Below, one piece after another: positions 1-64,000 of a stretch of DNA of 64,000 bases. The notes under the pieces were generated by a model that did not search any database, had not been told where the DNA came from, and saw only the letters and a list, made by a program, of their open reading frames with translations. Position 1 is the stretch's first letter; the number at the start of each line of letters is the position of its first letter. The position numbers and the translations under genes are program-made. Where the stretch lies: positions 1 to 64,000 of the forward strand of contig CAXIUT010000255.1 of NCBI GenBank assembly GCA_964035545.1, read 5' to 3'. This stretch comes from Bugula neritina. Its lineage: Eukaryota > Animalia > Bryozoa.

Positions 1-94
1 CCCAACCCCAACCCCAACCCCAACCCCAACCCCAACCCCAACCCCAACCCCAACCCCAACCCCAACCCCAACCCCAACCCCAACCCCAACCCCA
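1..94. repeat. Telomere (CCCCAA)n, left chromosome end
   Basis: Perfect C4A2 repeats from base 1; same unit as the Tetrahymena-type oligohymenophorean telomere. Confidence 0.97.
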
Positions 95-158
95 TGATTT
101 GATGATGAAATATAAGTTGATATAATTTGATTTATTTGACGAATAATAGTGATCAAGT

Positions 159-689
159 ATGACAATGAATCCAAATTTTTTGTACTTGAGTTGGTAGACT
201 AACAACCGTAATAGAAATTTATAATTCAAAAATGATCGATATGGTACAGTTGCTGTTAAGACGTCAGTAGGTGTTTATAAAAATAATTATGCTGATTTTG
301 TGATGGATAAAAATTCTGTCTACTACTGGGAAATCAAAATACTTAAAGGGACTTTCTTCAAAATAGGCATTATCAAACATTCAGAAATACCTAATGTCAA
401 AAAAGCATTTTCTGATATTAAATAAGGATATGCTTATTATTCAACTGGTAAGTTAAGAAATGGATCCAATAAAGACGGAATCGATTTTAAGAAAGGCTAT
501 GGACCAGGAGATACTGTCAAAGTGAAATTTAACTCAAAGGAAGGCAGGTTGTATTTTGGAGTCAATGATAATGATCTCGAATAAGCTTTTTCAGGAGCTT
601 AGTTTAAGAAAGGTGGCTACGTGGCTGCAGTTGGGGCACTGATGGAAGACAGTCGATATAGTTTTACACTTCCTGATCTCTAAGATTGA
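159..689 (+). CDS. SPRY/B30.2 domain protein (~176 aa)
   Basis: Open frame with TAR as sense codons; YYWEIKILKGTFFKIGI...GYGPGDTVKVKFNSKEGRLYFGVN is SPRY-like; TGA at 687-689. Confidence 0.8.
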
Positions 690-726
690 TTTTACATTCA
701 TTTAATCAATAACTTATCATAATCTA

Positions 727-2895
727 TCAAGCTAGTTCTGGCTATCTTTTTGGTTGGATTTTGATTAGGACTTACTAAAGGTTTTTGAATAGGACAAAAG
801 CAGCCGTGCAGAGGTCATCTTAACTTTGTTCTTGTTTCTTTTTTTAATAATATTTTCTTAACCTTTCTTGTTTGAATACATCCATGAAGGTTTAAATAAG
901 TTTATCATATTTTGCTAACCTTTCCTATCGACTGATATCTACTCGAGTCATCGGATTGAAATTCTTTATAGTTATCAGTTAGTTTCTTGATAAATAAGAT
1001 AAATACTTAAAAAGAAGCACAATAGTGTTGATGTTATTCATGGCAAGAGTTACATAGGTTGAATGTTTATTGGTTCTCATTAGTTCATTGAGACATGATG
1101 TGAGACGGATGCCTACTTCTGGTGTGATGGCTGATTTGAAGACAGGAGTTGTGAGGATGGTAGTGATGCACTAACTCATGATGATGTGATTGGATCTGTA
1201 TGATGATAGTAGATACTTGGAGATTTGTTCTAGTGCTGTTGGTATTTTACCTGTTTTCCAGAAGTTGATGATGGGTTTGATGGAGTTGGTTCTATGATAT
1301 AAAACTTACTAAAATTTACTTTTTTATTTGATGATATCGCCTATTAATTATATTTGTTTCATTTTTTATTTTTGAGCACCATCTGGCATCAAAGCTGACA
1401 TATTCATGATTGATGGATTATCCATTAAATCATATTCCATTGTTTTTTATATATTATTTTGTTAATATAAAGTTTATTGTATTTTTTGTTGCATTAATCT
1501 ATCTCTTTCTTGTCTTTATTCGTATAATCTATCTTGTTATTTTCTTTATTATTATTTCTTTCTTGCTCTTTCTTTCTATCTTCTTTATTTCTATTAGTTA
1601 TCTCGAAGGAGTTGTTATAATTTTAATCTCTATCTCTATCTTTATCTTTATGCCTTTTATTCGTCTCTTCTTTTTTACTATTATTGTTTCTTTCTTGCTA
1701 TTTCTTATTTTCTTTTCTAATTTTATATTTTCTTTTTTTAAAATTCATCTTTCTTATGATCTTATATTATTTTTGCTTTTTGAACTGCCTCACCAACTAA
1801 ATTATGAAGTTAGTTAATTTAAAATTACTTTTTGCTGTTTTTTTGTTGAATTTTAGGTAAAACTAAAGAAGATTGTCCTTCTGATATTCTTGATGAATTT
1901 TTTATCTTTTGATTTACATCGCAAACCCATAGACTAAGATTACCTTGTGAAAAGGCAACAGCCATGAGTGCTTATTTGATCATGGTCATATCTTGTACAC
2001 CTTTCCAATTGGTATCAAAACTTTAGACAAGTAATCCATTTTTATACATATTCCAACTTTTAAGGACATCATTAGCAGCAGTAAATAGAATTTTACCATC
2101 ATCACTATACCCAATAGAAGTGATAGGAGTAGCTATCATATCTGTTGAACTAGCAAATCCAAAACATTTCTATTCACAACGAAAATATTTAGCTGTCTTA
2201 TCTGCACTACAAGTAGCAAACATACAATCAACTTCATTGAATTTCACCTTCAATATTGGTCCATTGTGTTCATTTGATGTATAAATCGATCGTTCTCCCA
2301 TTCTTAGCTACCATAGTCTAGCAGTGTTGTCCTATGAACCACTGAGGAGCATGTTTCCATCGGGACTTATAGCTAGTGAGTTTATTTGTTTGCTATGACC
2401 TTTTAGAGTGGCATAACAATTTTTTTAACGAATATCCCATAACTTTATGAGAGTATCATAGCTTCCACTTGCTAGTTTAGTTGGTTATTATGGAAAAACT
2501 CCGAAACAATTGACCGAGGTGGAATGTCCTTTTAACAGATTGGTAACTGTATTTGATATTTTATACTTTTGGCTGATTCCATGTCCCATACGTTGACAAC
2601 TCCTCGGTTGGTTCCTGAATATATTTAATTTTCTGAGCAATTGAGAGCGACTGCTGTAACTTCTGTTTGAACATTTTGGTTGTTTTGGTTATTATAGGTC
2701 TAGATTGTTTTAAGAATACTTAAATTTCTGTATCGTTTTAGAAAGTGAATAGTCTTACATTATTTTTAGAATCTCCAACAACGAAATATGTTTACAGGAA
2801 GGTACCAATATGAGTGGCATTGGCTTTTGCTCCTCCTAGTGGAAATTATCCTAACTAAACCAAAAGTTACTTAATTTGAAAGCTTTTCTCCTCAT
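727..2895 (-). CDS. KATNB1: Katanin p80 WD40 subunit
   Basis: WD40 repeats (GHSTSVNCF, ASGSYDTLIKLWDIR, LKGHSKQINSLAISPDG) and C-terminal con80 motif VDISREER; several short introns. Confidence 0.85.
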
Positions 2896-2960
2896 TTTAA
2901 ATTATAACCTTATAAAACAATCTATAATAAAGATAGTTAATTAACCTATAATCATACATA

Positions 2961-3825
2961 TCATCTCTTTATAGTTGCTATTTTAGGAATTTACAATTTA
3001 TATGACATAAGTCCTCGGGCTAATTTATTTATGTTTGCTTTGTAATTTGATGCTAACTATAACCTTTCCTTTTGTGAGTAATTTAACGATTTTCCACGCA
3101 TAAAATTTGTTCCATTGCTTGTTTTATTACCTATACTTTTATCAGCGATGTAGTTTCTATTATTTCCAGAAGTTATGCTAAACTTTTATTCACTTCCTAG
3201 AGGTCTTTTCTTTTGCTCTGCCATAAATTGGAAATTTCCTTTCTTTTATTTGAATACCTAATGGTTCATGTTCATATTTGGTTCTTCTTCTTTTGATTTC
3301 ACTTATCCTTTTTTTAATTCAAGTTCATATCGTTTGAGCTAGTTTTGGAAGCCATAATTCGGATTGATGATGGTCCGTTTGCATCGAATATAGCCGATAG
3401 CATGTTGAAAAGTCATCTTTTAAGCTCTCATTAAATAAACCATAACGAATGTAGTAGACTATCTAAAAGAATAAGTACTCTTGATATTCCGGCTGCGCAA
3501 TGCACAAGTAGATTTCCTTTTTTGAGGGCTTAATCTATGAATCTAAAGCCTTATTCGAAATGCGGGGTCATTTTGTAGGTGGGAATATCAAAGGCATTGA
3601 TGATTTTATGATTGATGTTATGTTCTTTTTGATAGTTGACATCAAGCATGGCTGCACATGTGAGGACTGACTATAATGGGATTTACCATGTTTGATATTT
3701 TTTTGTTTGAGTTGTACTACATTGGAGGCGGCATTGTAGTCTCCAAGCCAAAGTTCTGTTCCGTCTTTGGTGCGATGGACCATGTTCATAGGTTGGTAGC
3801 TTCTAAAACCCATACCGTTCATCAT
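2961..3825 (-). CDS. Dual-specificity protein phosphatase
   Basis: LWLGDYNAA, LLVHCAAGISRS catalytic loop, INPNYGF; introns present, 3' end approximate. Confidence 0.85.
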
Positions 3826-3874
3826 TACAAAAAAGAATTGATTATATTCTATCAGATAAAATTTAACTTATTTA

Positions 3875-5946
3875 TCATTTCTAACTCTATCTAGCCTGTG
3901 ACATCTTGAATACTATCCGCTCAGGACCTTTAAATGGATGCTTCTAGAACATTGTGTCTTCTTCTTAAGGCTATCTTTGTTGATTCAACTTCTTTGGTAA
4001 AGGAGATCTAGATCGTTATTCGTACCTTTTGATGTTGGGCTCGATTCTGTCTGTTCCGCTTACTCTGTTGGTTGCTGTTTGATTCCGACTGGCTGAGATG
4101 TTGGAGTGGGTTGATAGTTGAGATGGCATCTAGCGGTTGGTGTTGGTGTAAGTTGGAGTCGGCTGGTAGAGTGGTGAGTAAGTAGTGTTGGTTGTGCGTA
4201 GACCTGGTCGTTAGTTCATAGTTTTTTGTAGATGTGTTACTAATTTATTTTAGTCTTCTAATTTTTTTTGAACTTCTTGTAGTTGTTCTTGATAAGATTT
4301 GATTTTAATATCTTTATCGTTATTTCTGATTTTGAGATCTTAATTTTATCGATTGAGGTTGCTTTATATTTTTTTGAGTTATCTGACTTATTTTTATTGT
4401 TATTTGATGACTTAGGCTCTTTAATGTAACTTTTATTTTTGTCTGACTATTTTGTCTGATAATCCTCCATTATCACTATTGATTTTAGATATTTATCCTT
4501 CTAATTATGATATTTTAGTTTCCAATTTAATGATTTGTTTTTTTTGATCATTATTTTGTATTTCTAAATTGGATATTTGACTGTTATTGGTTTATTTGAG
4601 TTGTACTGTTGAGTTGATGATAGTTTTTTTATCTTATAACTAACTTTTAAGTGAATCTATTTTACATGACAAAGAGGTGATTGTTTTTTAATTTTAGCAT
4701 CTTAGTTAATAATATTATTTATTTTATGATTTTATTATTTAGTAGTCTTTAAGATATTTATTTACATCCTGTTCTAATCTACTTATTTTTATATTATTTT
4801 ATCTTTAGTTAGATTCTAGGTTGATTATTTTTTATTTAGCTTATGTCAATTTGATGATGAGTTAATTTTTATTTTTAGTTAAAGATTATACTTAACTACC
4901 TAATTTATTTCTTAATTATTTTAATTACAAATCGCTCTATTTCTTAATCTTACTTGATTAGTTAAATGTTTTACTTTATATTTAATTTATCTTTCTTTTT
5001 TATTATAACTTCAATATTTATAATTTCTTATCTCCCTACTTCTTTATCTCATTTAGTTATGTTCTCAATTGATGGATTTCTTATGATTTTTATGATAAAT
5101 TATGATTTAGTTTATTGAGAGATTACCTATTTCTTATGACTTATTCTTGAGTTGATAATAGTTTATTTGAAAGATGTTCTTTTATCTGCTAATCATTTGC
5201 TAGTTTAAAATGCAAAAACAGATGGATTGATTCTTTGTATCTGTTTGATTATAAGACATAAAGAGTTCCCTCTCCTCCTTTGCGTATTTCTTTATTAATA
5301 CAGATTATACATAGCGTTAGATGGGTATTTTTATCTTATTGGTATTTATGGTCTTATTCTATGCACTATTTGAATAGATTTTATAGCATATCTGGAAATC
5401 CGCTATAGGGTACTTTTAATTTTTGGTCATTTTTTAATTTAGAATACTAATTTTCTTTTATCGTAAAATTCCATAAAAATTTACTAAATATATGATATGT
5501 TACGGATTGGTATCGTCAGTTAGATGAATGCAATGCATAGATACACCCTTCTCACTTCTATCAAATATCTGTATCCTACATCTATGTTATTGCTATTCCA
5601 CTTAGTTTGATTTTATTGTTATTTGCATCAATCGGTCAAATAGATATTCTTTTTAGTGAGTATGGGATCTTAGAGATGGCTTTTATGAATGTTATTCGTC
5701 GTAGTAGACTCGAGAGGGCTGGGATTGGTAGTATGAATATTCGCTTTTATCGTATTTATCGTATTTTGATTCGAATTTATGATCGTATTTAGGTTAATAT
5801 CTATCTTCCTGCTTTACTTCTTGACGAGTGTCGTATCGAGTGTCATGTCTGGCGGGTTGTTGGTGCTCTCTATCGCGTTACCATGAACTTTTGGTGGGTG
5901 TGTTGTCTTAGAATCGTCCTCTGAGCTAGCCTTTATATTTATACAT
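3875..5946 (-). CDS. SAS6: SAS-6 basal body/centriole cartwheel protein
   Basis: SAS-6 head-like segment (LTDDTNP..FLW...LKNDQKLKVPYSGFPDML...HLFLHFKLANDEQIKEHL) followed by a long coiled coil; ends approximate. Confidence 0.75.
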
Positions 5947-6009
5947 TTAAATTATACGGTTAGGTGATCATCTTACGTTCATAATATATCAACTATAAAT
6001 CAACAATAT

Positions 6010-6369
6010 ATGTCCCAAGAAGGAGTATACACTTGGTAGGAAGTAGCCAAGCACAACAGCGACTCAGATATGTGGATAGTGATCAATGACAAAGTGTATG
6101 ATGTGAGTAAGTACCAGTTGGAGCATCCTGGAGGGCCGATTGTTTTATTGAATCATGCTGGCAAACATGCATCGATGGCGTTTTAGCAGGCGAGTCATTC
6201 AAAAAATGCTATTAATAACATCATGCCTAAACATTGTATAGGTAAGATCGATTCTAATTCGATTATGTCGGATGATCAGAGAGAAGAAACATCTTCTGCT
6301 CCGAGCATACTGTTGACTGTTTTTGTGGTTGTTGTGATATTGGCGGCTGTATATTCTTTGGCTTCCTGA
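6010..6369 (+). CDS. Cytochrome b5, tail-anchored (119 aa)
   Basis: YTWEEVAKHN, VYDVSKY, HPGG heme motif and C-terminal TM helix. Confidence 0.92.
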
Positions 6370-6480
6370 TTATATGTCTATTATTCTTTGATTTATGTTT
6401 ATTGTGTGGAAATTGATCATTTTTATTATTTTTGGATGGTTTATTTCAATAAAATAGTTAGGTTTGTTATATTTTAATCA

Positions 6481-9400
6481 ATGCAATCTGCTTATTAAGC
6501 TGAGGAAGAAACTAAGACTATTAAATATCTTAATCGTAGTCATTCTGGGTAGATATCTGTTCATGTAGAGATTAATAGTAATCACAAAGTGATCATTAGC
6601 AGCAATATTAGCAGTAATTGTTGTTGGCTAGAAAAATATTTCAAGCTTCAAAACCTAATTCTAGTCGCCAGGGGTAGCCGCCTATCAGCAAAATAGTTTT
6701 TATTTAAACTGTTTAAAAATATGGAGGAAATAAGAATCATCAAAACCATGTTTTACCTCATAAAACTCGACATAAAAAAGGTCAATCTATGGACCTAGAA
6801 GAACTTATTACTAATTCTAGATAATAAAAAAAAGTTACAAATCATGAACGATCTAAGGACAAAAGTAAACGTCAAAATAGTAAAGATATAAGTTATGATT
6901 TGAAGGATAGAAAAACTATTAGTTAGATGAAACAATATGGAGGTGGGTGTAAGAAGATGACAGGTAAGAGTTTGTTTTAAAACCATCAGACTTCTAAAAG
7001 GAAAAAGGTGAAAACAACTAGTTCAGGAGATGTTAAAAATTTAAAGAAGGAGATAAAGAAATTATAATAGATATCTATATTTTCAAAACCTAGAAGAAAA
7101 GATGGTAAACATACATAGAGATCATTGGGTAATCATCCAGTAAGTCATCATCAATCAAAGAATTTAAAAAGTTATAGTAAAAGTGAATAGTTATTTACTC
7201 AGCCAAGACCTAGAAAAATATCAAAATCAAAGCAGGAGTCAAAACCTTAGGCATTTAGATAGTATTCGTTTTCTATGCCTATGACAGATAAGATAATAAA
7301 TTTATTTTCGAATAATTCTTCAATTTATAATAGTCAGAAATAGTTGTAAGGAGTTGGAAGATAAAGATAGTTTATAATACCTACATAGCAATCTGTTGAA
7401 GGAATTTAGTAAATCAGATCTTTTTAGCATAAATTGCTGCGTAAAAAGAGTAGTTAGAGTTTGAGACAGATCCGTAAAGCAACTCCTATTAATCAATTGT
7501 TTGAAGTTGAGATGTAGAATTGTAAAGAGTCAACTTAAAATATTATTAGCAATTTTATAAAAAAAATATAAGAACATAGATAGAGTGAAGAACTTGAATT
7601 TAGTCCAATAAAAAAAGACAATGAAGTGAAGTTGGTCAATCCTATGTCATAATCTATTGGTGATGTATACAATATATCGCAGGTTAATTCTGTGAAATTG
7701 TAGGATTCGGATGTATTTGATAGCAGTTTAGTTCGAAAGCAGGAGCAGTAATTGGATAAGTTGAATTATTTGATAAAAGAGATCAAAGGTAAGAGTGGAG
7801 ATATTCATAAAGATGAGAAAGAGCATATATTTGATGCAATAAAGGGGATAATGTCGTCATCGCCTGCTAAATCTATAAAAAAAGTAGAGGAAAATAATAT
7901 ATCTAATGTTAGTAATAATAGTCCATCTAATGTTGATATGAGTAATAGCTAGTTAAAGGAGTCGTTGGGACCATAATAAAATATGTCTCAAGTCAATTTG
8001 GAGATACTAGATAAGGCATTAAGAGAGAGATAGGCTTATTTGTAATAAAGAAGATAAAAATAACTGATGAAACTCGATGATATGGAGATGTAAGACGAAT
8101 AATTATAGAAATAAAGATAAAAAATAACCAAGTGGATTGATTGTTAGATTAAATCAGTCAATCACACAAGAAATCAACTGTGGAAAGGGTTTAATATTGC
8201 AAAACAGATTATCTAAGAAGAAAAAGAAGGTGATTCAAATCGTATTAAAAAAGGAGAGATGATGAAAAGTCTTAGTGAAAAGTATTTGAATAGAATAAAA
8301 CCTAAAAAACCTAAGAAGCATGGAGACAAGAGACGGCAGAGATCAGATAATTCTTCATAGAAAGATCAAGTGTAGTTGGGAGAAGGTAGGATAGCAAATT
8401 TGACTCGATCTCCAAAACGACTATCATAAGGAATGGGCAGCAATTCTGAATAGTAGTTATTAATATCATAAAACAAGATAAAAGATCTTGAGAACGAATT
8501 TGCTCCAGCAATAGATAGCAAATCATAAGAAGCAAGTGAATAATAGATGTATTTGGATCATGAAGAAATCCACAGGCAGGTCGAATTCGACTAATCTGAG
8601 AAGGAGCGAGTTAATTTATCTGAGATAGATGGTTTGAATATCAAGGAGGTGTAGTGTGACGTGGATTATGAGTAGTCTTATAATCAGTAGGAGTTGGATG
8701 ATTTTGTGAGGGAGAGTGAGAAGTTGAAGTAGAATTCAATGAAGATTCCATTTAATTTGAGTGTTGAGGATAAGTAGGATATCTACGAGTTTATTTTTTT
8801 GGATTTGTGTGTGGAATTGACTGATGAATATTCTATTCAGTCTCCAGTAATAAAGAAGATATTTTCATTTATCAAGGCAATGAACGAACAATCTAAAAAG
8901 TCAAAGGGATTTAAAACGAATACTAATTCTGTTAAAGATTACTTATATGAATTTATATCCTTTCTTAAAAGTAATTTTGTAATAATAAAGCAAAAAAGGA
9001 GTTTTTGAATGAGGTTTATAGTTGTATAGATAAGCCTTTGGGTCCTACTGCGTTTGACATTCTTAAATATATGCATGCGTATGATGAGGAACCTATTGAG
9101 TAGGAATCGAATTAGTCTGTTTTCATATTAGATATTAAGTTGTTTTAGCAGTTTTAGAATTAGTTTTTGGCTAAGTTGACTTTTTAGCAGTATTATATGG
9201 ACTAAGAAAAGTAAAAAAAGAGAAGAGCTTTTCTTAAAAATGCTATTCATATTCACAATAAAGCTGTTTTTGATGCCTTGAATTAAACTTTAGATAAGGA
9301 AAGGCCTTATGGTGTTCTCGGGGAGCCTTTCTCTTGGAAAAAGACAGCTAAATTCACTCACTAAAGAGATATAGCAACAAAAAATGTAAATATTGGTTGA

Positions 9401-9716
9401 TAAAGACTTTTTTGTTGAAAAGTGCTCAGAAGACAATAGAATATGGAGCCTACATGTGCGGATTTATGTTAGACAAGTAGGATTGTAGTTTGAGGAATAA
9501 TCCTAATATATCACAAGGATATATTGATCAGATCCGTGATGATCGTCTTTCTCGAATGTTAGCTAATGACGTATTGAGTATGTTATCTAGTTGGACGAAG
9601 GGGAAGAGAAGATGTTATTTTTTGATGATGAGTAGACTGAGATATTGGTGTAAGTCGGACATATTATCTATCAGAACTTACTACAGGAAGTGTGTGCTGA
9701 CTTAATAATGTTTTGA
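6481..9716 (+). CDS. Large low-complexity protein with C-terminal DUF4378-like region
   Basis: IHNKAVFDALNETLDKERPYG...W and terminal EILVEVGHIIYQNLLQEVCADL; start and introns uncertain. Confidence 0.55.
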
Positions 9717-9773
9717 ATGTCTATTTATCCCCTCTTCTCTTCTTTATTATCATATTTTAATCTCGATATTGAC

Positions 9774-9881
9774 GTAGAACAAGCCATTAATTGAATATGA
9801 TAAGGCTCATGCTGGTGTAGAACAAGTGACTGATTGAATATGATAAGGTTCATGCTGAGGTAGAACAAGCGATTGATTGAA
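9774..9881. repeat. 43-bp minisatellite, ~2.5 copies (second copy 15121-15228)
   Basis: GTAGAACAAG units start at 9774, 9817 and 9860. Confidence 0.85.
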
Positions 9882-9897
9882 ATTAATAATAAATATA

Positions 9898-10263
9898 TCA
9901 GTACTGCATGTTGCCGATCTGTGTTTCCATGTCTTCTATCTTTTTTTCGAGATTCAACATCTTCTTTCTGAGACTATCTTGGTCTTAGCTGAGATACAAA
10001 GCATCTTTCTCCACTCTTTGGAAGAGAGCTTGGTTGTAGTTGATAGACTTGTCTACGTTCTACTAATATTTAGTCAGATCTTTGTCGTAGATCTCTTTGA
10101 TGTCGTCGAGATTGCGGTCGATGCTTTCGTAGGCTTGTTTGTTTTACAGTTTTATGTCGTCGAATAGCTTTGTGTTAGCTGCTATTTCTTCATTGATTGT
10201 CTTGAAGTAGGTTTATAACTTTTCTACTCTGCCTTTTATGGGCTAGTTACCTGTCTGTTCCAT
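9898..10263 (-). CDS. Small coiled-coil protein (121 aa), copy 1
   Basis: Intronless ATG..TGA frame, MEQTGNEPIKGRVEKLE...IEDMETQIGNMQY; near-identical copy at 15245-15610. Confidence 0.8.
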
Positions 10264-10712
10264 TTATATTATTATTTCAAATCACATCAAGTAAATCAAA
10301 ACCTAACTGATTAGAATATTTCATTTAAGATATATTTGATGTCATATGTGCTCTTTCGTGGATCCTTTTTATCTTGAGAATCATAAAATTGATAAGCTAA
10401 GAAATATTATTCTATTTTAAGCAATATTTTTAGAAGCATCATTTTTGAGATAGTTATAGATAAATTCTTCTAAAATATTATGACAAAATTAAAGAAAGAG
10501 AAGATTTTGGTCAAAAATATTTTACGATCTTTTCCAATATAAATAAAAAAGTCGATTAGTAAAATAAATTCTCTGAAAATATGATAATTTTAGTTAATTC
10601 AGATTTGATTTGTTTATCTTTATTGAGATAGTCTGTTTTTCTTTTTGTTATTATTCAATCGAAGAATAAGTTCTTAGAATATTAAATGGAAGAATATAAT
10701 AAAAAGCAACTT

Positions 10713-10738
10713 CAAGTGATTTCTATAATAAATGGAAG
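10713..10738 (+). promoter_or_regulatory. Family-specific upstream motif CAAGTGA-N9-10-TAAATGGAAG
   Basis: Recurs at 12803, 16061, 55370 and 59695; TAAATGGAAG lies 43-46 nt upstream of the ATG each time. Confidence 0.55.
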
Positions 10739-10774
10739 GTTTTTCTTTAATAAATCTATATAAGTTCTTTTTCT

Positions 10775-11974
10775 ATGAAAAATATTCATCGCCTACTACT
10801 CATAGTAGTACTGCTTGGTTGCATTGACGCCTACCGGTGCTCTAAAAAAGTTAACAACGTCATGAAGGGGTCGAACAACTTCATGAAAGGCAACAAAAAT
10901 CAACTTTATGGCAATGGAAATACTATGGTTGGAAACTACAACAAGTTTGCTGGAGACTTTAACTTTGGAGTTGGTGATGTTAATACCGTAGTTGGAAATG
11001 GAAATAAATTCAATGGAAACTACAATCAAGTCAAAGGAAATAAAAACAAATTCAAAGGAAATGCCAACAAAGTAGCTGGAAATTCTAATGAGTTCTTCGG
11101 AAGTTGCAATACTATCTTTGGAAGTGGAAACCAATTCAAAGGTAATGCTAACCAAGTAGCTGGAAATGGTAATCAGTTCTTGGGAAGTAACAATAAAGTC
11201 AAAGGACATCAAAACAAATTCAAAGGAAACTCCAACAAAATAGCTGGAAATTCTAATGAGTTCTTTGGAAGTGGTAATACAGTTTTTGGAAATCAAAATA
11301 AATTCAAAGGTAGCGCCAACAAAGTAGCTGGAAATTCTAATGATTTCCAAGGAAGTTTCAATACAGTTGTTGGTTCTGAAAATCAATTCAAAGGTAATGC
11401 TAACCAAGTAGCTGGAAATGGTCATCAGTTCATCGGAAGTAACAATAAAGTCAAGGGATATAAAAACAAATTCAAAGGAAGCTCCAACAAAATTGCTGGA
11501 TCAGGTAATTTCTTTGAAGGAAACAATAACATCATCTTTGGAAATGCCAACAAAGGCAAAGGTTCGAAGAACAAAATAGCTGGAAGTGGAAATGGCTTCT
11601 TAGGAAACTAAAATACCGTTGTTGGAAATTGCAATAAAATCAGAGGTCATAAAAACTCAGTCAAAGGATCAGGTAATCTTTTGAGTGGAAACAATAATGT
11701 CATGATTAGTGATCTTAATGGAGTTGCTCCTCCATTGCCAAGGCGACCAAGATGCAATAATAGCCGTCCTTATCCAATCAGACCACCAACATGTAGAGGA
11801 AGAGGTGGAAGAGGTGGAAGAGGCGGAAGATGTGGAAGAGGAAGAGGTGGAAGAGGAAGAAGAGGTGGAAGAGGAAGAGGAGGCTATAGAGGATATCGAG
11901 GAGGAAAAAGAGTATATAGAACTAGATGTTGTGGAGGAAAAAGATATTGTAGAGGAGGAAGATGCTACTGCTGA
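10775..11974 (+). CDS. Secreted NxVxG heptad-repeat protein 1 (399 aa) with Arg/Gly/Cys tail
   Basis: Signal peptide MKNIHRLLLIVVLLGCIDA, ~41 heptads, TAA at 11609 read as Glu joins two track ORFs, tail ends YCRGGRCYC-TGA. Confidence 0.9.
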
Positions 11975-12061
11975 GCTGAAGGAAATGATCGACCATACTT
12001 TAAAATCAATAATACTATATATTTAAACATAATACTATGGGGTTTATTATTCTTATTTGAA

Positions 12062-12154
12062 GGGGTTGGGGTTGGGGTTGGGGTTGGGGTTGGGGTTGGG
12101 GTTGGGGTTGGGGTTGGGGTTGGGGTTGGGGTTGGGGTTGGGGTTGGGGTTGGG
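12062..12154. repeat. Internal telomeric array (GGGGTT)n
   Basis: ~15 perfect units about 90 nt after the protein 1 stop. Confidence 0.95.
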
Positions 12155-12215
12155 TAAAAAGATAAACTATGATAAATAATGACTTTGAGATATATGTTAT
12201 TCAAAAAAATGACTT

Positions 12216-12358
12216 ATGCTTTCGTAGGCTTGTTTGTTTTACAGTTTAATGTCGTCGAATAGCTTTGTGTTAGCTGCTATTTCTTCATTGATTGTCTTGA
12301 AGTAGGTTTACAGCTTTTCTACTCTGCCTTTTATGGGCTAGTTACCTGTTTGTTCCAT
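12216..12358 (-). pseudogene. 5' fragment (~47 codons) of the small coiled-coil gene
   Basis: Matches ~10121-10263 and then loses homology abruptly at 12216. Confidence 0.75.
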
Positions 12359-12862
12359 TTATATTATATTATTTCAAATCACATCAAGTAAATCAAAACC
12401 TAACTGATTAGAATATTTCATTTAAGATATATTTGATGCCATAGGTGCTCTTTCATTGATCCTTTTTATCTTGAGAATTATAAAATTGATAAGCTAAGAA
12501 ATATTCTTCTATTTTAAGCAATATTGTTAGAAGAGTATTTTTGAGACATTTATTGATAGTTTTATCTGAAAATAGGCAAAAAAACAAAAGAGAAGATATT
12601 CAAAGTTAAAATAGATGAACTATTTCTCCAATAATTATAAAATCAATTAAGATAAAAAACTCGATAAATATAAGCTAACTTTAATTCAATAAGGTCTAAT
12701 TTATTTTTCTAATGAAAATTAAAGCATTATTTTTCGAATTTGATCAATCAAAGAATTAATTCTTGGAATATTAAATGGAAGAATATAATAAAAAAGCAAA
12801 TTCAAGTGATTTTCTATAATAAATGGAAGATATATGTTTAGTCAATTTATATAAATTCTTCT

Positions 12863-14563
12863 ATGAAAAATATTCATCGCCTACTACTCATAGTAGCACT
12901 GCTTAGTTGTCTTGATTCTTAACTGTTATATCCTTAGAGAACTAACAACATCTTGAAGGGGTCAAATAACTTCATGAAAGGTGACTAAAATTAGCTTTAT
13001 GGCAATAAAAATGTCATGGTTGGAGACTACAATAAATTTGCTGGAAATAGCAATGTAGGAATCGGCGACGATAATACTATAGTTGGAAATGATAATGGCC
13101 TCTTAGGAAGTTATAATACAGTTGTTGGAAATAAGAATCAGTTCAAAGGTGATGACAACAAAGTGGCTGGAAATAGCAATAAGTTCTTAGGAGATGAAAA
13201 TACAGTTATTGGAAATAGAAATAAATTCAAAGGAGATTCAAACAAGATACGTGGAAATGATAATGGCTTCTAGGGAAGTTAAAATACAGTTGTTGGAAAT
13301 AAGAATCAATTCAAAGGTGATTTCAACAAAGTGGCTGGAAATAGCAATAAGTTCTTAGGAGATGAAAATACAGTTATTGGAAATAGAAATAAATTCAAAG
13401 GAGATTCAAACAAGATACGTGGAAATGATAATGGCTTCTAGGGAAGTTATAATACAGTTGTTGGAAATAAGAATCAGTTCAAAGGTGATGACAACAAAGT
13501 GGCTGGAAATAGCAATAAGTTCTTAGGAGATGAAAATACAGTTATTGGACATAGAAATAAATTCAAAGGAGATTTAAACAAGATACGTGGAAATGATAAT
13601 GGCTTCTAGGGAAGTTAAAATACAGTTGTTGGAAATAAGAATCAATTCAAAGGTGATGACAACAAAGTGGCTGGAAATAGCAATAAGTTCTTAGGAGATG
13701 AAAATACAGTTATTGGAAATAGAAATAAATTCAAAGGAGATTCAAACAAGATACGTGGAAATGATAATGGCTTCTAGGGAAGTTATAATACAGTTGTTGG
13801 AAATAAGAATCAGTTCAAAGGTGATGACAACAAAGTGGCTGGAAATAGCAATAAGTTCTTAGGAGATGAAAATACAGTTATTGGACATAGAAATAAATTC
13901 AAAGGAGATTTAAACAAGATACGTGGAAATGATAATGGCTTCTAGGGAAGTTAAAATACAGTTGTTGGAAATAAGAATCAATTCAAAGGTGATTTCAACA
14001 AAGTGGCTGGAAATAGCAATAAGTTCTTAGGAGATGAAAATACAGTTATTGGACATAGAAATAAATTCAAAGGAGATTTAAATAAGATACGTGGAAATGA
14101 TAATAGTTTCAAAGGAAGTTACAATACAGTTGTTGGAAATAAGAATCAGTTTAAAGGTGATGACAACAAAATAGCTGGAAATAGTAATAAGTTCTTAGGA
14201 GATGAAAATATAGTTATTGGAAATAAAAATAAATTCAAAGGAGATTTTAATAAAGTTGTTGGAAGTTCTAATAATTTTTCAGGAAGTTTCAATTAGATCA
14301 AAGGGCATAAAAATAATTTCAAAGGTAGTTTTAACAAAATAGCTGGATCAGGCAATCTATTCAAAGGAAATAGTAATATAATTGTTGGAAATATAAACAC
14401 AGGAACAGGTTCTTTCAACAAAATCAAAGGGTTTGGAAATGGTTTTAAAGGAAACTTCAATAACATCGCTGGAAATTTAAATTCAGTCGTAGGTAATAAA
14501 AATTTTGTTCAAGGATCAGGAAATAGACTTAGCGGACATAATAACATCTTAATTAGTAAATGA
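12863..14563 (+). CDS. Secreted NxVxG heptad-repeat protein 2 (566 aa), no basic tail
   Basis: Signal peptide, ~77 heptads, continuous frame with TAR=Glu, ends NILISK-TGA. Confidence 0.88.
13091..14266. repeat. 168-nt (56 aa, 8 heptad) intragenic tandem repeat, ~7 copies
   Basis: GATAAT unit marker at 13091, 13259, 13427, 13595, 13763, 13931 and 14099. Confidence 0.9.
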
Positions 14564-15012
14564 AATTATTGATGAGCTGTAGGAAATGATCTACAATACT
14601 TTTAAATTAATAATACGAGAAATTTATTCATAATATTTTCAAATTCATTTTCTTTTATTTGAATATTGTTTAAGAATAGATATATTTTCGATGATAACTA
14701 TTGTCTTTAAAGAATATTGATAATATATATTGAGAAAGTAATGACTTTGATAGATATGGTGTTTAAAATCAAAATAATAAAAGTAGAAAAACTAAAAAAA
14801 TATGTTGTATCCGTAAGTCTGTACGTTAAGCCATTGCCACAAATCGAGTAATAACTAAATCTCTTCGTTATTGTCAACATGGATAAGGTACTATGAAGTA
14901 TATTTTTGAAGAAAAGTAAAAACTTCAGAAAAAGATGATAGATTTTTCAAACTAAACATTTATCTTTGTAAATTACAAGATGATAATACTTAAACGATAG
15001 TTAATCAGAACT

Positions 15013-15717
15013 ATCTATCAAAACTTACGACAGGAAATGTGTGCTGACTTAATAATGTTTTGAATGTCTATTTATCCCCTCTTCTCTTCTTTATTATCAT
15101 ATTTTGATCTCTATATTGACGTAGAACAAGTGACTGATTGAATATGATAAGGCTCATGCTGGTGTAGAACAAGTGACTGATTGAATATGATAAGGTTCAT
15201 GCTGAGGTAGAACAAGCGATTGATTGAAATTAATAATAAATATATCAGTACTGCATGTTGCCGATCTGTGTTTCCATGTCTTCTATCTTTTTTTCGAGAT
15301 TCAACATCTTCTTTCTGAGACTATCTTGGTCTTAGCTGAGATACAAAGCATCTTTCTCCACTCTTTGGAAGAGAGCTTGGTTGTAGTTGATAGACTTGTC
15401 TACGTTCTACTAATATTTAGTCAGATCTTTGTCGTAGATCTCTTTGATGTCGTCGAGATTGCGGTCGATGCTTTCGTAGGCTTGTTTGTTTTACAGTTTT
15501 ATGTCGTCGAATAGCTTTGTGTTAGCTGCTATTTCTTCATTGATTGTCTTGAAGTAGGTTTATAACTTTTCTACTCTGCCTTTTATGGGCTAGTTACCTG
15601 TCTGTTCCATTATATTATATTATTTCAAATCACATCAAGTAAATCAAAACCTAACTGATGAGAATATTTCATTTAAGATATATTTGATGCCATAGGTGCT
15701 CTTTCATTGATCCTTTT
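15013..15717. repeat. Segmental duplicate of ~9666-10370
   Basis: Near identity at offset 5347; carries the last codons of the DUF4378-like gene, the 43-bp minisatellite and the coiled-coil gene. Confidence 0.9.
15245..15610 (-). CDS. Small coiled-coil protein (121 aa), copy 2
   Basis: Same length and sequence as 9898-10263. Confidence 0.8.
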
Positions 15718-16120
15718 TTGTTATTAATTCTTGAATTTGAAAAAACAGAAAATATTCTTCTATTTTAAGCAATATTTTAAAAAGCATCATTTTTGAGATA
15801 GTTATAGATAAATTCTTCTAAAGATTTATGAGAAAATCATAAAAGAAGAGAAGATATTGGTCAAATATATTTTATGATATTTACCTTTTTAATAAAAACA
15901 TCAATTAGTCCAAAAACCTTGATAAAAATAAGCCAACTTTTCTTCATTAAGATTTTATTTGTCTTTCTGTTATTGAGATGATCTGATTTTTTTGTATTTT
16001 ATTGATCAAAGAATTATTTCTTTAAATAATAAAAAGAAGAATATAATAAAAAAGCAAATTCAAGTGAATTGTAACTATAAATGGAAGGATTTTATTTGAT
16101 AAATATCTTTAAATTCTTCT

Positions 16121-17101
16121 ATGAAAAACATTCACCACCTATTACTCATAGTAGTGTTGCTTAGTTGTCTTGATGCCTCTAGGGTTTGTCCTAAAAGAAT
16201 TAACAACATCTTAAGAGGATCGAACAACTTCATGAAAGGCAACAGAAATCAACTTTATGGCAATGGAAATACCATGGTTGGAAATTACAACAAGTTCGCT
16301 GGAAATAGCAACTTTGGAATCGGTGATGCCAATATTCTAGTTGGAAGTGGAAATAAGTTCAGAGGAAACTACAATCAAATTAAAGGAAATGGAAATCAGT
16401 TCCAAGGTTCTGCCAACAAAGTAGCTGGAAATGGAAATGATTTCTTCGGAAGTTGCAATACTATCTTTGGAAGCGGAAACCAATTCAAAGGTAATGCTAA
16501 TCAAGTAGCTGGAAATAGTAATCAGTTCTTTGGAAGCGGCAACACAGTCGTTGGAAGAAGAAACAAATTCAGAGGTAATTCTAACAAAATACGTGGATCA
16601 GGTAATTCTTTCTTAGGAAATAGTAATACCATCTTTGGATTTGGAAACAAAGGAAGAGGTTCTGGTAACAGAGTTGCTGGAAGCGGAAACGGTTTCTTAG
16701 GAAACTTTAATACCATCGTTGGGAAGTGCAATAAAGTCAAAGGTCATAAAAATGCACTGAAAGGATCAGGAAATCTTCTCACTGGAGTCGGCAATGTCCT
16801 GATTAGTGATAATTATGGAACTCCTAGATTGCCAAGGCGACCAAGATGCAATATTAGACGTACTTGTCAAGGACCACGACGATGTGTAATCAGAAATGGT
16901 AGAAAAATATGCTATAGGCCAAAACGAGGAGGAAGAACTTGTCAAGGACCACGACGATGTGTAATCAGAAATGGTAGAAAAATATGCTATAGGCCAAAAC
17001 GAGGAGGAAGAAGAAACTGTAGATTATATAAAAGAGGAAGAAGATGTAACAGAAGAAGAACAAAAGTTTGCAGAGGAGGAAGATGTTACTACAGATGTTG
17101 A
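16121..17101 (+). CDS. Secreted NxVxG heptad-repeat protein 3 (326 aa) with Cys/Arg tail
   Basis: Signal peptide, ~29 heptads, duplicated TCQGPRRCVIRNGRKICYRPKRGGR module, ends CRGGRCYYRC. Confidence 0.92.
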   Translation: MKNIHHLLLIVVLLSCLDASRVCPKRINNILRGSNNFMKGNRNQLYGNGNTMVGNYNKFAGNSNFGIGDANILVGSGNKFRGNYNQIKGNGNQFQGSANKVAGNGNDFFGSCNTIFGSGNQFKGNANQVAGNSNQFFGSGNTVVGRRNKFRGNSNKIRGSGNSFLGNSNTIFGFGNKGRGSGNRVAGSGNGFLGNFNTIVGKCNKVKGHKNALKGSGNLLTGVGNVLISDNYGTPRLPRRPRCNIRRTCQGPRRCVIRNGRKICYRPKRGGRTCQGPRRCVIRNGRKICYRPKRGGRRNCRLYKRGRRCNRRRTKVCRGGRCYYRC

Positions 17102-17469
17102 GCTGAAGAAATGATCTACCACACTTTTAAAATCAACAATAGTATTAATTAGACATAATTTTTAAAGCCTAATCTGATTTATTGAAAATTATGAAATATT
17201 TAGATTTTAAGATAATTTTATTGATAAAAAGTTGATAAAAGAATCACAAAGATAAATTATGATCAATAATGATATTCAAAATAAAGGTAAAAAATAGTTA
17301 GTATATTTTAGTTGTTACGAAAGTCGATGAGTTATTTTAGTTTTTATTGTAGTTAAGTAAACAAAGCTTCAAACAAGTAAGGTAGTTTCAATAGACTCAA
17401 TAATTGAATTTTTGAAATGAAAAAGTAGTAACATTATAATAATCGTTGATCTGAACCAATTTAAAAGCT

Positions 17470-17570
17470 ACCAGATCAAATATAACTCTCATATTACTTT
17501 TCTTCTCCTCCTTCTCCTTCTTTGATACTCTTTGTCAGGTTTTTTGATACCTACAACTACTCTTTCAAGC
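17470..17570 (-). pseudogene. Degenerate copy of the MYBBP1A-like gene 3' end
   Basis: CAGATCAA...CTTTGTCAGGTTTTT...TACTCT.TCAAG aligns by eye with 19151-19250. Confidence 0.55.
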
Positions 17571-17934
17571 AAAGTCAAACTTTTTGCAATATTTAAAATC
17601 ATTATGTTTCTTATTATTATTGATAAACTCATTTAACATCGTTCATATCAGTAAAAAAAGCTGAATTTTAGTGATTATTTAATATTTTATGAACTTTATT
17701 TTTTATATTTAATTTGATCAGTAAAAAAAACTTGATAAGAATCATATATTTTTTGTGAGGTAAGTTTAAAAAGTTATTCTGAATCAAAATGATCTTGTTT
17801 ATTTTGTTATTGACCAATAGAATAGTTAGTTTAGAAAATATCGAATAGAACAATATAATAAAATAGTAAATTCTAGTGTTTTCTAATCTAAAATTCTGAA
17901 TAGAACATTAGAATTTAGAATATAAACTCTTAAG

Positions 17935-18900
17935 ATGAAAACAGTTCAACACCTAGTCCTAATTGTAGTACTGCTTGGTTGTCTTGATGCCTCTACGATT
18001 CCTTCTTAATAGGTGAACAACATAATGAAGGGGTCTAACAACTTTATGAAGGGCAACAAAAATCAACTTTACGGAGATGGAAATTCAATGGTTGGAAATA
18101 AAAACAAATTTGCTGGAAATGACAATTTTGGAGTTGGAGATTCAAATATCCTAGTTGGAAATGGAAACATGTTCAAAGGTGACTAAAACAAAGTTAAAGG
18201 AAATGGAAATAAATTCAAAGGTACTGCTAACAAAGTAGCTGGTTCAGGGAATAAATTCTTAGGAAATCAGAATACTTTAATTGGAAATGGAAATAAGTTT
18301 AAAGGAAATAATAATAAAGTTGCTGGAAATGGAAATGGCTTTTAAGGAAATCGCAATACTATTATTGGAAATGGAAACCAAGGTTAAGGTTCTAATAACA
18401 AAATAGTTGGATCTGATAATGGCTTCGAAGGAGATTAAAATTTAATTGCAGGAAATGAAAACATGCTAAAAGGAAACGATAATACTATCATTGGACATAA
18501 TAATGCCATGAAAGGAGGAGGATACATTCTCCATGGAAACAAAAATACCATGATTTGTGAAGTATGTGGATCTCGTCCCCCTCCATTACCAGAGTTGCCA
18601 CCTTCTTATGAAAGACCGACTTCTTGTCTACCTCAAGGACTCCCACAACCATTTCAACAAAGAGGCAGAGGCAGAGGTAGAGGAAATAGAGGAAATAGAG
18701 GAGGTAGAGGAGGTAGAGGAAATAGAGGGAATAGAGGAGGTAGAAGAGGTAGAGGGAATAGAGGGAATAGAGGAAATAGAGGGAATAGAGGAGGTAGAAG
18801 AGGTAGAGGGAATAGAGGGAATAGAGGAAATAGAGGAAATAGAGGAGGTAGAGGATGTAGAGGAGGTAGAGGACAAACATATAGAGGTGGGTATTATTGA
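17935..18900 (+). CDS. Secreted NxVxG heptad-repeat protein 4 (321 aa) with (RGN/RGG)n tail
   Basis: MKTVQHLVLIVVLLGCLDA signal, ~26 heptads, Pro linker, RGNRGN repeats; in frame with track ORF 18463-18900. Confidence 0.9.
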
Positions 18901-18954
18901 TCTTTCATATTTTAATTTAGAATAACCTTACATAAATACTTTATTGATTTTTCT

Positions 18955-19042
18955 GGGGTTGGGGTTGGGGTTGGGGTTGGGGTTGGGGTTGGGGTTGGGG
19001 TTGGGGTTGGGGTTGGGGTTGGGGTTGGGGTTGGGGTTGGGG
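18955..19042. repeat. Internal telomeric array (GGGGTT)n
   Basis: Perfect units about 55 nt after the protein 4 stop. Confidence 0.95.
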
Positions 19043-19154
19043 AAATCCTCAAAAGTTATCCAAAATTTTATTTATTATACATTATTAGAAGAAAAGGGAC
19101 AAAAGTAATATTTAGTCTTAAGATATTTATTCAAATTTCATTTTAATTATCAGA

Positions 19155-21005
19155 TCAACTATCACTCTTCTCTTACTCTTCTTATTCTTTCCCTTCTTCC
19201 TCTAAATATTCTTTGTCAGGTTTTTGCAGCACTTCCATCATACTCTCAAGATCACTCGTAGTTATAAACGGAATTAGCTGTTCGAATAACTTTTATATTG
19301 AATGTCTCAAAAAGACAGGGGATCTGGTGAGTAGACTGATAATGGTTTAAACTAAAATATGAACAGGTTTTTTATTTTAGTGTTCAGCATTCAATTTTCT
19401 CTTCTTCTTGGGTTGCCCGTCATCTTGGATAAAAGTCTTATTTATATCTTTGAATGCCAGCTTTATATCCTCGTATAGTTATGCTTCTTAAGGATGGATC
19501 AGTAAGTAGTATCCAACTGTAAGTTGAAAGTTAGCGTATAAGATGATGAAGGGATGGGTCTATTCTTTGAAGGTTTTGAATTGAGAGCGGATGTCTTTGA
19601 TAGCTTATTGTATTTCTGGTTGGTTTTATTCTAGTTATAGGTTGTTGAAGTTTATTTTTGAGAGGATTAGTGCTTGTTTAGATAGCAATTTAGGTTTCTT
19701 TTTGGTGTGTGAGAGCCAGCTGTTAAATATACTATTTATTCTTTGTTGATATTTTTAACTTTTGTTGCTGTGATAGTTATTTACAAATATCTATACTGCT
19801 TTTGCCAGAGATTATGCCTTGATATTTTAAAAGTTAGTGGTTAAAAATATTTAAAACTCATTGATGGGCTGTATTATTTCTTATTCTGTCTACATATCTT
19901 GAGGTTATGGGCTGCAAAGAGGCAAGAGGTAGTTGAAATAGGTTTCAGGTTCTACGATTTGTATGAGTGGGAAGAGAGGGTGTTTGATGTTCATATTGGA
20001 CAGACTAATTTTAGCTTAATTTAGTTGTTTTAATATTTTAAAGGCAAGCAATGGATCTTATTAAAATGATACTTCAATATTCTATGCTTATCTTTTGATA
20101 TATTTGTTTTGCACTTTTAGTTGAGATAGCCAACATCCAATCAATGCTGGAGTCAAATATTTACTTATATTTTATTAAGATAATTTAACTCCTTTGAGAT
20201 AGGATCCTAATAATTGCAACAGATAGAACACTTTTTTGATATTGATTTATTCTTGACTACTTCCCAGTGCTTTTCCTAACTACTATTAGAAATATTTAGT
20301 GGGATCATTTAAAAACAAGCCCAAAGATGAACCCAAATGATCAATACAAATAGACCTTTTAGGATATTATGCTAATAGTTCATTGATGACATCTTTTATG
20401 CTTGCCTAGTTGATTGGTGTTTGTTTTTATTGGTTTTTGTTCGAAAGGATGGTATGGAATAGAAATCCGCTTTTTGTGTTGGGAGATATTTTGCTGATAA
20501 CTAGTTGACTTTTCTTACTGGTTGATAATTTATGTAGTAATTCTATTATTTGTTCTTCTAGTTAGTTTGATTTGTTCAGGAGGGATATCAGGTTGTTGAT
20601 TATGTCGATGTTGTCTTTGAGGAGGGGTGATAGGGCTTTGATTATGAGGATTTTTCCGATGAGGTAGCTTTGGATTTAGGTGGGTTTTGTCCCACATTGC
20701 TTTTTTATGTCTGTTTGACTGAAAATGAATGTTTTTAACGGGATGGTGTTTACTTATTTTTTTAGTTCTGGAATGAATTTTAGAAGGGCAGAGAGTGCGA
20801 AGTAGGAGTTGAACTTGATGTCTGGGTCTTTGGACAGACAGGAGGAGATGAATCTTTTGATGACGTATTATTGGTTGGTGTGGCAGTGGAAGAGTTAGGA
20901 GGGAGAAGTCCCTGGATCTTGTTTGAGTTGCTGGAGTAAGAGGTTGAGTGCCTCATGGGTGTACTTTTTGATGACTGTTTCTACTAGGGGAGACAAAGAA
21001 TGCAT
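19155..21005 (-). CDS. MYBBP1A/Pol5 (DNA polymerase phi family) nucleolar protein
   Basis: YVIKRFISSCLSKD..KFNSYFALSALL and VHILVETIISLLTRSPVFLRHSIEKLFEQL resemble Pol5/MYBBP1A motifs. Confidence 0.65.
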
Positions 21006-21075
21006 TGTTGATAGACTACTTATTATAACCTACCAGCTATAACCTATAATTAACTCATATCACAAAGATAAAATA

Positions 21076-22239
21076 TCATAATGCCAATGCATTACTCTCC
21101 ATTTTGTTGAGATTATACTTATGCAGTTGAGATTTACTTTAGTGATATTTCATTTGCTGCTAATCTTTGAATTTCCTTCCGCATAAAGGACACAGATAGA
21201 TAACAGTGACAACTTTCATCTACTTCTACCATTGTCTGGCCAACATCTAGGCTTGTCTTCTTTTGCTTTGTTCTGAAGTCATCTATCTGACCGGTTGATT
21301 CTTTTTTAGTTATTGTTAATGCTTTTACTTTAGCTGCTACATAGTTATTGCTGGTCTTGATTTTTACTATTAGATCTATTTTTGACGTTGACGCGTGTAG
21401 TAGTTATCTTCTACGTTATTTGTATCTTTGCTTTTCTTTTAGCGTTTGCTTGATTAGTATGGTAGTGGTTTGAAGCTTTAGTCATCTGATCTGTTCCGTG
21501 AATACATTATGCTAACCTTTCTTCCACCGATAGTAAATTTAGGGTCATTGGCTTATCTGTAAGCTTGTGCTGTTTATTCTGGAGAATAGAACTAGATGAA
21601 GGCAAAATCTTTGAACCTACCAGTCATTTTATTTCTGATTTGTCTGATATCTCTGACAGGTACTATGGACTAGAATATTTCCAATAAGATATTTTATTAT
21701 AGGTCGCTGATGACAGGACCTCTGATCATGAGGCTACAGTTGTCTGCTGATTATTACCTAAATGGTCTTGTGGTTGGTTGTGTACTGTAGCTGAGTTTAC
21801 AGGAGTTGACTTTTTATGACTCGCAGCGATAGCATTTAAATCTTCTGGCAAAGTTTTTATAATCGCATTTATCGCAATACCAATCATAGGCTACTGTGAG
21901 GTCTATTTTTCTGATAGGATAGTATTGCAGTTTTATCTTTTTTGAACCTATCTGTAGTTATCCTGAAAGGTGCTAGAAGATGGTTTTTGCTGCTTGCACG
22001 CTAGGATATCTCACATATATCTTTAAGTTTTGGATATCGATCTAATCTGGAATGCTTGTGCCTGCTGTGATGCTTAAATCTGTGAAGGTTTGTTAGGGAT
22101 TGCTCAAAATGTTTGCTGGATTTTAGAGCATGAGGGTCTTAGTTTATTCTAGTTTGTATTTAGGAAGAGATAGGGTTTTATCTTATAGTGTTTATTGATG
22201 TTCTGGTTGGCTGATTTAGTTGTTCTAATGATAGTGCAT
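21076..22239 (-). CDS. RBM5/RBM10-like splicing factor
   Basis: RanBP2 finger DWYCDKCDYKNFARRFKCYRC, RRM-like DFAFIEFYS, C2H2 finger CPLCGRKF..HESKSQLHK. Confidence 0.8.
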
Positions 22240-22253
22240 ATATAATACAACCG

Positions 22254-23369
22254 ATGAGTAAAGATGAGTTGACTGTATAGGTGGTAGACCGCAGGTTACA
22301 GGTAGATCTAGATGAAGAAGAAGGGGCTAGCAAATCAGTTAATGAATTTATGCCTGCCCAGGGATTCTAAGTCAAAAAATAATAATATGAATAGTAGCCA
22401 TAGTAGGAGTAGGTGCATTACAAACTGTAGAAGTTACTACCTAAACAGAATCACAAGGAGAGGCTGATTGAGCAGAACATAAAATTGAAGACTCAGATAT
22501 ACTAGTTAGCTAAGCAGTTGGATGAGATATTGATTAAGGATAAATCGAAGAAGAAGAATTATGGAATCGGGATTAATAAGATCGATGAGGAAGACGAGTT
22601 GATTCGAGAGAGACGGTTGGAAGTGCAGAGACAGCAGATGGAATTGATGGATCTTAAAAATAAAATATTTATTGCCAAGAGACAGTTGTAGTGTGTCTAT
22701 AACAATGATGTCATTAATGCCAAGTAGGACTAACTTAGAACTTTGAAAGGATAACTAAAGACTCTATAGGACTAGAAGTAGGGACATTTAAATATCCAAA
22801 AATTACAGAATAAGGCGCTAAAAGTAGTTAAGAACGAGTAGTAGTACGGCTAGAAGATGAGAAACGTGGTGGGTGAATGCGGTCGATTACGTAAATAGAC
22901 AAAGCAGTTGATATAGAAGATAAGTTTTTCCTAAAAGCAATTGATGAAAACTCATGCTTCTTACATTGACAAACACTAGCATTTGAGGGAAGTCGAGCAG
23001 AAGTTGGCGATTAATAAGGAGAAGGGCAAGAACAAGAAGCAGAAAGATAGTTTGATAACTGATCAGATGATTCATAGTATGGAGAATGATATTAGGCAGT
23101 TGTAGGGAGAGAGGAAAGAGGGAGAGAAGAGTTGGCAGGAGAAGATTAGGGCGGTTGATTTGGAGCTGATTATTAAGAGGAATTAGGAGGAGAAGAAGTT
23201 GTTGATTTTGAAAGATAAAGAAAGAGAATTGAAGTTGAATTAGTTGAAAATTAGAGAAATGAAGAAGATGGTTAGACAAGTTGAAGAAGGATAAGCTAGA
23301 AGGACTGCGCAGGATATGGATATGTCGCAATTCAGACATAAAAGAAATATCAGATATCTGGAGAAGTGA
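22254..23369 (+). CDS. Coiled-coil protein (~371 aa)
   Basis: Continuous E/K/Q-rich frame from ATG to TGA. Confidence 0.7.
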
Positions 23370-23462
23370 TTGGCTTATACTTGTGCATTGAATTTTGACA
23401 AAGTTAATAAGGATTATAATTGTTTTTAGTTTGATGGATAGTTGATTGAAGATTATAATAGA

Positions 23463-26093
23463 ATGATATATACCTTTAGCCCAAACTGGTACAAATCCCA
23501 ATGCCTCCACTTCAGCAACACATCTCTTTACTACTGTTCGAACTACTTGCTTTACTAGTACGACTTGGTAAATAAACTAGTCATCAGAGAGTTATGTTTC
23601 AGACAGATAGCAATAGCGAATCACCTAAATCACAGAGACATCAAGATCAATGCAATCGCTTCTAACTAGAACAACTTATTCATAGGGATCAATCAGGCCT
23701 ATTTGGTTGTAGTTTGTATGTAGACTTTATAATTTGTCAAATTGGTGCCTTTGTAGATGTTTTAGTCGGTGTAGTATGTGTATCCTTATGTTGACGAGGG
23801 CATCGAGGTGGTGTTGGTATGTAATCGAGATGGTACGTTTGGCAAAGTCAGGATGGGACAGCATGGTGGGGTGTAGAAGATCCAAGTCAAGCACAAGTTG
23901 AGTTCTGTAAAGGCTATTTACATGGTTGGTTAAATACATTTTATAGTATTCACCCGTGGAACCATTCTCATTTACAATAAAGATTTCACTCAGTTATAAA
24001 AGACAATAGAAGTGTCGCAAGGAGATACGATATTTTCAGTAGATTGTCTTCAACTGGCCTAAACAACATTATTTGCATTTCTAACAAAGTCAAAGTAAAG
24101 CACCAGTATAACAACTTTCAAATACAAATAAAAAAAATAATTTCCTTTATAGTACAAAAAAAAGGTAGAATAGATCGGATAGCAAGTAAAAAGATTTACT
24201 GTTAGCACTTACTATCCTAAAAAATATGCATAAAAAGTCAAACAAAATATAAAAGCTTCCATGAGCATCAAATTGCTATCAGAATAGAAGATCATACTTA
24301 CTGGAAAGCTAGGAGATGTTGCGACTATTTATACTGATCGAGTGAAAGAGGGATCATCTGTGCAAATCAGACCTTATAGTTATCAGGAGGGTCAGTAAGG
24401 GAAGGAAGAGGTTTACGAGGTGTGGTCTGATAGTAGACACTACAGGTAGATTTATTTTATTTATCGGCATCAAAATAGACTCTATATGGTATCTACTGAC
24501 CATAATTTGACTGTTTGGAATGCTGGTCTGCATGGTGTTCAATATATCTATTCTATCAAATTTCTAACTTCTCCAGTTCAGGCCTTTTTTACTGCTTAAA
24601 ATGATCCTAAAAATATTTTTGCTCTTTTGAAAGATTCAGCCATCAGATCTTTTGCTCCCATAGAAGAAGGAAACTACCAGCTGAGTTAGTTTTGGAAGTT
24701 TTCTAAAAAATACAAAATCAGAAAAGCTGTTTGTCATCCGTGTGAAGAGGGAGTGATGGCTTTGGCAACTGAGTGTAATCGAGTGCAACTATACGATGTT
24801 TATTAAGATAGATTGATGAAATTGATAGAGGTAGAGGAGTAAATAATAAATATTAGTTTTTAGTTTCCTTCTCTTTAGGAGGAGTTGGGTTATTTGTTTA
24901 AAGGGAAGCTGGAGGTGGATAAGAAGGGGTATTTATCTCATTATGTGAAGTAGATGGATAATAAGACTGTTTTGTTGATTCAGACTAAAAAGGAACTTGT
25001 GTTTGTTAGCAATTTGGCATAAAAGTAACTAATATTTAAAAGATGTTTAAGGGAAAAGAGATTGTAGAGGATACATAATAACAGATTTTGGGATTAACGA
25101 CTCTTACTTGCTTCTCAAAATAAAAACAAAGAACTCTAGCTCTTCATAAGAATATAGCAAAAAAATATCAACTCTCAAGTGCCATTAACTTACAACCAGG
25201 GCAGAGTTTTTTTCAAAGCTGAAAGAAAAAGTAACAAAATCAATGTTATAAATTTCAAAGGAAATAAACTTGCAATCAATAGAACAATTATCGATCTATA
25301 GAAGTTAGAATTAAGGTTGGAATCTTTTACTGAAGTTATTTTGCATAGCCAAATAGATTATCTTTGTCTTAATTATGAGGATGAAAGGGTGGCTGTGTAT
25401 AGTCAGAAAGATGATGCCTTGATTGTTTTATGGATGGATAGGTTGAAGGAAAATAAATATGAGGTTAATAAACATAGTAAAGAGATTTAGATGTATCAAA
25501 CAAAGTCTAAAATTTAGACTCTTTGCTTTTATCTGGATAAGTATATTGTAGTTGGAACTAAAGATCAAAATATCAAAGTTATCTGCTATCAAGATCTTTA
25601 AATATTGAGTAAAGATAAAGGAAAGAAAGAGGAAAATGTAATATTAAAGAAGAAATAAGTAGCTGTATAGGAAAAAGGTATTGTAAAGGAAGAAGTAGGT
25701 TTAAAGGAATAGACAATTTAAAAGAATAAAGAGATAGTTGAAAAAGAAGAAGAAATAGTTGAAAATAAGAAAGAAATAGTTGAAAAGAAGGAATAATAAC
25801 TGACTATAAAGGCATAAAAAACAGTTCACAAGGACGATGAAGAAATAAATAAAGAAAAAATAAAGAGAGAAGAAGTGAAGATCAATGAATAAGATATTCC
25901 TAACTAATAAGAGTGATAATCAATATTTGTCTCTAAAATATCAATTCCAATCATAAATCTAACAATAAATTAAAATATTCTACCATATACTCCTTAATAG
26001 ATCTATCACCTGTTGGATGATCACTTGTTTGATAATGATATAAATGGTTGTTTATATATGAGTGGGATGATTGGGAGTAATGATATTTATTGA
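23463..26093 (+). CDS. Gemin5-like WD40 protein
   Basis: N-terminal SPNWYKSQC resembles Gemin5 SPNWYC; degenerate WD40 repeats follow; exon structure unresolved. Confidence 0.5.
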
Positions 26094-26113
26094 GTTGATA
26101 AATATAATTTGAA

Positions 26114-27566
26114 ATGGGTCCGGCTCAACAGAAAGCTATAGCTACTGAGTAGAACGAGTAAATGCCTAAAATAACTCACTAGAAGTTTGTTAATCGCCAG
26201 TTCATTAAAAATTAGCAGGATTAAACTAACATCCTGATTACTGTTGCTATTCCTCATCAAAAAGAGTATACTCTTTGGGCAGATCAGCTTGCCAAAATGG
26301 GATAGCACTAAGCATTGCTTCTTCCTAAAAGTCACTCCTTTAAAAAATAAGGGTTTTGTGGACTTTCTGGAATAGTTGAGGTACATCATCCCCTATCAAG
26401 ATCATCTATTAGAATTATCCTTTCCTCTTGAGTGACTAGGTCCACAACCGGGAGTGTTTGGGGACTAAGTACTTCGAGTAGAATGAGCTTTGGTATTTGA
26501 TATTGACTTTGCTTTCTGCTGCTGATTTGTTTCATCCTCAAAAGAAGAAAATAGGTGATGTGAAGCCTTAAAATATATTTATCAGTTAGGATGGATCAGT
26601 TAAAGTTGCATGTAATCTATCTTGGCCAATGGAACGTACTAATTATTAAAAAAGTTTTTAAAAAACTACTACGTATATAGGTAACTAATCATCTAAATAG
26701 CTCCTGAAGAAGTTAGTGAGTTAGCTTACGGCAAAACTGATCCTTCGACTTCTAACTAGCTAGCATAGACTTTTTCTATTGGGTTGACTTTACTAGATGC
26801 AGCTACTTTATCTGATTCTAGAGATCTGTATAAAGGACATAAAAGTTTTGATTACTAAACACTTTAATTACGACTGAAGACCTTAATGTAGAAATAAGAA
26901 TTCAGCAGAATATTGAAAGCATTGATTCAAAATATGTGTTAAATAAATCCATAGAAAAGAACCAATTGTCGATAGTTGTATGATTGGTTATCGCCTTATG
27001 AAGAAGAAATTAATAATTTTGATTAATTCCAAGTAACAGACATTCCAGAAAAGTTAAAAGTATAACTAAATCAAAGTCCTCCCAAACAAAATGTCAATAT
27101 GCATCCTCATCCTTCAAATAACTATACCAATACTACTTATATTGGCACTAATGGAGCCATGCCATACCAGCCAATGACACAATCTATTACTCATTCGATT
27201 CCTCAGCAGTACAACATCCCTCCTCAGCCAATCAACTTGCCCACTCAAACTGTTACTCTTCCCCCTCAGCCAGTCAAGTCACAGTATACTAGCTATATAC
27301 CACCTTCTAGTAACACAATGGTTTCTAGTTCTGGCATTGGTTTTTCTTATACTTCTGGATCGGGTAGTCCTCTACCTGCTACTTATATCAGTGGCACTAG
27401 ACCCATGACTTTGCCTCCAGTTACTCTACAGTCGAATTCCTATGCTAGCGGAGGGATTCAGGAGCCAGTGCATGTGGAATCGAGTGCTGCTACTTATTCT
27501 GGGAAGTTTTCTTTGGATAAGATCGATGAACAGTTGCAGCAGTCGAGGAAGATGTTCCCTTCATGA
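26114..27566 (+). CDS. Protein kinase-like (probable pseudokinase) with Pro/Ser-rich tail
   Basis: ELWYLILTLL..KIGDVKPENIFISEDGSVKV with no DFG seen; 20-nt intron 26381-26400. Confidence 0.75.
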
Positions 27567-27777
27567 TTATCATATATGTGATATAACTATCAAATCAAAC
27601 TAATTGCATAGTAAAGAGCTATGTAAGGCATAAATACAAATAATAGTATCAGACTAATAACATAGTTAAGAAGGTATATAAGATGTTTTATGAAATAATA
27701 CTGTGAGGCATAAATACAAATAATACTATGAGGCATAAATACAAATAGATTGATTTTAAAGGATGATTTGATTTATA

Positions 27778-29021
27778 ATGATGTTGTAATACGACTAGAA
27801 CAGTTTTACCGCTATAAACGAAACCTACAAAATATGGAAAAAACACTCTCCATTTCTCTACAATAGTCTACAAACATACCCTCTCACCTCCTGCTCTCAA
27901 ACTCTTGATTGGTTCCCTCAACAATATCCATAAAACAACTGGAATATACACAGTCTTCTCATCGGAACCAACTCTCTCACTCATAACGCTCTACTTGTAC
28001 TCAGTATTGCTCTTCCAACTGACGATGCTCTGACTGATTATTCTACCTACAGATAGGAAGCTCCTGAACAGGATGTCAGCAGCAATGGATATGTGGGAAC
28101 TATGGGCAACCAATTGCTATCAGTGAAGATAACTATTCCTCAGGCGAGTTAGATTATGAAGGCGAGGATAAGCAAACATGATGAGAACTTGATTGCGGTC
28201 AAAACTGGTGGACATACTCCCGAACTACTTGTTTATGATTTAAGAAATAAGTAGACTGAACTTGAAAATAATTCTGTTAAGCTAGGAGGTCATGAAGAGG
28301 AAGGGTTTGGACTGGTTTGGAATCCTTTGATCAAAGGTAGTTTGTTGTCTGGTTCTTATGATAGGAAGATCATATCGTATGATGTTGAGAATGAGAGTCA
28401 GGTGGGATGTTGGAGTGCCAGTGAAGGCGTGTAAGATGTTAAATGGTCCTATTTTGATCCTAATTTGTTCTGTTCTGCTCAGCAGGACTAGAAAATATGT
28501 ATGTAAGAATGATATGATGTAGATGGGATAGTAGAAATACGAACAGTAAGGCCAGTTTAACTAGAAAGGCTCATGCTGGATAGGTTTATTCAATAGATTT
28601 TAATAAGAAAAGTGAGTATTTGCTTTTATCTGGAGGAGAAGACGGAGATATTTGTTTTTGGGACATCCGTAATCTAAACAAAAAGGTATATTGATACGAT
28701 AACAAAGCTGAACACGTTTGTGGGTCATAACGATGCAGTAACTACTGTGGCTTGGAGTCCTCATGACAGTTTGAAGTTTATTTCTGGTTCTAGTGATAGG
28801 AGAGTGGTGATTTGGGACATTTAGAGGTTGAATTTGAATACAAAGGAGAAGGGTAGTAACTAGATAATGGTATTGATGATGTAATTTAGTTTATTCATGG
28901 AGGGCATCGAAGCAAGGTGGTGGATGTGAGTTGGGGCAATGAGAAGGAAATGGTGGCTTCTAGTTAGTAGAATAATACAATGCAGGTGTGGAAGGTTAAT
29001 GAACATATTTCTTTGGTTTGA
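27778..29021 (+). CDS. RBBP4: RBBP4/MSI1-like histone-binding WD40 protein
   Basis: INETYKIWKKHSPFLY, GHEEEGFGLVWNP, EIMFIHGGH; introns at 28503-28522 and 28870-28889. Confidence 0.88.
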
Positions 29022-29038
29022 TTTAATATTATCAAATA

Positions 29039-32000
29039 ATGGATAAATATTTTATTAGCTAATATTCTAGAGGGCAAAACTATAATTGTTTTTGTTTTGT
29101 GAGTATATCTATTAGGTATTAAGATGAGGTTTGATTTTACGAGGTTTTTGTTGATGTTTTTAGTGAGTGGTTCTTGACCACAGAGGATTTTATATTTAAT
29201 ACACCAGAAGATGGACTATAGCTAAAAAGTGATCGGACAGGCAAGGAAGACAAGAGGTTATCTTGAAAAGAAATCTTCAGGAATCATATCTATCTGGCAG
29301 AGAAGATACTTCTTGATTCTGGATCATTCAATCACCTATTATGACGATGAAACTCTCCAAGAACAAAAAAAGTGCATCAGTCTTTCTGAAATCAACAGTA
29401 TCAAGGTGGTCTAGGACACAGAATTCCACCTTGTGACTAAAAAAAGGATATACGAATTAAGAGCAGAAGAAGAAGCTCAAAGAGATCTATGGGTGGCCAG
29501 TCTCAACATTTTAATATCAATAAAATAGGGCAATCACCAGGACTTGACAAAGTCTCTTTTCAGTCATGAGAGTAAGAAAATAATAACAGCTATAAATCCT
29601 AGGCCACGTTCAAAACCTAAGAAAATAGAAAGGGCAAACTCTCCTCCAGTAATTAGAAAGATGACTTCTATGCACTAAAGAAAAATAAAAACAGATTAAT
29701 TTTCAACTGAGCATTTATTTCTGAAGGTAGGACTGGTGAAGATAGCTAATCGATGGAAAGAGAGTAATATAAAGAATAAGGTGGCCTTGCTGAGAGAAGG
29801 TAAGAAGTGTTTGTTTATTATATCCTGTAAAACACTACTTAAAAGTCACGAGGATTAAGACTTTTTATCTGAAGATCTAGTCCGTCCTTTGTAGTTCAAC
29901 ACTCTTTATTCTTATGATTTAGCTAGAGAGTAAAATGCAGAGGTTGTTGAGATATGTAAGTGTTGTTAGATCCAGGCTATCTAGGAAGAACAAAAAAAAA
30001 TGATAATTGTCCTACCGAAAGATACTCTTACTATCAGTCTAGACTATAACACCATGGAGGTGGGCTAGGTTTTGATGATACCTAAAAAAATCAATCATGC
30101 TATTCAAATAGGAAAAGAGTATCACAATCGGTTGGGAATCAAAATAAAAAGAAATATTGATAAAATGCTTTATAATTATGATTCTAAGGAGATGTCTTTG
30201 GGTTAAATCGTTAAACGGTAGTTTTAGAGGTGTGTGAGGGAGAGTAAAGAAGCGCATTCTAAGCAGTAGTTTAGAAAGACGCTTTAGAATGTGAGGAGGA
30301 CTATTAAAGAGGTGGGTAATTGTTGCTAGGTGTTATAGAAATCAAGAGGATAGTTTAAATAAAAATTTACAAAGGAATTTCATTATCAGACAGTACACTA
30401 CGTTCAGAACACTTGGAACGGGCTGCAGAAGGTTTTGACATTAAGCTAGCAGAAAAAGGTGCTTCTTTTGCTTTACTAGATTTGGAAGTCAATGAGAGAA
30501 ATAGTGAAAGAGTCAAAAATATTTGATGTGGTGATAGGCATGCACAAGCATTTAATATAGAAGTACCAATAGTAGATAATATCAAAGATAAATTCTTGTT
30601 TTACTTTGAAGTAGCATGAGATATTGGACTAGATCAACATATAGATCAAGGGGTAGACTGAAATAATAGAACAAATGAATACTTTTTTTTATTCTAATAG
30701 CATATATAGACAATTCCACATAGATGTTCGTTTGGTTCTTTATGAGTTTCCTGAGATGCCTGTCAATGAGAAGATCCTACAAGAGTATTTGAGTTTATTT
30801 AGAAATGTGTTTAAGCATATAGCTGATGAGACTTTTAAGTTTATTGATCGGTGGAGTGATACTAAGTTGATATTGGGGACATGCAACTAGATATAATTCA
30901 TAAAGAATAGTTTGTTTTAATAGATGTATTCTAAATTGGTAAAGGCTTATCCTTCTAATAGCAAGGTGATTCAATATAAGTATTTGAAGGATTTTTAAAG
31001 CGAAATAAGCAATACATAGATTTTACTGGTAAAGAACTTATTTGTGATGACATTTAGTACTATAGATCGATAGGTGTTGAGTAAGAGTTTTATTTAGTTG
31101 AGGATCGAGCAGATATGTGAGATAATTCTGTAGAAGATAAATGGTTTTAGTAAATTGAACAAGTATGTGAAAAGGAATATATTCGAGGCTAGTTTTGAAT
31201 AGATATGTTATTTTTACTATAGTAGTATAATAAAGTTTAACAGGAGAGTGAAGGAGTAAAGCGCATAGTATTTTAGCAAAAAGATAGGTGAGGATATCAA
31301 TACTATAGGATTGAAATTTGGTGGTTTGATTCACCAGGATAAAATACATGCCCATTTGAAAGATTTGATGTTGATTAGATAGTTTATACAAACTGATTTG
31401 AGTAATATTAAAAAGTTATGTAGAAACATTAAAAAATAATTTGGTAACTCCTTTACTTAGTATGCCTTGGTTAATTTGCTTAGTCTTAGAGATATGAACT
31501 CATAAACTAGATAAAATTTAGCTCTATAGTGCAACTAAATCGTTAAAAATTCTGCTTAAACTCCTTAAGAAATATCCATGGTGTCGAGTAGTCGGTAATC
31601 TTTTTTGGATAATTGGAATAATGCTAGATCGAGAAAAAGTACATTGACTTTATCGCTTAATGATTTTTATTAAAATCAACATGCTATGCAGCAAAATAAA
31701 TATAGCTGTTCTGTTTGGAAGCAAGGATATCTGATTAAAAAGAAAACTATCAAAAATAATCATAGTTTACCAGAGCTAAAAGCCTTTTTTAAGGTTAATA
31801 ATTCAAGACTTGAAGAATATTAGTCAGAAACAACCAAATAGTCAACTACAGCCTATTAATTACATTATGTTAAGAGATGTTACTTGCACCCAGATAAAGC
31901 ATACATTTTTATAATTGAATTTAATGAGTTTAAATTGCAATTTAAAGCCTAAACATCTGATTAGGCAAAAGAATGGGTCAAAAATATCTATGAAGAAGTT

Positions 32001-32276
32001 GGTACTTTGACTACTTTGAAGGAAATTCCTTTAGAAAAGTAAAGACACAGCTAGTTGAACATAAAGGAGGTTAAAGATTTGAGTACTATGGAGTCATGCA
32101 GGTTGATAAAGGAGAGAAGTCAATAGAAAAGTAAAGACTCTCCAATGCTGAAGAAGAAACAGACATCATAAAGAAGTCATTCACCTGAAAAAGTGGTCAG
32201 GATATTAAAATAAGATAAACAAAAGTAACAAGTCGATGATAACTGTTATCGATGTTCAAAAGGATTTTTTTTCTGA
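29039..32276 (+). CDS. Two PH domains flanking a helical, possibly Sec6/EXOC3-like region
   Basis: PH1 RGYLEKKS..WQRRYFLIL..QRDLWV; PH2 KQGYLIKK..AKEWVKNI; Sec6-like LVNLLSLRDM is weak. Confidence 0.6.
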
Positions 32277-32423
32277 TTTCTTATATCTAATAAAGACACT
32301 TATCTATCTCTAGTACTTATCTTATATCTATCTCAACTTTTATTTATATCTAATGCTTATCTATATCTAATACACATTTATCATGTATAGATAGCTTTGA
32401 ATAAATTCTAATTATAATTTTAA

Positions 32424-34380
32424 ATGTCGATACACTAACAAGATCTGGGTACATTCTCTTATATTCAGGATAATTCAACGATTCTACCGTCCTCATGCAG
32501 CCAGTAACATTCAACCCTCGACCTGTTCCTCTTATCAGTCGCCTTCATAACCAGTAGCATGTACTATATATTCTCAGTTAGGTGAATTTAGGCATATACG
32601 ATGAGATTAAGCTATCAGAATATGCATAGAATAAATCAGGAGAGGTGATAGAATTTGTGAGTTATGATTACAATTCGAGAAATACTTTTTTGACTAAGCC
32701 TGCATTATCTTTGTTGTAGAAATATGCGACAGATGAGGTATGTTTTGTGACTGTGATGGGAGATAAGGAGTCGGGCAAAAGTTTTTTTATTGATAAGGTG
32801 TTAAATTTATCAGAAATACGGGGGAATCAGGTATATAGTTATTTTATTTATAGTTTTGTCGTAAAAATAATAAAGGCATCAATATTTGGTCGACTCCTTA
32901 TTAAAAATAGTAGCTAAAAATATTCTTTTTGTAAATTAATAATTGTTCTATTTCATCAGAATAATTTAAAATACTATTGACCTATGCTTTGATGATAAGT
33001 TCTGCTTTTATCGTGATCGACCATTTTAAAAATGTGGGCACTAGTTCTATCAAACAGCTGGATAACGTGATTGCTGAAGTGGTGCAAAAGATAAGTCCTA
33101 GCAGAATATAGAAGTAGGTTTAGATGAAAAACAATCAATAGATCTTTATGCCGAAGATGTTTATCAATATAAGTCGAAACAAAAACAAGAGAGATAAATA
33201 GTACTTGCAGATGATTTCTTAGTATGTATGTGAGTATCTTCCTGACGCGTTGTAGAGAGGGTATGGTGGTAAGAGTTCAGATTTGATGCAGTTGCCCTTT
33301 TTGGATAAGAAGTGTATCAGTGAAGAGTATATTAGAAACGTGGCTGATGTATTTAGACAATTGCATCTTAAGGTTACAGAGAAGAGGTATAAGTAGTTGG
33401 TTTTGAATGGAAACATCATCGCTAAGGTGTCTAAATATATCTAGAGCTATCTGAATAATGGCTAGGAACTTAATATGGACAGTTTGTATTTGAAAATAAT
33501 TGAAGATTTGTATCAGTCGGCTTATAATTATTGCATTCTTAGTTATCATGAAGAAATGCAAAATTAATTTTAGGATTAGCAGCCTAAATCTTTCTAGTCT
33601 CTTCTTTAAACTTTCTAAAAAGTTAGTGATAGTACTTTCGATAAATTCCATTAGTTCAATTTGGACCAAAGTCTCTATGAACACTACTAATAAAAACTTT
33701 AAAAACACATAAACGATAAGGAGTTGATGTTGATGTAGATCAATAAGCAGAAAACCAAGCAGTTGTTTTTGTAGATGGTAGATGAGAGGAGGTTGGGAGA
33801 CATTAGTTATTATAAAATAATGACCTAGAAGATGGAGAGGGAGTTGAAATCTTTAAATCACGGAAAAGCTGAAGCCATTGGATAAATTAATGCTAAATTT
33901 TATTAGCAAACTCAACATAGTAATAATATTGACTTCCAATTGATGAAATAAATTTAAGGACTAAAATAAAATATTTCTGGAAAGGAGAATTAACTAAAAG
34001 AGATAAAGTAGTTGAAACGGGGTAAACAGAAAGAGCAATCATCGATTGATAAGGAGAGAGAGTCGTATTTATCTGTGCAAAGAAATGTTGCAGCAAAGGC
34101 AAAGAAGCTTCAAGATTAAATTAACAGTATTATTTTGAATATGAGTGGAACTTTTTCTTCAAATAAAGACGATATCAAAAAGTATGAGGACAAGGTAGTT
34201 GCCAACAAAAAGACAATTTAGGAGTTGAAAGGATCTCATAAAGATCAGAGAGTAACAACTACAGAGGGTAGAATTGAAGAAGTGAGGAAGAAGATAGTTA
34301 TGCAGTAGAAGTTGTTGGCTTAACTAAAAGAGGCTAATAATCAGACTGAACCACCAAAGAAGCCAAAAGATCAAAAATGA
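32424..34380 (+). CDS. Guanylate-binding protein/atlastin-like GTPase-fold protein with coiled-coil tail
   Basis: VCFVTVMGDKESGKSF P-loop and KGINIWSTP; intron 32831-32853. Confidence 0.65.
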
Positions 34381-34410
34381 TATGATATTGTTTGACATTA
34401 AATAACTAAA

Positions 34411-35537
34411 TCAGTAGCCCAACGCTTACATTATTGCATCAGCTATTTTAGGCTTAAAAGAAGATATCTTATTGTTGGAAACGTCTGGGTGACCTCGATT
34501 GTTTAGTACAACGAATACTATCTTTTTTTATTTGTCTGCCCATGCCATTGCTCCTGTAGATCCATCGTGACCAAAGCATTTTGACATCTTTGAGGTGGGA
34601 CATTGAGTGCCAAAACCTAGTCCCATAGTATTGTTATAAGGAAGTCCTTCTACTTTGGTTGTGAATAGATCTACGACAGATTGTGGCAGGACTCGAGTTG
34701 ACTCTGTTGGTATTTTACCGCCTGAAACTAGGATTCTCATGAATCTGGTCAGATCATCAGCATTGGTAAACAAGCCAGAATGCCCGCCGACTCCTCCAAA
34801 GAAGTATGCTAATCTTTAATGAGCTTATCCTCTGATGATTCTTTTTCTTATTTCTAGGTTATAAAATTGCTACCTTTGTCATATTAGGTTGGAGCTATCT
34901 TATACCATTCACTTTGGGGAGGACTGAAGTTGGTATTGGACAACCCTGCGAATATTTTGTTTTGTTAGAAATATTTTTAGAAAGTTTGACGGGAGATGTT
35001 GGCGACTATTTTACTTAATAGATGGAAACCTAGGTTTGAATATTGGAATTGCGTGCCTACTGGAAAATCTGGTTTGGCGAAAGTTATATATTACCATACA
35101 TCTTCTGTTGTTTTAGGAAGAGGTCCTGGGTAGTCGTACTTCAGGCCTGAGCTATGAGTCATCAAGTTGGTGATAGTGGTATTTCCTTTGCGATTGACGT
35201 CGTAGTTGGCTATGTACTTCGAAACCAAGTCGCTTGGTTTGATCAAATTGCTTCCAAACAAGTGCATGACTCCGAAAGTGGTGGCCATGACTTTGGTGAT
35301 CGATGCGATGTCGTATTTTGTTTAGTTATTGACTTATACGTCTTGCAGTTGGTAGTTGTAGCTCAAGTGTCCATAGTTTTTTCGATAAAGGATGTGGGTT
35401 TCGTTGGCAACGGTGACGCTTCCGCCTGGAAAGACTCTGTCTCTGACTGCTTAGTCGAAGAGGTCGTTGACTTTGGTCCAGTCAGCACAAAGAGCGGATA
35501 TTAGGAGAAGACTTGTTAGTAGTATGAAAACTTTCAT
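34411..35537 (-). CDS. Secreted beta-lactamase-family serine hydrolase (AmpC/AmiE-like)
   Basis: Signal peptide; SxxK (ASITK), LMTHSSGL, YxN (YSN), GGVGGHSGLFTNADDL, FGHDGSTG. Confidence 0.88.
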
Positions 35538-35728
35538 GATAATAATGCTATCAGATCTAATTATAGGCAATTAATGAGCAACTCACAAACTATTTAATGA
35601 TTAATAAGTCAAATACAAGTATGATTGTGGCTTCGTTTGAAGCATTTTATATGAAGTGGATGATTCTGATGGAAGGACTGGTATCATGAAGGATAGCAGT
35701 GGTTCCGAATCGAGATAGGTGTACAGTG

Positions 35729-35939
35729 GTTAATAGATAGTAAGCCTCCTTGTGTATGGGTTGTATAACTATAACTTCTGAAAAGGTCGTCCTCTGGTTG
35801 ATCTCGCCTAGGGTCTTCGACTAAGCCAGAGAAGACAACAGAATCAACTGTGATAGTTTCTATCCTGTTCAGGAGGACTTTCCCCGAGTATAGCGACCGA
35901 AGTCGTTGGTTCAACTCGACAACAAATCAATCTATTAAC
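35729..35939 (-). ncRNA. RNase MRP RNA (RNase P/MRP family)
   Basis: P1 GUUAAUAGAU/AUCUAUUAAC; P3 with UUCG hairpin; CR-I GGAAAGUCCUCC pairs with CR-V ACACAAGGAGGCUUA (P4 with bulged U); CR-IV AUAGUUA. Confidence 0.8.
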
Positions 35940-36072
35940 ACATCTCATATCATAATCTCAACACTTATATCAACACTATCGATATCATAAACTAACAACA
36001 ATATTAGTATGAAAAAGTTATAAAATAAATATTAGTATCACAGATTTATAAAATAACATCAATGAAATCAAA

Positions 36073-37333
36073 TCATTCTTCTATTTCCAATAGCATTGAA
36101 GAATTATCTTTTTCTGCCTGTTATTTAATAGGAGGGATAGTGAAGTACTTGATATTTCCTTTGTTCCAATCTTATACTACTAATTTGGCTCCTTGCTTCA
36201 TCTAGGGAATTCCTCCTTTTCCTAACTTTCCATAGGCTCTACATATTTTAGCTAAGAAGTCTAGTGGACTCTTGAAAGGTTCTATTTTGTAGTATTCTAA
36301 TAGTTGTTGTTCTGATACTTTCTATAGTATAACTTCAACTACTTCTTCAAGGTTGTCTCCATATTTGGCAGTATTTTGTAGAATTAGTTGATTTCTGGAA
36401 AGATCTTTCTAGAATATGACTCCAGGACAATCTAATAATTTAACTTGTTTGTCTAATTTGACTTCTTGAAGGGCCTTCGTGCAGCCAGGAAGACTAGATA
36501 CATCACAAGTTTTGCTTCTTTTCAAACTATTAATTACACTACTTTTGCCTACATTAGGATAGCCTATCAGACCAACAGTTACAGCTCTACTGAACCCATC
36601 TAGCTTAGATAGTTGTTTGATAAGTTGCATTAAATGTTCTGTTCCAATAGCTTTAGTAGAATGGATCAAAGTATCAGCCATATCAGTACTATCAGCGATT
36701 GATTTCTTGTATAAGTTGAAAGATGAGAGATTATTTCCTTGCGATTGAAGATTGGCTTTAAACATAACTACTGGGTACTATCTTCTGAGATATGATTGCC
36801 ATGCATAGGCATTTTAAATGGGTACTAAGTCGATTTTATTGAGAATAAGGATGATTTTTTTATCAGGCATTGATAGGATCTTTTTTTAGATGTTTTTGCA
36901 TCGGCAACTTAAAGGATCTCTTGCGTCTAGCACTTATAAAATTATATCACAACTTTATATGATTTTTTTCATTTCTTTCCAATATTTTCCTGAATCGAAT
37001 TCTTTGTTTTATAAGTATTCTTTTTCTTCTGTTTATATCTCGATGTTTTTTTAAACAAAGGAAGATTAAATTATGAGTTAGTTCATTGATAGTGTTTTTT
37101 ACTTCTAAAGATTTTGTACTATCTTATGTCTATCAGCATTTTTATTTTTGAGGGAATCGACTATTTTGTTTTTGATGAAAGATAGATTAGGAGGTCGAGA
37201 TAGATCATTTTTATTGACTAAATTTAATTAAAAAGGTACGTCTTTTGACTGATCCTTGTCCTTTTTGTATTTTGAATTCTTTACGGTTTTTTCTACTTTC
37301 TAATAAGTGTTTCTGATTTTCTTGTTTACCCAT
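36073..37333 (-). CDS. GNL3: Nucleostemin/Nug1 circularly permuted GTPase
   Basis: DIILEVLDARDP, LNKIDLVP, GYPNVGKSSVINSL, LLDCPG. Confidence 0.9.
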
Positions 37334-37374
37334 CAACAATGCTTTATTATAATCAGACAAACAACAACAGTCAA

Positions 37375-39449
37375 ATGGAAGCAGACGACATCATGATAAA
37401 CATATCTAGACCGAGCAAAACTCAACCAGAAACCATCAATACTACTCAACAGCAGAAGAGAGACTATTATTCTGGCAGGTTCAAAAAGAAATAAAAAGGA
37501 TTCTAAGGAAAATCAGGACTAATATCGAGTGGAAAATAATAATATAAGTAAAAACCTATGAGTAGAAGAGTTGAGGAACGTAGTTCAACTAATAAATTCA
37601 AAAGACCAAGAAACTTTTAAAGATAAGATGCTGGTTTATAAAAGAATAATCTAAGAGGATAAAAAAGAGTGAAATAAAATAATGGACAACCTTATAAGAA
37701 AACAAGCTAAGTATAAATGATAACACCAAGTGAGTTAAAGTTATAAAATATTGAAGTAAATAAGGAAATCTAACTAACTTCTCTTGAAACAGTTAAACTT
37801 AATTCTTTTCTAAAAGGATCTCTTATCAGCAACAAGATAACAAATCTAACTAAAATTCAATCTAAATGTTTTGAAGATATTGTTAATGGTAAAAATGTGA
37901 TTGCTAAGGCTAACACTGGTAGTGGAAAGACTTTGGCTTATCTGATTCCTTTGATTCAGAACTATCTTTAAAATAAAGTTATTTAGAATAGAAATTCAGG
38001 GACTGTGATGTTAATTATCTGTCCTAATCGATAGCTTTGCATTCAAGGTCAAAACTAGGTGTTGAAGTGTTTGAAGAGGACTCCTTTTATTGTGCCTGGA
38101 TCATTGATAGGAGGAGAGCAGACGAACCATGAGAAGAATCGATTGAGAAAAGGAGTAAATATTCTTTTTTCAACTCCTGGAAGACTAATCTATCATATGA
38201 AGAATACGACTTGTTTCAAGATAAACAATTTGAAAACAATAGTCTTCTAATAAGCTGATCGTACACTGGACATGGGTTTTCAGCAGGACATCGATGTTAT
38301 TTTAGACTTCATGAAGGAGAAAATAGATGTGGATAGTGTCCAAAAGATCCTAATATCTGCTCATTTCAACTAAAGGGTGTAATCTTTGATCAGACATTTG
38401 AATTTAAATGACGCTAGATATATTGGTTTTGAGGGAGATAGAAACAAGTAAGAGTAAATAATTGGATTAGACGGATAAGAAGTTGAAATATAAAAGAAAT
38501 AAGGCAATTAGAAGTTAACTTGGTACAAAGAGATCAATATATCAAACAAATTGAATCAGAGGTATGTGTTGACTACATAATAATAAAAGCTTCCTTTTTT
38601 GATAGCATATTTGCAACTGGTGAAAGAATCGAAGGTGATGATATTTGTTAGTACGATAGATGAGGTGTAATATTTCCATTTTCTTTTAAATACTCTTCGA
38701 CACAAAAATGAGAATGGATAATTTAGCGAGCAGTTATTCAAGAGATAGGTTTTTAAGATTCACGGAAGTATGGTTCAGCAAGAAAGGACTCATAGTTATT
38801 TGCAATTTAAACAATAAAAAGTATATTTTCTCTATATTTAGAATGGTATATTGATAAGTACTGAAGTTGCGAGTCGAGGTCTTGATTTTCCAGATCTAAA
38901 TCATATTATTCTTTTTGATGTTCCTCCTACTTTAACTGATTATGGAAATCGAGTGGGAAGATCTGCTCGTTTCGATAGATCTGGAATGTCTCTATTGATG
39001 TTGAACTATCCCTAATCTGACTATGCTTAACAAATCAGATTTTACTGTCCATCTCTTGGCTTGCTCGAGAAGGAGGTTGTTTTTGAAGGATATTCTAAAT
39101 ATCTAGACCATCTTAATGTCAGAGAAGATAGTCTTTACTATATTTAAGGTCTGATAAGAAAGATATTGAAAGATGATCAGGATAAGTTTCAGATGGCTAA
39201 GAAAGCATATGTGTCTATGCTTAGAGCGTAAGTATGTGTTGATATAGGTATGCTAGGTTGAAGGATAAGCATATATTTGCGGTAAAGAAGTTAGATTTGA
39301 AACAGTTGAGTCGATCTTTTGGGTTGAATTCTAGTGCTAAATCTAAAACATTGACTTCAAAGACTAAAATATCAACACATATATAGAATCAACGTAAGAA
39401 AAGAAAAGTATAAAGTGTTAAATCTTTACAAGTATCAGAATATTTATGA
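37375..39449 (+). CDS. DDX31: DEAD-box RNA helicase Dbp7/DDX31
   Basis: TGSGKTLAYL, PNRELC, GGEQTNHEKNRLRKGVNILFSTPGRL, EEAD, SRGLDFP, NRVGRSAR. Confidence 0.88.
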
Positions 39450-39504
39450 TTATATGATTAAATGACTGTTTTGACTATTTTATTATATTTAAATTTAGTT
39501 CATT

Positions 39505-41111
39505 ATGAAGGTAGTTGTAAACAAAGTTTCTTCAAGAGGAGCATCACCTCAAGGTTCTCCCAACAAAACTTAAAAGACATCATCAACGACTGAACTCAAA
39601 CAGGCTTTGTAGAAAATAAAGCAGACTCAAGTTGACGTCTTGAGGGTATTGAGAAGTTAGGCCGATAGTTCGAATTTTACTCATGGCTAGCTCAAACAAA
39701 TGAGCGACAATATAGAGGTTGTTATTGGCTTATTCAGAGCATCACTAACGTTAATTTATTAAAGATAGCTGAAATAAATAAAATAAAAAATGAATTTCAG
39801 CATGAAAAAGAACAATATCAAAGATAATTAACCAATAAGGCTAAAAGAATCAATCGATTAGAGGAATAATTGGTTTACAAGAATAATATTGAAGAATAAC
39901 TTGGAAAAGAAAATAATAAACTAAAAGAGTAGATGAGAATTTTAGTTTAAGAGAAAAATATAAATAAAAGAAATGATAGTAAAAATAATGAGTACTTAAA
40001 AGAAGAATTGAATGAAAAGATATAAAGTTTAAACAGATACAAGAAACAGGTATTACATATGGAATAGCTACAAAATCATTTGCAGGAAAAACTAGGTAGA
40101 TAATAGAAGAGAACATCTGAGTATCGAAGTAATTATGAGAAAGCATAGAGGTAATCAAAAGAGTTAAAAAGATTATTATCTGAAATGTAAAAGTAAAAGA
40201 CCTAGAATGATATGAAATCAACAGAAAGATAGTATCAGATTCGTTTGGAAGGTTAAGAAGCTCTATCTTAGTCTATGACAAAGGCAGTTTCTAGTTTAAA
40301 GTTTTAAAATTCAAAACTTAAAGAAGATAAAGCTTTACTTCAGAACTATGCTAAAAATCTTTAAGAAAAAATAAAGGAACAGTTTTATTCACAAAATTTA
40401 AAAGAATAAAAAGGAAATACTGCTTATTGGAATTAGTTTATTAGCTATATGGAATCTTTAGAAAAGGAGAGGAATAAAGTCAACTAGTAGAAGCTGAAGA
40501 TATCTTAAATTATAGCTTCTTTCAGGTAAAATACTCAGAAGTCATAAGAGGGAAGAGTTAAACTGCTTCAAGATCAACTAGATTAGGTTCTAAGGATAAA
40601 TTTTATTCTAAGAAAAGAGAACGATGAACTAAAGATAACAGTAGACAAACTTAAAATGGATGTTTAGTGCAAAAAGATGTAGAAAAGATAGATCTAAAGC
40701 AAGTTGACTTCTCAAAAGCTATTAATATAAAAAGAATAAAAGATAAACTCAACTTTAAGCTAAGAGTTAAATAAGCACAAAAAGATGTGTGAATAGTATG
40801 AAAGGTAGAAATATTTATTTGAGTAGAAGTTGGGAGGATTAAAGTTGGTGATATAGAGCAATATGAATGATCACAGAACTGAAATAAAGCAGATGAATAT
40901 TGATGCTAGTTCTCATCGTCAGTAGACAGGTCGTCTTTTAATGTAGATTCGAGATTTAAACTAGCGAATTTATAAATTGAACATCGTTTAGAAGTAAAAT
41001 GACATGTTACGTAAAAATACAATCCATATGAACTCATCGATATCCCATCTTTGGCAGATAAAATAGGCAGAGTATGCCAATGTCAATATGATTCTTGATC
41101 AATATAAATGA
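39505..41111 (+). CDS. Coiled-coil protein
   Basis: Long E/K/Q-rich frame; no recognisable motif; introns possible. Confidence 0.6.
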
Positions 41112-41180
41112 TATTATTCTTCTTCATCTTTTATTATCATCATAATACTATTTCTATTGAATAAATGATATTAGTTATAA

Positions 41181-42878
41181 TCAATATTTCCAGAGAGTGA
41201 TGACTGTATCACTGCCTCCCATGCCAATCTACACGTCTGATAAAAAGGTCATAGTATTGATAGTATGCGAGTAGACATTGTTGTTTTATAGTCTTAGTAG
41301 AGGCTGTTGGAAGTTTCTGATATCGATGACCTTTATTATATTTTTATCGTTGAATATTATTGTATTTTAGTCGTATTTCAATATACTTTGAATGCTGTAT
41401 TCTATGGGATATTTTATCATTGCATTTTTTGTTTTACGGTAATCCCAAATTCTTAGCTATTTTAGTTATCCTCCTGATGCAAAAAATTACGGTCTTATTT
41501 ATGCTAAAGCATGTACTTATTTCTATTGGGTAAATACCTAGTCAAAACTACCTCGTATTACATCCCATATTCTTATGCTGCTATCAGCACCGCCTGATAT
41601 AACATTTGGTCCAAATTTGCATAGACAATGCACTTTGCCTGAGGATCCTTTGAGTGTGAGTCTTTAGGAAGCAAAGTTTTTTTACTGAGGGTCGTGGTTT
41701 AGTCCCCAGAGACGAATCGACCAATCATAGGAACAGGTTAAAAAATGATACTAGTCTACTTGTAAAATATCTTTGACTGCTGACTCGTGGGCATCCATTT
41801 CCTTGACTACTTATTTTTAGACATTGATCAACCCGAGTTGTCCATTGGATTTACCAAAGATGAGTATTTATGGGTCTTCTTGTCCTTGTTCCTGGAAGGT
41901 GGACAGGGCGTAGGAGGGGAAGTCTAAAGGATATGATTTTTACGGGTTCATGGACACTCTGGTCCAAATGTTAATGCTTCTCCCGCCGGAAGTGGCAAAA
42001 ATATGATTGTTATATCTGATTAGTTTTTATATGTTTTGAAAAGGCTAGTAGATAATTTTAGGATACAGCATTAGTGCTTTCATGTCTGATCCTATGACTG
42101 AGAGTATGCTTTGTTGATCGTCTCTGCTTTACTTGGTTCCTGGCTGTTTGAAGGATGTGATTTTCGGTTGGTTATCGTACCTTTATATGAGTTATTTGAA
42201 GGTATCGTGGGGACAGAACTAGTATTTGGGGAAGTCGTATCGTCTTTTGTAGAACCAGCCGAGTATGATTTAATTTTATTTTTTGTGGTGATTGATTTAT
42301 TTTTTAAGTTTGTCTAAATTTCTATTGAACCTAAAAAGCAACTCTTCAGAGTAGAGGAAGTTGACTGACTGATCGACGTGGGGATGTTAGGTCCATAGTC
42401 CATTTTTGAAGTGTTAAATGAGTTGTACATATTATTTTTATGAATCTAGGTGTTTTTGAGCTTACTGATTGTATTTTTACCAGTATTTTAGAATCTCATT
42501 TTCCAGTTAGTCCAGACAAGACGATATGGTGTGATTTACTTTTTCTATGTATAATTAGAAGTTTATTTTTTATTACTAGATTTTGTTTTTGAGGTATACT
42601 CTTTACTAGTTGAATTGGGTGGTTATTTTTTATTTGTAGAGGGATAGTTTGAGACTTTTTACGTTAGTTTTGGTGTAATCTTTTAGGTGGATTAGTTTAT
42701 TAGTGACTTATTGTTTTACTTTCGACACTATCTTCTATTTGCATTTGTTGTCTAAATAAAACTTATGGTCGTGCTTGCTTATACATAACTAACAGCCTAT
42801 CCGTTTGTTGCAGTATTCGCCCAAACAAACTATCTATTACAAAAGATTGTGGACTGGACACTTAAGAATGTCGTTCAT
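41181..42878 (-). CDS. N-terminal Cys/His (B-box-like) region, coiled coil and WD40 repeats
   Basis: CPVH..C...C...C..C..HDH at the N-terminus; AHESAVKDI, TCSYDWSIRLW, SGGADSSIRIWD. Confidence 0.75.
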
Positions 42879-42951
42879 ATAGCTATATTAATTATATCAA
42901 TATATCATATCATGTGATATCAACATTATATATGATAGTAAATGATGATAA

Positions 42952-43020
42952 GGGGTTGGGGTTGGGGTTGGGGTTGGGGTTGGGGTTGGGGTTGGGGTTG
43001 GGGTTGGGGTTGGGGTTGGG
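42952..43020. repeat. Internal telomeric array (GGGGTT)n
   Basis: Perfect units in the gap between the WD40 and TTLL genes. Confidence 0.95.
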
Positions 43021-43085
43021 ATAATATCAGCTATAATATAAGATACAATATCAGTTATAGTATCAGCTATAATATCAGCTATAAC
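43021..43085. repeat. 12-bp minisatellite ATAATATCAGCT, ~5 copies
   Basis: Directly abuts the telomeric array. Confidence 0.75.
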
Positions 43086-43098
43086 TATAAATAACAGT

Positions 43099-45276
43099 TC
43101 ATTCTTAATAGAAAAGTTAGAATTTGAGTGCGGCCAGTGAATCTGGAGGAAGTCTATGTTGCTATCGAGCAGGATAGTGATTATTGGGCGGAAGCAGTGG
43201 ATCAACACAAAACCGGATGGTTTGTTCTATTAGTCCGGGAATGACTCTATCAAGTACGTGTGAGTTATTTTCGAAGCAAGGGTTGTTATTGATTTAAAGG
43301 AGCCAGACTCCGAAATCTTAATCTAGTATAAAATCCAAGCCAAAGAGTTCGAAATTGCAAGCTTTTCTCTCTGGGTCTATTTGTCCTTTGACTGATTTCA
43401 AGACAGACAAAGCGATTTCTTTCATTTTGGGCACTATTCTTTCATAGATAGAATACTCACCATGTTATAAATTTAAATATTTTTGAAGGTCCCCGTATGA
43501 TAGCTTATTCCCTGGCTAGTATTTGCTATACTCTTATGATTCGATTTGAATGCGTCGTTGGTCAGGTGGATGTATTTGTTGCTTAGCCAGGCGTGCTGTT
43601 GCTCGTTGAATTGGTTTTTGAATTTCTTTGCTAAAGGGTTTCTGCAAGTTATCTTTGTTACAAAGTTGTATTTCAGGCTGCTCGTGCGAATATAGCCCTA
43701 CCTGTACCAAAAAGCTTTGAGGGAGCCGTTGATGCAGGTCAGAAGCATGTAGTGTCTGATATCGAATTTTCTATTGTGATAGAGTAGAGGATTTTATAGA
43801 TATGATTGTACTATAAAAGTCCATTTCTAGTGGTTATCTTACCATCTTTATTTTAGCCTTTTGAGAACTTTGCCTCCAGGTAGTATCTCTATCCCTTCTG
43901 CTCTACAACTTCTCTCTCCTGGCTTTATGATCCATAGCTTTTTTGGATCGACTTCTACGACGTGTTTGAAGAAATCTACTTGATTGCCTTATAGATTTTA
44001 GAAATGGAAACTTCTGGGAATGATGTTGAAGGGATTTTCGTCAATTACGTCTTAATAATAGGTTTGTATATTTTTAAGTAGATGTTTTTTGGTTGTGAAG
44101 GATTGAGTTCCTTGGATGTGGTTGGTTATTAACTAGAAGTGAAAAGGTTTTGCAAATATGGTATGATCTTAGGGTGTGAGTAATTGTTACACTGTTGATG
44201 ACTGTTATTCTGTCATTATTTTGCAATTTAGTTTGTGTCGATTGGATGTGAGTTCTTTTCTGAATTAAAATATTTTTGAACAGACCAAAGATTACCTGTC
44301 CATCTTTATCTACTATTTTTTGTTATTTTTATTTTTATCTTTTGATATTGATTTTTGTAGTTAGAAGAGATGTTGATTTTCGAGCTGGGTCCAATAGAGT
44401 TGACAACTTTATTTATCAGAAACAACTTATAGCCAGAATCGTCTTCTTAATAATTATTTTATCAATTAGTGATTATTACCTCTACCAACATATACTCTAT
44501 ACTTTTTGATTGGTGTTTAAACTGGCAATAAGCTCAAATCGATATATAGTCCATTAGAATAATTTACCTTATAAAGGTAATCTAAAAATATCTTCAATTT
44601 TATCTTATAATCTCCCTAGTAATCGACAGGATTAAAACTCATCACACGATGATGCTATCTCTTGCGGGCAGACACTATTGATCTGTTTGAATTATTTACA
44701 TTTGTTCTTGTTGTTTTGGCGCTGTGAATTCTTTTTGGAGTTAGCCTGTTGTCCAGGTCGTAGGCTGTAGAGGGTCGTTTTGATGGTTGTTAGGCTCTTT
44801 TTCCGACTAGACCTTAACATGTTAGATAGTTAAAAATCTTTTATTTTGGGTGGACTTTATCTGCCTGAATATACTACTGTTGCTCTTCTTTTATCTCTTA
44901 CATTGTGAGCGCTTTGTGATCTTTTGAAAGTTTTTTCTTTTATGTTTTTTATTTTTATTTTTATTTTTGATTTATCTTTTTATATTTTACATGGCGACCC
45001 AATAAGACTGATTTTTCCATTATTTTAAGTAGATAGCCATTCCTAGACAAGTTATTATTTTGATGGAGTATGCAGATGATGATATCGAATAGCTGATGGT
45101 TCTATATGAGCTTATTGTAAATATTTAGAATATTGTGAAGTAGTTTTGATGGCTTTACCTTTATCTTTTATTACTAGTTATAATCTACAAGCTGGTTGTT
45201 TGATTTTCATCTTGATCTTTATCTATCTATTTTATATGTTAAAATTATCAAATTATTTATATTCTATGTTATTCAT
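43099..45276 (-). CDS. Tubulin-tyrosine ligase-like (TTLL) protein
   Basis: WIIKPG, IVQSYLENPLLY..KFDIRHY, IHLTND, FELFGLDFILD..WLLEINNNP; start uncertain. Confidence 0.85.
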
Positions 45277-45294
45277 ATTGATGATTATCTATGC

Positions 45295-47246
45295 TCATAT
45301 CACTTTTGCACTTAGTATTTTTACGTTTATAAGTGGTTTTTAGGATTTATCGGTCTTTAGTTTGTTTATTTCGCAAGCTGTCTCGATCCCTTTGATTACT
45401 CGGCCGAAAATTGTGTGTTTGTTGTCTAGCCATGGACAGGCAATCACTGTTATAAAGAATTGAGAGCCATTGGTGTTGTGACCTCGATTGGCCATGGCAA
45501 GGACATATGGACGGTCAAATCGGTATCTTTATGGCCTGAGTTAGTCTTCAAAAGTGCCTCCCCAAATAGACTATCCTCCTGTTCCATCTCCTCTCGGGCA
45601 ACCACTCTGGATCATGAAGCCTTTGACTGATCGATGGAAGATCATTCCATTGTAGTATCCTTTTTTGGTCAGTTTTATGAAGTTTTAACATGTTTTTGGA
45701 CAGTCTTATAGGTAAAGTAGAACATGTATGTCTCCCATAGTTGTTTGAAGGACTACTTAATTTTGTTTTTAGATGATTTTAGGTTGAGTAACAGTCAATG
45801 ACTATTCTTTTGTATGTTTTTAGTTGATGATATCTCTGACTACGACAACTTCTGACTCGAGCTAGGGTGTTCTTCTGGAGAAGAGATAGAATCTTCCTCT
45901 TCTGAAGGCTGTGGCTATTATGAGAGGATCAGAAGCTTTTCTTTATCCATGTATGTTGGCATTTCCATTGGGATTTCTCATTTGTTTACCTTGGTAGACA
46001 CAAACTCGAACAAATCTTTCAGTTTATTTTTTACCAATAACTCTTTATATACATTTATTAAAAGTGAATATATTTTAATTCCATGAAATGAGCTATAAAT
46101 AACTAATCTTTATGATTAATCGGGGTTGGGGTTGGGGTTGGGGTTGGGGTTGGGGTTGGGGTTGGGGTTGGGGTTGGGGTTGGGTTTTCTTTTAGTATTC
46201 ATGTTCGTCTAAACTGAACATGGCGTGTTAAGGATGGGAGCTATCTTATTGAATCTTTATCGTTTATTTTATGTTTTATGATATTTCGTGTAGTAATTTA
46301 CCTGTTTTTAAGCTGAATATTCTTATTATTTTATCTTTTAGAAGTACTGCTAGATAGTTTCCTGAAGGACTTATGTTTAATGACAAAGGGATGCTATTGG
46401 CTTTAAGCAATTTGAGAAAATCTGTTTATATTTTGCATTTGTAGGCTAGATGGGTTGGAAAGTCAAATGTATTTGGATTCCATACTTCAATAAAGGCTCT
46501 TTAATCTATTGATATACAAATATTCAAATTCCAATTCATTTTGATAAATCTAATGGGATGCTTATGGAAAGATACCATATTTATTACATGAGTATCTTAT
46601 TTTTTAGTATCAATTTATTCTTTTTCATCGAGTTGGTTGCCTATTATCTCCTAATCATCTTATATCTCTTCAGTAGGAGAAGATTAAGGATCAATTATCC
46701 ATATTTTACCTGTCTTCTCTTAACTTATCGCTATTAAAGACCAATCTTTTGATTATTGAGATATAAATTAACAACAACTAGGAACAAAATTCAACTTTAG
46801 CGATAGTTTTAGGTCGCAGTTGAGAATATCAAATATTTTTAAGGTTTTATCCAATCCTACAGTACAAAGTAAATCATGATTTTTAGATAAAGAAGAGCCA
46901 GTGATAAGACCGCTATGAGCTTTAAAATTTTTAGTAAATTATACAAGGTTGAATACTTTTTTCCAGAACTTGATATGTCCATCAACGCTGAAAGTGATCA
47001 GCACATCTGTTTTAGAGGAACAAATGACGTTGTTGATAGTTTATCTGTGCATTAAACTGATTTAGTAGAGATCTGAGGAGGGAAGTCCATCCAAAAGAAG
47101 TTCTTGGTAGTCCACTTGATAGCATTAAATATACTTTTTTGGAGTTTACGAGTATCAGGTCCAATGATTTATTCTTCTTATGTTTGAAGAGGTCTTTTTT
47201 TAGACTATGGGTCATTTGGTACCTCTTTCTCTTATTATTTTTGCAT
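45295..47246 (-). CDS. PPWD1: WD40 plus cyclophilin protein, interrupted by telomeric repeats
   Basis: [70 protein letters not shown]. Confidence 0.9.
46122..46186. repeat. Internal telomeric array (GGGGTT)n inside PPWD1
   Basis: ~11 units with PPWD1 coding sequence on both sides. Confidence 0.95.
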
Positions 47247-47313
47247 TAAATAATTACTATCTAAATGATATGAACTAATTGTTTAATATTTAACTTATTT
47301 ATAAAACAAAATA

Positions 47314-48477
47314 TCACTTTTATTACTTGTCTTAACTATTTATCTTTTAATGAGATAGTTTTTAATTTTATTTATATTTTTTTTATGGAATTTTGAATTT
47401 TATTTTGATGTTTTTCTTTTACTTCAATTTATTTTAATCAATAGCACTATTAACTCTCATATATTCCTATCCAATTTGTCTCTTGCTACTAGTTATTCTA
47501 TAATATTCTAAATAATATCACAAATACCTTACTGCATGAGTTGATAATAATATTAGTAATTAGGTCTGCTTTAAAATTACATCTCTTGAATTGAATCCTT
47601 TATTTTTAAGAGACATAATGGTAATTTATCACCTTATTTTATCAAATTTGATATATTAGTTGATGATTTTATTTTGCCTATTTTCTAATAGGACGTTTCT
47701 TTTGATTACTGGGTCTAGTTATCTGGGACATCTTTGCGTAGGACTTGGCTTTCCCATGGTAGCTTTTTCACTAAATAGATTATCATATATATCCAGGACT
47801 AGAGATCATCTCTTCTGGATAGTTATAGTCCTTCGTGCATATGGTTGCTGCAAAAGATGGGAGTTCCTACCATTTTTTTATTATTTTTGAGGTTGATGTG
47901 ATGATTATCTTTTTTTAGATATTGTTTGCAAAGACCAAGATCAATCATGTATATTTTAGCCCTTTTGTTATCTAGTTACTATTGTTTCATCATGAAGTTA
48001 CTTGGTTTTACATCTCTGTAGACATAGCCTATTTGATGTAGTTGTTATATGCACTTTAAGGTGTTGAACATCAAGAGCAGAAGGACATCTTTGGGTATTT
48101 TATTTGATAATCTAGCATTGCATAGATCCTCAGTTAATAGAGAGATACTTGTAAGGTGAAGTCTAATTTTTACATTACCATAAATGAAAAATATTATTTT
48201 TAGCAATACTAGTAAACTTTTGGAAAGGCAAATCCAACAAAATTTATTTTTTATTTTAGGTTATTTGTTATATTTTATTGTGCTAGGGATTTGAAGAGAG
48301 AATATTCGAGTGAGATCATTGGTTTTACTGTGGTGATATTTTACTAAATTATTTTAAGGTTACTGTTTTGATTGCATAGATTTGATTGCTATTTTATGTC
48401 ATGAAAATTTTTCCAAATGAGCCTTAACCTATTTTTTATTTTATTTTATATGTGCCGATGTATTCTTCTTACTCCAT
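47314..48477 (-). CDS. Casein kinase 1-like kinase
   Basis: IGEGSFGKIF, YRDVKPSNF, IDLGLCK, FVGTP, SRRDDLESW; 3' end approximate. Confidence 0.85.
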
Positions 48478-48582
48478 TTTATATAGTTAAAAATATATAT
48501 AGAATAACATTCAAATTAAAGATGATTAATATCAATAAATAAGTGATAAAAATATATTAAATGCATTGTGATAGTTGATCAT

Positions 48583-51500
48583 TCATTGTACTAAGTCTGG
48601 TCTGCGATTTATGCGAATTTGTTGAAGATTTGTTCGACTGAAGCCTGCTTAATAGTATACTGTTGAATTCCGAAAGATTCTTTTTCTTTCTAGAAGAACG
48701 AGAACATCTTCCCGATATTAGGCTTTCCTCTTATCTTTAGTCGAATAAAAGTCTGTAGTCTCTATAACTCTTCAACATCGCCACCTAGTAGTTTCTTCAA
48801 CTCGTCTGTTACCTTTCTTAGCATTGCACAAATATGCAGATACTCAACTACGGTGTAGACTTAGATTTATTTTCTTGCCTTAAGAGTGAAGTAGATGTAA
48901 TTGCCTGCTCCTTTCTCAGAAATGCCTAACCTATCTTCAGGCTAAGCTTTGTAGGTTTAAAGGAAGTTATCAAGCTGTGAGTCTTTTATGATCTGAGGCT
49001 CTATCCTTCTGGCTCTCATTATCTAAAGTAGATTCCTTTTCTAAGGGTTTTTCAGTTTTAGTTAGACTTCAAGACCTTCTCCATACTTGTTCTTTATGTG
49101 TTGAGCAGTGCCAATACACTGGAAATTGCCTTTTACCATGATACCTAGTCTTGAAGAAAGAGCTTCAGCTTACTACATTGAGTGAGTGGTTAGAACAACT
49201 GTTGCATCTTTATTCTGAGTGGCTACTCTAGCTATAACTCTCCACATAAAGCGTCTTGCTCGAGGATCCATTCCTGTGGATGGTTCATCAAGAAAGACTA
49301 TCCGAGGATTGCCAATCATAGCCATAGCTACTGACAGTTTACGTTTGTTTCCTCCTGATAAAGTGCCTGATAGCTTGTCAGCGTATTAAGTCAAATCGAG
49401 TTCTTCTATTTTCCTGTTGATAGCGGCTTAACTGTTCTCTTGAGATAGAGATTTCAAGTCATAGAAGAGTTCTAGTTGTTATTTGACTGTCAGATTTTCA
49501 ATTAAGGCATCGAATTGAGGACAATAGCCTAAGTCTTATCGAACTAGGTCGATGTTATCACTGATTCTCAACCCTTTGAAGTAGCTTTAGCCTGCAGTCG
49601 ATGAAACTTAGCCTGCTAGCATCTTGAAAGTAGTTGTTTTGCCTGCTCCATTGATGCCAAGTAAACCAAAAACTTATCCTCTTTTGACTCCAAAGGAAAG
49701 ATTATCAACAGCTACTTTGTGCTTTTTAGGTCCATCAACCAGATATACTTTTCTGAGTTCTTTCGATAAAATTTAGTAGTCAGAAGGATTGGCAGCAATA
49801 GCTGTTTAGTTTTATCTTTTTACATCCTATTCTGCAATAACTTCTGTATCTGTAATTTATGCCTCAGAACGAGAGAGACATCTCATGCAAGACTATGTAT
49901 TTTGTAGCTTTTAGATCACAAGAAGAAGAATAAAGAATAGTACACTTTGTATCGCTAGGAATAATATAGGCGCCAATGCTATTTCAGTGTCAAATGTTTA
50001 CATTGTTTTTCCGTTATTTTAATTTTGACCATATATATTAACACTTCCAGTGTTAATGATTCCTTATCCGAAAGCAAAAGAAGGGTAGATTCGGAAGATC
50101 CAAGAAAGAGCTCTTCCGACTGAGTTTGAACTTTAGATAACTCTGAGGACGAAAGTGAAGATAGGTAATAGTCCTCCAAGAGTAAAAGTGATAAAATAGT
50201 AGGCTGCTTGTGCATTTCCATAGTCTTTGTAAATAAAAGCTGCCATATATGTGAAAGAAATATAAGATAGTCCATAAAAAATAAAGAGAAGCCAAGTCGC
50301 TGCAAAGGCTGATCCTTCTGTAATAGATTATATGGCCATAGCTTTTGCTATTCCAATGCCAATAGATGCTACTATGAAATAAAGGACAAAATCATAGATG
50401 AAGTTTGCTGTCCAGTAAGCAGAAATGCTCATTCCACTAACTATTTGTTGATGTTTCGACCTATCTTATCTTTCTTTGACTATGAAAGATATGATGGAAG
50501 CAAACTTGAAAGCCAAAGCAATTGAGAAGATGAAAGAAGCAAAGAATCCTGAGATAGCGTTATTAATCTGTAGTTGTTGGAATGTTCTTGGCATTGGATG
50601 GTTTGATACTGAGATTGTTACTGATCTGCCAAGATTTTGATTTAAAATAGTTTAAGATGCTAGACTACCTAAGAAAAATGGACTTGTAGGACTACGAGTA
50701 TGGACTAGAGTATTGTACTGATAGATAGTGTTTGCCCCACTTGTAGTTGTTGCATCAGCAAAGAAGACACCTCCTTTGAGAGTCGATTGAGCTTGTTTTT
50801 TTGGGAAAAGAAAGTTCTTATCGAAAGTAGCTGCAGTTGTATCAGTAGTGTCAGCCTGTACTGATATTTTAGATCCATATTTTCCATTGAGATATGTTTC
50901 TATATTGGTTGCTCTACTAGAAACATCTGCTCCGATAGGTACTACTACTGGATTTTGTTAACCTAGATAAGTGTCCAAGTCCATTGTTTGTTACGGGTAA
51001 TCTACAATAAATGATACTCTAAGTAAGAAAAGAGCAAGAAGAATGATGATAAAGGGTAAAACAAGTTCAAAGATAAAGCTTTTGATGTCTCTTAAAATTA
51101 CTCTTAGTCTTTTCAAGAAAGTGGCTTTGAAATGAATCCAGAATTTTAAAAGACAGCCTTCTTATCTTGGTATCCGATCAAAATCAACTATTGTTGCTTA
51201 ACTGTCGATCATCTTCTCATTTGAATATTCCTATTTTTTATTTGATATTAATTGGTTTTATTTGAGTTTCATTGGACTTCCTTGCCTTCTTGGACTTGAT
51301 TACTTGCTTTTGACTTAAATGATTTAATTTTCAATGAGTTAGTTAGCCTTTTAATGTTTTTCTTTTCTATTTTGTTCTACTTAAGCTCCTACATTCAGAA
51401 AAACTTCTTCAAGTGTTGTTATACTGATGCCATATTCAAGGTATCTTAGAGTGTTTTTTTTATCATCAAGTTATGCGAACATGTTCGGGAAGTGAGATAC

Positions 51501-53820
51501 ATCTACGATAGGTAGTTGCATGGCTAGGTCTGTTGCTACATTGGTTAGAACCTAGCAACCAGGCACATGCTTCTTGACTGTTTAGATAATTGGTCCTGAG
51601 TCTCTATCTGGAGAATCTTTGGTGAAGGTTATTGTGTATCCTACTCCAAACTTATTCTTGAGGAAGATGCTTGAACCGCAGCACATCAACTTTCCATCGC
51701 CCATAATACCAATCCTATCTCCTAAGTAATCGGCTTCGTCCATGAAGTGAGTAGTTAAAATAACTATTCTATCGTTTTTGTAGCTTTTAAGTAAGTCCCA
51801 GATATAACGTCTAGCAGAAGCATCCATTCCTGAGGTTGGCTCGTCTAAGATGATTACTTTCGATCTCCCTGCAAAGGCAATAGCAACTGATAGTCTTCTT
51901 TTCTGTCCTCCTGAAAGGTTCTTAGAATACTCTTCTCTTTTCTAGTTAAGGTTGACATCTGCTATTAGTCTCTAGACTTCATCTATCAGTTACTGTCCTT
52001 AAAGTCCTTTGAAAGAAGAAAATAGCTCAAGGTGCTATTGAACTGTCAGGTCCTAGTAGAGAGTATCATGTTGAGGACAGACTCCTAGATTCTATCTGAT
52101 TTTTTGAGTTTAGGTTTATCCTAGAACTGAGAGATACCCATCAGATGGAGATGTCATGCCTGATAGCATAGAAATAGAAGTAGTTTTTCCTGCTCCATTA
52201 TGTCCAAGTAAAGCAAATATCTGACCTTGGAACATACTAACAGTCAGGTCATCAACAGCTAGTGTAGAATCTGACCCACTTCCAAACTACTTTCTAAGTC
52301 CGACTATTTCAATAGCTCTGTTATGTTGTTCTTCTGCTACTAGGGCTTATTCAACTGGCTAGTACTTATCTGAGTAACCTGGTAGTAACTGCTTTTATCT
52401 TTTGCGTCTATTTTTTTATTATACAGAGATGCTGGTGTTGTCTGAATTGCAACAGAAGAGAGGATGACGTTTTGACCCCCATTCATTAGGGATGACCTGA
52501 TCGAGATACCATGTTAGAAATAGATAAAATATAGTATTAAGAACAAAACTTAGGAGTGCATATCCTATGACGTAGTGATTAGTGGTTGAACTAAAATCTG
52601 GAGTTATTTGGAAGCTTTAAGCATAGACCATAGTCTGGAAGGCTAAGACCATGGCTGCATGAGGAACAATACTAAGAGCTCCATTGACTCCGATTGAAGG
52701 ATTATCTGAATTGGTGGCAATAAAGGATAGAATATATTGAACGAGGAAGAAGAGCAAGGAGATGACAACACCTATTTTAGCTCTTGTAATAAAGACTTGT
52801 ATGAAGAAGACTTGAACAATAAGGACAATAGCAAAGAAGATATAGAGAATTAAGGGTATCATAATGGGTACATTGCTAAGAGATCGAACGAATAGAATCG
52901 AACAGAGTAAGCCAATTACTAGATAGACCATGAGGTATCGAAAGAACCAGCTGAAGAAGTATGTACTTCCTTTCATGCCCATAATATACATACTTTATCT
53001 GACTTTGGTCTATGTTATGTTATTTGTACCTCTTTCTAAGTGAGCATGATCGAAGTTTGTCTGAGATAGAGTAATAGAAGAGGCAGAACTACTAAAAATC
53101 CAACAAATCCTCCTAAATTCTCATAGATATTATCCAATGTGAATGTTTATTGGTAGAGTGGTGAGACATCATTTTGAAAATAGTTAGTATTTGCTGTTTA
53201 TACTTGAAGAATGGCGTTGTTGACTAGAGTATTAGCTCCTATCATTCCTTTTGATAAAGCTTTCTAATAAATTTCGAGATCAATTCCTTTATCTTGAGTT
53301 AGATCTAGTGTTGGAATCGGTCCATCTGTTCTATCTTCATTTAGACTGACATTAAACCTTAGTTTGTAGTCATAGTTTCCAGATGATGAACTCTGAACTG
53401 TTATACCGAAACACATTCTGACAGAGTTTTGATAATTTTCACTTCTGATGTAGGTTTAAAAATCAGATTAAGAACTAAAGATATTGGTAGAATATCCTAG
53501 ACCAGTTACTAAGCTGTCGATTCTTGTCACTAGAGCATCCCCAGCTGGTGCTAGTCCTATTTATTGATTGGTACAATTTCTTAATGGTTGAATAGATACT
53601 TAAGAAAAGATGAGTTTGCGTCGATACTTGTGATAGCGCGTGAATATTATGCGTTTCCGATGAAGGATTGTTCGTTAGTTGTGGTTGGAGCATCAATTCC
53701 TTTGATCACAGAAACAAAGAGGATGAAGATGACTGGTACTAGTATTTCTAGGATGTTTCCCAAAATTCCTCTTTTATAGAGTAGCCAGTTTTTGTAAAAC
53801 AGAGCTGAGAGCTGTCCCAT
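48583..53820 (-). CDS. ABCA-subfamily full transporter
   Basis: Two NBDs ([29 protein letters not shown] and [20 protein letters not shown]), [18 protein letters not shown], two TMDs. Confidence 0.95.
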
Positions 53821-54271
53821 TATAATTATATTCTTTTTTGTTGGGATAAGACCACTTATATCATGATGAAAATTAATATTTCTGATCAGATTAAAAATCT
53901 ATTAATAAAAATTAAGTTTGAATAATCAAGTGGAACAACTAATAAACTGTCAAAAAATTATTTTAGTTTTGATAAATAACTATTTTCAGTCATTAAGAGT
54001 CATTTTTTTAATCTTTTCTGACCAATAGCATCTATCAATATGGTGTCTTTGTTCTTTTTTACTTACTTTTTTTGCTTTAAATCTTCAATTATTCTCATTT
54101 GCAGATTGAATTCTATCGAATTATGTTTTGATCTATCTGATTTTGAGACATTTTCACTACTTTTTTTGATTCTAAATGATGTTTTTTGTTCTCTCTATCG
54201 ATCTATTTTTATATCTAAAGATTAAATATCGCCTATTAAAAAAATAAACTACTTTATTCATGTTTGAAATA

Positions 54272-54408
54272 TAACTATTGATAGATGAAACTGTTGATAA
54301 GATATAACTATTGATAAGATATAGCTATTAATAAGATGAAACTATTGATAAGATGTAACTGTTGATAATGTATAACTATTAATGAGATGCAACTGTTGAT
54401 AAGATATA
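54272..54408. repeat. 17-bp minisatellite AACTRTTGATAAGATAT, ~8 copies (again at ~58596-58732)
   Basis: Period of 17 read directly from the sequence. Confidence 0.85.
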
Positions 54409-54449
54409 GTTGTCCAAAAGATATATTTGTGATCGATTCTTTACTATAA

Positions 54450-54931
54450 ATATCACAGAAGAAGCTATCAGTCTTCTAAACAAACGCTTTGTACCTTCTA
54501 GTATTGTTTGATAAATCATATTCTTTGGCAACTACCTAAGACAGTTACTATCTTTGTCTAAAATCCTTTTTCTTTATTCTAAATTTGAGATTGATTTTTT
54601 GTTTGAATTTTAATTCTTGGAATATTAAGTTAGTTAGCTGACTAAGTAGGCGGTGTCGACTGTGATAGTTAGCTCTCTTTTGTATCTCGCTTTGAAAGTA
54701 TTGAGACCCCATTGATCTCCCAACTGACTAGCCAAGACTGATAACCTTGACTGCATGTTTTTTTTTATCTTTCAAAAGCTTCGAATCGATAAGCCAACTC
54801 TTTTCGATCTACAAGAAAGCTTTAATCTTGACTATTTGTTTTTATAAGTATCAACTCAATGTCATTGATGATCCTTTCGAAAAATAGTCTCTTAAAGACA
54901 TCATCATAGACCAAGATTCTTGATTATCCAT
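54450..54931 (-). other. Possible hypothetical gene or gene remnant in the duplicated unit (copy at ~58774-59255)
   Basis: Coding-like composition and a long TGA-free frame, but no motif and unclear boundaries. Confidence 0.3.
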
Positions 54932-55432
54932 TTGTATTAGATAAAATAATTATTGATGGATGGTTCTTCTAGAGCTAGAGTTACTTCAAACTAGAAGAAA
55001 GAACTTGGGATAACTTGAATCGACATCACTCATAATATTTTATGGAACAAATGAAAAAAAAAATAATTTCGACTTTAGAAAATATTAGAAAAAAAACATT
55101 TTATTTGATCAATATTAACTAATCCATCTTGTATCAGTCTTCATCAACAATATATATAAGAAGATAGTCAATGAAAAATCGTTTAATTTTACTTTTTCTT
55201 TTTTTCTTTTTAAAATCACTCAGTGAAAATAAACATCTTTAGAGCTAAATTTAAACTCCAATTAGGGTCTAGTTCTATATTATGTTTGAAATATTTATTC
55301 CCGATGGTAAATTCTTTTTAGAAACTTAATAAATAAGGTTTTCAGAACATTATAACTGATAATTAAAAGCAAGTGATTTTCTTAGATAAATGGAAGGTTT
55401 ATTTAGAATTCTTTACATTTATATTCTTCTAA

Positions 55433-58078
55433 ATGAAAGGAATCAAAGTCCTACTTCTGATAGTAGTACTTCTTGGTTCTCTTAACGCCTAGATGATCCA
55501 ACTTGGATCTGATAGCATCTTTAGTAGCATCACGAAGGGATCAGATAACTCCATTTTCGGAAATGGAAATTCCATGGGAGGAAGTCCCAGTTCAGAAGCT
55601 GGAGGTTCTATCCTTGGAATGGGAAATTCCATTGGAGGAAATCCTAGTTTAGAAACTGGAGGATCTAATCTTGGAATGGGAAATTCCATGGGAGGAAATC
55701 CTAGTTTAGAAACTGGAGGATCTAATCTTGGAATGGGAAATTCCATGGGAGGAAATCCTAGTTTAGAAACTGGAGGATCTAATCTTGGAATTGTTGGCAA
55801 TGGAAATATGCCAAAAGATAACTTAAATAGTATATTTGGAAATGGAAATAAAGATCCTGGTTCTGCCAACAATATTGATGGATCAAGTAATAGCCTCTTA
55901 GAAGATAGCAGTTCCATTGGTGGAAGTGGAAATATGCTCAGTGGAGATCTAAGTTCTATCTTTGGCAATGAAATTGCAGAAAATAATTGTCCAAATCAAC
56001 CATCACCACCACATCCTTAACCTTAACCTGAACCTCCACTACCACTACCACCACCTCCTTAACCTTAACCACCCCCTCCTTAGCCTTAACCTTACCCTTA
56101 ACCTGAACCTTAACCACCACTACCACCACATCCTTAACCTGAACCACCACCACCACCACAACCACCACCTTAACCTTAACCTTAACCACCACTACCACCA
56201 CATCCTTAACCTGAACCACCGCCACCACCACCACCACCACCACCACCATCACCACCACCACCACCACCACCACCACCACCACCACCACCACCACCACCAC
56301 CACCACCACCACCACCACCACCACCACCACCACCACCACCACCACCACCACCACCACCACCACCACCACCACCACCACCACCACCACCACCACCACCACC
56401 ACCACCACCACCACCACCACCTTAACCTTAACCACCACTACCACCACATCCTTAACCTGAACCACCGCCACCACCACCACCACCGCCACCACCACCACCA
56501 CCACCACCGCCACCACCACCACCACCACCACCACCACCACCACCACCACCACCACCACCACCACCACCACCACCACCACCACCACCACCACCACCACCAC
56601 CACCACTTCCTTAACCTGAACCACCACTACCACCACCACCACCACCACCACCACCACCACCACCACCACCACCACCACCACCACCACCACCACCACCACC
56701 ACCACCACCACCACCACCACCACCCCCTCCTTAACCTTAACCACCACTACCACCACTTCCACCACTTCCTTAACCTTAACCACCACTACCACCACTTCCT
56801 TAACCATAACCTGAACCTGAGCCTTCTTTCCCATCAGAACAACCTCCTCTTTAACCTCAACCTCCATCTTAACCGTTTCCCTAACCACCTTCACCACCAG
56901 GTAGAAGAGGGCCGCCAAGAAGAAAACCACCAGGTAGAAGAGGGCCGCCAAGAAGAAAACCACCAGGTAGAAGAGGGCCGCCAAGAAGAAAACCACCAGG
57001 TAGAAGAGGGCCGCCAAGAAGAAAACCACCAGGTAGAAGAGGGCCGCCAAGAAGAAAACCACCAGGTAGAAGAGGGCCGCCAAGAAGAAAACCACCAGGT
57101 AGAAGAAGGCCGCCAAGAAGAAAACCACCAGGTAGAAGAGGGCCAAGAAGAAAACCTTGTAGAGGAGGAAAATGTAGAAGAGGAGGAAAACCTAGAAGAG
57201 GAGGAAAATGTAGAAGAGGAGGAAAACCTAGAAGAGGAAGAAAACCTAGAAGAGGAAGAAAACCTAGAAGAGGAAGAAAACCTAGAAGAGGAAGAAAACC
57301 TAGAAGAGGAAGAAAACCTAGAAGAGGAAGAAAACCTAGAAGAGGAAGAAAACCTAGAAGAAGACATCCTTATAGAAATAGAAGACAACCAAGGAGAAGA
57401 AGACATCCTTATAGAAATAGAAGACAACCAAGGAGAAGAAGACATCCTCAAAGGAATAGAAGACAACCAAGGAGAAGAAGACATCCTCAAAGGAATAGAA
57501 GACAACCAAGGAGAAGAAGACATCCTCAAAGGAATAGAAGACAACCAAGGAGAAGAAGACATCCTCAAAGGAATAGAAGACAACCAAGGAGAAGAAGACA
57601 TCCTCAAAGGAATAGAAGACAACCAAGGAGAAGAAGACATCCTCAAAGGAATAGAAGACAACCAAGGAGAAGAAGACATCCTCAAAGGAATAGAAGACAA
57701 CCAAGGAGAAGAAGACATCCTCAAAGGAATAGAAGACAACCAAGGAGAAGAAGACATCCTCAAAGGAATAGAAGACAACCAAGGAGAAGACATCCTCAAA
57801 GGAATAGAAGACAACCAAGGAGAAGAAGACATCCTCAAAGGAATAGAAGACAACCAAGGAGAAGAAGACATCCTCAAAGGAATAGAAGACAACCAAGGAG
57901 AAGAAGACAACCAAGGAGACATCGACCAGCTCCCAGAAGACACAGATCCTCTCCTAGAAGACACAGACCCTCTCCCAGAAGACATAGACCAACTTCTAGA
58001 AGAGGTGGAGGAAGAAGAGGAGGAAGAAGAGGAGGAGGAAGAAGAAGAGGAGGAGGAGGAAGAAGAAGACGTAGATGA
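55433..58078 (+). CDS. Secreted block-repeat protein 5 (881 aa): G/N/S repeats, PE/poly-Pro, Arg-rich blocks
   Basis: Signal MKGIKVLLLIVVLLGSLNA; one continuous frame with TAA=Glu; ends RRRRR-TGA. Confidence 0.85.
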
Positions 58079-59756
58079 TCTACTATCTTTTACTTTTAAT
58101 CATATATTTTGGAGTCAAATAATACTAGTTAATTATTATTGATTCTTAACTATGAATTTAAAGAATAAAAGTTGATAAGATAATATTTATTATTAATAAA
58201 TCTATATTATATTTGAAAAAAAATCTATTAATAAAAATTAAGTTTGAATAATCAAGTGGAACAACTAATAAACTGTCAAAAAATTATTTTAGTTTTGATA
58301 AATAACTATTTTCAGTCATTAAGAGTCATTTTTTTAATCTTTTCTGACCAATAGCATCTATCAATATGGTGTCTTTGTTCTTTTTTACTTACTTTTTTGC
58401 TTTAAATCTTCAATTATTCTCATTTGCAGATTGAATTCTATCGAATTATGTTTTGATCTATCTGATTTTGAGACATTTTCACTACTTTTTTTGATTCTAA
58501 ATGATGTTTTTTGTTCTCTCTATCGATCTATTTTTATATCTAAAGATTAAATATCGCCTATTAAAAAAATAAACTACTTTATTCATGTTTGAAATATAAC
58601 TATTGATAGATGAAACTGTTGATAAGATATAACTATTGATAAGATATAGCTATTAATAAGATGAAACTATTGATAAGATGTAACTGTTGATAATGTATAA
58701 CTATTAATGAGATGCAACTGTTGATAAGATATAGTTGTCCAAAAGATATATTTGTGATCGATTCTTTACTATAAATATCACAGAAGAAGCTATCAGTCTT
58801 CTAAACAAACGCTTTGTACCTTCTAGTATTGTTTGATAAATCATATTCTTTGGCAACTACCTAAGACAGTTACTATCTTTGTCTAAAATCCTTTTTCTTT
58901 ATTTTAAATTTGAGATTGATTTTTTGTTTGAATTTTAATTCTTGGAATATTAAGTTAGTTAGCTGACTAAGTAGGCGGTGTCGACTGTGATAGTTAGCTC
59001 TCTTTTGTATCTCGCTTTGAAAGTATTGAGACCCCATTGATCTCCCAACCGACTAGCCAAGACTGATAACCTTGACTGCATGTTTTTTTTTATCTTTCAA
59101 AAGCTTCGAATCGATAAGCCAACTCTTTTCGATCTACAAGAAAGCTTTAATCTTGACTATTTGTTTTTATAAGTATCAACTCAATGTCATTGATGATCCT
59201 TTCGAAAAATAGTCTCTTAAAGACATCATCATAGACCAAGATTCTTGATTATCCATTTGTATTAGATAAAATAATTATTGATGGATGGTTCTTCTAGAGC
59301 TAGAGTTACTTCAAACTAGAAGAAAGAACTTGGGATAACTTGAATCGACATCACTCATAATATTTTATGGAACAAATGAAAAAAAAAATAATTTCGACTT
59401 TAGAAAATATTAGAAAAAAAACATTTTATTTGATCAATATTAACTAATCCATCTTGTATCAGTCTTCATCAACAATATATATAAGAAGATAGTCAATGAA
59501 AAATCGTTTAATTTTACTTTTTCTTTTTTTCTTTTTAAAATCACTCAGTGAAAATAAACATCTTTAGAGCTAAATTTAAACTCCAATTAGGGTCTAGTTC
59601 TATATTATGTTTGAAATATTTATTCCCGATGGTAAATTCTTTTTAGAAACTTAATAAATAAGGTTTTCAGAACATTATAACTGATAATTAAAAGCAAGTG
59701 ATTTTCTTCATAAATGGAAGATTTATTTAGAATTCTTTACATTTATATTCTTCTAA

Positions 59757-62000
59757 ATGAAAGGAATCAAAGTCCTACTTCTGATAGTAGTACTTCTTGG
59801 TTCTCTTAACGCCTAGATGATCCAACTTGGATCTGATAGCATCTTTAGTAGCATCACGAAGGGATCAGATAACTCCATTTTCGGAAATGGAAATTCCATG
59901 GGAGGAAGTCCCAGTCCAGAAGCTGGAGGTTCTATCCTTGGAATGGGAAATTCCATTGGAGGAAATCCTAGTTTAGAAACTGGAGGATCTAATCTTGGAA
60001 TGGGAAATTCCATTGGAGGAAATCCTAGTTTAGAAACTGGAGGATCTAATCTTGGAATGGGAAATTCCATGGGAGGAAATCCTAGTTTAGAAACTGGAGG
60101 ATCTAATCTTGGAATGGGAAATTCCATGGGAGGAAATCCTAGTTTAGAAACTGGAGGATCTAATCTTGGAATTGTTGGCAATGGAAATATGCCAAAAGAT
60201 AACTTAAATAGTATATTTGGAAATGGAAATAAAGATCCTGGTTCTGCCAACAATATTGATGGATCAAGTAATAGCCTCTTAGAAGATAGCAGTTCCATTG
60301 GTGGAAGTGGAAATATGCTCAGTGGAGATCTAAGTTCTATCTTTGGCAATGAAATTGCAGAAAATAATTGTCCAAATCAACCATCACCATCACCATCACC
60401 ATCACCATCACCATCACCATCACCATCACCATCACCATCACCATCACCATCACCATCACCATCACCATCACCATCACCATCACCATCACCATCACCATCA
60501 CCATCACCATCACCATCACCATCACCATCACCATCACCATCACCATCACCATCACCATCACCATCACCATCACCACCACCATCACCATCACCACCACCAC
60601 CACCACCACCACCACCACCACCACCACCACCACCTTAACCTTAACCACCACTACCACCACTACCACCACTACCACCACATCCTTAACCTGAACCACCACT
60701 ACCACCACTTCCACCACTTCCTTAACCTTAACCTTAACCTTAACCACCACTACCACCACTACCACCACTTCCTTAACCTGAACCTGAACCTGAACCACCA
60801 CTACCACCACTTCCACCACTTCCTTAACCTTAACCTGAACCTTAACCTGAACCACCACTACCACCACTACCACCACTTCCACCACTTCCTTAACCTTAAC
60901 CTTAACCACCACTACCACCACTTCCTTAACCATAACCTGAACCTGAGCCTTCTTTCCCATCAGAACAACCTCCTCTTTAACTTTAACCTCAACCTCCATC
61001 TTAACCGTTTCCCTAACCACCTTCACCAGGTAGAGGAGGAGGAGGAGGAGGAGGAGGAGGAGGAGGAAAACGTAGAGGAGGAGGAAAACGTAGAGGAGGA
61101 GGAAAAATGAGAAGAGGAGGAGGAAAACGTAGAGGAGGAGGAAAACGTAGAGGAGGAGGAAAAATGAGAAGAGGAGGAGGAAAACGTAGAGGAGGAGGAG
61201 GAAAAATGAGAAGAGGAGGAGGAGGAAAACGTAGAGGAGGAGGAAAACGTAGAGGAGGAGGAAAAAATGAGAAGAGGAGGAGGAAAACGTAGAAGAGGAG
61301 GAAAAATGAGAAGAGGAGGAGGAAAACGTAGAGGAGGAGGAAAACGTAGAGGAGGAGGAAAAATGAGAAGAGGAGGAGGAAAACGTAGAGGAGGAGGAGG
61401 AAAAATGAGAAGAGGAGGAGGAAAACGTAGAAGAGGAAGAAAACCTAGAAGAAATAGAAGACAACCTAGAAGAAATAGAAGACAACCTAGGAGAAGAAGA
61501 CATCCTAAAAGAAATAGAAGACAACCAAGGAGAAGAAGACAACCAAGAAGAAGAAGACAACCAAGGAGAAGAAGAAAACCTAGAAGAAAAAGACAACCAA
61601 GAAGAAGAAGACAACCAAGGAGAAGAAGAAAACCTAGAAGAAAAAGACAACCAAGAAGAAGAAGACAACCAAGAAGAAGAAGACAACCAAGGAGAAGAAG
61701 ACAGCCTAGAAGAAAAAGACAACCAAGGAGAAGAAGACAACCAAGGAGAAGAAGACAGCCAAGAAGAAAAGACAACCAAGGAGAAGAAGACATCCTCAAA
61801 GGAATAGAAGACAACCAAGGAGAAGAAGACAACCAAGGAGACATCGACCAGCTCCCAGAAGACACAGATCCTCTCCTAGAAGACACAGACCCTCTCCCAG
61901 AAGACATAGACCAACTTCTAGAAGAGGTGGAGGAAGAAGAGGAGGAAGAAGAGGAGGAGGAAGAAGAAGAGGAGGAGGAGGAAGAAGAAGACGTAGATGA
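59757..62000 (+). CDS. Secreted block-repeat protein 6 (~747 aa): G/N/S repeats, (SP)n, PE/Pro, Arg/Gly-rich blocks
   Basis: Paralog of protein 5; compensating +1 and -1 shifts near 61265 and 61768 leave ATG and TGA in frame. Confidence 0.8.
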
Positions 62001-62838
62001 TCTACTATCTTTTACTTTTAATCATATATTTTGGAGTCAAATAATACTAGTTAATTATTATTGATTCTTAACTATGAATTTAAAGAATAAAAGTTGATAA
62101 GATAATATTTATTATTAATAAATCTATATTATATTTGAAAAAAAATCTATTAATAAAAATTAAGTTTGAATAATCAAGTGGAACAACTAATAAACTGTCA
62201 AAAAATTATTTTAGTTTTGATAAATAACTATTTTCAGTCATTAAGAGTCATTTTTTTAATCTTTTCTGACCAATAGCATCTATCAATATGGTGTCTTTGT
62301 TCTTTTTTACTTACTTTTTTGCTTTAAATCTTCAATTATTCTCATTTGCAGATTGAATTCTATCGAATTATGTTTTGATCTATCTGATTTTGAGACATTT
62401 TCACTACTTTTTTTGATTCTAAATGATGTTTTTTGTTCTCTCTATCGATCTATTTTTATATCTAAAGATTAAATATCGCCTATTAAAAAAATAAACTACT
62501 TTATTCATGTGTTTTAATCAACTTTAGAAAACTTTTCAATATTTAATGATGTATTGATGATCATTTATCTTAAGAAAAATAATATTTTATTGATATAAAA
62601 TCATAAGTTAGATTAAATTTCTTCTGACAAACAATTTGATTTATTTTTTTTATAAAAAAATCAAATATTTTTCTTTTTTCGACATCTGAAAAAGGCATTT
62701 AATGTAAATGCTAAAAGCATAAATATGAATTAAATTAAATTAAAAATAATCGAAATATTAGCAATTAGTAGTATAAAAGTAAATAGGAGAATAATATGTT
62801 TATTCAATGATATATTATTTGATTGATCGTATTGATAG

Positions 62839-63676
62839 ATGAATAATCAATTCTAGAAAGCAAGATTAACTATACAAGACTGCTCTTTCCCTAATTTTTA
62901 TAAAGAATAACGAAATAAGCAAAAATAAAGTCACAAAAAAGGTATTATTAGTCTTCAGTCATAATCACTTCACAATAAACACAAATAACACATTATGAAA
63001 CATAAATAGAATAGTCGTTAGATAAATGAAATCAAACAGTAATAAAACAAGTTAAAATATCAAAAAGGGAAATCACTTAATGGCTATTAGTTTGGTTTGT
63101 TGCAGAAATAAATATATTTTCCTAGTTTGCCTTCAAAGAAATAGACAAATAATAATAATTCATAAGAAGGAATAAGATCTTACAGTTCAACTAAGCTGAT
63201 CCCAAGTCATCATCATAAGCAGAAAGGCAGAAAGGCAGAAAGCCATATATTTAGGATGCAATAAAACTTATAGAGAGTTTAAAAAAACATGAAAAAGATC
63301 ACAATAAACTAACTAAAGACAACATAATTTTAAAATAAAGAAATAAAAGTGGATCTTAAGTTGAAGAAATTGTCTTCTTTCAAATCAAAAATGACATCTA
63401 ATGGTAAAAATCATTTGAACAGGTTGACAAATGGTGTTTTGATACCAGAATAGTTACATAGTTAGAGGTGTTAGTAAAAGTTATATGATAATAATAATTT
63501 CAATTTACAGATGAAGAACACTGTGAGGTTTTAATTTGATAGCAACCTTCATGTTTAAAAAAACAAATAAAAGTAAATGGAAAAAAAAAAACAGTATAAA
63601 ATTTAAGGATGGAAATAGGATAGGTATTTCGTGCCTATAGGATTTTATATGTGATTTATCTTAGTTATTTTATTGA
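62839..63676 (+). CDS. Hypothetical protein
   Basis: Long frame from ATG 62839 with probable introns; no motif recognised. Confidence 0.4.
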
Positions 63677-63693
63677 TTTTATATTCATTAATA

Positions 63694-64000
63694 TCATTCC
63701 ACTTTGTTGGCTGTTGATTTATCGAGTTTGCTTAGCATTTAGACCTGTTTGGCTGGATGTTCAGGTGAATTGATTTTTTAATCTGTTTATGACTTGAATA
63801 ATTGTTTAGATGTTTTTTTCTATATTATTTTAGGATGTTAATGTTTTTGTTCACTTTTTTTCATACTCTATAATCCTAAATCTTGTTATTTAAGCGTTGA
63901 TCTTTAAGGACCTTTTATTTTACCTGGAATTTTATCTTTGTATTGTTCTTGATGGTTGAACTGAGAAAGATATGATCCATATTTACTATCGTTGGCTAGA
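63694..64000 (-). CDS. 3' end of a hypothetical protein extending beyond the window
   Basis: Open minus-strand frame ending ANKVE-TGA. Confidence 0.4.

Follow-up and report, generated by a model that had tools for sequence, protein, structure and literature searches.

Four tandem paralogous genes, g1 to g4, lie in the stretch of 64,000 nucleotides analysed here (the window; Table 1). They are real genes of a ciliate that reads TAA and TAG as Glu, and each encodes a long run of strict heptads whose predicted fold is the Asn-ladder beta-roll of the LbR_Ice_bind type (PF21300). In g1, g3 and g4 this rod is followed by a Pro-rich linker and an Arg/Gly/Cys tail. While the repeat domain itself is known, the arrangement of a beta-roll with an arginine-rich tail looks undescribed. 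The proteins are most likely polyanion-binding, cross-linkable constituents of an extracellular matrix or adhesive, a tentative reading of their function that we place just short of even.

Table 1. Positions of the four genes, their parts and neighboring features in the window.
Feature	Positions	Strand	Description
Small ORF	9898-10263	-	121 aa; coiled-coil-looking; within duplicated unit upstream of g1
g1	10775-11974	+	399 aa; one in-frame TAA (11609-11611); TGA stop
g1 N-terminus			Signal-peptide-like, residues 1-19
g1 heptads and cap	10856-11713		40 heptads, NVMISD cap
g1 C-terminal part	11714-11971		Pro linker, (RGG)n/Cys-rich tail
(GGGGTT)15 tract	12062-12151	+	Perfect; starts 88 nt after g1 stop
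g2	12863-14563	+	566 aa; 76 heptads; 13 in-frame TAA/TAG
g2 repeat			About 7 copies of a 168-nt (56-aa) unit, 95% matches by TRF
g3	16121-17101	+	326 aa; no in-frame TAA/TAG
g3 heptads and cap	16205-16810		28 heptads, NVLISD cap
g3 C-terminal part	16811-17098		Linker, Cys-rich cationic tail
g4	17935-18900	+	321 aa; 6 in-frame TAA/TAG
g4 heptads and cap	18019-18561		25 heptads, NTMICE cap
g4 C-terminal part	18562-18897		Pro-rich linker, (RGN/RGG)n tail
(GGGGTT)14 tract	18955-19038	+	Perfect; starts 55 nt after g4 stop
Second secreted family, copy 1	55433-58078	+	881 aa; similar signal peptide MKGIKVLLLIVVLLGSLNA
Second secreted family, copy 2	59757-62000	+	747 aa; plan as copy 1

Gene Limits, Genetic Code and Selection

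The genes are four plus-strand open reading frames with TGA as the sole stop. Their limits are exactly those of the first-pass annotation, whose description of four paralogs with a signal-peptide-like start and strict heptads is borne out (25 to 76 heptads, with V/I-F alternation). The N-terminus common to all four, MK(N/T)(I/V)(H/Q)(R/H)L(L/V)LIV(V/A)LL(G/S)C(I/L)D(A/S), opens with a basic n-region and continues into a hydrophobic core of 11 residues, with small residues ahead of the likely cleavage site; on these features the products are probably secreted. The g2 gene has neither linker nor tail, and ends in NILISK-TGA with the conserved 3' UTR almost directly after it. Its tail was lost by deletion, and a tail is thus not essential to every family member. 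The 121-aa ORF upstream of g1 has a twin upstream of g3 (15245-15610) and a truncated copy, starting near 12216, upstream of g2. The (GGGGTT)15 tract stands where the g3 paralogous unit has an AT-rich spacer of about 65 nt, and homology resumes after the tract.

Codon comparison with orthologs indicates that the host reads TAA and TAG as Glu and uses TGA as its only stop. This corresponds to table 30, already used in the first-pass annotation, which we take to be the peritrich code. A PPWD1-like gene (45295-47052, minus strand) aligns end to end with orthologs in loci L005 and L007, and opposite its TAA/TAG codons these carry GAA (24), GAG (13), TAA/TAG (18), CAA (5) and GAY (6), that is, 37 GAA/GAG versus 5 CAA. 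Of 15 fragments from homologs, 13 have E at the conserved FED-x position, and the KS-x-KP position is D in 38 and E in 21. The middle codon of P-x-P repeats is TAA 17 times, GAA 7 times, and GAG and CAA once each.

The four genes are under purifying selection, with dN/dS ranging from 0.29 to 0.49 over all pairs; for g1/g3, it is 0.22 in the first 156 aligned codons versus 0.72 in the tail. It is therefore very unlikely that they are repeat DNA in decay or of no function whose frames simply happen to stay open, as might be read from g2, with its lost tail, many TAA/TAG codons and very recent internal repeat expansion. Besides a dN/dS that stays under 0.5 for each pair, all four genes have kept frames of 321-566 codons free of TGA in AT-rich DNA, and conservation among g1 to g4 extends to the start, the signal peptide, the stop context and the 3' UTR. 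Asn and Gly are kept at fixed heptad positions (167/169 and 169/169), and TAA/TAG are ordinary sense codons in the window, making up 4-6% of the codons in conserved genes.

The Heptad Rod and its Predicted Fold

The 169 heptads, all in register within their genes, follow the consensus N-x-[FVILM]-x-G-[NSDH]-x. Position 1 is N and position 5 is G with the constancy given above, position 3 is hydrophobic in 161, and position 6 is N, S, D or H, also in 161. Position 3 holds F (63), V (43), I (28), L (16), M (11) or G (8), with V/I and F alternating along the chain, as in the g1 string ...VFVFVFIFVFVFIFVFVFVFVF. In g3 all 28 heptads are in register, versus a maximum of 7 in 10,000 residue shuffles, and at the DNA level TRF finds periods of 42, 84, 168 and 252 nt.

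The likeness of this repeat to that of the Lolium perenne ice-binding protein (LpIBP), seen in the first-pass annotation, is confirmed by profile and sequence searches. Against the curated PF21300 gathering cut-off of 30 bits (LbR_Ice_bind, "Grass antifreeze beta roll"), a piece of g1 scores 72.1 bits (E 4.3e-20) and g3 49.5 bits (E 4.6e-13), while short pieces of g2 (88 aa) and g4 reach 27.8 and 20.6 bits. The best PDB match by sequence is LpIBP itself (3ULT, E 8.4e-7), with the heptads in register. A beta-solenoid is also what AlphaFold2 (AF2) predicts: the domain model (pLDDT 89.4, pTM 0.82) has a strand every 7 residues, in a 5+3 strand pattern with a period of 14. In a Foldseek search of BFVD, solenoid adhesin- or tailspike-like models are retrieved (7 matches at E<=1e-3, best TMq 0.68), whereas the PDB yields nothing at E<=1e-3, with 3ULT outside the top 50; the heads of BpaC and CbpF are among the weak structural matches of the first model. 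The rods of g1 to g4 are predicted to be Asn-ladder beta-rolls of the PF21300 type.

PF21300 is widespread, with 829 representative clusters, and its partner domains include transglutaminase-like (TGL), FecR, YadA anchor and RING-finger domains. What is new is therefore only the architecture and the lineage. The earlier statement that no such family had been described holds for these two, which look undescribed, but not for the repeat domain, which belongs to a curated and very widespread Pfam family.

Membership in PF21300 and the match to 3ULT could also suggest ice binding or inhibition of ice recrystallisation, as in the grass namesakes of the domain. On the V/I heptads, the outward residues are T in 25/71 at position 2 and A, V or I in 48/71 at position 4. 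Lys is nevertheless the commonest outward residue over all heptads (61/169 at position 2, 48/169 at position 4), and the LpIBP repeat has almost none. With Lys at 109/338 outward positions, about one-third of the rod surface, an ice-binding face is argued against, and the doubt already voiced about it was justified. Ice binding would also leave the polycationic tails and Pro linkers unexplained, and the PF21300 proteins found are mostly adhesin-like or fused to unrelated domains. We consider it highly improbable. A flat face of Thr, Ser, Val and Ala was looked for in the sequence and rejected, as one face is A/V/T-rich but broken by K/R.

Linkers and Cationic Tails

After the cap, g1, g3 and g4 continue into a Pro-rich linker and then an R/G/C tail, just as first annotated. 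The tails are 91, 102 and 119 aa long, with net charges of +26, +36 and +28, and contain 4-12 Cys each and some Tyr. They do differ from copy to copy, but they are not freely exchangeable modules: homology joins those of g1 and g3 at either end (LPRRPRCN ... CRGGRCY), and the difference between them lies in the expansion of internal repeats. Within the g3 tail, a 25-aa repeat, RTCQGPRRCVIRNGRKICYRPKRGG, occurs twice without change; each copy ends in an R-x-K-R motif, and at the DNA level the pair is a 75-nt tandem repeat (16862-17012). The g4 tail consists of RGN/RGG repeats with almost no Cys. PDB sequence searches return nothing for the g3 tail and only RGG-type low complexity for the g1 tail; neither has a Pfam match. 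The repeat regions carry net charges of +10 to +33, and since a Lys-rich rod is joined to an Arg/Gly tail, g1, g3 and g4 are strongly polycationic as whole proteins.

A tail that is polycationic and rich in Cys would suit an antibacterial role no less than a matrix role. The cationic rod and the Arg/Cys tail could bind bacteria and agglutinate or kill them, in prey capture and digestion or in defence, and cleavage of the tail at basic sites may release cationic hairpin peptides stapled by disulfides. The R-x-K-R ends of the g3 repeats agree with this, as do the hairpins that AF2 places in g3 at residues 254-265, 279-290 and 314-325 with moderate pLDDT (~66-73), the much faster evolution of the tail than of the rod (0.72 vs 0.22), and the tandem arrangement of the family next to telomere-type tracts. 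However, at such an Arg content basic cleavage motifs are expected by chance, the g4 tail is nearly Cys-free and g2 has none, and searches of the PDB and Pfam match none of the tails to a peptide. The precursors of known cationic peptides usually have an anionic propiece, but here the pro-region is itself strongly cationic. A bacteria-binding role is accordingly rather unlikely. As precursors of cationic disulfide-hairpin antimicrobial peptides, g1 and g3 were rejected, with no mature-peptide family match and no anionic propiece.

A second, probably secreted family in the same window repeats the plan of g1, g3 and g4; its rod is of an extensin-like (PS)n/poly-Pro kind, and its Arg tail is huge. 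In copy 1, a Gly/Asn-rich region of 19-aa repeats is joined by a poly-Pro/PEP linker of great length to an Arg-rich tail, with 187 R among the final 461 aa. Copy 2 combines a (PS)n run with PxP/PEP repeats, and its tail is rich in R, K and G. The N-terminal piece of copy 2 (59817-60380) has no Pfam match. Extensin-like (PS)n/poly-Pro rods are typical of extracellular matrix proteins.

That two unrelated-looking families in one window have a cationic-tail plan in common, together with the signal peptide and extreme charge, might also point to cargo of a granule with regulated secretion, of the extrusome or mucocyst-like kind, in which the polycation condenses with an acidic partner and expands or sticks upon release. 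Against this, no acidic partner gene is seen in the window and no search returned similarity to known ciliate granule proteins. Such cargo is an improbable identity for g1 to g4. That no polyanionic partner was identified and that g2 has no tail also count against the matrix or adhesive reading.

A Proposed Matrix or Adhesive Role

For a matrix or adhesive protein, the following steps can be proposed. After cleavage of the signal peptide, a rod would be secreted in which two 7-residue strands form each 14-residue coil, with V/I on one side of the core and F on the other. Counting two heptads per coil, the rods would have ~12 to 38 coils and a length of roughly 6 to 18 nm. For g1, g3 and g4, the short Pro linker and then a disordered Arg/Gly tail would follow. 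Polyanions such as acidic polysaccharide, DNA, or bacterial or substrate surfaces would be bound by the rod, which is rigid and cationic, and by the flexible Arg tail, while the tail Cys would allow disulfide cross-linking. The proteins could thereby act as building blocks of extracellular matrix, cement or adhesive, the tail-less g2 being a non-anchoring variant. We infer that the proteins are secreted, bind polyanions, become cross-linked and serve a structural or adhesive purpose. If they do belong to a matrix or adhesive, they would offer a first entry point, at the molecular level, into the way extracellular structures are made and glued by sessile ciliates, and would supply materials work with a new type of cationic rod.

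More specifically, the rods and the poly-Pro/poly-Arg family could together be the protein from which peritrichs build or cement a structure outside the cell, be it the stalk sheath, the batonnets, the holdfast, the lorica or the cyst wall, assembled by electrostatic binding to an acidic matrix and by disulfide cross-linking. This narrower proposal has a small but real chance of being correct. Since the host is placed by its genetic code and G4T2 repeats only, sessile structures specific to peritrichs may not apply. The stalk, holdfast, lorica or cyst-wall function advanced in the first-pass annotation is likewise one that we infer.

Comparison with Known Systems

In the very large protein and metagenome collections searched, there is no close relative of g1 to g4. 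A prokaryote-like metagenome protein (P0044) ends in GHDNVIISD. Another TAA-reading ciliate (loci L002/L003; GCA_054403495.1 contig JBQVBP010013046.1 and Logan SRR34691352) encodes a protein with a signal-peptide-like start, dozens of N-x-[VI]-x-G heptads (33 strict matches), in-frame TAA codons and a TGA stop. It differs in its S/T/P/Q-rich segment before the repeats and its Gln-rich, non-cationic tail, and it lacks both the F alternation and the NV(L/M)ISD cap. The public gene call for it stops at the first TAA (P0135, 238 aa). Because public gene calls truncate such proteins where stops are reassigned, the family is probably under-counted in ciliates.

LpIBP has 14-15 residues per turn, NXVXG/NXVXXG motifs and two Asn rows in its core (PMC5744647). 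This domain (3ULT) and g1 to g4 have the NxVxG heptad in common, together with the Asn ladder and the ~14 residues per coil that are predicted for the ciliate rods. Unlike LpIBP, these rods keep to a strict 7+7 pattern in which the 8-residue variant is absent, reach 2 to 5 times its length, alternate V/I with F in the core, and are Lys-rich instead of Thr/Ser/Val-rich at their outward positions; g1, g3 and g4 add the Pro linker and polycationic tail. A domain known mostly from grass antifreeze proteins and bacterial adhesins is thus found here as long, Lys-studded ciliate rods.

By analogy, in the cnidarian minicollagens of extracellular or organelle walls a rigid rod leads through a Pro linker to a Cys-rich end module that serves cross-linking, and sandcastle worm cement contains polybasic Gly/Tyr-rich proteins whose polycationic Gly/Tyr/Arg/Lys segments bind polyanions. 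With neither do g1 to g4 have a sequence relationship, and their rod is a predicted beta-roll, not collagen.

Trimeric autotransporter adhesins (YadA, BadA, BpaC) have 14-residue beta-roll repeats, as predicted for g1 to g4, in left-handed parallel beta-roll heads, and the relatives found include bacterial proteins that combine PF21300 with a YadA stalk and anchor (P0035). As members of that class, g1 and g3 were rejected: the Pfam scan shows PF21300 only, with no YadA anchor, coiled-coil stalk or ESPR. The four ciliate proteins also differ in having a putative eukaryotic signal peptide. In these adhesins the head serves as an extracellular adhesive rod, the same use that is proposed here for g1 to g4, which, if they do cement peritrich structures, would be a eukaryotic counterpart of the bacterial beta-roll adhesins.

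The Tandem Array

With TGA as the only stop, the open reading frames of the four tandem paralogs g1-g4 have limits identical to those proposed in the first-pass annotation. Their common N-terminus starts with basic residues, followed by a hydrophobic core of 11 residues and then a site of small residues (..LLG/S-C-L/I-D-A). After the heptads (N-x-[FVILM]-x-G-[NSDH]-x) comes a short cap, which is NVMISD in g1, NVLISD in g3 and NTMICE in g4, followed by a Pro-rich linker and an Arg/Gly/Cys tail. In g2 the stop directly follows NILISK and the 3' UTR common to g1-g3 begins almost at once, so the linker and tail of this copy have been deleted. Within g2, a unit of 168 nt (56 aa, 8 heptads) is repeated about 7 times at 13084-14247, with 95% matches (TRF); this array is a recent expansion, present in g2 alone among the paralogs.

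Features of the window and of one related database gene
Feature	Coordinates	Strand	Remarks
C4A2 run	4-93		terminal; perfect
Cytochrome b5-like gene	6010-6369	+	
g1	10775-11974	+	399 aa; 1 in-frame TAA/TAG; 40 heptads
G4T2 tract	12062-12151		perfect; begins 88 nt past g1 stop
g2	12863-14563	+	566 aa; 13 in-frame TAA/TAG; 76 heptads
g3	16121-17101	+	326 aa; 0 in-frame TAA/TAG; 28 heptads
g4	17935-18900	+	321 aa; 6 in-frame TAA/TAG; 25 heptads
G4T2 tract	18955-19038		perfect; begins 55 nt past g4 stop
Secreted serine-hydrolase or beta-lactamase-like gene	34749-35537	-	
GTPase gene	36073-37086	-	MMR_HSR1 domain
G4T2 tract	42952-43017		perfect; internal
PPWD1-like WD40-cyclophilin gene	45295-47052	-	conserved gene used as code test
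G4T2 tract	46122-46181		perfect; inside PPWD1-like gene
Large ABC-transporter-like gene	48579-52991	-	
Second family copy 1	55433-58078	+	same plan as g1-g4 family
Second family copy 2	59757-62000	+	same plan as g1-g4 family
Heptad gene of another ciliate (loci L002/L003)	from 1150 / 1311		NxVxG-type heptads

The duplicated units take in about 1.1 kb upstream of the genes: the stretch 9665-11242 has an 88% match at 15012-16591, and for 10121-11479 there is a 79% match at 12216-13570. In two of the units, the upstream part also has a conserved tandem repeat of 43 nt in 2.6 copies (9770-9881 and 15117-15228). A 500-nt block at approximately 9800-10299 is 100% identical to about 15147-15646, upstream of g3, while its flanks match at 73-94%, which suggests gene conversion or strong constraint. 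Each copy of the block has a minus-strand ORF of 121 aa that looks like a coiled coil (9898-10263 and 15245-15610).

The four internal G4T2 tracts (60-90 nt each) share one orientation. The tract downstream of g1 stands where the g3 unit has a spacer of about 65 nt, and homology picks up again past it. Since the repeat-unit homology runs on beyond this tract, a window-edge or random-concatenation artefact does not account for the paralog array. The tract inside the PPWD1-like gene replaces, in frame, about 26 conserved codons, which read LNTEKDLEITKEFLFNPNVEFNQTEE in the ortholog at locus L007. The internal tracts may be macronuclear ends, with alternatively fragmented chromosomes joined by the assembler, or genuine interstitial repeats left by the healing of breaks; a third possibility is an artefact of assembly or polishing.

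All pairs of g1-g4 give dN/dS values of 0.29-0.49 (Nei-Gojobori). For g1/g3 the value is 0.22 across the first 156 aligned codons but 0.72 in the tail. The rods evolve under purifying selection, and it is hardly credible that these genes are decaying repeats.

Genetic Code and Source Lineage

With a GC content of about 0.3 the window is rich in AT, and its long frames are closed solely by TGA, with abundant TAA and TAG inside. This resembles ciliates with reassigned stop codons. No part of the window has the look of human DNA. Composition by itself (GAR 4.6%, TAR 5.6%, CAR 3.3%) only hints that TAR is Glu, and the question it leaves was settled by the pairing of codons between orthologs. The PPWD1-like gene aligns end to end with its orthologs and is intron-free, with 52% identity to L005 and 67% to L007. 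Facing its TAA/TAG codons, the orthologs have GAA 24 times, GAG 13, TAA/TAG 18, CAA 5 and GAY 6. At the FED-x position of cyclophilin fragments in the database, 13 of 15 have E, and at the KS-x-KP position D occurs 38 times and E 21 times. The middle codon in the P-x-P repeats of another gene is TAA in 17 cases, GAA in 7, and GAG and CAA in one each. By these comparisons, TAA and TAG encode Glu in the source organism, as the first-pass annotation had it (table 30), a code known from peritrich nuclei. Scans of the window for tRNAs and against Rfam gave no matches, so there is no suppressor-type tRNA from which the code could be read.

In the ordinary neighbour genes (cytochrome b5-like, hydrolase-like, GTPase and ABC-transporter-like), TAA/TAG make up 2-6% of codons. 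Intron-free PPWD1-like orthologs from related TAA/TAG-reading organisms are found at L005, L006, L007, L009 and L010, and ortholog contigs come from Logan SRR26348421, Logan SRR13208891, NCBI GCA_020049755.1 and JGI 3300055001. Public gene calls split these orthologs into pieces of 50-110 aa, because the standard code was applied in annotation. No heptad genes were found on the PPWD1 ortholog loci L005-L010.

The Heptad Repeat and Its Fold

Across the 169 heptads of g1-g4, position 1 is Asn in 167, position 5 is Gly in all 169, and 161 have N/S/D/H at position 6. Position 3 is occupied by F (63), V (43), I (28), L (16), M (11) or G (8), with V/I and F alternating over most of each protein. All 28 heptads of g3 are in register; in 10,000 shuffles of its sequence the highest number reached was 7. 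The periods in the DNA are 42, 84, 168 and 252 nt. The likeness to the repeat of the Lolium perenne ice-binding protein (LpIBP), noticed on first inspection, is borne out by Pfam PF21300 ("Grass antifreeze beta roll", LbR_Ice_bind), which scores 72.1 bits for g1 and 49.5 for g3 against a curated cut-off of 30. NCBIfam has no relevant family for the repeat proteins. By sequence, the closest solved structure is that of LpIBP itself (PDB 3ULT, E 8.4e-7), with heptads in register. The published description of LpIBP gives turns of 14-15 residues, NXVXG/NXVXXG motifs and two Asn rows in the core (PMC5744647). By sequence profile, the heptad proteins belong to the LpIBP family.

Without an alignment, the full-length AF2 model has a mean pLDDT of 62.7, rising to 80-88 across residues 70-190, and Foldseek with it returns only weak generic solenoid matches. 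A second model, limited to the domain (g3 residues 24-233) and built with the paralog alignment, reaches pLDDT 89.4 and pTM 0.82 and took the place of the first. In this second model a short strand recurs every 7 residues, with a 5+3 strand pattern of period 14, and the beta-solenoid expected by the first-pass annotation is thus supported as a prediction. Against the PDB, Foldseek finds only weak generic solenoid/LRR matches for the domain model, and 3ULT is absent from the top 50. Against BFVD there are 7 matches at E<=1e-3, to solenoid adhesin-/tailspike-like models (best TMq 0.68).

Relatives of the Repeat Domain

An exhaustive phmmer search with the stop-free piece of g1 against 1.84 billion representatives yields 829 proteins at E<=1e-3 and 80 at E<=1e-10 (best match 2.4e-32), with similarity limited to the heptad region. 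PF21300 is present in 10 of 10 relatives scanned, and its partners include protein-glutamine gamma-glutamyltransferase (TGL), FecR, YadA stalk and anchor, and RING fingers. The combination of signal peptide, heptads and polycationic tail is absent from the best 150 of the 829 matches. Protein P0044, on a prokaryote-like contig, ends in GHDNVIISD, the same cap as in the g1-g4 family. P0135 is a shortened public call, the first 238 aa of a protein from another ciliate (L002/L003) that reads TAA and stops at TGA; the call ends at the first TAA. In the whole protein, a signal peptide is followed by a stretch rich in S/T/P/Q, then by dozens of heptads (with 33 strict matches) and a Gln-rich tail.

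In length-restricted searches for homologous proteins, full-length g3 has no matches and the stop-free piece of g1 has nine, all weak. The six inspected have NATIGNGNW repeats and VPEP...-type C-termini, and look like cyanobacterial PEP-CTERM proteins. Exact look-up of the g3 sequence returned no record, and two metagenome scans, one with the protein and the other with a degenerate DNA pattern for the conserved block at the N-terminus, gave no matches. The literature search returned no account of PF21300 from a ciliate or of the stalk proteins of peritrichs, and no paper describing the architecture in which a signal peptide and long beta-roll are joined to a Pro linker and an Arg/Gly/Cys tail. 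The first-pass statement that no such ciliate family had been described holds for this architecture, which was not found elsewhere, but not for the repeat domain itself, which is known and common.

Tails and a Second, Probably Secreted Family

The tails of g1, g3 and g4 have net charges of +26, +36 and +28, contain 8, 12 and 4 Cys, respectively, and carry R/G/Y-rich stretches (GGYRGYRGGK, RGGYY). They had been described as swappable, but both ends are homologous between g1 and g3 (LPRRPRCN ... CRGGRCY), and the two tails differ by internal expansion. The expansions are (RGG)n in g1 and an exact 25-aa duplication in g3; g4 has (RGN/RGG)n. The tails change fast through repeat turnover, not swapping. 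The Pfam scan assigns them to no family; in the PDB sequence search the g3 tail has no match and that of g1 only RGG-type low complexity. AF2 folds the g3 tail into three hairpins with moderate confidence. Read from the sequence, all tails are without a hydrophobic C-terminus, which makes a GPI-type anchor unlikely. The 25-aa repeat of g3 has RPKR at its end. That g1-g4 bind or kill bacteria, possibly after processing of the tail, is an unlikely reading, if one to be kept in mind.

The second family has a signal peptide (MKGIKVLLLIVVLLGSLNA) similar to that of g1-g4, then a Gly/Asn-rich region of 19-aa repeats in which Pfam finds no PF21300 match. Its very long linker is (PS)n, poly-Pro or PEP, and one of its tails has 187 Arg among 461 residues, the other 84 R and 86 K among 327. 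Long rods of Ser-Pro and poly-Pro are characteristic of proteins of the extracellular matrix, which tilts the reading of both families toward a part in structure or adhesion. The DNA of this family explains the spikes in GC and AT skew at 56-58 kb and 60-62 kb, and the tail of copy 2 has a stop-free alternative frame (61267-62064). A tandem duplication of about 1.9 kb (53893-55791 and 58219-60115) covers the beginning of the family together with its 5' flank; since it is 99.6% identical, it is very recent.

Proposed Function of the Rods and Comparison with LpIBP

We propose that g1-g4 would be secreted as rigid, cationic rods, whose flexible, Arg-rich and Cys-bearing tails would bind and cross-link polyanionic extracellular material. 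This is the likeliest explanation, at somewhat less than an even chance when taken as a whole, and its structural part is much firmer than its functional part. An extracellular polyanion-binding role, structural or adhesive, is our best guess; that the proteins are secretory-granule cargo is improbable. Peritrich extracellular structures include a stalk sheath, a fibrillar matrix and rod-like batonnets (PMC6189993). The literature search found no protein identities for these three, and to place g1-g4 among their components is speculation.

If positions 1, 3 and 5 form ladder, core and turn, the outward positions are 2 and 4. Position 2 is most often K (61), T (29) or Q (23), and position 4 K (48), A (26) or V (25). 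The V/I heptads present a face of T/K and A/V/I, a partly hydrophobic stripe, and the F heptads one of K/Q/E. The net charges of the repeat regions of g1-g4 are +27, +33, +21 and +10, respectively. Such a rod surface suggests polyanion binding, and rods could possibly self-associate along the stripe.

The flat ice-binding face had already been doubted in the first-pass annotation, and the Lys-rich positions 2 and 4 give substance to that doubt. The LpIBP repeat in the 3ULT sequence match is nearly without Lys, whereas Lys is the commonest residue at the outward positions of g1-g4. This argues against an LpIBP-like face, and that these relatives of an ice-binding protein themselves bind ice is very improbable. 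The g1-g4 proteins are members of a known repeat-domain family with a new architecture, in a ciliate with a Glu code.

Follow-up and report, generated by a model that had tools for sequence, protein, structure and literature searches.

Genes and features at the locus

The window (the whole stretch of DNA that was analysed, 64,000 nt) comprises the first 64 kb of a complete ciliate chromosome of 92,586 bp, which bears C4A2/G4T2 telomeres at both ends. This one chromosome carries a family of nine genes (p1 to p9), of which p7, p8 and p9 lie outside the window, further along, and all nine have a signal peptide and an upstream motif in common. The first four members are as follows.

10775..11974, + strand: p1, heptad solenoid with an RG/Cys-rich basic tail (PF21300, 4.3e-20)
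12863..14563, + strand: p2, long heptad solenoid without a basic tail
16121..17101, + strand: p3, heptad solenoid with a Cys/Arg tail (PF21300, 4.6e-13)
17935..18900, + strand: p4, heptad solenoid with an RGN/RGG tail

The family leader has the consensus MK.I..LLLIVVLLG.L.A and is kept in p5 and p6 at both the protein and the DNA level. The MKGIKVLLLIVVLLGSLNA signal peptide is found at 55433-55489 in p5 and at 59757-59813 in p6 and aligns with the leaders of p1-p4; in p5, it was called by eye from a basic n-region and a 12-residue hydrophobic core. This leader suggests that the family proteins are exported. The upstream motif, CAAGTGATTTT(N4-6)ATAAATGGAAG, stands ~40-60 nt 5' of the ATG and is present at both p5 and p6. 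Its strict form has seven matches in the 216-Mb assembly, each of them on this chromosome and preceding a family gene, and none in a reversed-sequence control.

The ciliate chromosome (C264) is present as a small contig within an animal genome assembly, the large contigs of which have the appearance of a non-human animal host.

Genetic code and reading frame

On this chromosome, the sole stop is TGA, with TAA and TAG read as Glu (NCBI table 30, the peritrich nuclear code). The Glu assignment was tested on one gene of the window, which encodes an ABCA transporter and is open over 1470 codons with TGA as sole stop. Five of its seven TAA/TAG codons, a TAG and a TAA at HSM-EE-AEAL plus three at further E/D positions, stand opposite E/D of human ABCA1/3/4, and none stands opposite Q. 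A Gln reading of these codons (table 6) was rejected on the ABCA motif tests and because p9 spells the same PEPEP blocks with GAA. In a further check of the code, a search for suppressor tRNAs, the top-scoring tRNAs were host or organellar, and none with a UUA or CUA anticodon was reached. The code and the telomeres, the two features from which identity and lifestyle are read, point to a peritrich-type ciliate as the source of p5 and p6.

With TGA as the sole stop, frames other than the coding one are left largely open, and openness alone is therefore little proof of translation: the +1 frame is open over most of p5, p7, p8 and p9, and open stretches of hundreds of codons also occur in several frames and on the antisense strand. 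Only the ATG frame is free of TGA in all nine family genes. Since the +1 frame is largely open, the frame of the tails is assigned from their continuity with the leader, from the conserved C-terminus and from p6. In p5, p7, p8 and p9, the ATG frame has no interruption between the leader and the stop, which follows a conserved C-terminal motif, despite wholly different array lengths, and p5-p9 share a C-terminal RRGGGRRG.RRRR followed by TGA and the same start of the 3' UTR. Peptides from a His/Glu frame had been named as an outcome against the proposed reading; in the sequence, this frame is interrupted by TGA stops in p6. All tandem-repeat periods within the coding regions are multiples of 3 (TRF), and a nearby intergenic array has a period of 17. 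Public contigs from other samples contain an in-frame 3-nt length variant, and the C-terminal end and the 3' flank show no differences across runs from three separate studies. Among the public runs that contain the locus, none is recorded as RNA.

Architecture of p5 and p6

The features of p5 are the following.

55370..55396, + strand: upstream motif CAAGTGATTTTCTTAGATAAATGGAAG (motif search of the assembly)
55433..58078, + strand: coding region, 881 codons plus TGA, no intron needed (TAA/TAG read as Glu)
55433..55489, + strand: signal peptide (leader alignment)
55490..55999, + strand: N-domain, 170 aa, net charge -12 (19-aa units, then ~8 heptad relics)
55565-55791, + strand: four 19-aa (57-nt) units (TRF, 57 nt x4.0)
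56000..56893, + strand: Pro/Glu rod, 298 aa, net charge -35 (234 Pro, 35 Glu, (PE)n blocks)
56894..58075, + strand: polycationic tail, 394 aa, net charge +206 (187 Arg, 19 Lys, no Asp/Glu)

The rod, which reads as acidic PEPEP because TAA/TAG are Glu, contains a Pro run of 57 as its longest and corresponds to (ACC)n x208 in TRF. The tail is built from PPGRRGPPRRK (x8), PRRGRK (x12) and HPQRNRRQPRRRR (x14) units, for which TRF gives 33 nt x8.1, 18 nt x11.9 and 39 nt x14.3, and terminates with RRGGGRRGGRRGGGRRRGGGGRRRRR. Charge is laid out in blocks from the N-domain (-12) through the rod (-35) to the tail (+206), and the resulting net charge of +161 is so far from balanced that coacervation of the protein with itself would require a further polyanion. 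Almost no Cys or Tyr (0-3 Tyr) is available for covalent cross-linking in p5 and p6.

The features of p6, a tandem duplicate of p5, are the following.

59695..59720, + strand: upstream motif (motif search of the assembly)
59757..62000, + strand: coding region as assembled, 747 codons plus TGA
59889..60172, + strand: 19-aa units (TRF, 57 nt x5.0)
60381..61028, + strand: rod, 216 aa, net charge -29 ((SP)32, a Pro15 run, then PPL/(PE)n blocks)
61029..61997, + strand: basic tail, 323 aa, net charge +144 as assembled (order of blocks read from the sequence)
61262..61267, + strand: A6 run at which the Arg frame exits the ATG frame (A5 in sister units)
61767..61770, + strand: A4 run at which the Arg frame rejoins the ATG frame (A5 in sister units)

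The (SP)n segment of p6 is encoded by (ACCATC) x50 (TRF). The tail starts with RRGGGK(M) units, continues through a K/T/E-rich middle and QPRRRR units and ends with the same C-terminus as p5. The original description of an acidic PEPEP/poly-Pro or (SP)n block followed by a long basic tail of such units is accurate for both genes.

Between the two homopolymer runs of p6, the ATG frame is open and K/T/E-rich, and reading the tail in the Arg frame throughout requires two frame changes in the assembled sequence. These may reflect real decay or assembly errors. Public short-read contigs from four runs over 60960-62150 break in the repeats, and neither homopolymer site is bridged by a contig matching the assembly; a variant contig at the A4 site, with an insertion of 4 nt (ATAG) and 5 mismatches, probably derives from a paralogue. 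The flanks of p5 and p6 are 99.7-100% identical and their inner arrays are wholly different; by this comparison of their sequences, the two genes are recent tandem duplicates.

Origin of the N-terminal domain

The heptad relics of p5 and p6 align with the true heptads of p9, p1 and p3 (BLASTP, 9e-16 and 4e-14). In a six-frame search with the head of p9, p5 was matched at 1.7e-11 with 52% identity, and the same head is 59-67% identical to p1, p3 and p4. An alignment of the N-termini with p1-p4 had been suggested as a check, and their similarity is significant. About 8 heptads of p5 align in register, and the 19-aa units depart from the NxVxGxx heptad. It had been proposed that a 19-aa repeat replaces the solenoid core. 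The repeat is indeed present, but its unit can itself be aligned with a single irregular stretch (7+7+5) of the ancestral solenoid. This alignment supports that the array is a piece of the solenoid amplified in tandem.

The p3 head is predicted as a beta-solenoid (pLDDT 79.4); for the p5 head, AF2 gives a pLDDT of 37.6 and no fold is predicted. Likewise, the Pfam model PF21300 (LbR_Ice_bind, cut-off 30 bits) recognizes p1 (72.1 bits) and p3 (49.5 bits) and has no match at E<=1 in p5 (55493-56017) or p6 (59817-60638). A Foldseek search of the PDB with the p3 head yielded LRR matches only (TM ~0.3), considered spurious, and was dropped for an exhaustive aligner. With the latter, the p3 head matches adhesin and antifreeze beta-helices, among them the heads of BpaC and AtaA and, at 33% identity, the Lolium ice-binding protein 3ULT. 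Comparison of the p5 and p7 heads gives a dN/dS of 0.42, against values of 1.3 and 0.9 in shifted frames (27 differences).

One member, p9, is intermediate and combines, on the same chromosome, a true heptad head with a rod and a tail. Basic tails are also found in the non-repetitive relatives p1, p3 and p4. Collectively, these comparisons support p5 and p6 as true, though diverged, members of a family of exported proteins with nine genes on a single chromosome. The family signal peptide, the upstream motif and the heptad relics that the original prediction ascribed to p5 and p6 were all recovered at their positions. Its central proposal, that these genes are heptad-family members rebuilt as block copolymers, agrees with the leader, the upstream motif, the N-terminal similarity, the shared C-terminus and the p9 intermediate.

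Similarity to known proteins

Searches with p3, with the p5 tail, of metagenome contigs (family alignment) and of the ESM Atlas (tail) returned no relative with the head-rod-tail architecture; in the ESM Atlas, the tail scored at most 0.80, which is noise level. A profile search of 1.84 billion representatives identified 689 proteins with the heptad module, with no close relative and with neither a Pro rod nor a polycationic tail among the best 30 of the 689. Family-like matches on a host contig (C5, ~12.24 Mb) were rejected, as they are a 21-nt satellite in frame, not genes. The peroxidase models PF03098 and PF00141, used to look for a secreted peroxidase with such a tail, matched the large host contigs only. 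Pfam has no match on the tail of p5 (395-aa query); protamine P1/P2 and cathelin domains are among the models that it fails to match, and with 394 residues behind a signal peptide the tail is not a small protein.

The xxNxVxG heptad of PF21300, 3ULT and other left-handed beta-roll modules is also that of the p1-p4 and p9 heads, whereas the heads of p5 and p6 fail the model and have neither a predicted fold nor an evident ice-binding face. Head-stalk-anchor adhesins, such as the trimeric autotransporters YadA, BpaC and AtaA and fungal adhesins, offer by analogy the same logic of a beta-roll head, a stiff spacer and an anchor. In contrast to these adhesins, the spacer is here made of polyproline/(PE)n and not of a coiled coil or Ser/Thr stalk, the Arg tail proposed as anchor would act electrostatically, in place of a membrane barrel or GPI, and there is no sign of trimerisation.

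Plant extensins, Chlamydomonas GP1 and Volvox pherophorins are secreted proteins in which (SP)n and long Pro runs form polyproline-II rods between modules. The (SP)32 of p6 and the Pro runs of p5 (up to 57) are alike in composition to these hydroxyproline-rich glycoproteins, from an unrelated lineage; unlike extensins, p5 and p6 have no SPPPP units or Tyr cross-link motifs, and the piece of p6 containing (SP)n has no match to the Pfam extensin models. Sandcastle-worm cement polycations and diatom silaffins are exported, repetitive, of extreme net charge and endowed with fast-evolving repeats, all of which p5 and p6 have in common with these bioadhesive and biomineral proteins. However, the latter use Lys, Gly, Tyr or His, phosphoserine partners, or modified Lys, whereas p5 and p6 contain unmodified-looking Arg with Pro, have no identified Ser-rich acidic partner and show no sequence similarity to them. 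The analogies to extensins and to coacervate glues are compositional only.

Other likenesses concern shorter strings. The PRRPRKP-type strings of Bac7 and PR-39 also occur in the family tails, and PEPEPEP followed by basic X-Pro repeats, as in the (EP)n-(KP)n rod of TonB and in EP procyclin, also occurs in family proteins. Compared with all of these, the tails are here 10-20x longer, with no cathelin or TonB domain, GPI signal or detected homology.

Proposed function and alternative explanations

From this architecture, we tentatively propose, by analogy, that the diverged tandem duplicates p5 and p6 encode a head-stalk-anchor fibril which would build or glue an extracellular matrix. The family plan consists of a leader, a left-handed beta-roll head of NxVxGxx heptads, an optional Pro-rich rod and a polycationic tail. 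In p5-p8, the head has shrunk and partly decayed, with one 19-aa piece amplified, a rod of the polyproline-II type with acidic (PE)n or (SP)n segments has been inserted, and the Arg-rich tail has expanded to ~320-390 residues. After export, the tail would bind polyanionic material electrostatically, the candidate targets being the ciliate's own coat, stalk or holdfast matrix, the host surface, or the acidic rods of neighbouring molecules. Judged from polyproline-II geometry, a ~300-aa rod would be stiff and measure ~90 nm if fully extended, and could keep the head away from the tail-bound material. The coding minisatellites turn over much faster than point mutation; composition and charge pattern, not sequence, are conserved. 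The electrostatic anchoring and the matrix role are suggested by the architecture and by the sessile or epibiotic life of peritrichs. The missing fold of the p5 head weakens the "head" part of this idea for p5-p7, and a role as extracellular glue or matrix, as originally predicted, is plausible for p5 and p6.

Among the alternatives, an antimicrobial or prey-handling role appears unlikely. The Pro/Arg tails, whole or cut at dibasic sites, would agglutinate or kill bacteria in food vacuoles or in the medium, the acidic rod acting as a neutralising pro-piece. The tail units PRRPRKPRCPRRPRRP (p9) and HPQRNRRQPRRRR (p5) are alike in composition to Bac7/PR-39-type peptides, the tandem units recall multi-peptide precursors, the signal peptide is compatible with a lysosomal or phagosomal route, and peritrichs are bacterivores. 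However, antimicrobial-peptide precursors have nothing comparable to Pro runs of up to 57, rods of 200-300 aa or a beta-roll head, and an acidic block of -35 is far too small against +206. Moreover, Pfam and sequence searches matched no antimicrobial-peptide family, and the units differ from one paralogue to another, an unusual state if the peptides acted on a defined target.

A comparably low probability is given to p5 and p6 being cargo or condensers of dense secretory granules (extrusome, mucocyst-like), in which the polycation would pack with acidic partners and allow rapid swelling or sticking on release. The leader, the extreme charge blocks and a co-regulated tandem family are in line with such a role. 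However, the matrix proteins known from ciliate granules (Paramecium TMPs, Tetrahymena Grl) are structured, acidic proteins unrelated to the p5 and p6 genes, and neither a pro-peptide processing motif nor a partner gene was identified.

It is still less probable that the rod and tail are not translated as read, the genes (p6 especially) being in decay or the arrays being minisatellite DNA that stays open since TGA is the sole stop, with a short or absent product. The openness of multiple frames and of the antisense strand, the two frame changes of p6, the hypervariable arrays and the lack of RNA among the public runs holding the locus would fit this reading. Against it stand the intact ATG frame of p5, p7, p8 and p9 up to the conserved C-terminus and stop, the periods in multiples of 3 versus 17 in the intergenic array, the in-frame 3-nt variant of other samples and the basic tails of p1, p3 and p4. 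Finally, ice binding, suggested by the name of the Pfam domain matched by p1 and p3 ("Grass antifreeze beta roll") and by the 3ULT alignment, is very improbable, as the heptad module, shared by hundreds of proteins such as adhesins, phage fibres and RING proteins, denotes a fold without implying ice binding, p5 and p6 fail the model and have no predicted fold, the outward residues read from the sequence (Lys, Phe and Gln) do not make up a flat Thr/Ser/Val face, and a +200 tail has no role in antifreeze action.

The head-stalk-anchor proposal can be brought to bear on the peritrich stalk, which comprises an extracellular sheath, a fibrillar matrix and batonnets (PMC6189993); this review gives no protein composition for any of the three. 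As the composition of the extracellular stalk and holdfast is apparently undescribed in the accessible peritrich literature, p5 and p6 are testable candidates, and as attachment or matrix proteins they represent, at the level of sequence, a candidate and not a discovery. A bolder and rather doubtful version is that the family provides the first molecularly defined parts of the peritrich attachment apparatus (stalk sheath, fibrillar matrix or holdfast cement) in the form of a self-assembling polyampholyte fibril, the +200 Arg tails forming complexes with the acidic polyproline rods of neighbours and with anionic surfaces. The chromosome family would then record a stepwise passage from a beta-roll adhesin to a disordered charge-block glue via hypermutable coding minisatellites.

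If translated as read, p5 would be among the most extreme natural charge-block proteins. The nine paralogues can be ranked in gradual steps, starting with a folded beta-roll whose basic tail is short and ending with a rod and tail of almost entirely low complexity. With their near-identical flanks and remade inner arrays, p5 and p6 offer a clean natural example of a structured secreted protein turning into a compositional polymer by repeat turnover, and they could also serve as templates for the design of underwater adhesives or coacervates.

Block anatomy of p5 and p6

Both p5 and p6, members of a nine-gene heptad family of predicted secreted proteins (p1-p9), begin with MKGIKVLLLIVVLLGSLNA, which can be aligned, as protein and as DNA, with the p1-p4 leaders, and both carry the motif CAAGTGATTTT(N4-6)ATAAATGGAAG about 40-60 nt 5' of the ATG. 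In its strict form, this motif occurs seven times in the 216-Mb assembly, always before family genes on contig C264, and its reversed control gave no occurrence. The two genes look real and share one block anatomy, in which a leader and a worn-down heptad head are followed by a Pro-rich rod and a polycationic tail. According to Tandem Repeats Finder, with which the arrays were checked, all array periods within coding regions are multiples of three.

Genes, blocks and repeat arrays
55433-58078: p5, 881 codons
59757-62000: p6, 747 codons
48579-52991, minus strand: ABCA transporter gene, 1470 codons, used for the code test
C264 68405-70198 (beyond the window): p7, 91% identical cousin of p5
C264 76784-77851 (beyond the window): p8, head a mere vestige
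C264 79858-82209 (beyond the window): p9, p5-type leader, true heptad head, rod and tail
p5, N-domain after the leader: 170 aa, G/N/S-rich, net charge -12
p5, rod: 298 aa, 234 Pro and 35 Glu, net charge -35
p5, tail: 394 aa, 187 Arg, 19 Lys and no acidic residue, net charge +206
p5, 19-aa unit: 57 nt x4.0
p6, 19-aa unit: 57 nt x5.0
p5, Pro run: (ACC) x208
p6, (SP)n: (ACCATC) x50
p5 tail, PPGRRGPPRRK: 33 nt x8.1
p5 tail, PRRGRK: 18 nt x11.9
p5 tail, HPQRNRRQPRRRR: 39 nt x14.3

The leader, upstream motif, 19-aa units, rod and basic tail repeats described in the original prediction were thus all recovered; the tail of p6 has a net charge of +144. An intergenic array between the two genes (58594-58733) has a period of 17 (51) nt, not a multiple of three; the complementary strand holds a 200-aa ORF there.

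Genetic code and reading frame

The acidic character of the PEPEP blocks hangs on the genetic code, which was therefore tested on the ABCA transporter gene. There, TAG-TAA stands at HSM-xx-AEAL, corresponding to HSMEECEAL in human ABCA1/3/4 and to MDEA in the first nucleotide-binding domain. Of five TAA/TAG codons in a second stretch, three lie opposite E or D and two at variable positions; none lies opposite Q. The PEPEP blocks themselves have GAA in p9 where p5-p7 have TAA. Judging from this codon alignment, which covers one gene, and from the p9 usage, both TAA and TAG encode Glu, as in the peritrich code (NCBI table 30), and the PEPEP of the rod is truly acidic, as had been proposed.

With TGA taken as the sole stop, long ORFs are tightly packed across the window. 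Since such a code leaves many frames open, openness alone proves little. The +1 (His/Glu) frame is open over most of p5, p7, p8 and p9, while antisense frames through rod and tail remain open for 640-790 codons (minus strand, 55938-58319 and 60319-62241). The latter, whose openness follows from the TGA-only code and a skewed base composition, read as poly-Val and Ser/Phe-rich strings with no sign of a gene.

Five features of the sequences speak for the ATG frame. No other is free of TGA in all nine family genes. In p5, p7, p8 and p9, the ATG frame leads from leader and head to tail without a shift, through arrays wholly different in length and unit. The five long-tailed genes (p5-p9) share a RRGGGRRG.RRRR end, followed by TGA and a conserved 3' UTR start. 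The His/Glu frame, whose peptides the original prediction had regarded as contrary to its reading, is interrupted by TGA stops in p6. Finally, dN/dS between the p5 and p7 heads is 0.42 in the ATG frame and 1.3 and 0.9 in the shifted frames, over only 27 differences.

The weakest case for this frame is p6, where the Arg frame leaves the ATG frame at an A6 run (61262-61267; A5 in sister units) and rejoins it at an A4 run (61767-61770; again A5 in sister units). Between the two runs, the ATG frame is open and Lys/Thr/Glu-rich, so that the product is basic in either frame. In public data (four runs, three studies), contigs show zero differences over the C-terminal end and 3' flank and end within the repeats, bridging neither homopolymer site. 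One variant contig, which is four bases longer at the second of these sites and has five mismatches, probably derives from a paralogue. These frame changes are either real or homopolymer errors of the assembly.

Kinship with the heptad family

The Pfam family PF21300 (LbR_Ice_bind) matches p1 (72.1 bits) and p3 (49.5 bits), both above the curated cut-off. The p5 head has no Pfam match and is similar to p1 and p3 by BLASTP (9e-16 and 4e-14). Past its head, p9 has CPSGN repeats, a poly-Pro/PEPEP rod in which Cys recurs at regular intervals, and a tail of (PRRPRKPRC)n; the head itself is 59-67% identical to those of p1, p3 and p4 and 52% identical to that of p5. On this sequence evidence, p7-p9 settle the membership of p5 and p6 in the heptad family, and the proposed derivation is supported by the leader, the head similarity and the intermediate p9.

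It had also been proposed that the solenoid core was replaced by a 19-aa repeat. The core is indeed altered and the repeat present, but by alignment the unit of p5-p7 corresponds to a single piece of the ancestral head, NTMVGNxNKFAGxxNxGxG, with an irregular 7+7+5 spacing, amplified with loss of its hydrophobic positions. The change is thus better described as one piece amplified and degraded.

Elsewhere in the family, the solenoid of p2 (12863-14563) is the longest, with about 70 heptads arranged as 63-aa super-repeats that are nearly identical; p2 stops directly after an ILISK motif and is the sole member without a basic tail.

Repeat turnover

The genes p5 and p6 are tandem duplicates. Their 5' flanks (1.43 kb) differ at four positions, their heads at one position and by one 57-nt unit, and their final 501 nt, 3' flank included, match throughout, while the 2 kb between these conserved ends have been re-made. 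Poly-Pro in p5 faces (SP)32 in p6, with 6-nt units one transition apart, PRRGRK faces RRGGGK, from clearly related 18-nt units, and unit numbers are also unequal. In runs X1 and X3, contigs carry an in-frame 3-nt deletion (one GGA fewer) at 61388 in the p6 tail. The arrays are hypervariable: the re-made interior between near-identical flanks and the in-frame length variant indicate that slippage and homogenisation alter them far more quickly than point mutation does. Their composition and charge pattern persist.

Relatives and possible function

A search of 1.84 billion representative proteins with the head profile found the heptad module in 689 proteins, including bacterial adhesins, phage fibres and RING-finger proteins, with no close relative and with a basic tail in none of the best 30. 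Likewise, searches with p3 and with the p5 tail gave no homologue, and nothing was found in metagenomes with the family alignment or in the ESM Atlas. Family-like matches on C5 (about 12,237,000-12,240,500) were rejected as a 21-nt host satellite, whose uninterrupted reading frame of more than 1000 codons gives false six-frame matches to the family at E about 1e-12.

The p3 head was modelled as a regular beta-solenoid (pLDDT 79.4, pTM 0.72), and exhaustive structural comparison matched it to beta-helical adhesins and antifreeze proteins, to trimeric-autotransporter heads and, at 33% identity, to the Lolium ice-binding protein 3ULT. The p5 head has no predicted fold (pLDDT 37.6). From their leader, p5 and p6 are predicted to be exported; the rod would form a stiff polyproline-II segment of up to about 90 nm, and the tail would act electrostatically. 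Head, rod and terminal polycation follow the same logic as head-stalk-anchor adhesins. The leading interpretation, still tentative, is a secreted fibril whose tail would stick to polyanionic material, be it the cell's coat, the matrix of a stalk or holdfast, the surface of a host, or acidic rods on neighbouring molecules.

In composition, p5 and p6 resemble extensins, protamines, silaffins, worm cement, Bac7 and TonB; the membership tests run for such compositional analogues all came out negative. An antimicrobial or prey-handling polycation is conceivable though unlikely, and storage as secretory-granule cargo, with which the leader would also agree, is no more probable. That the arrays are not translated as read is less probable still; in favour of this reading, many frames are open and p6 shifts between two of them, and against it, the five features listed point to the ATG frame. 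An antifreeze role, suggested by the ice-binding matches of p1 and p3, is very improbable for p5 and p6 with their degraded heads.

The secreted fibril remains favoured, and a glue or matrix function, as first proposed, is plausible. The Vorticella stalk comprises an extracellular sheath, a fibrillar matrix and stiffening batonnets, parts whose protein composition is absent from the review describing them (PMC6189993). Full-text literature searches returned no description of proteins such as p5 and p6 or of peritrich stalk-matrix proteins. The two proteins are an orphan, lineage-restricted variant of a secreted low-complexity matrix/adhesive theme, built on a known beta-roll module.

Chromosome and host

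The window makes up the initial 64 kb of contig C264. The full contig (92,586 bp) begins and finishes in telomeric repeats, C4A2 on one side and G4T2 on the opposite side, and is thus a complete ciliate somatic chromosome. The assembly comprises 216 Mb in 321 contigs; several contigs of tens of Mb bear intron-rich animal genes, such as intron-split haem peroxidase genes on large contigs among C1-C9, and the ciliate chromosomes are small contigs. This makes the ciliate a passenger in the genome assembly of an animal, possibly an epibiont. None of the contigs was judged to be human. In the parts compared, the locus was found at 100% identity in runs labelled as three different organisms, from three studies.

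Despite telomeres at both ends, C264 contains (GGGGTT)n at eight internal places, in tracts 52-93 nt long that share one orientation (window 12062-12154, 18955-19042, 42952-43020 and 46122-46184; C264 68133, 70358, 70822 and 78015). Several lie 55-165 nt past the stop codons of family genes (p1, p4, p7, p8), and one is within a PPWD1-like gene. Simple end-to-end joining does not account for them, since C4A2 tracts are missing behind them; the consensus may have incorporated alternative fragmentation sites. On the small contig C214 (about 41,000-45,400), at least 11 tRNA genes are clustered within 1.2 kb; by its appearance, this cluster is of organellar or bacterial origin and not from the ciliate nucleus.
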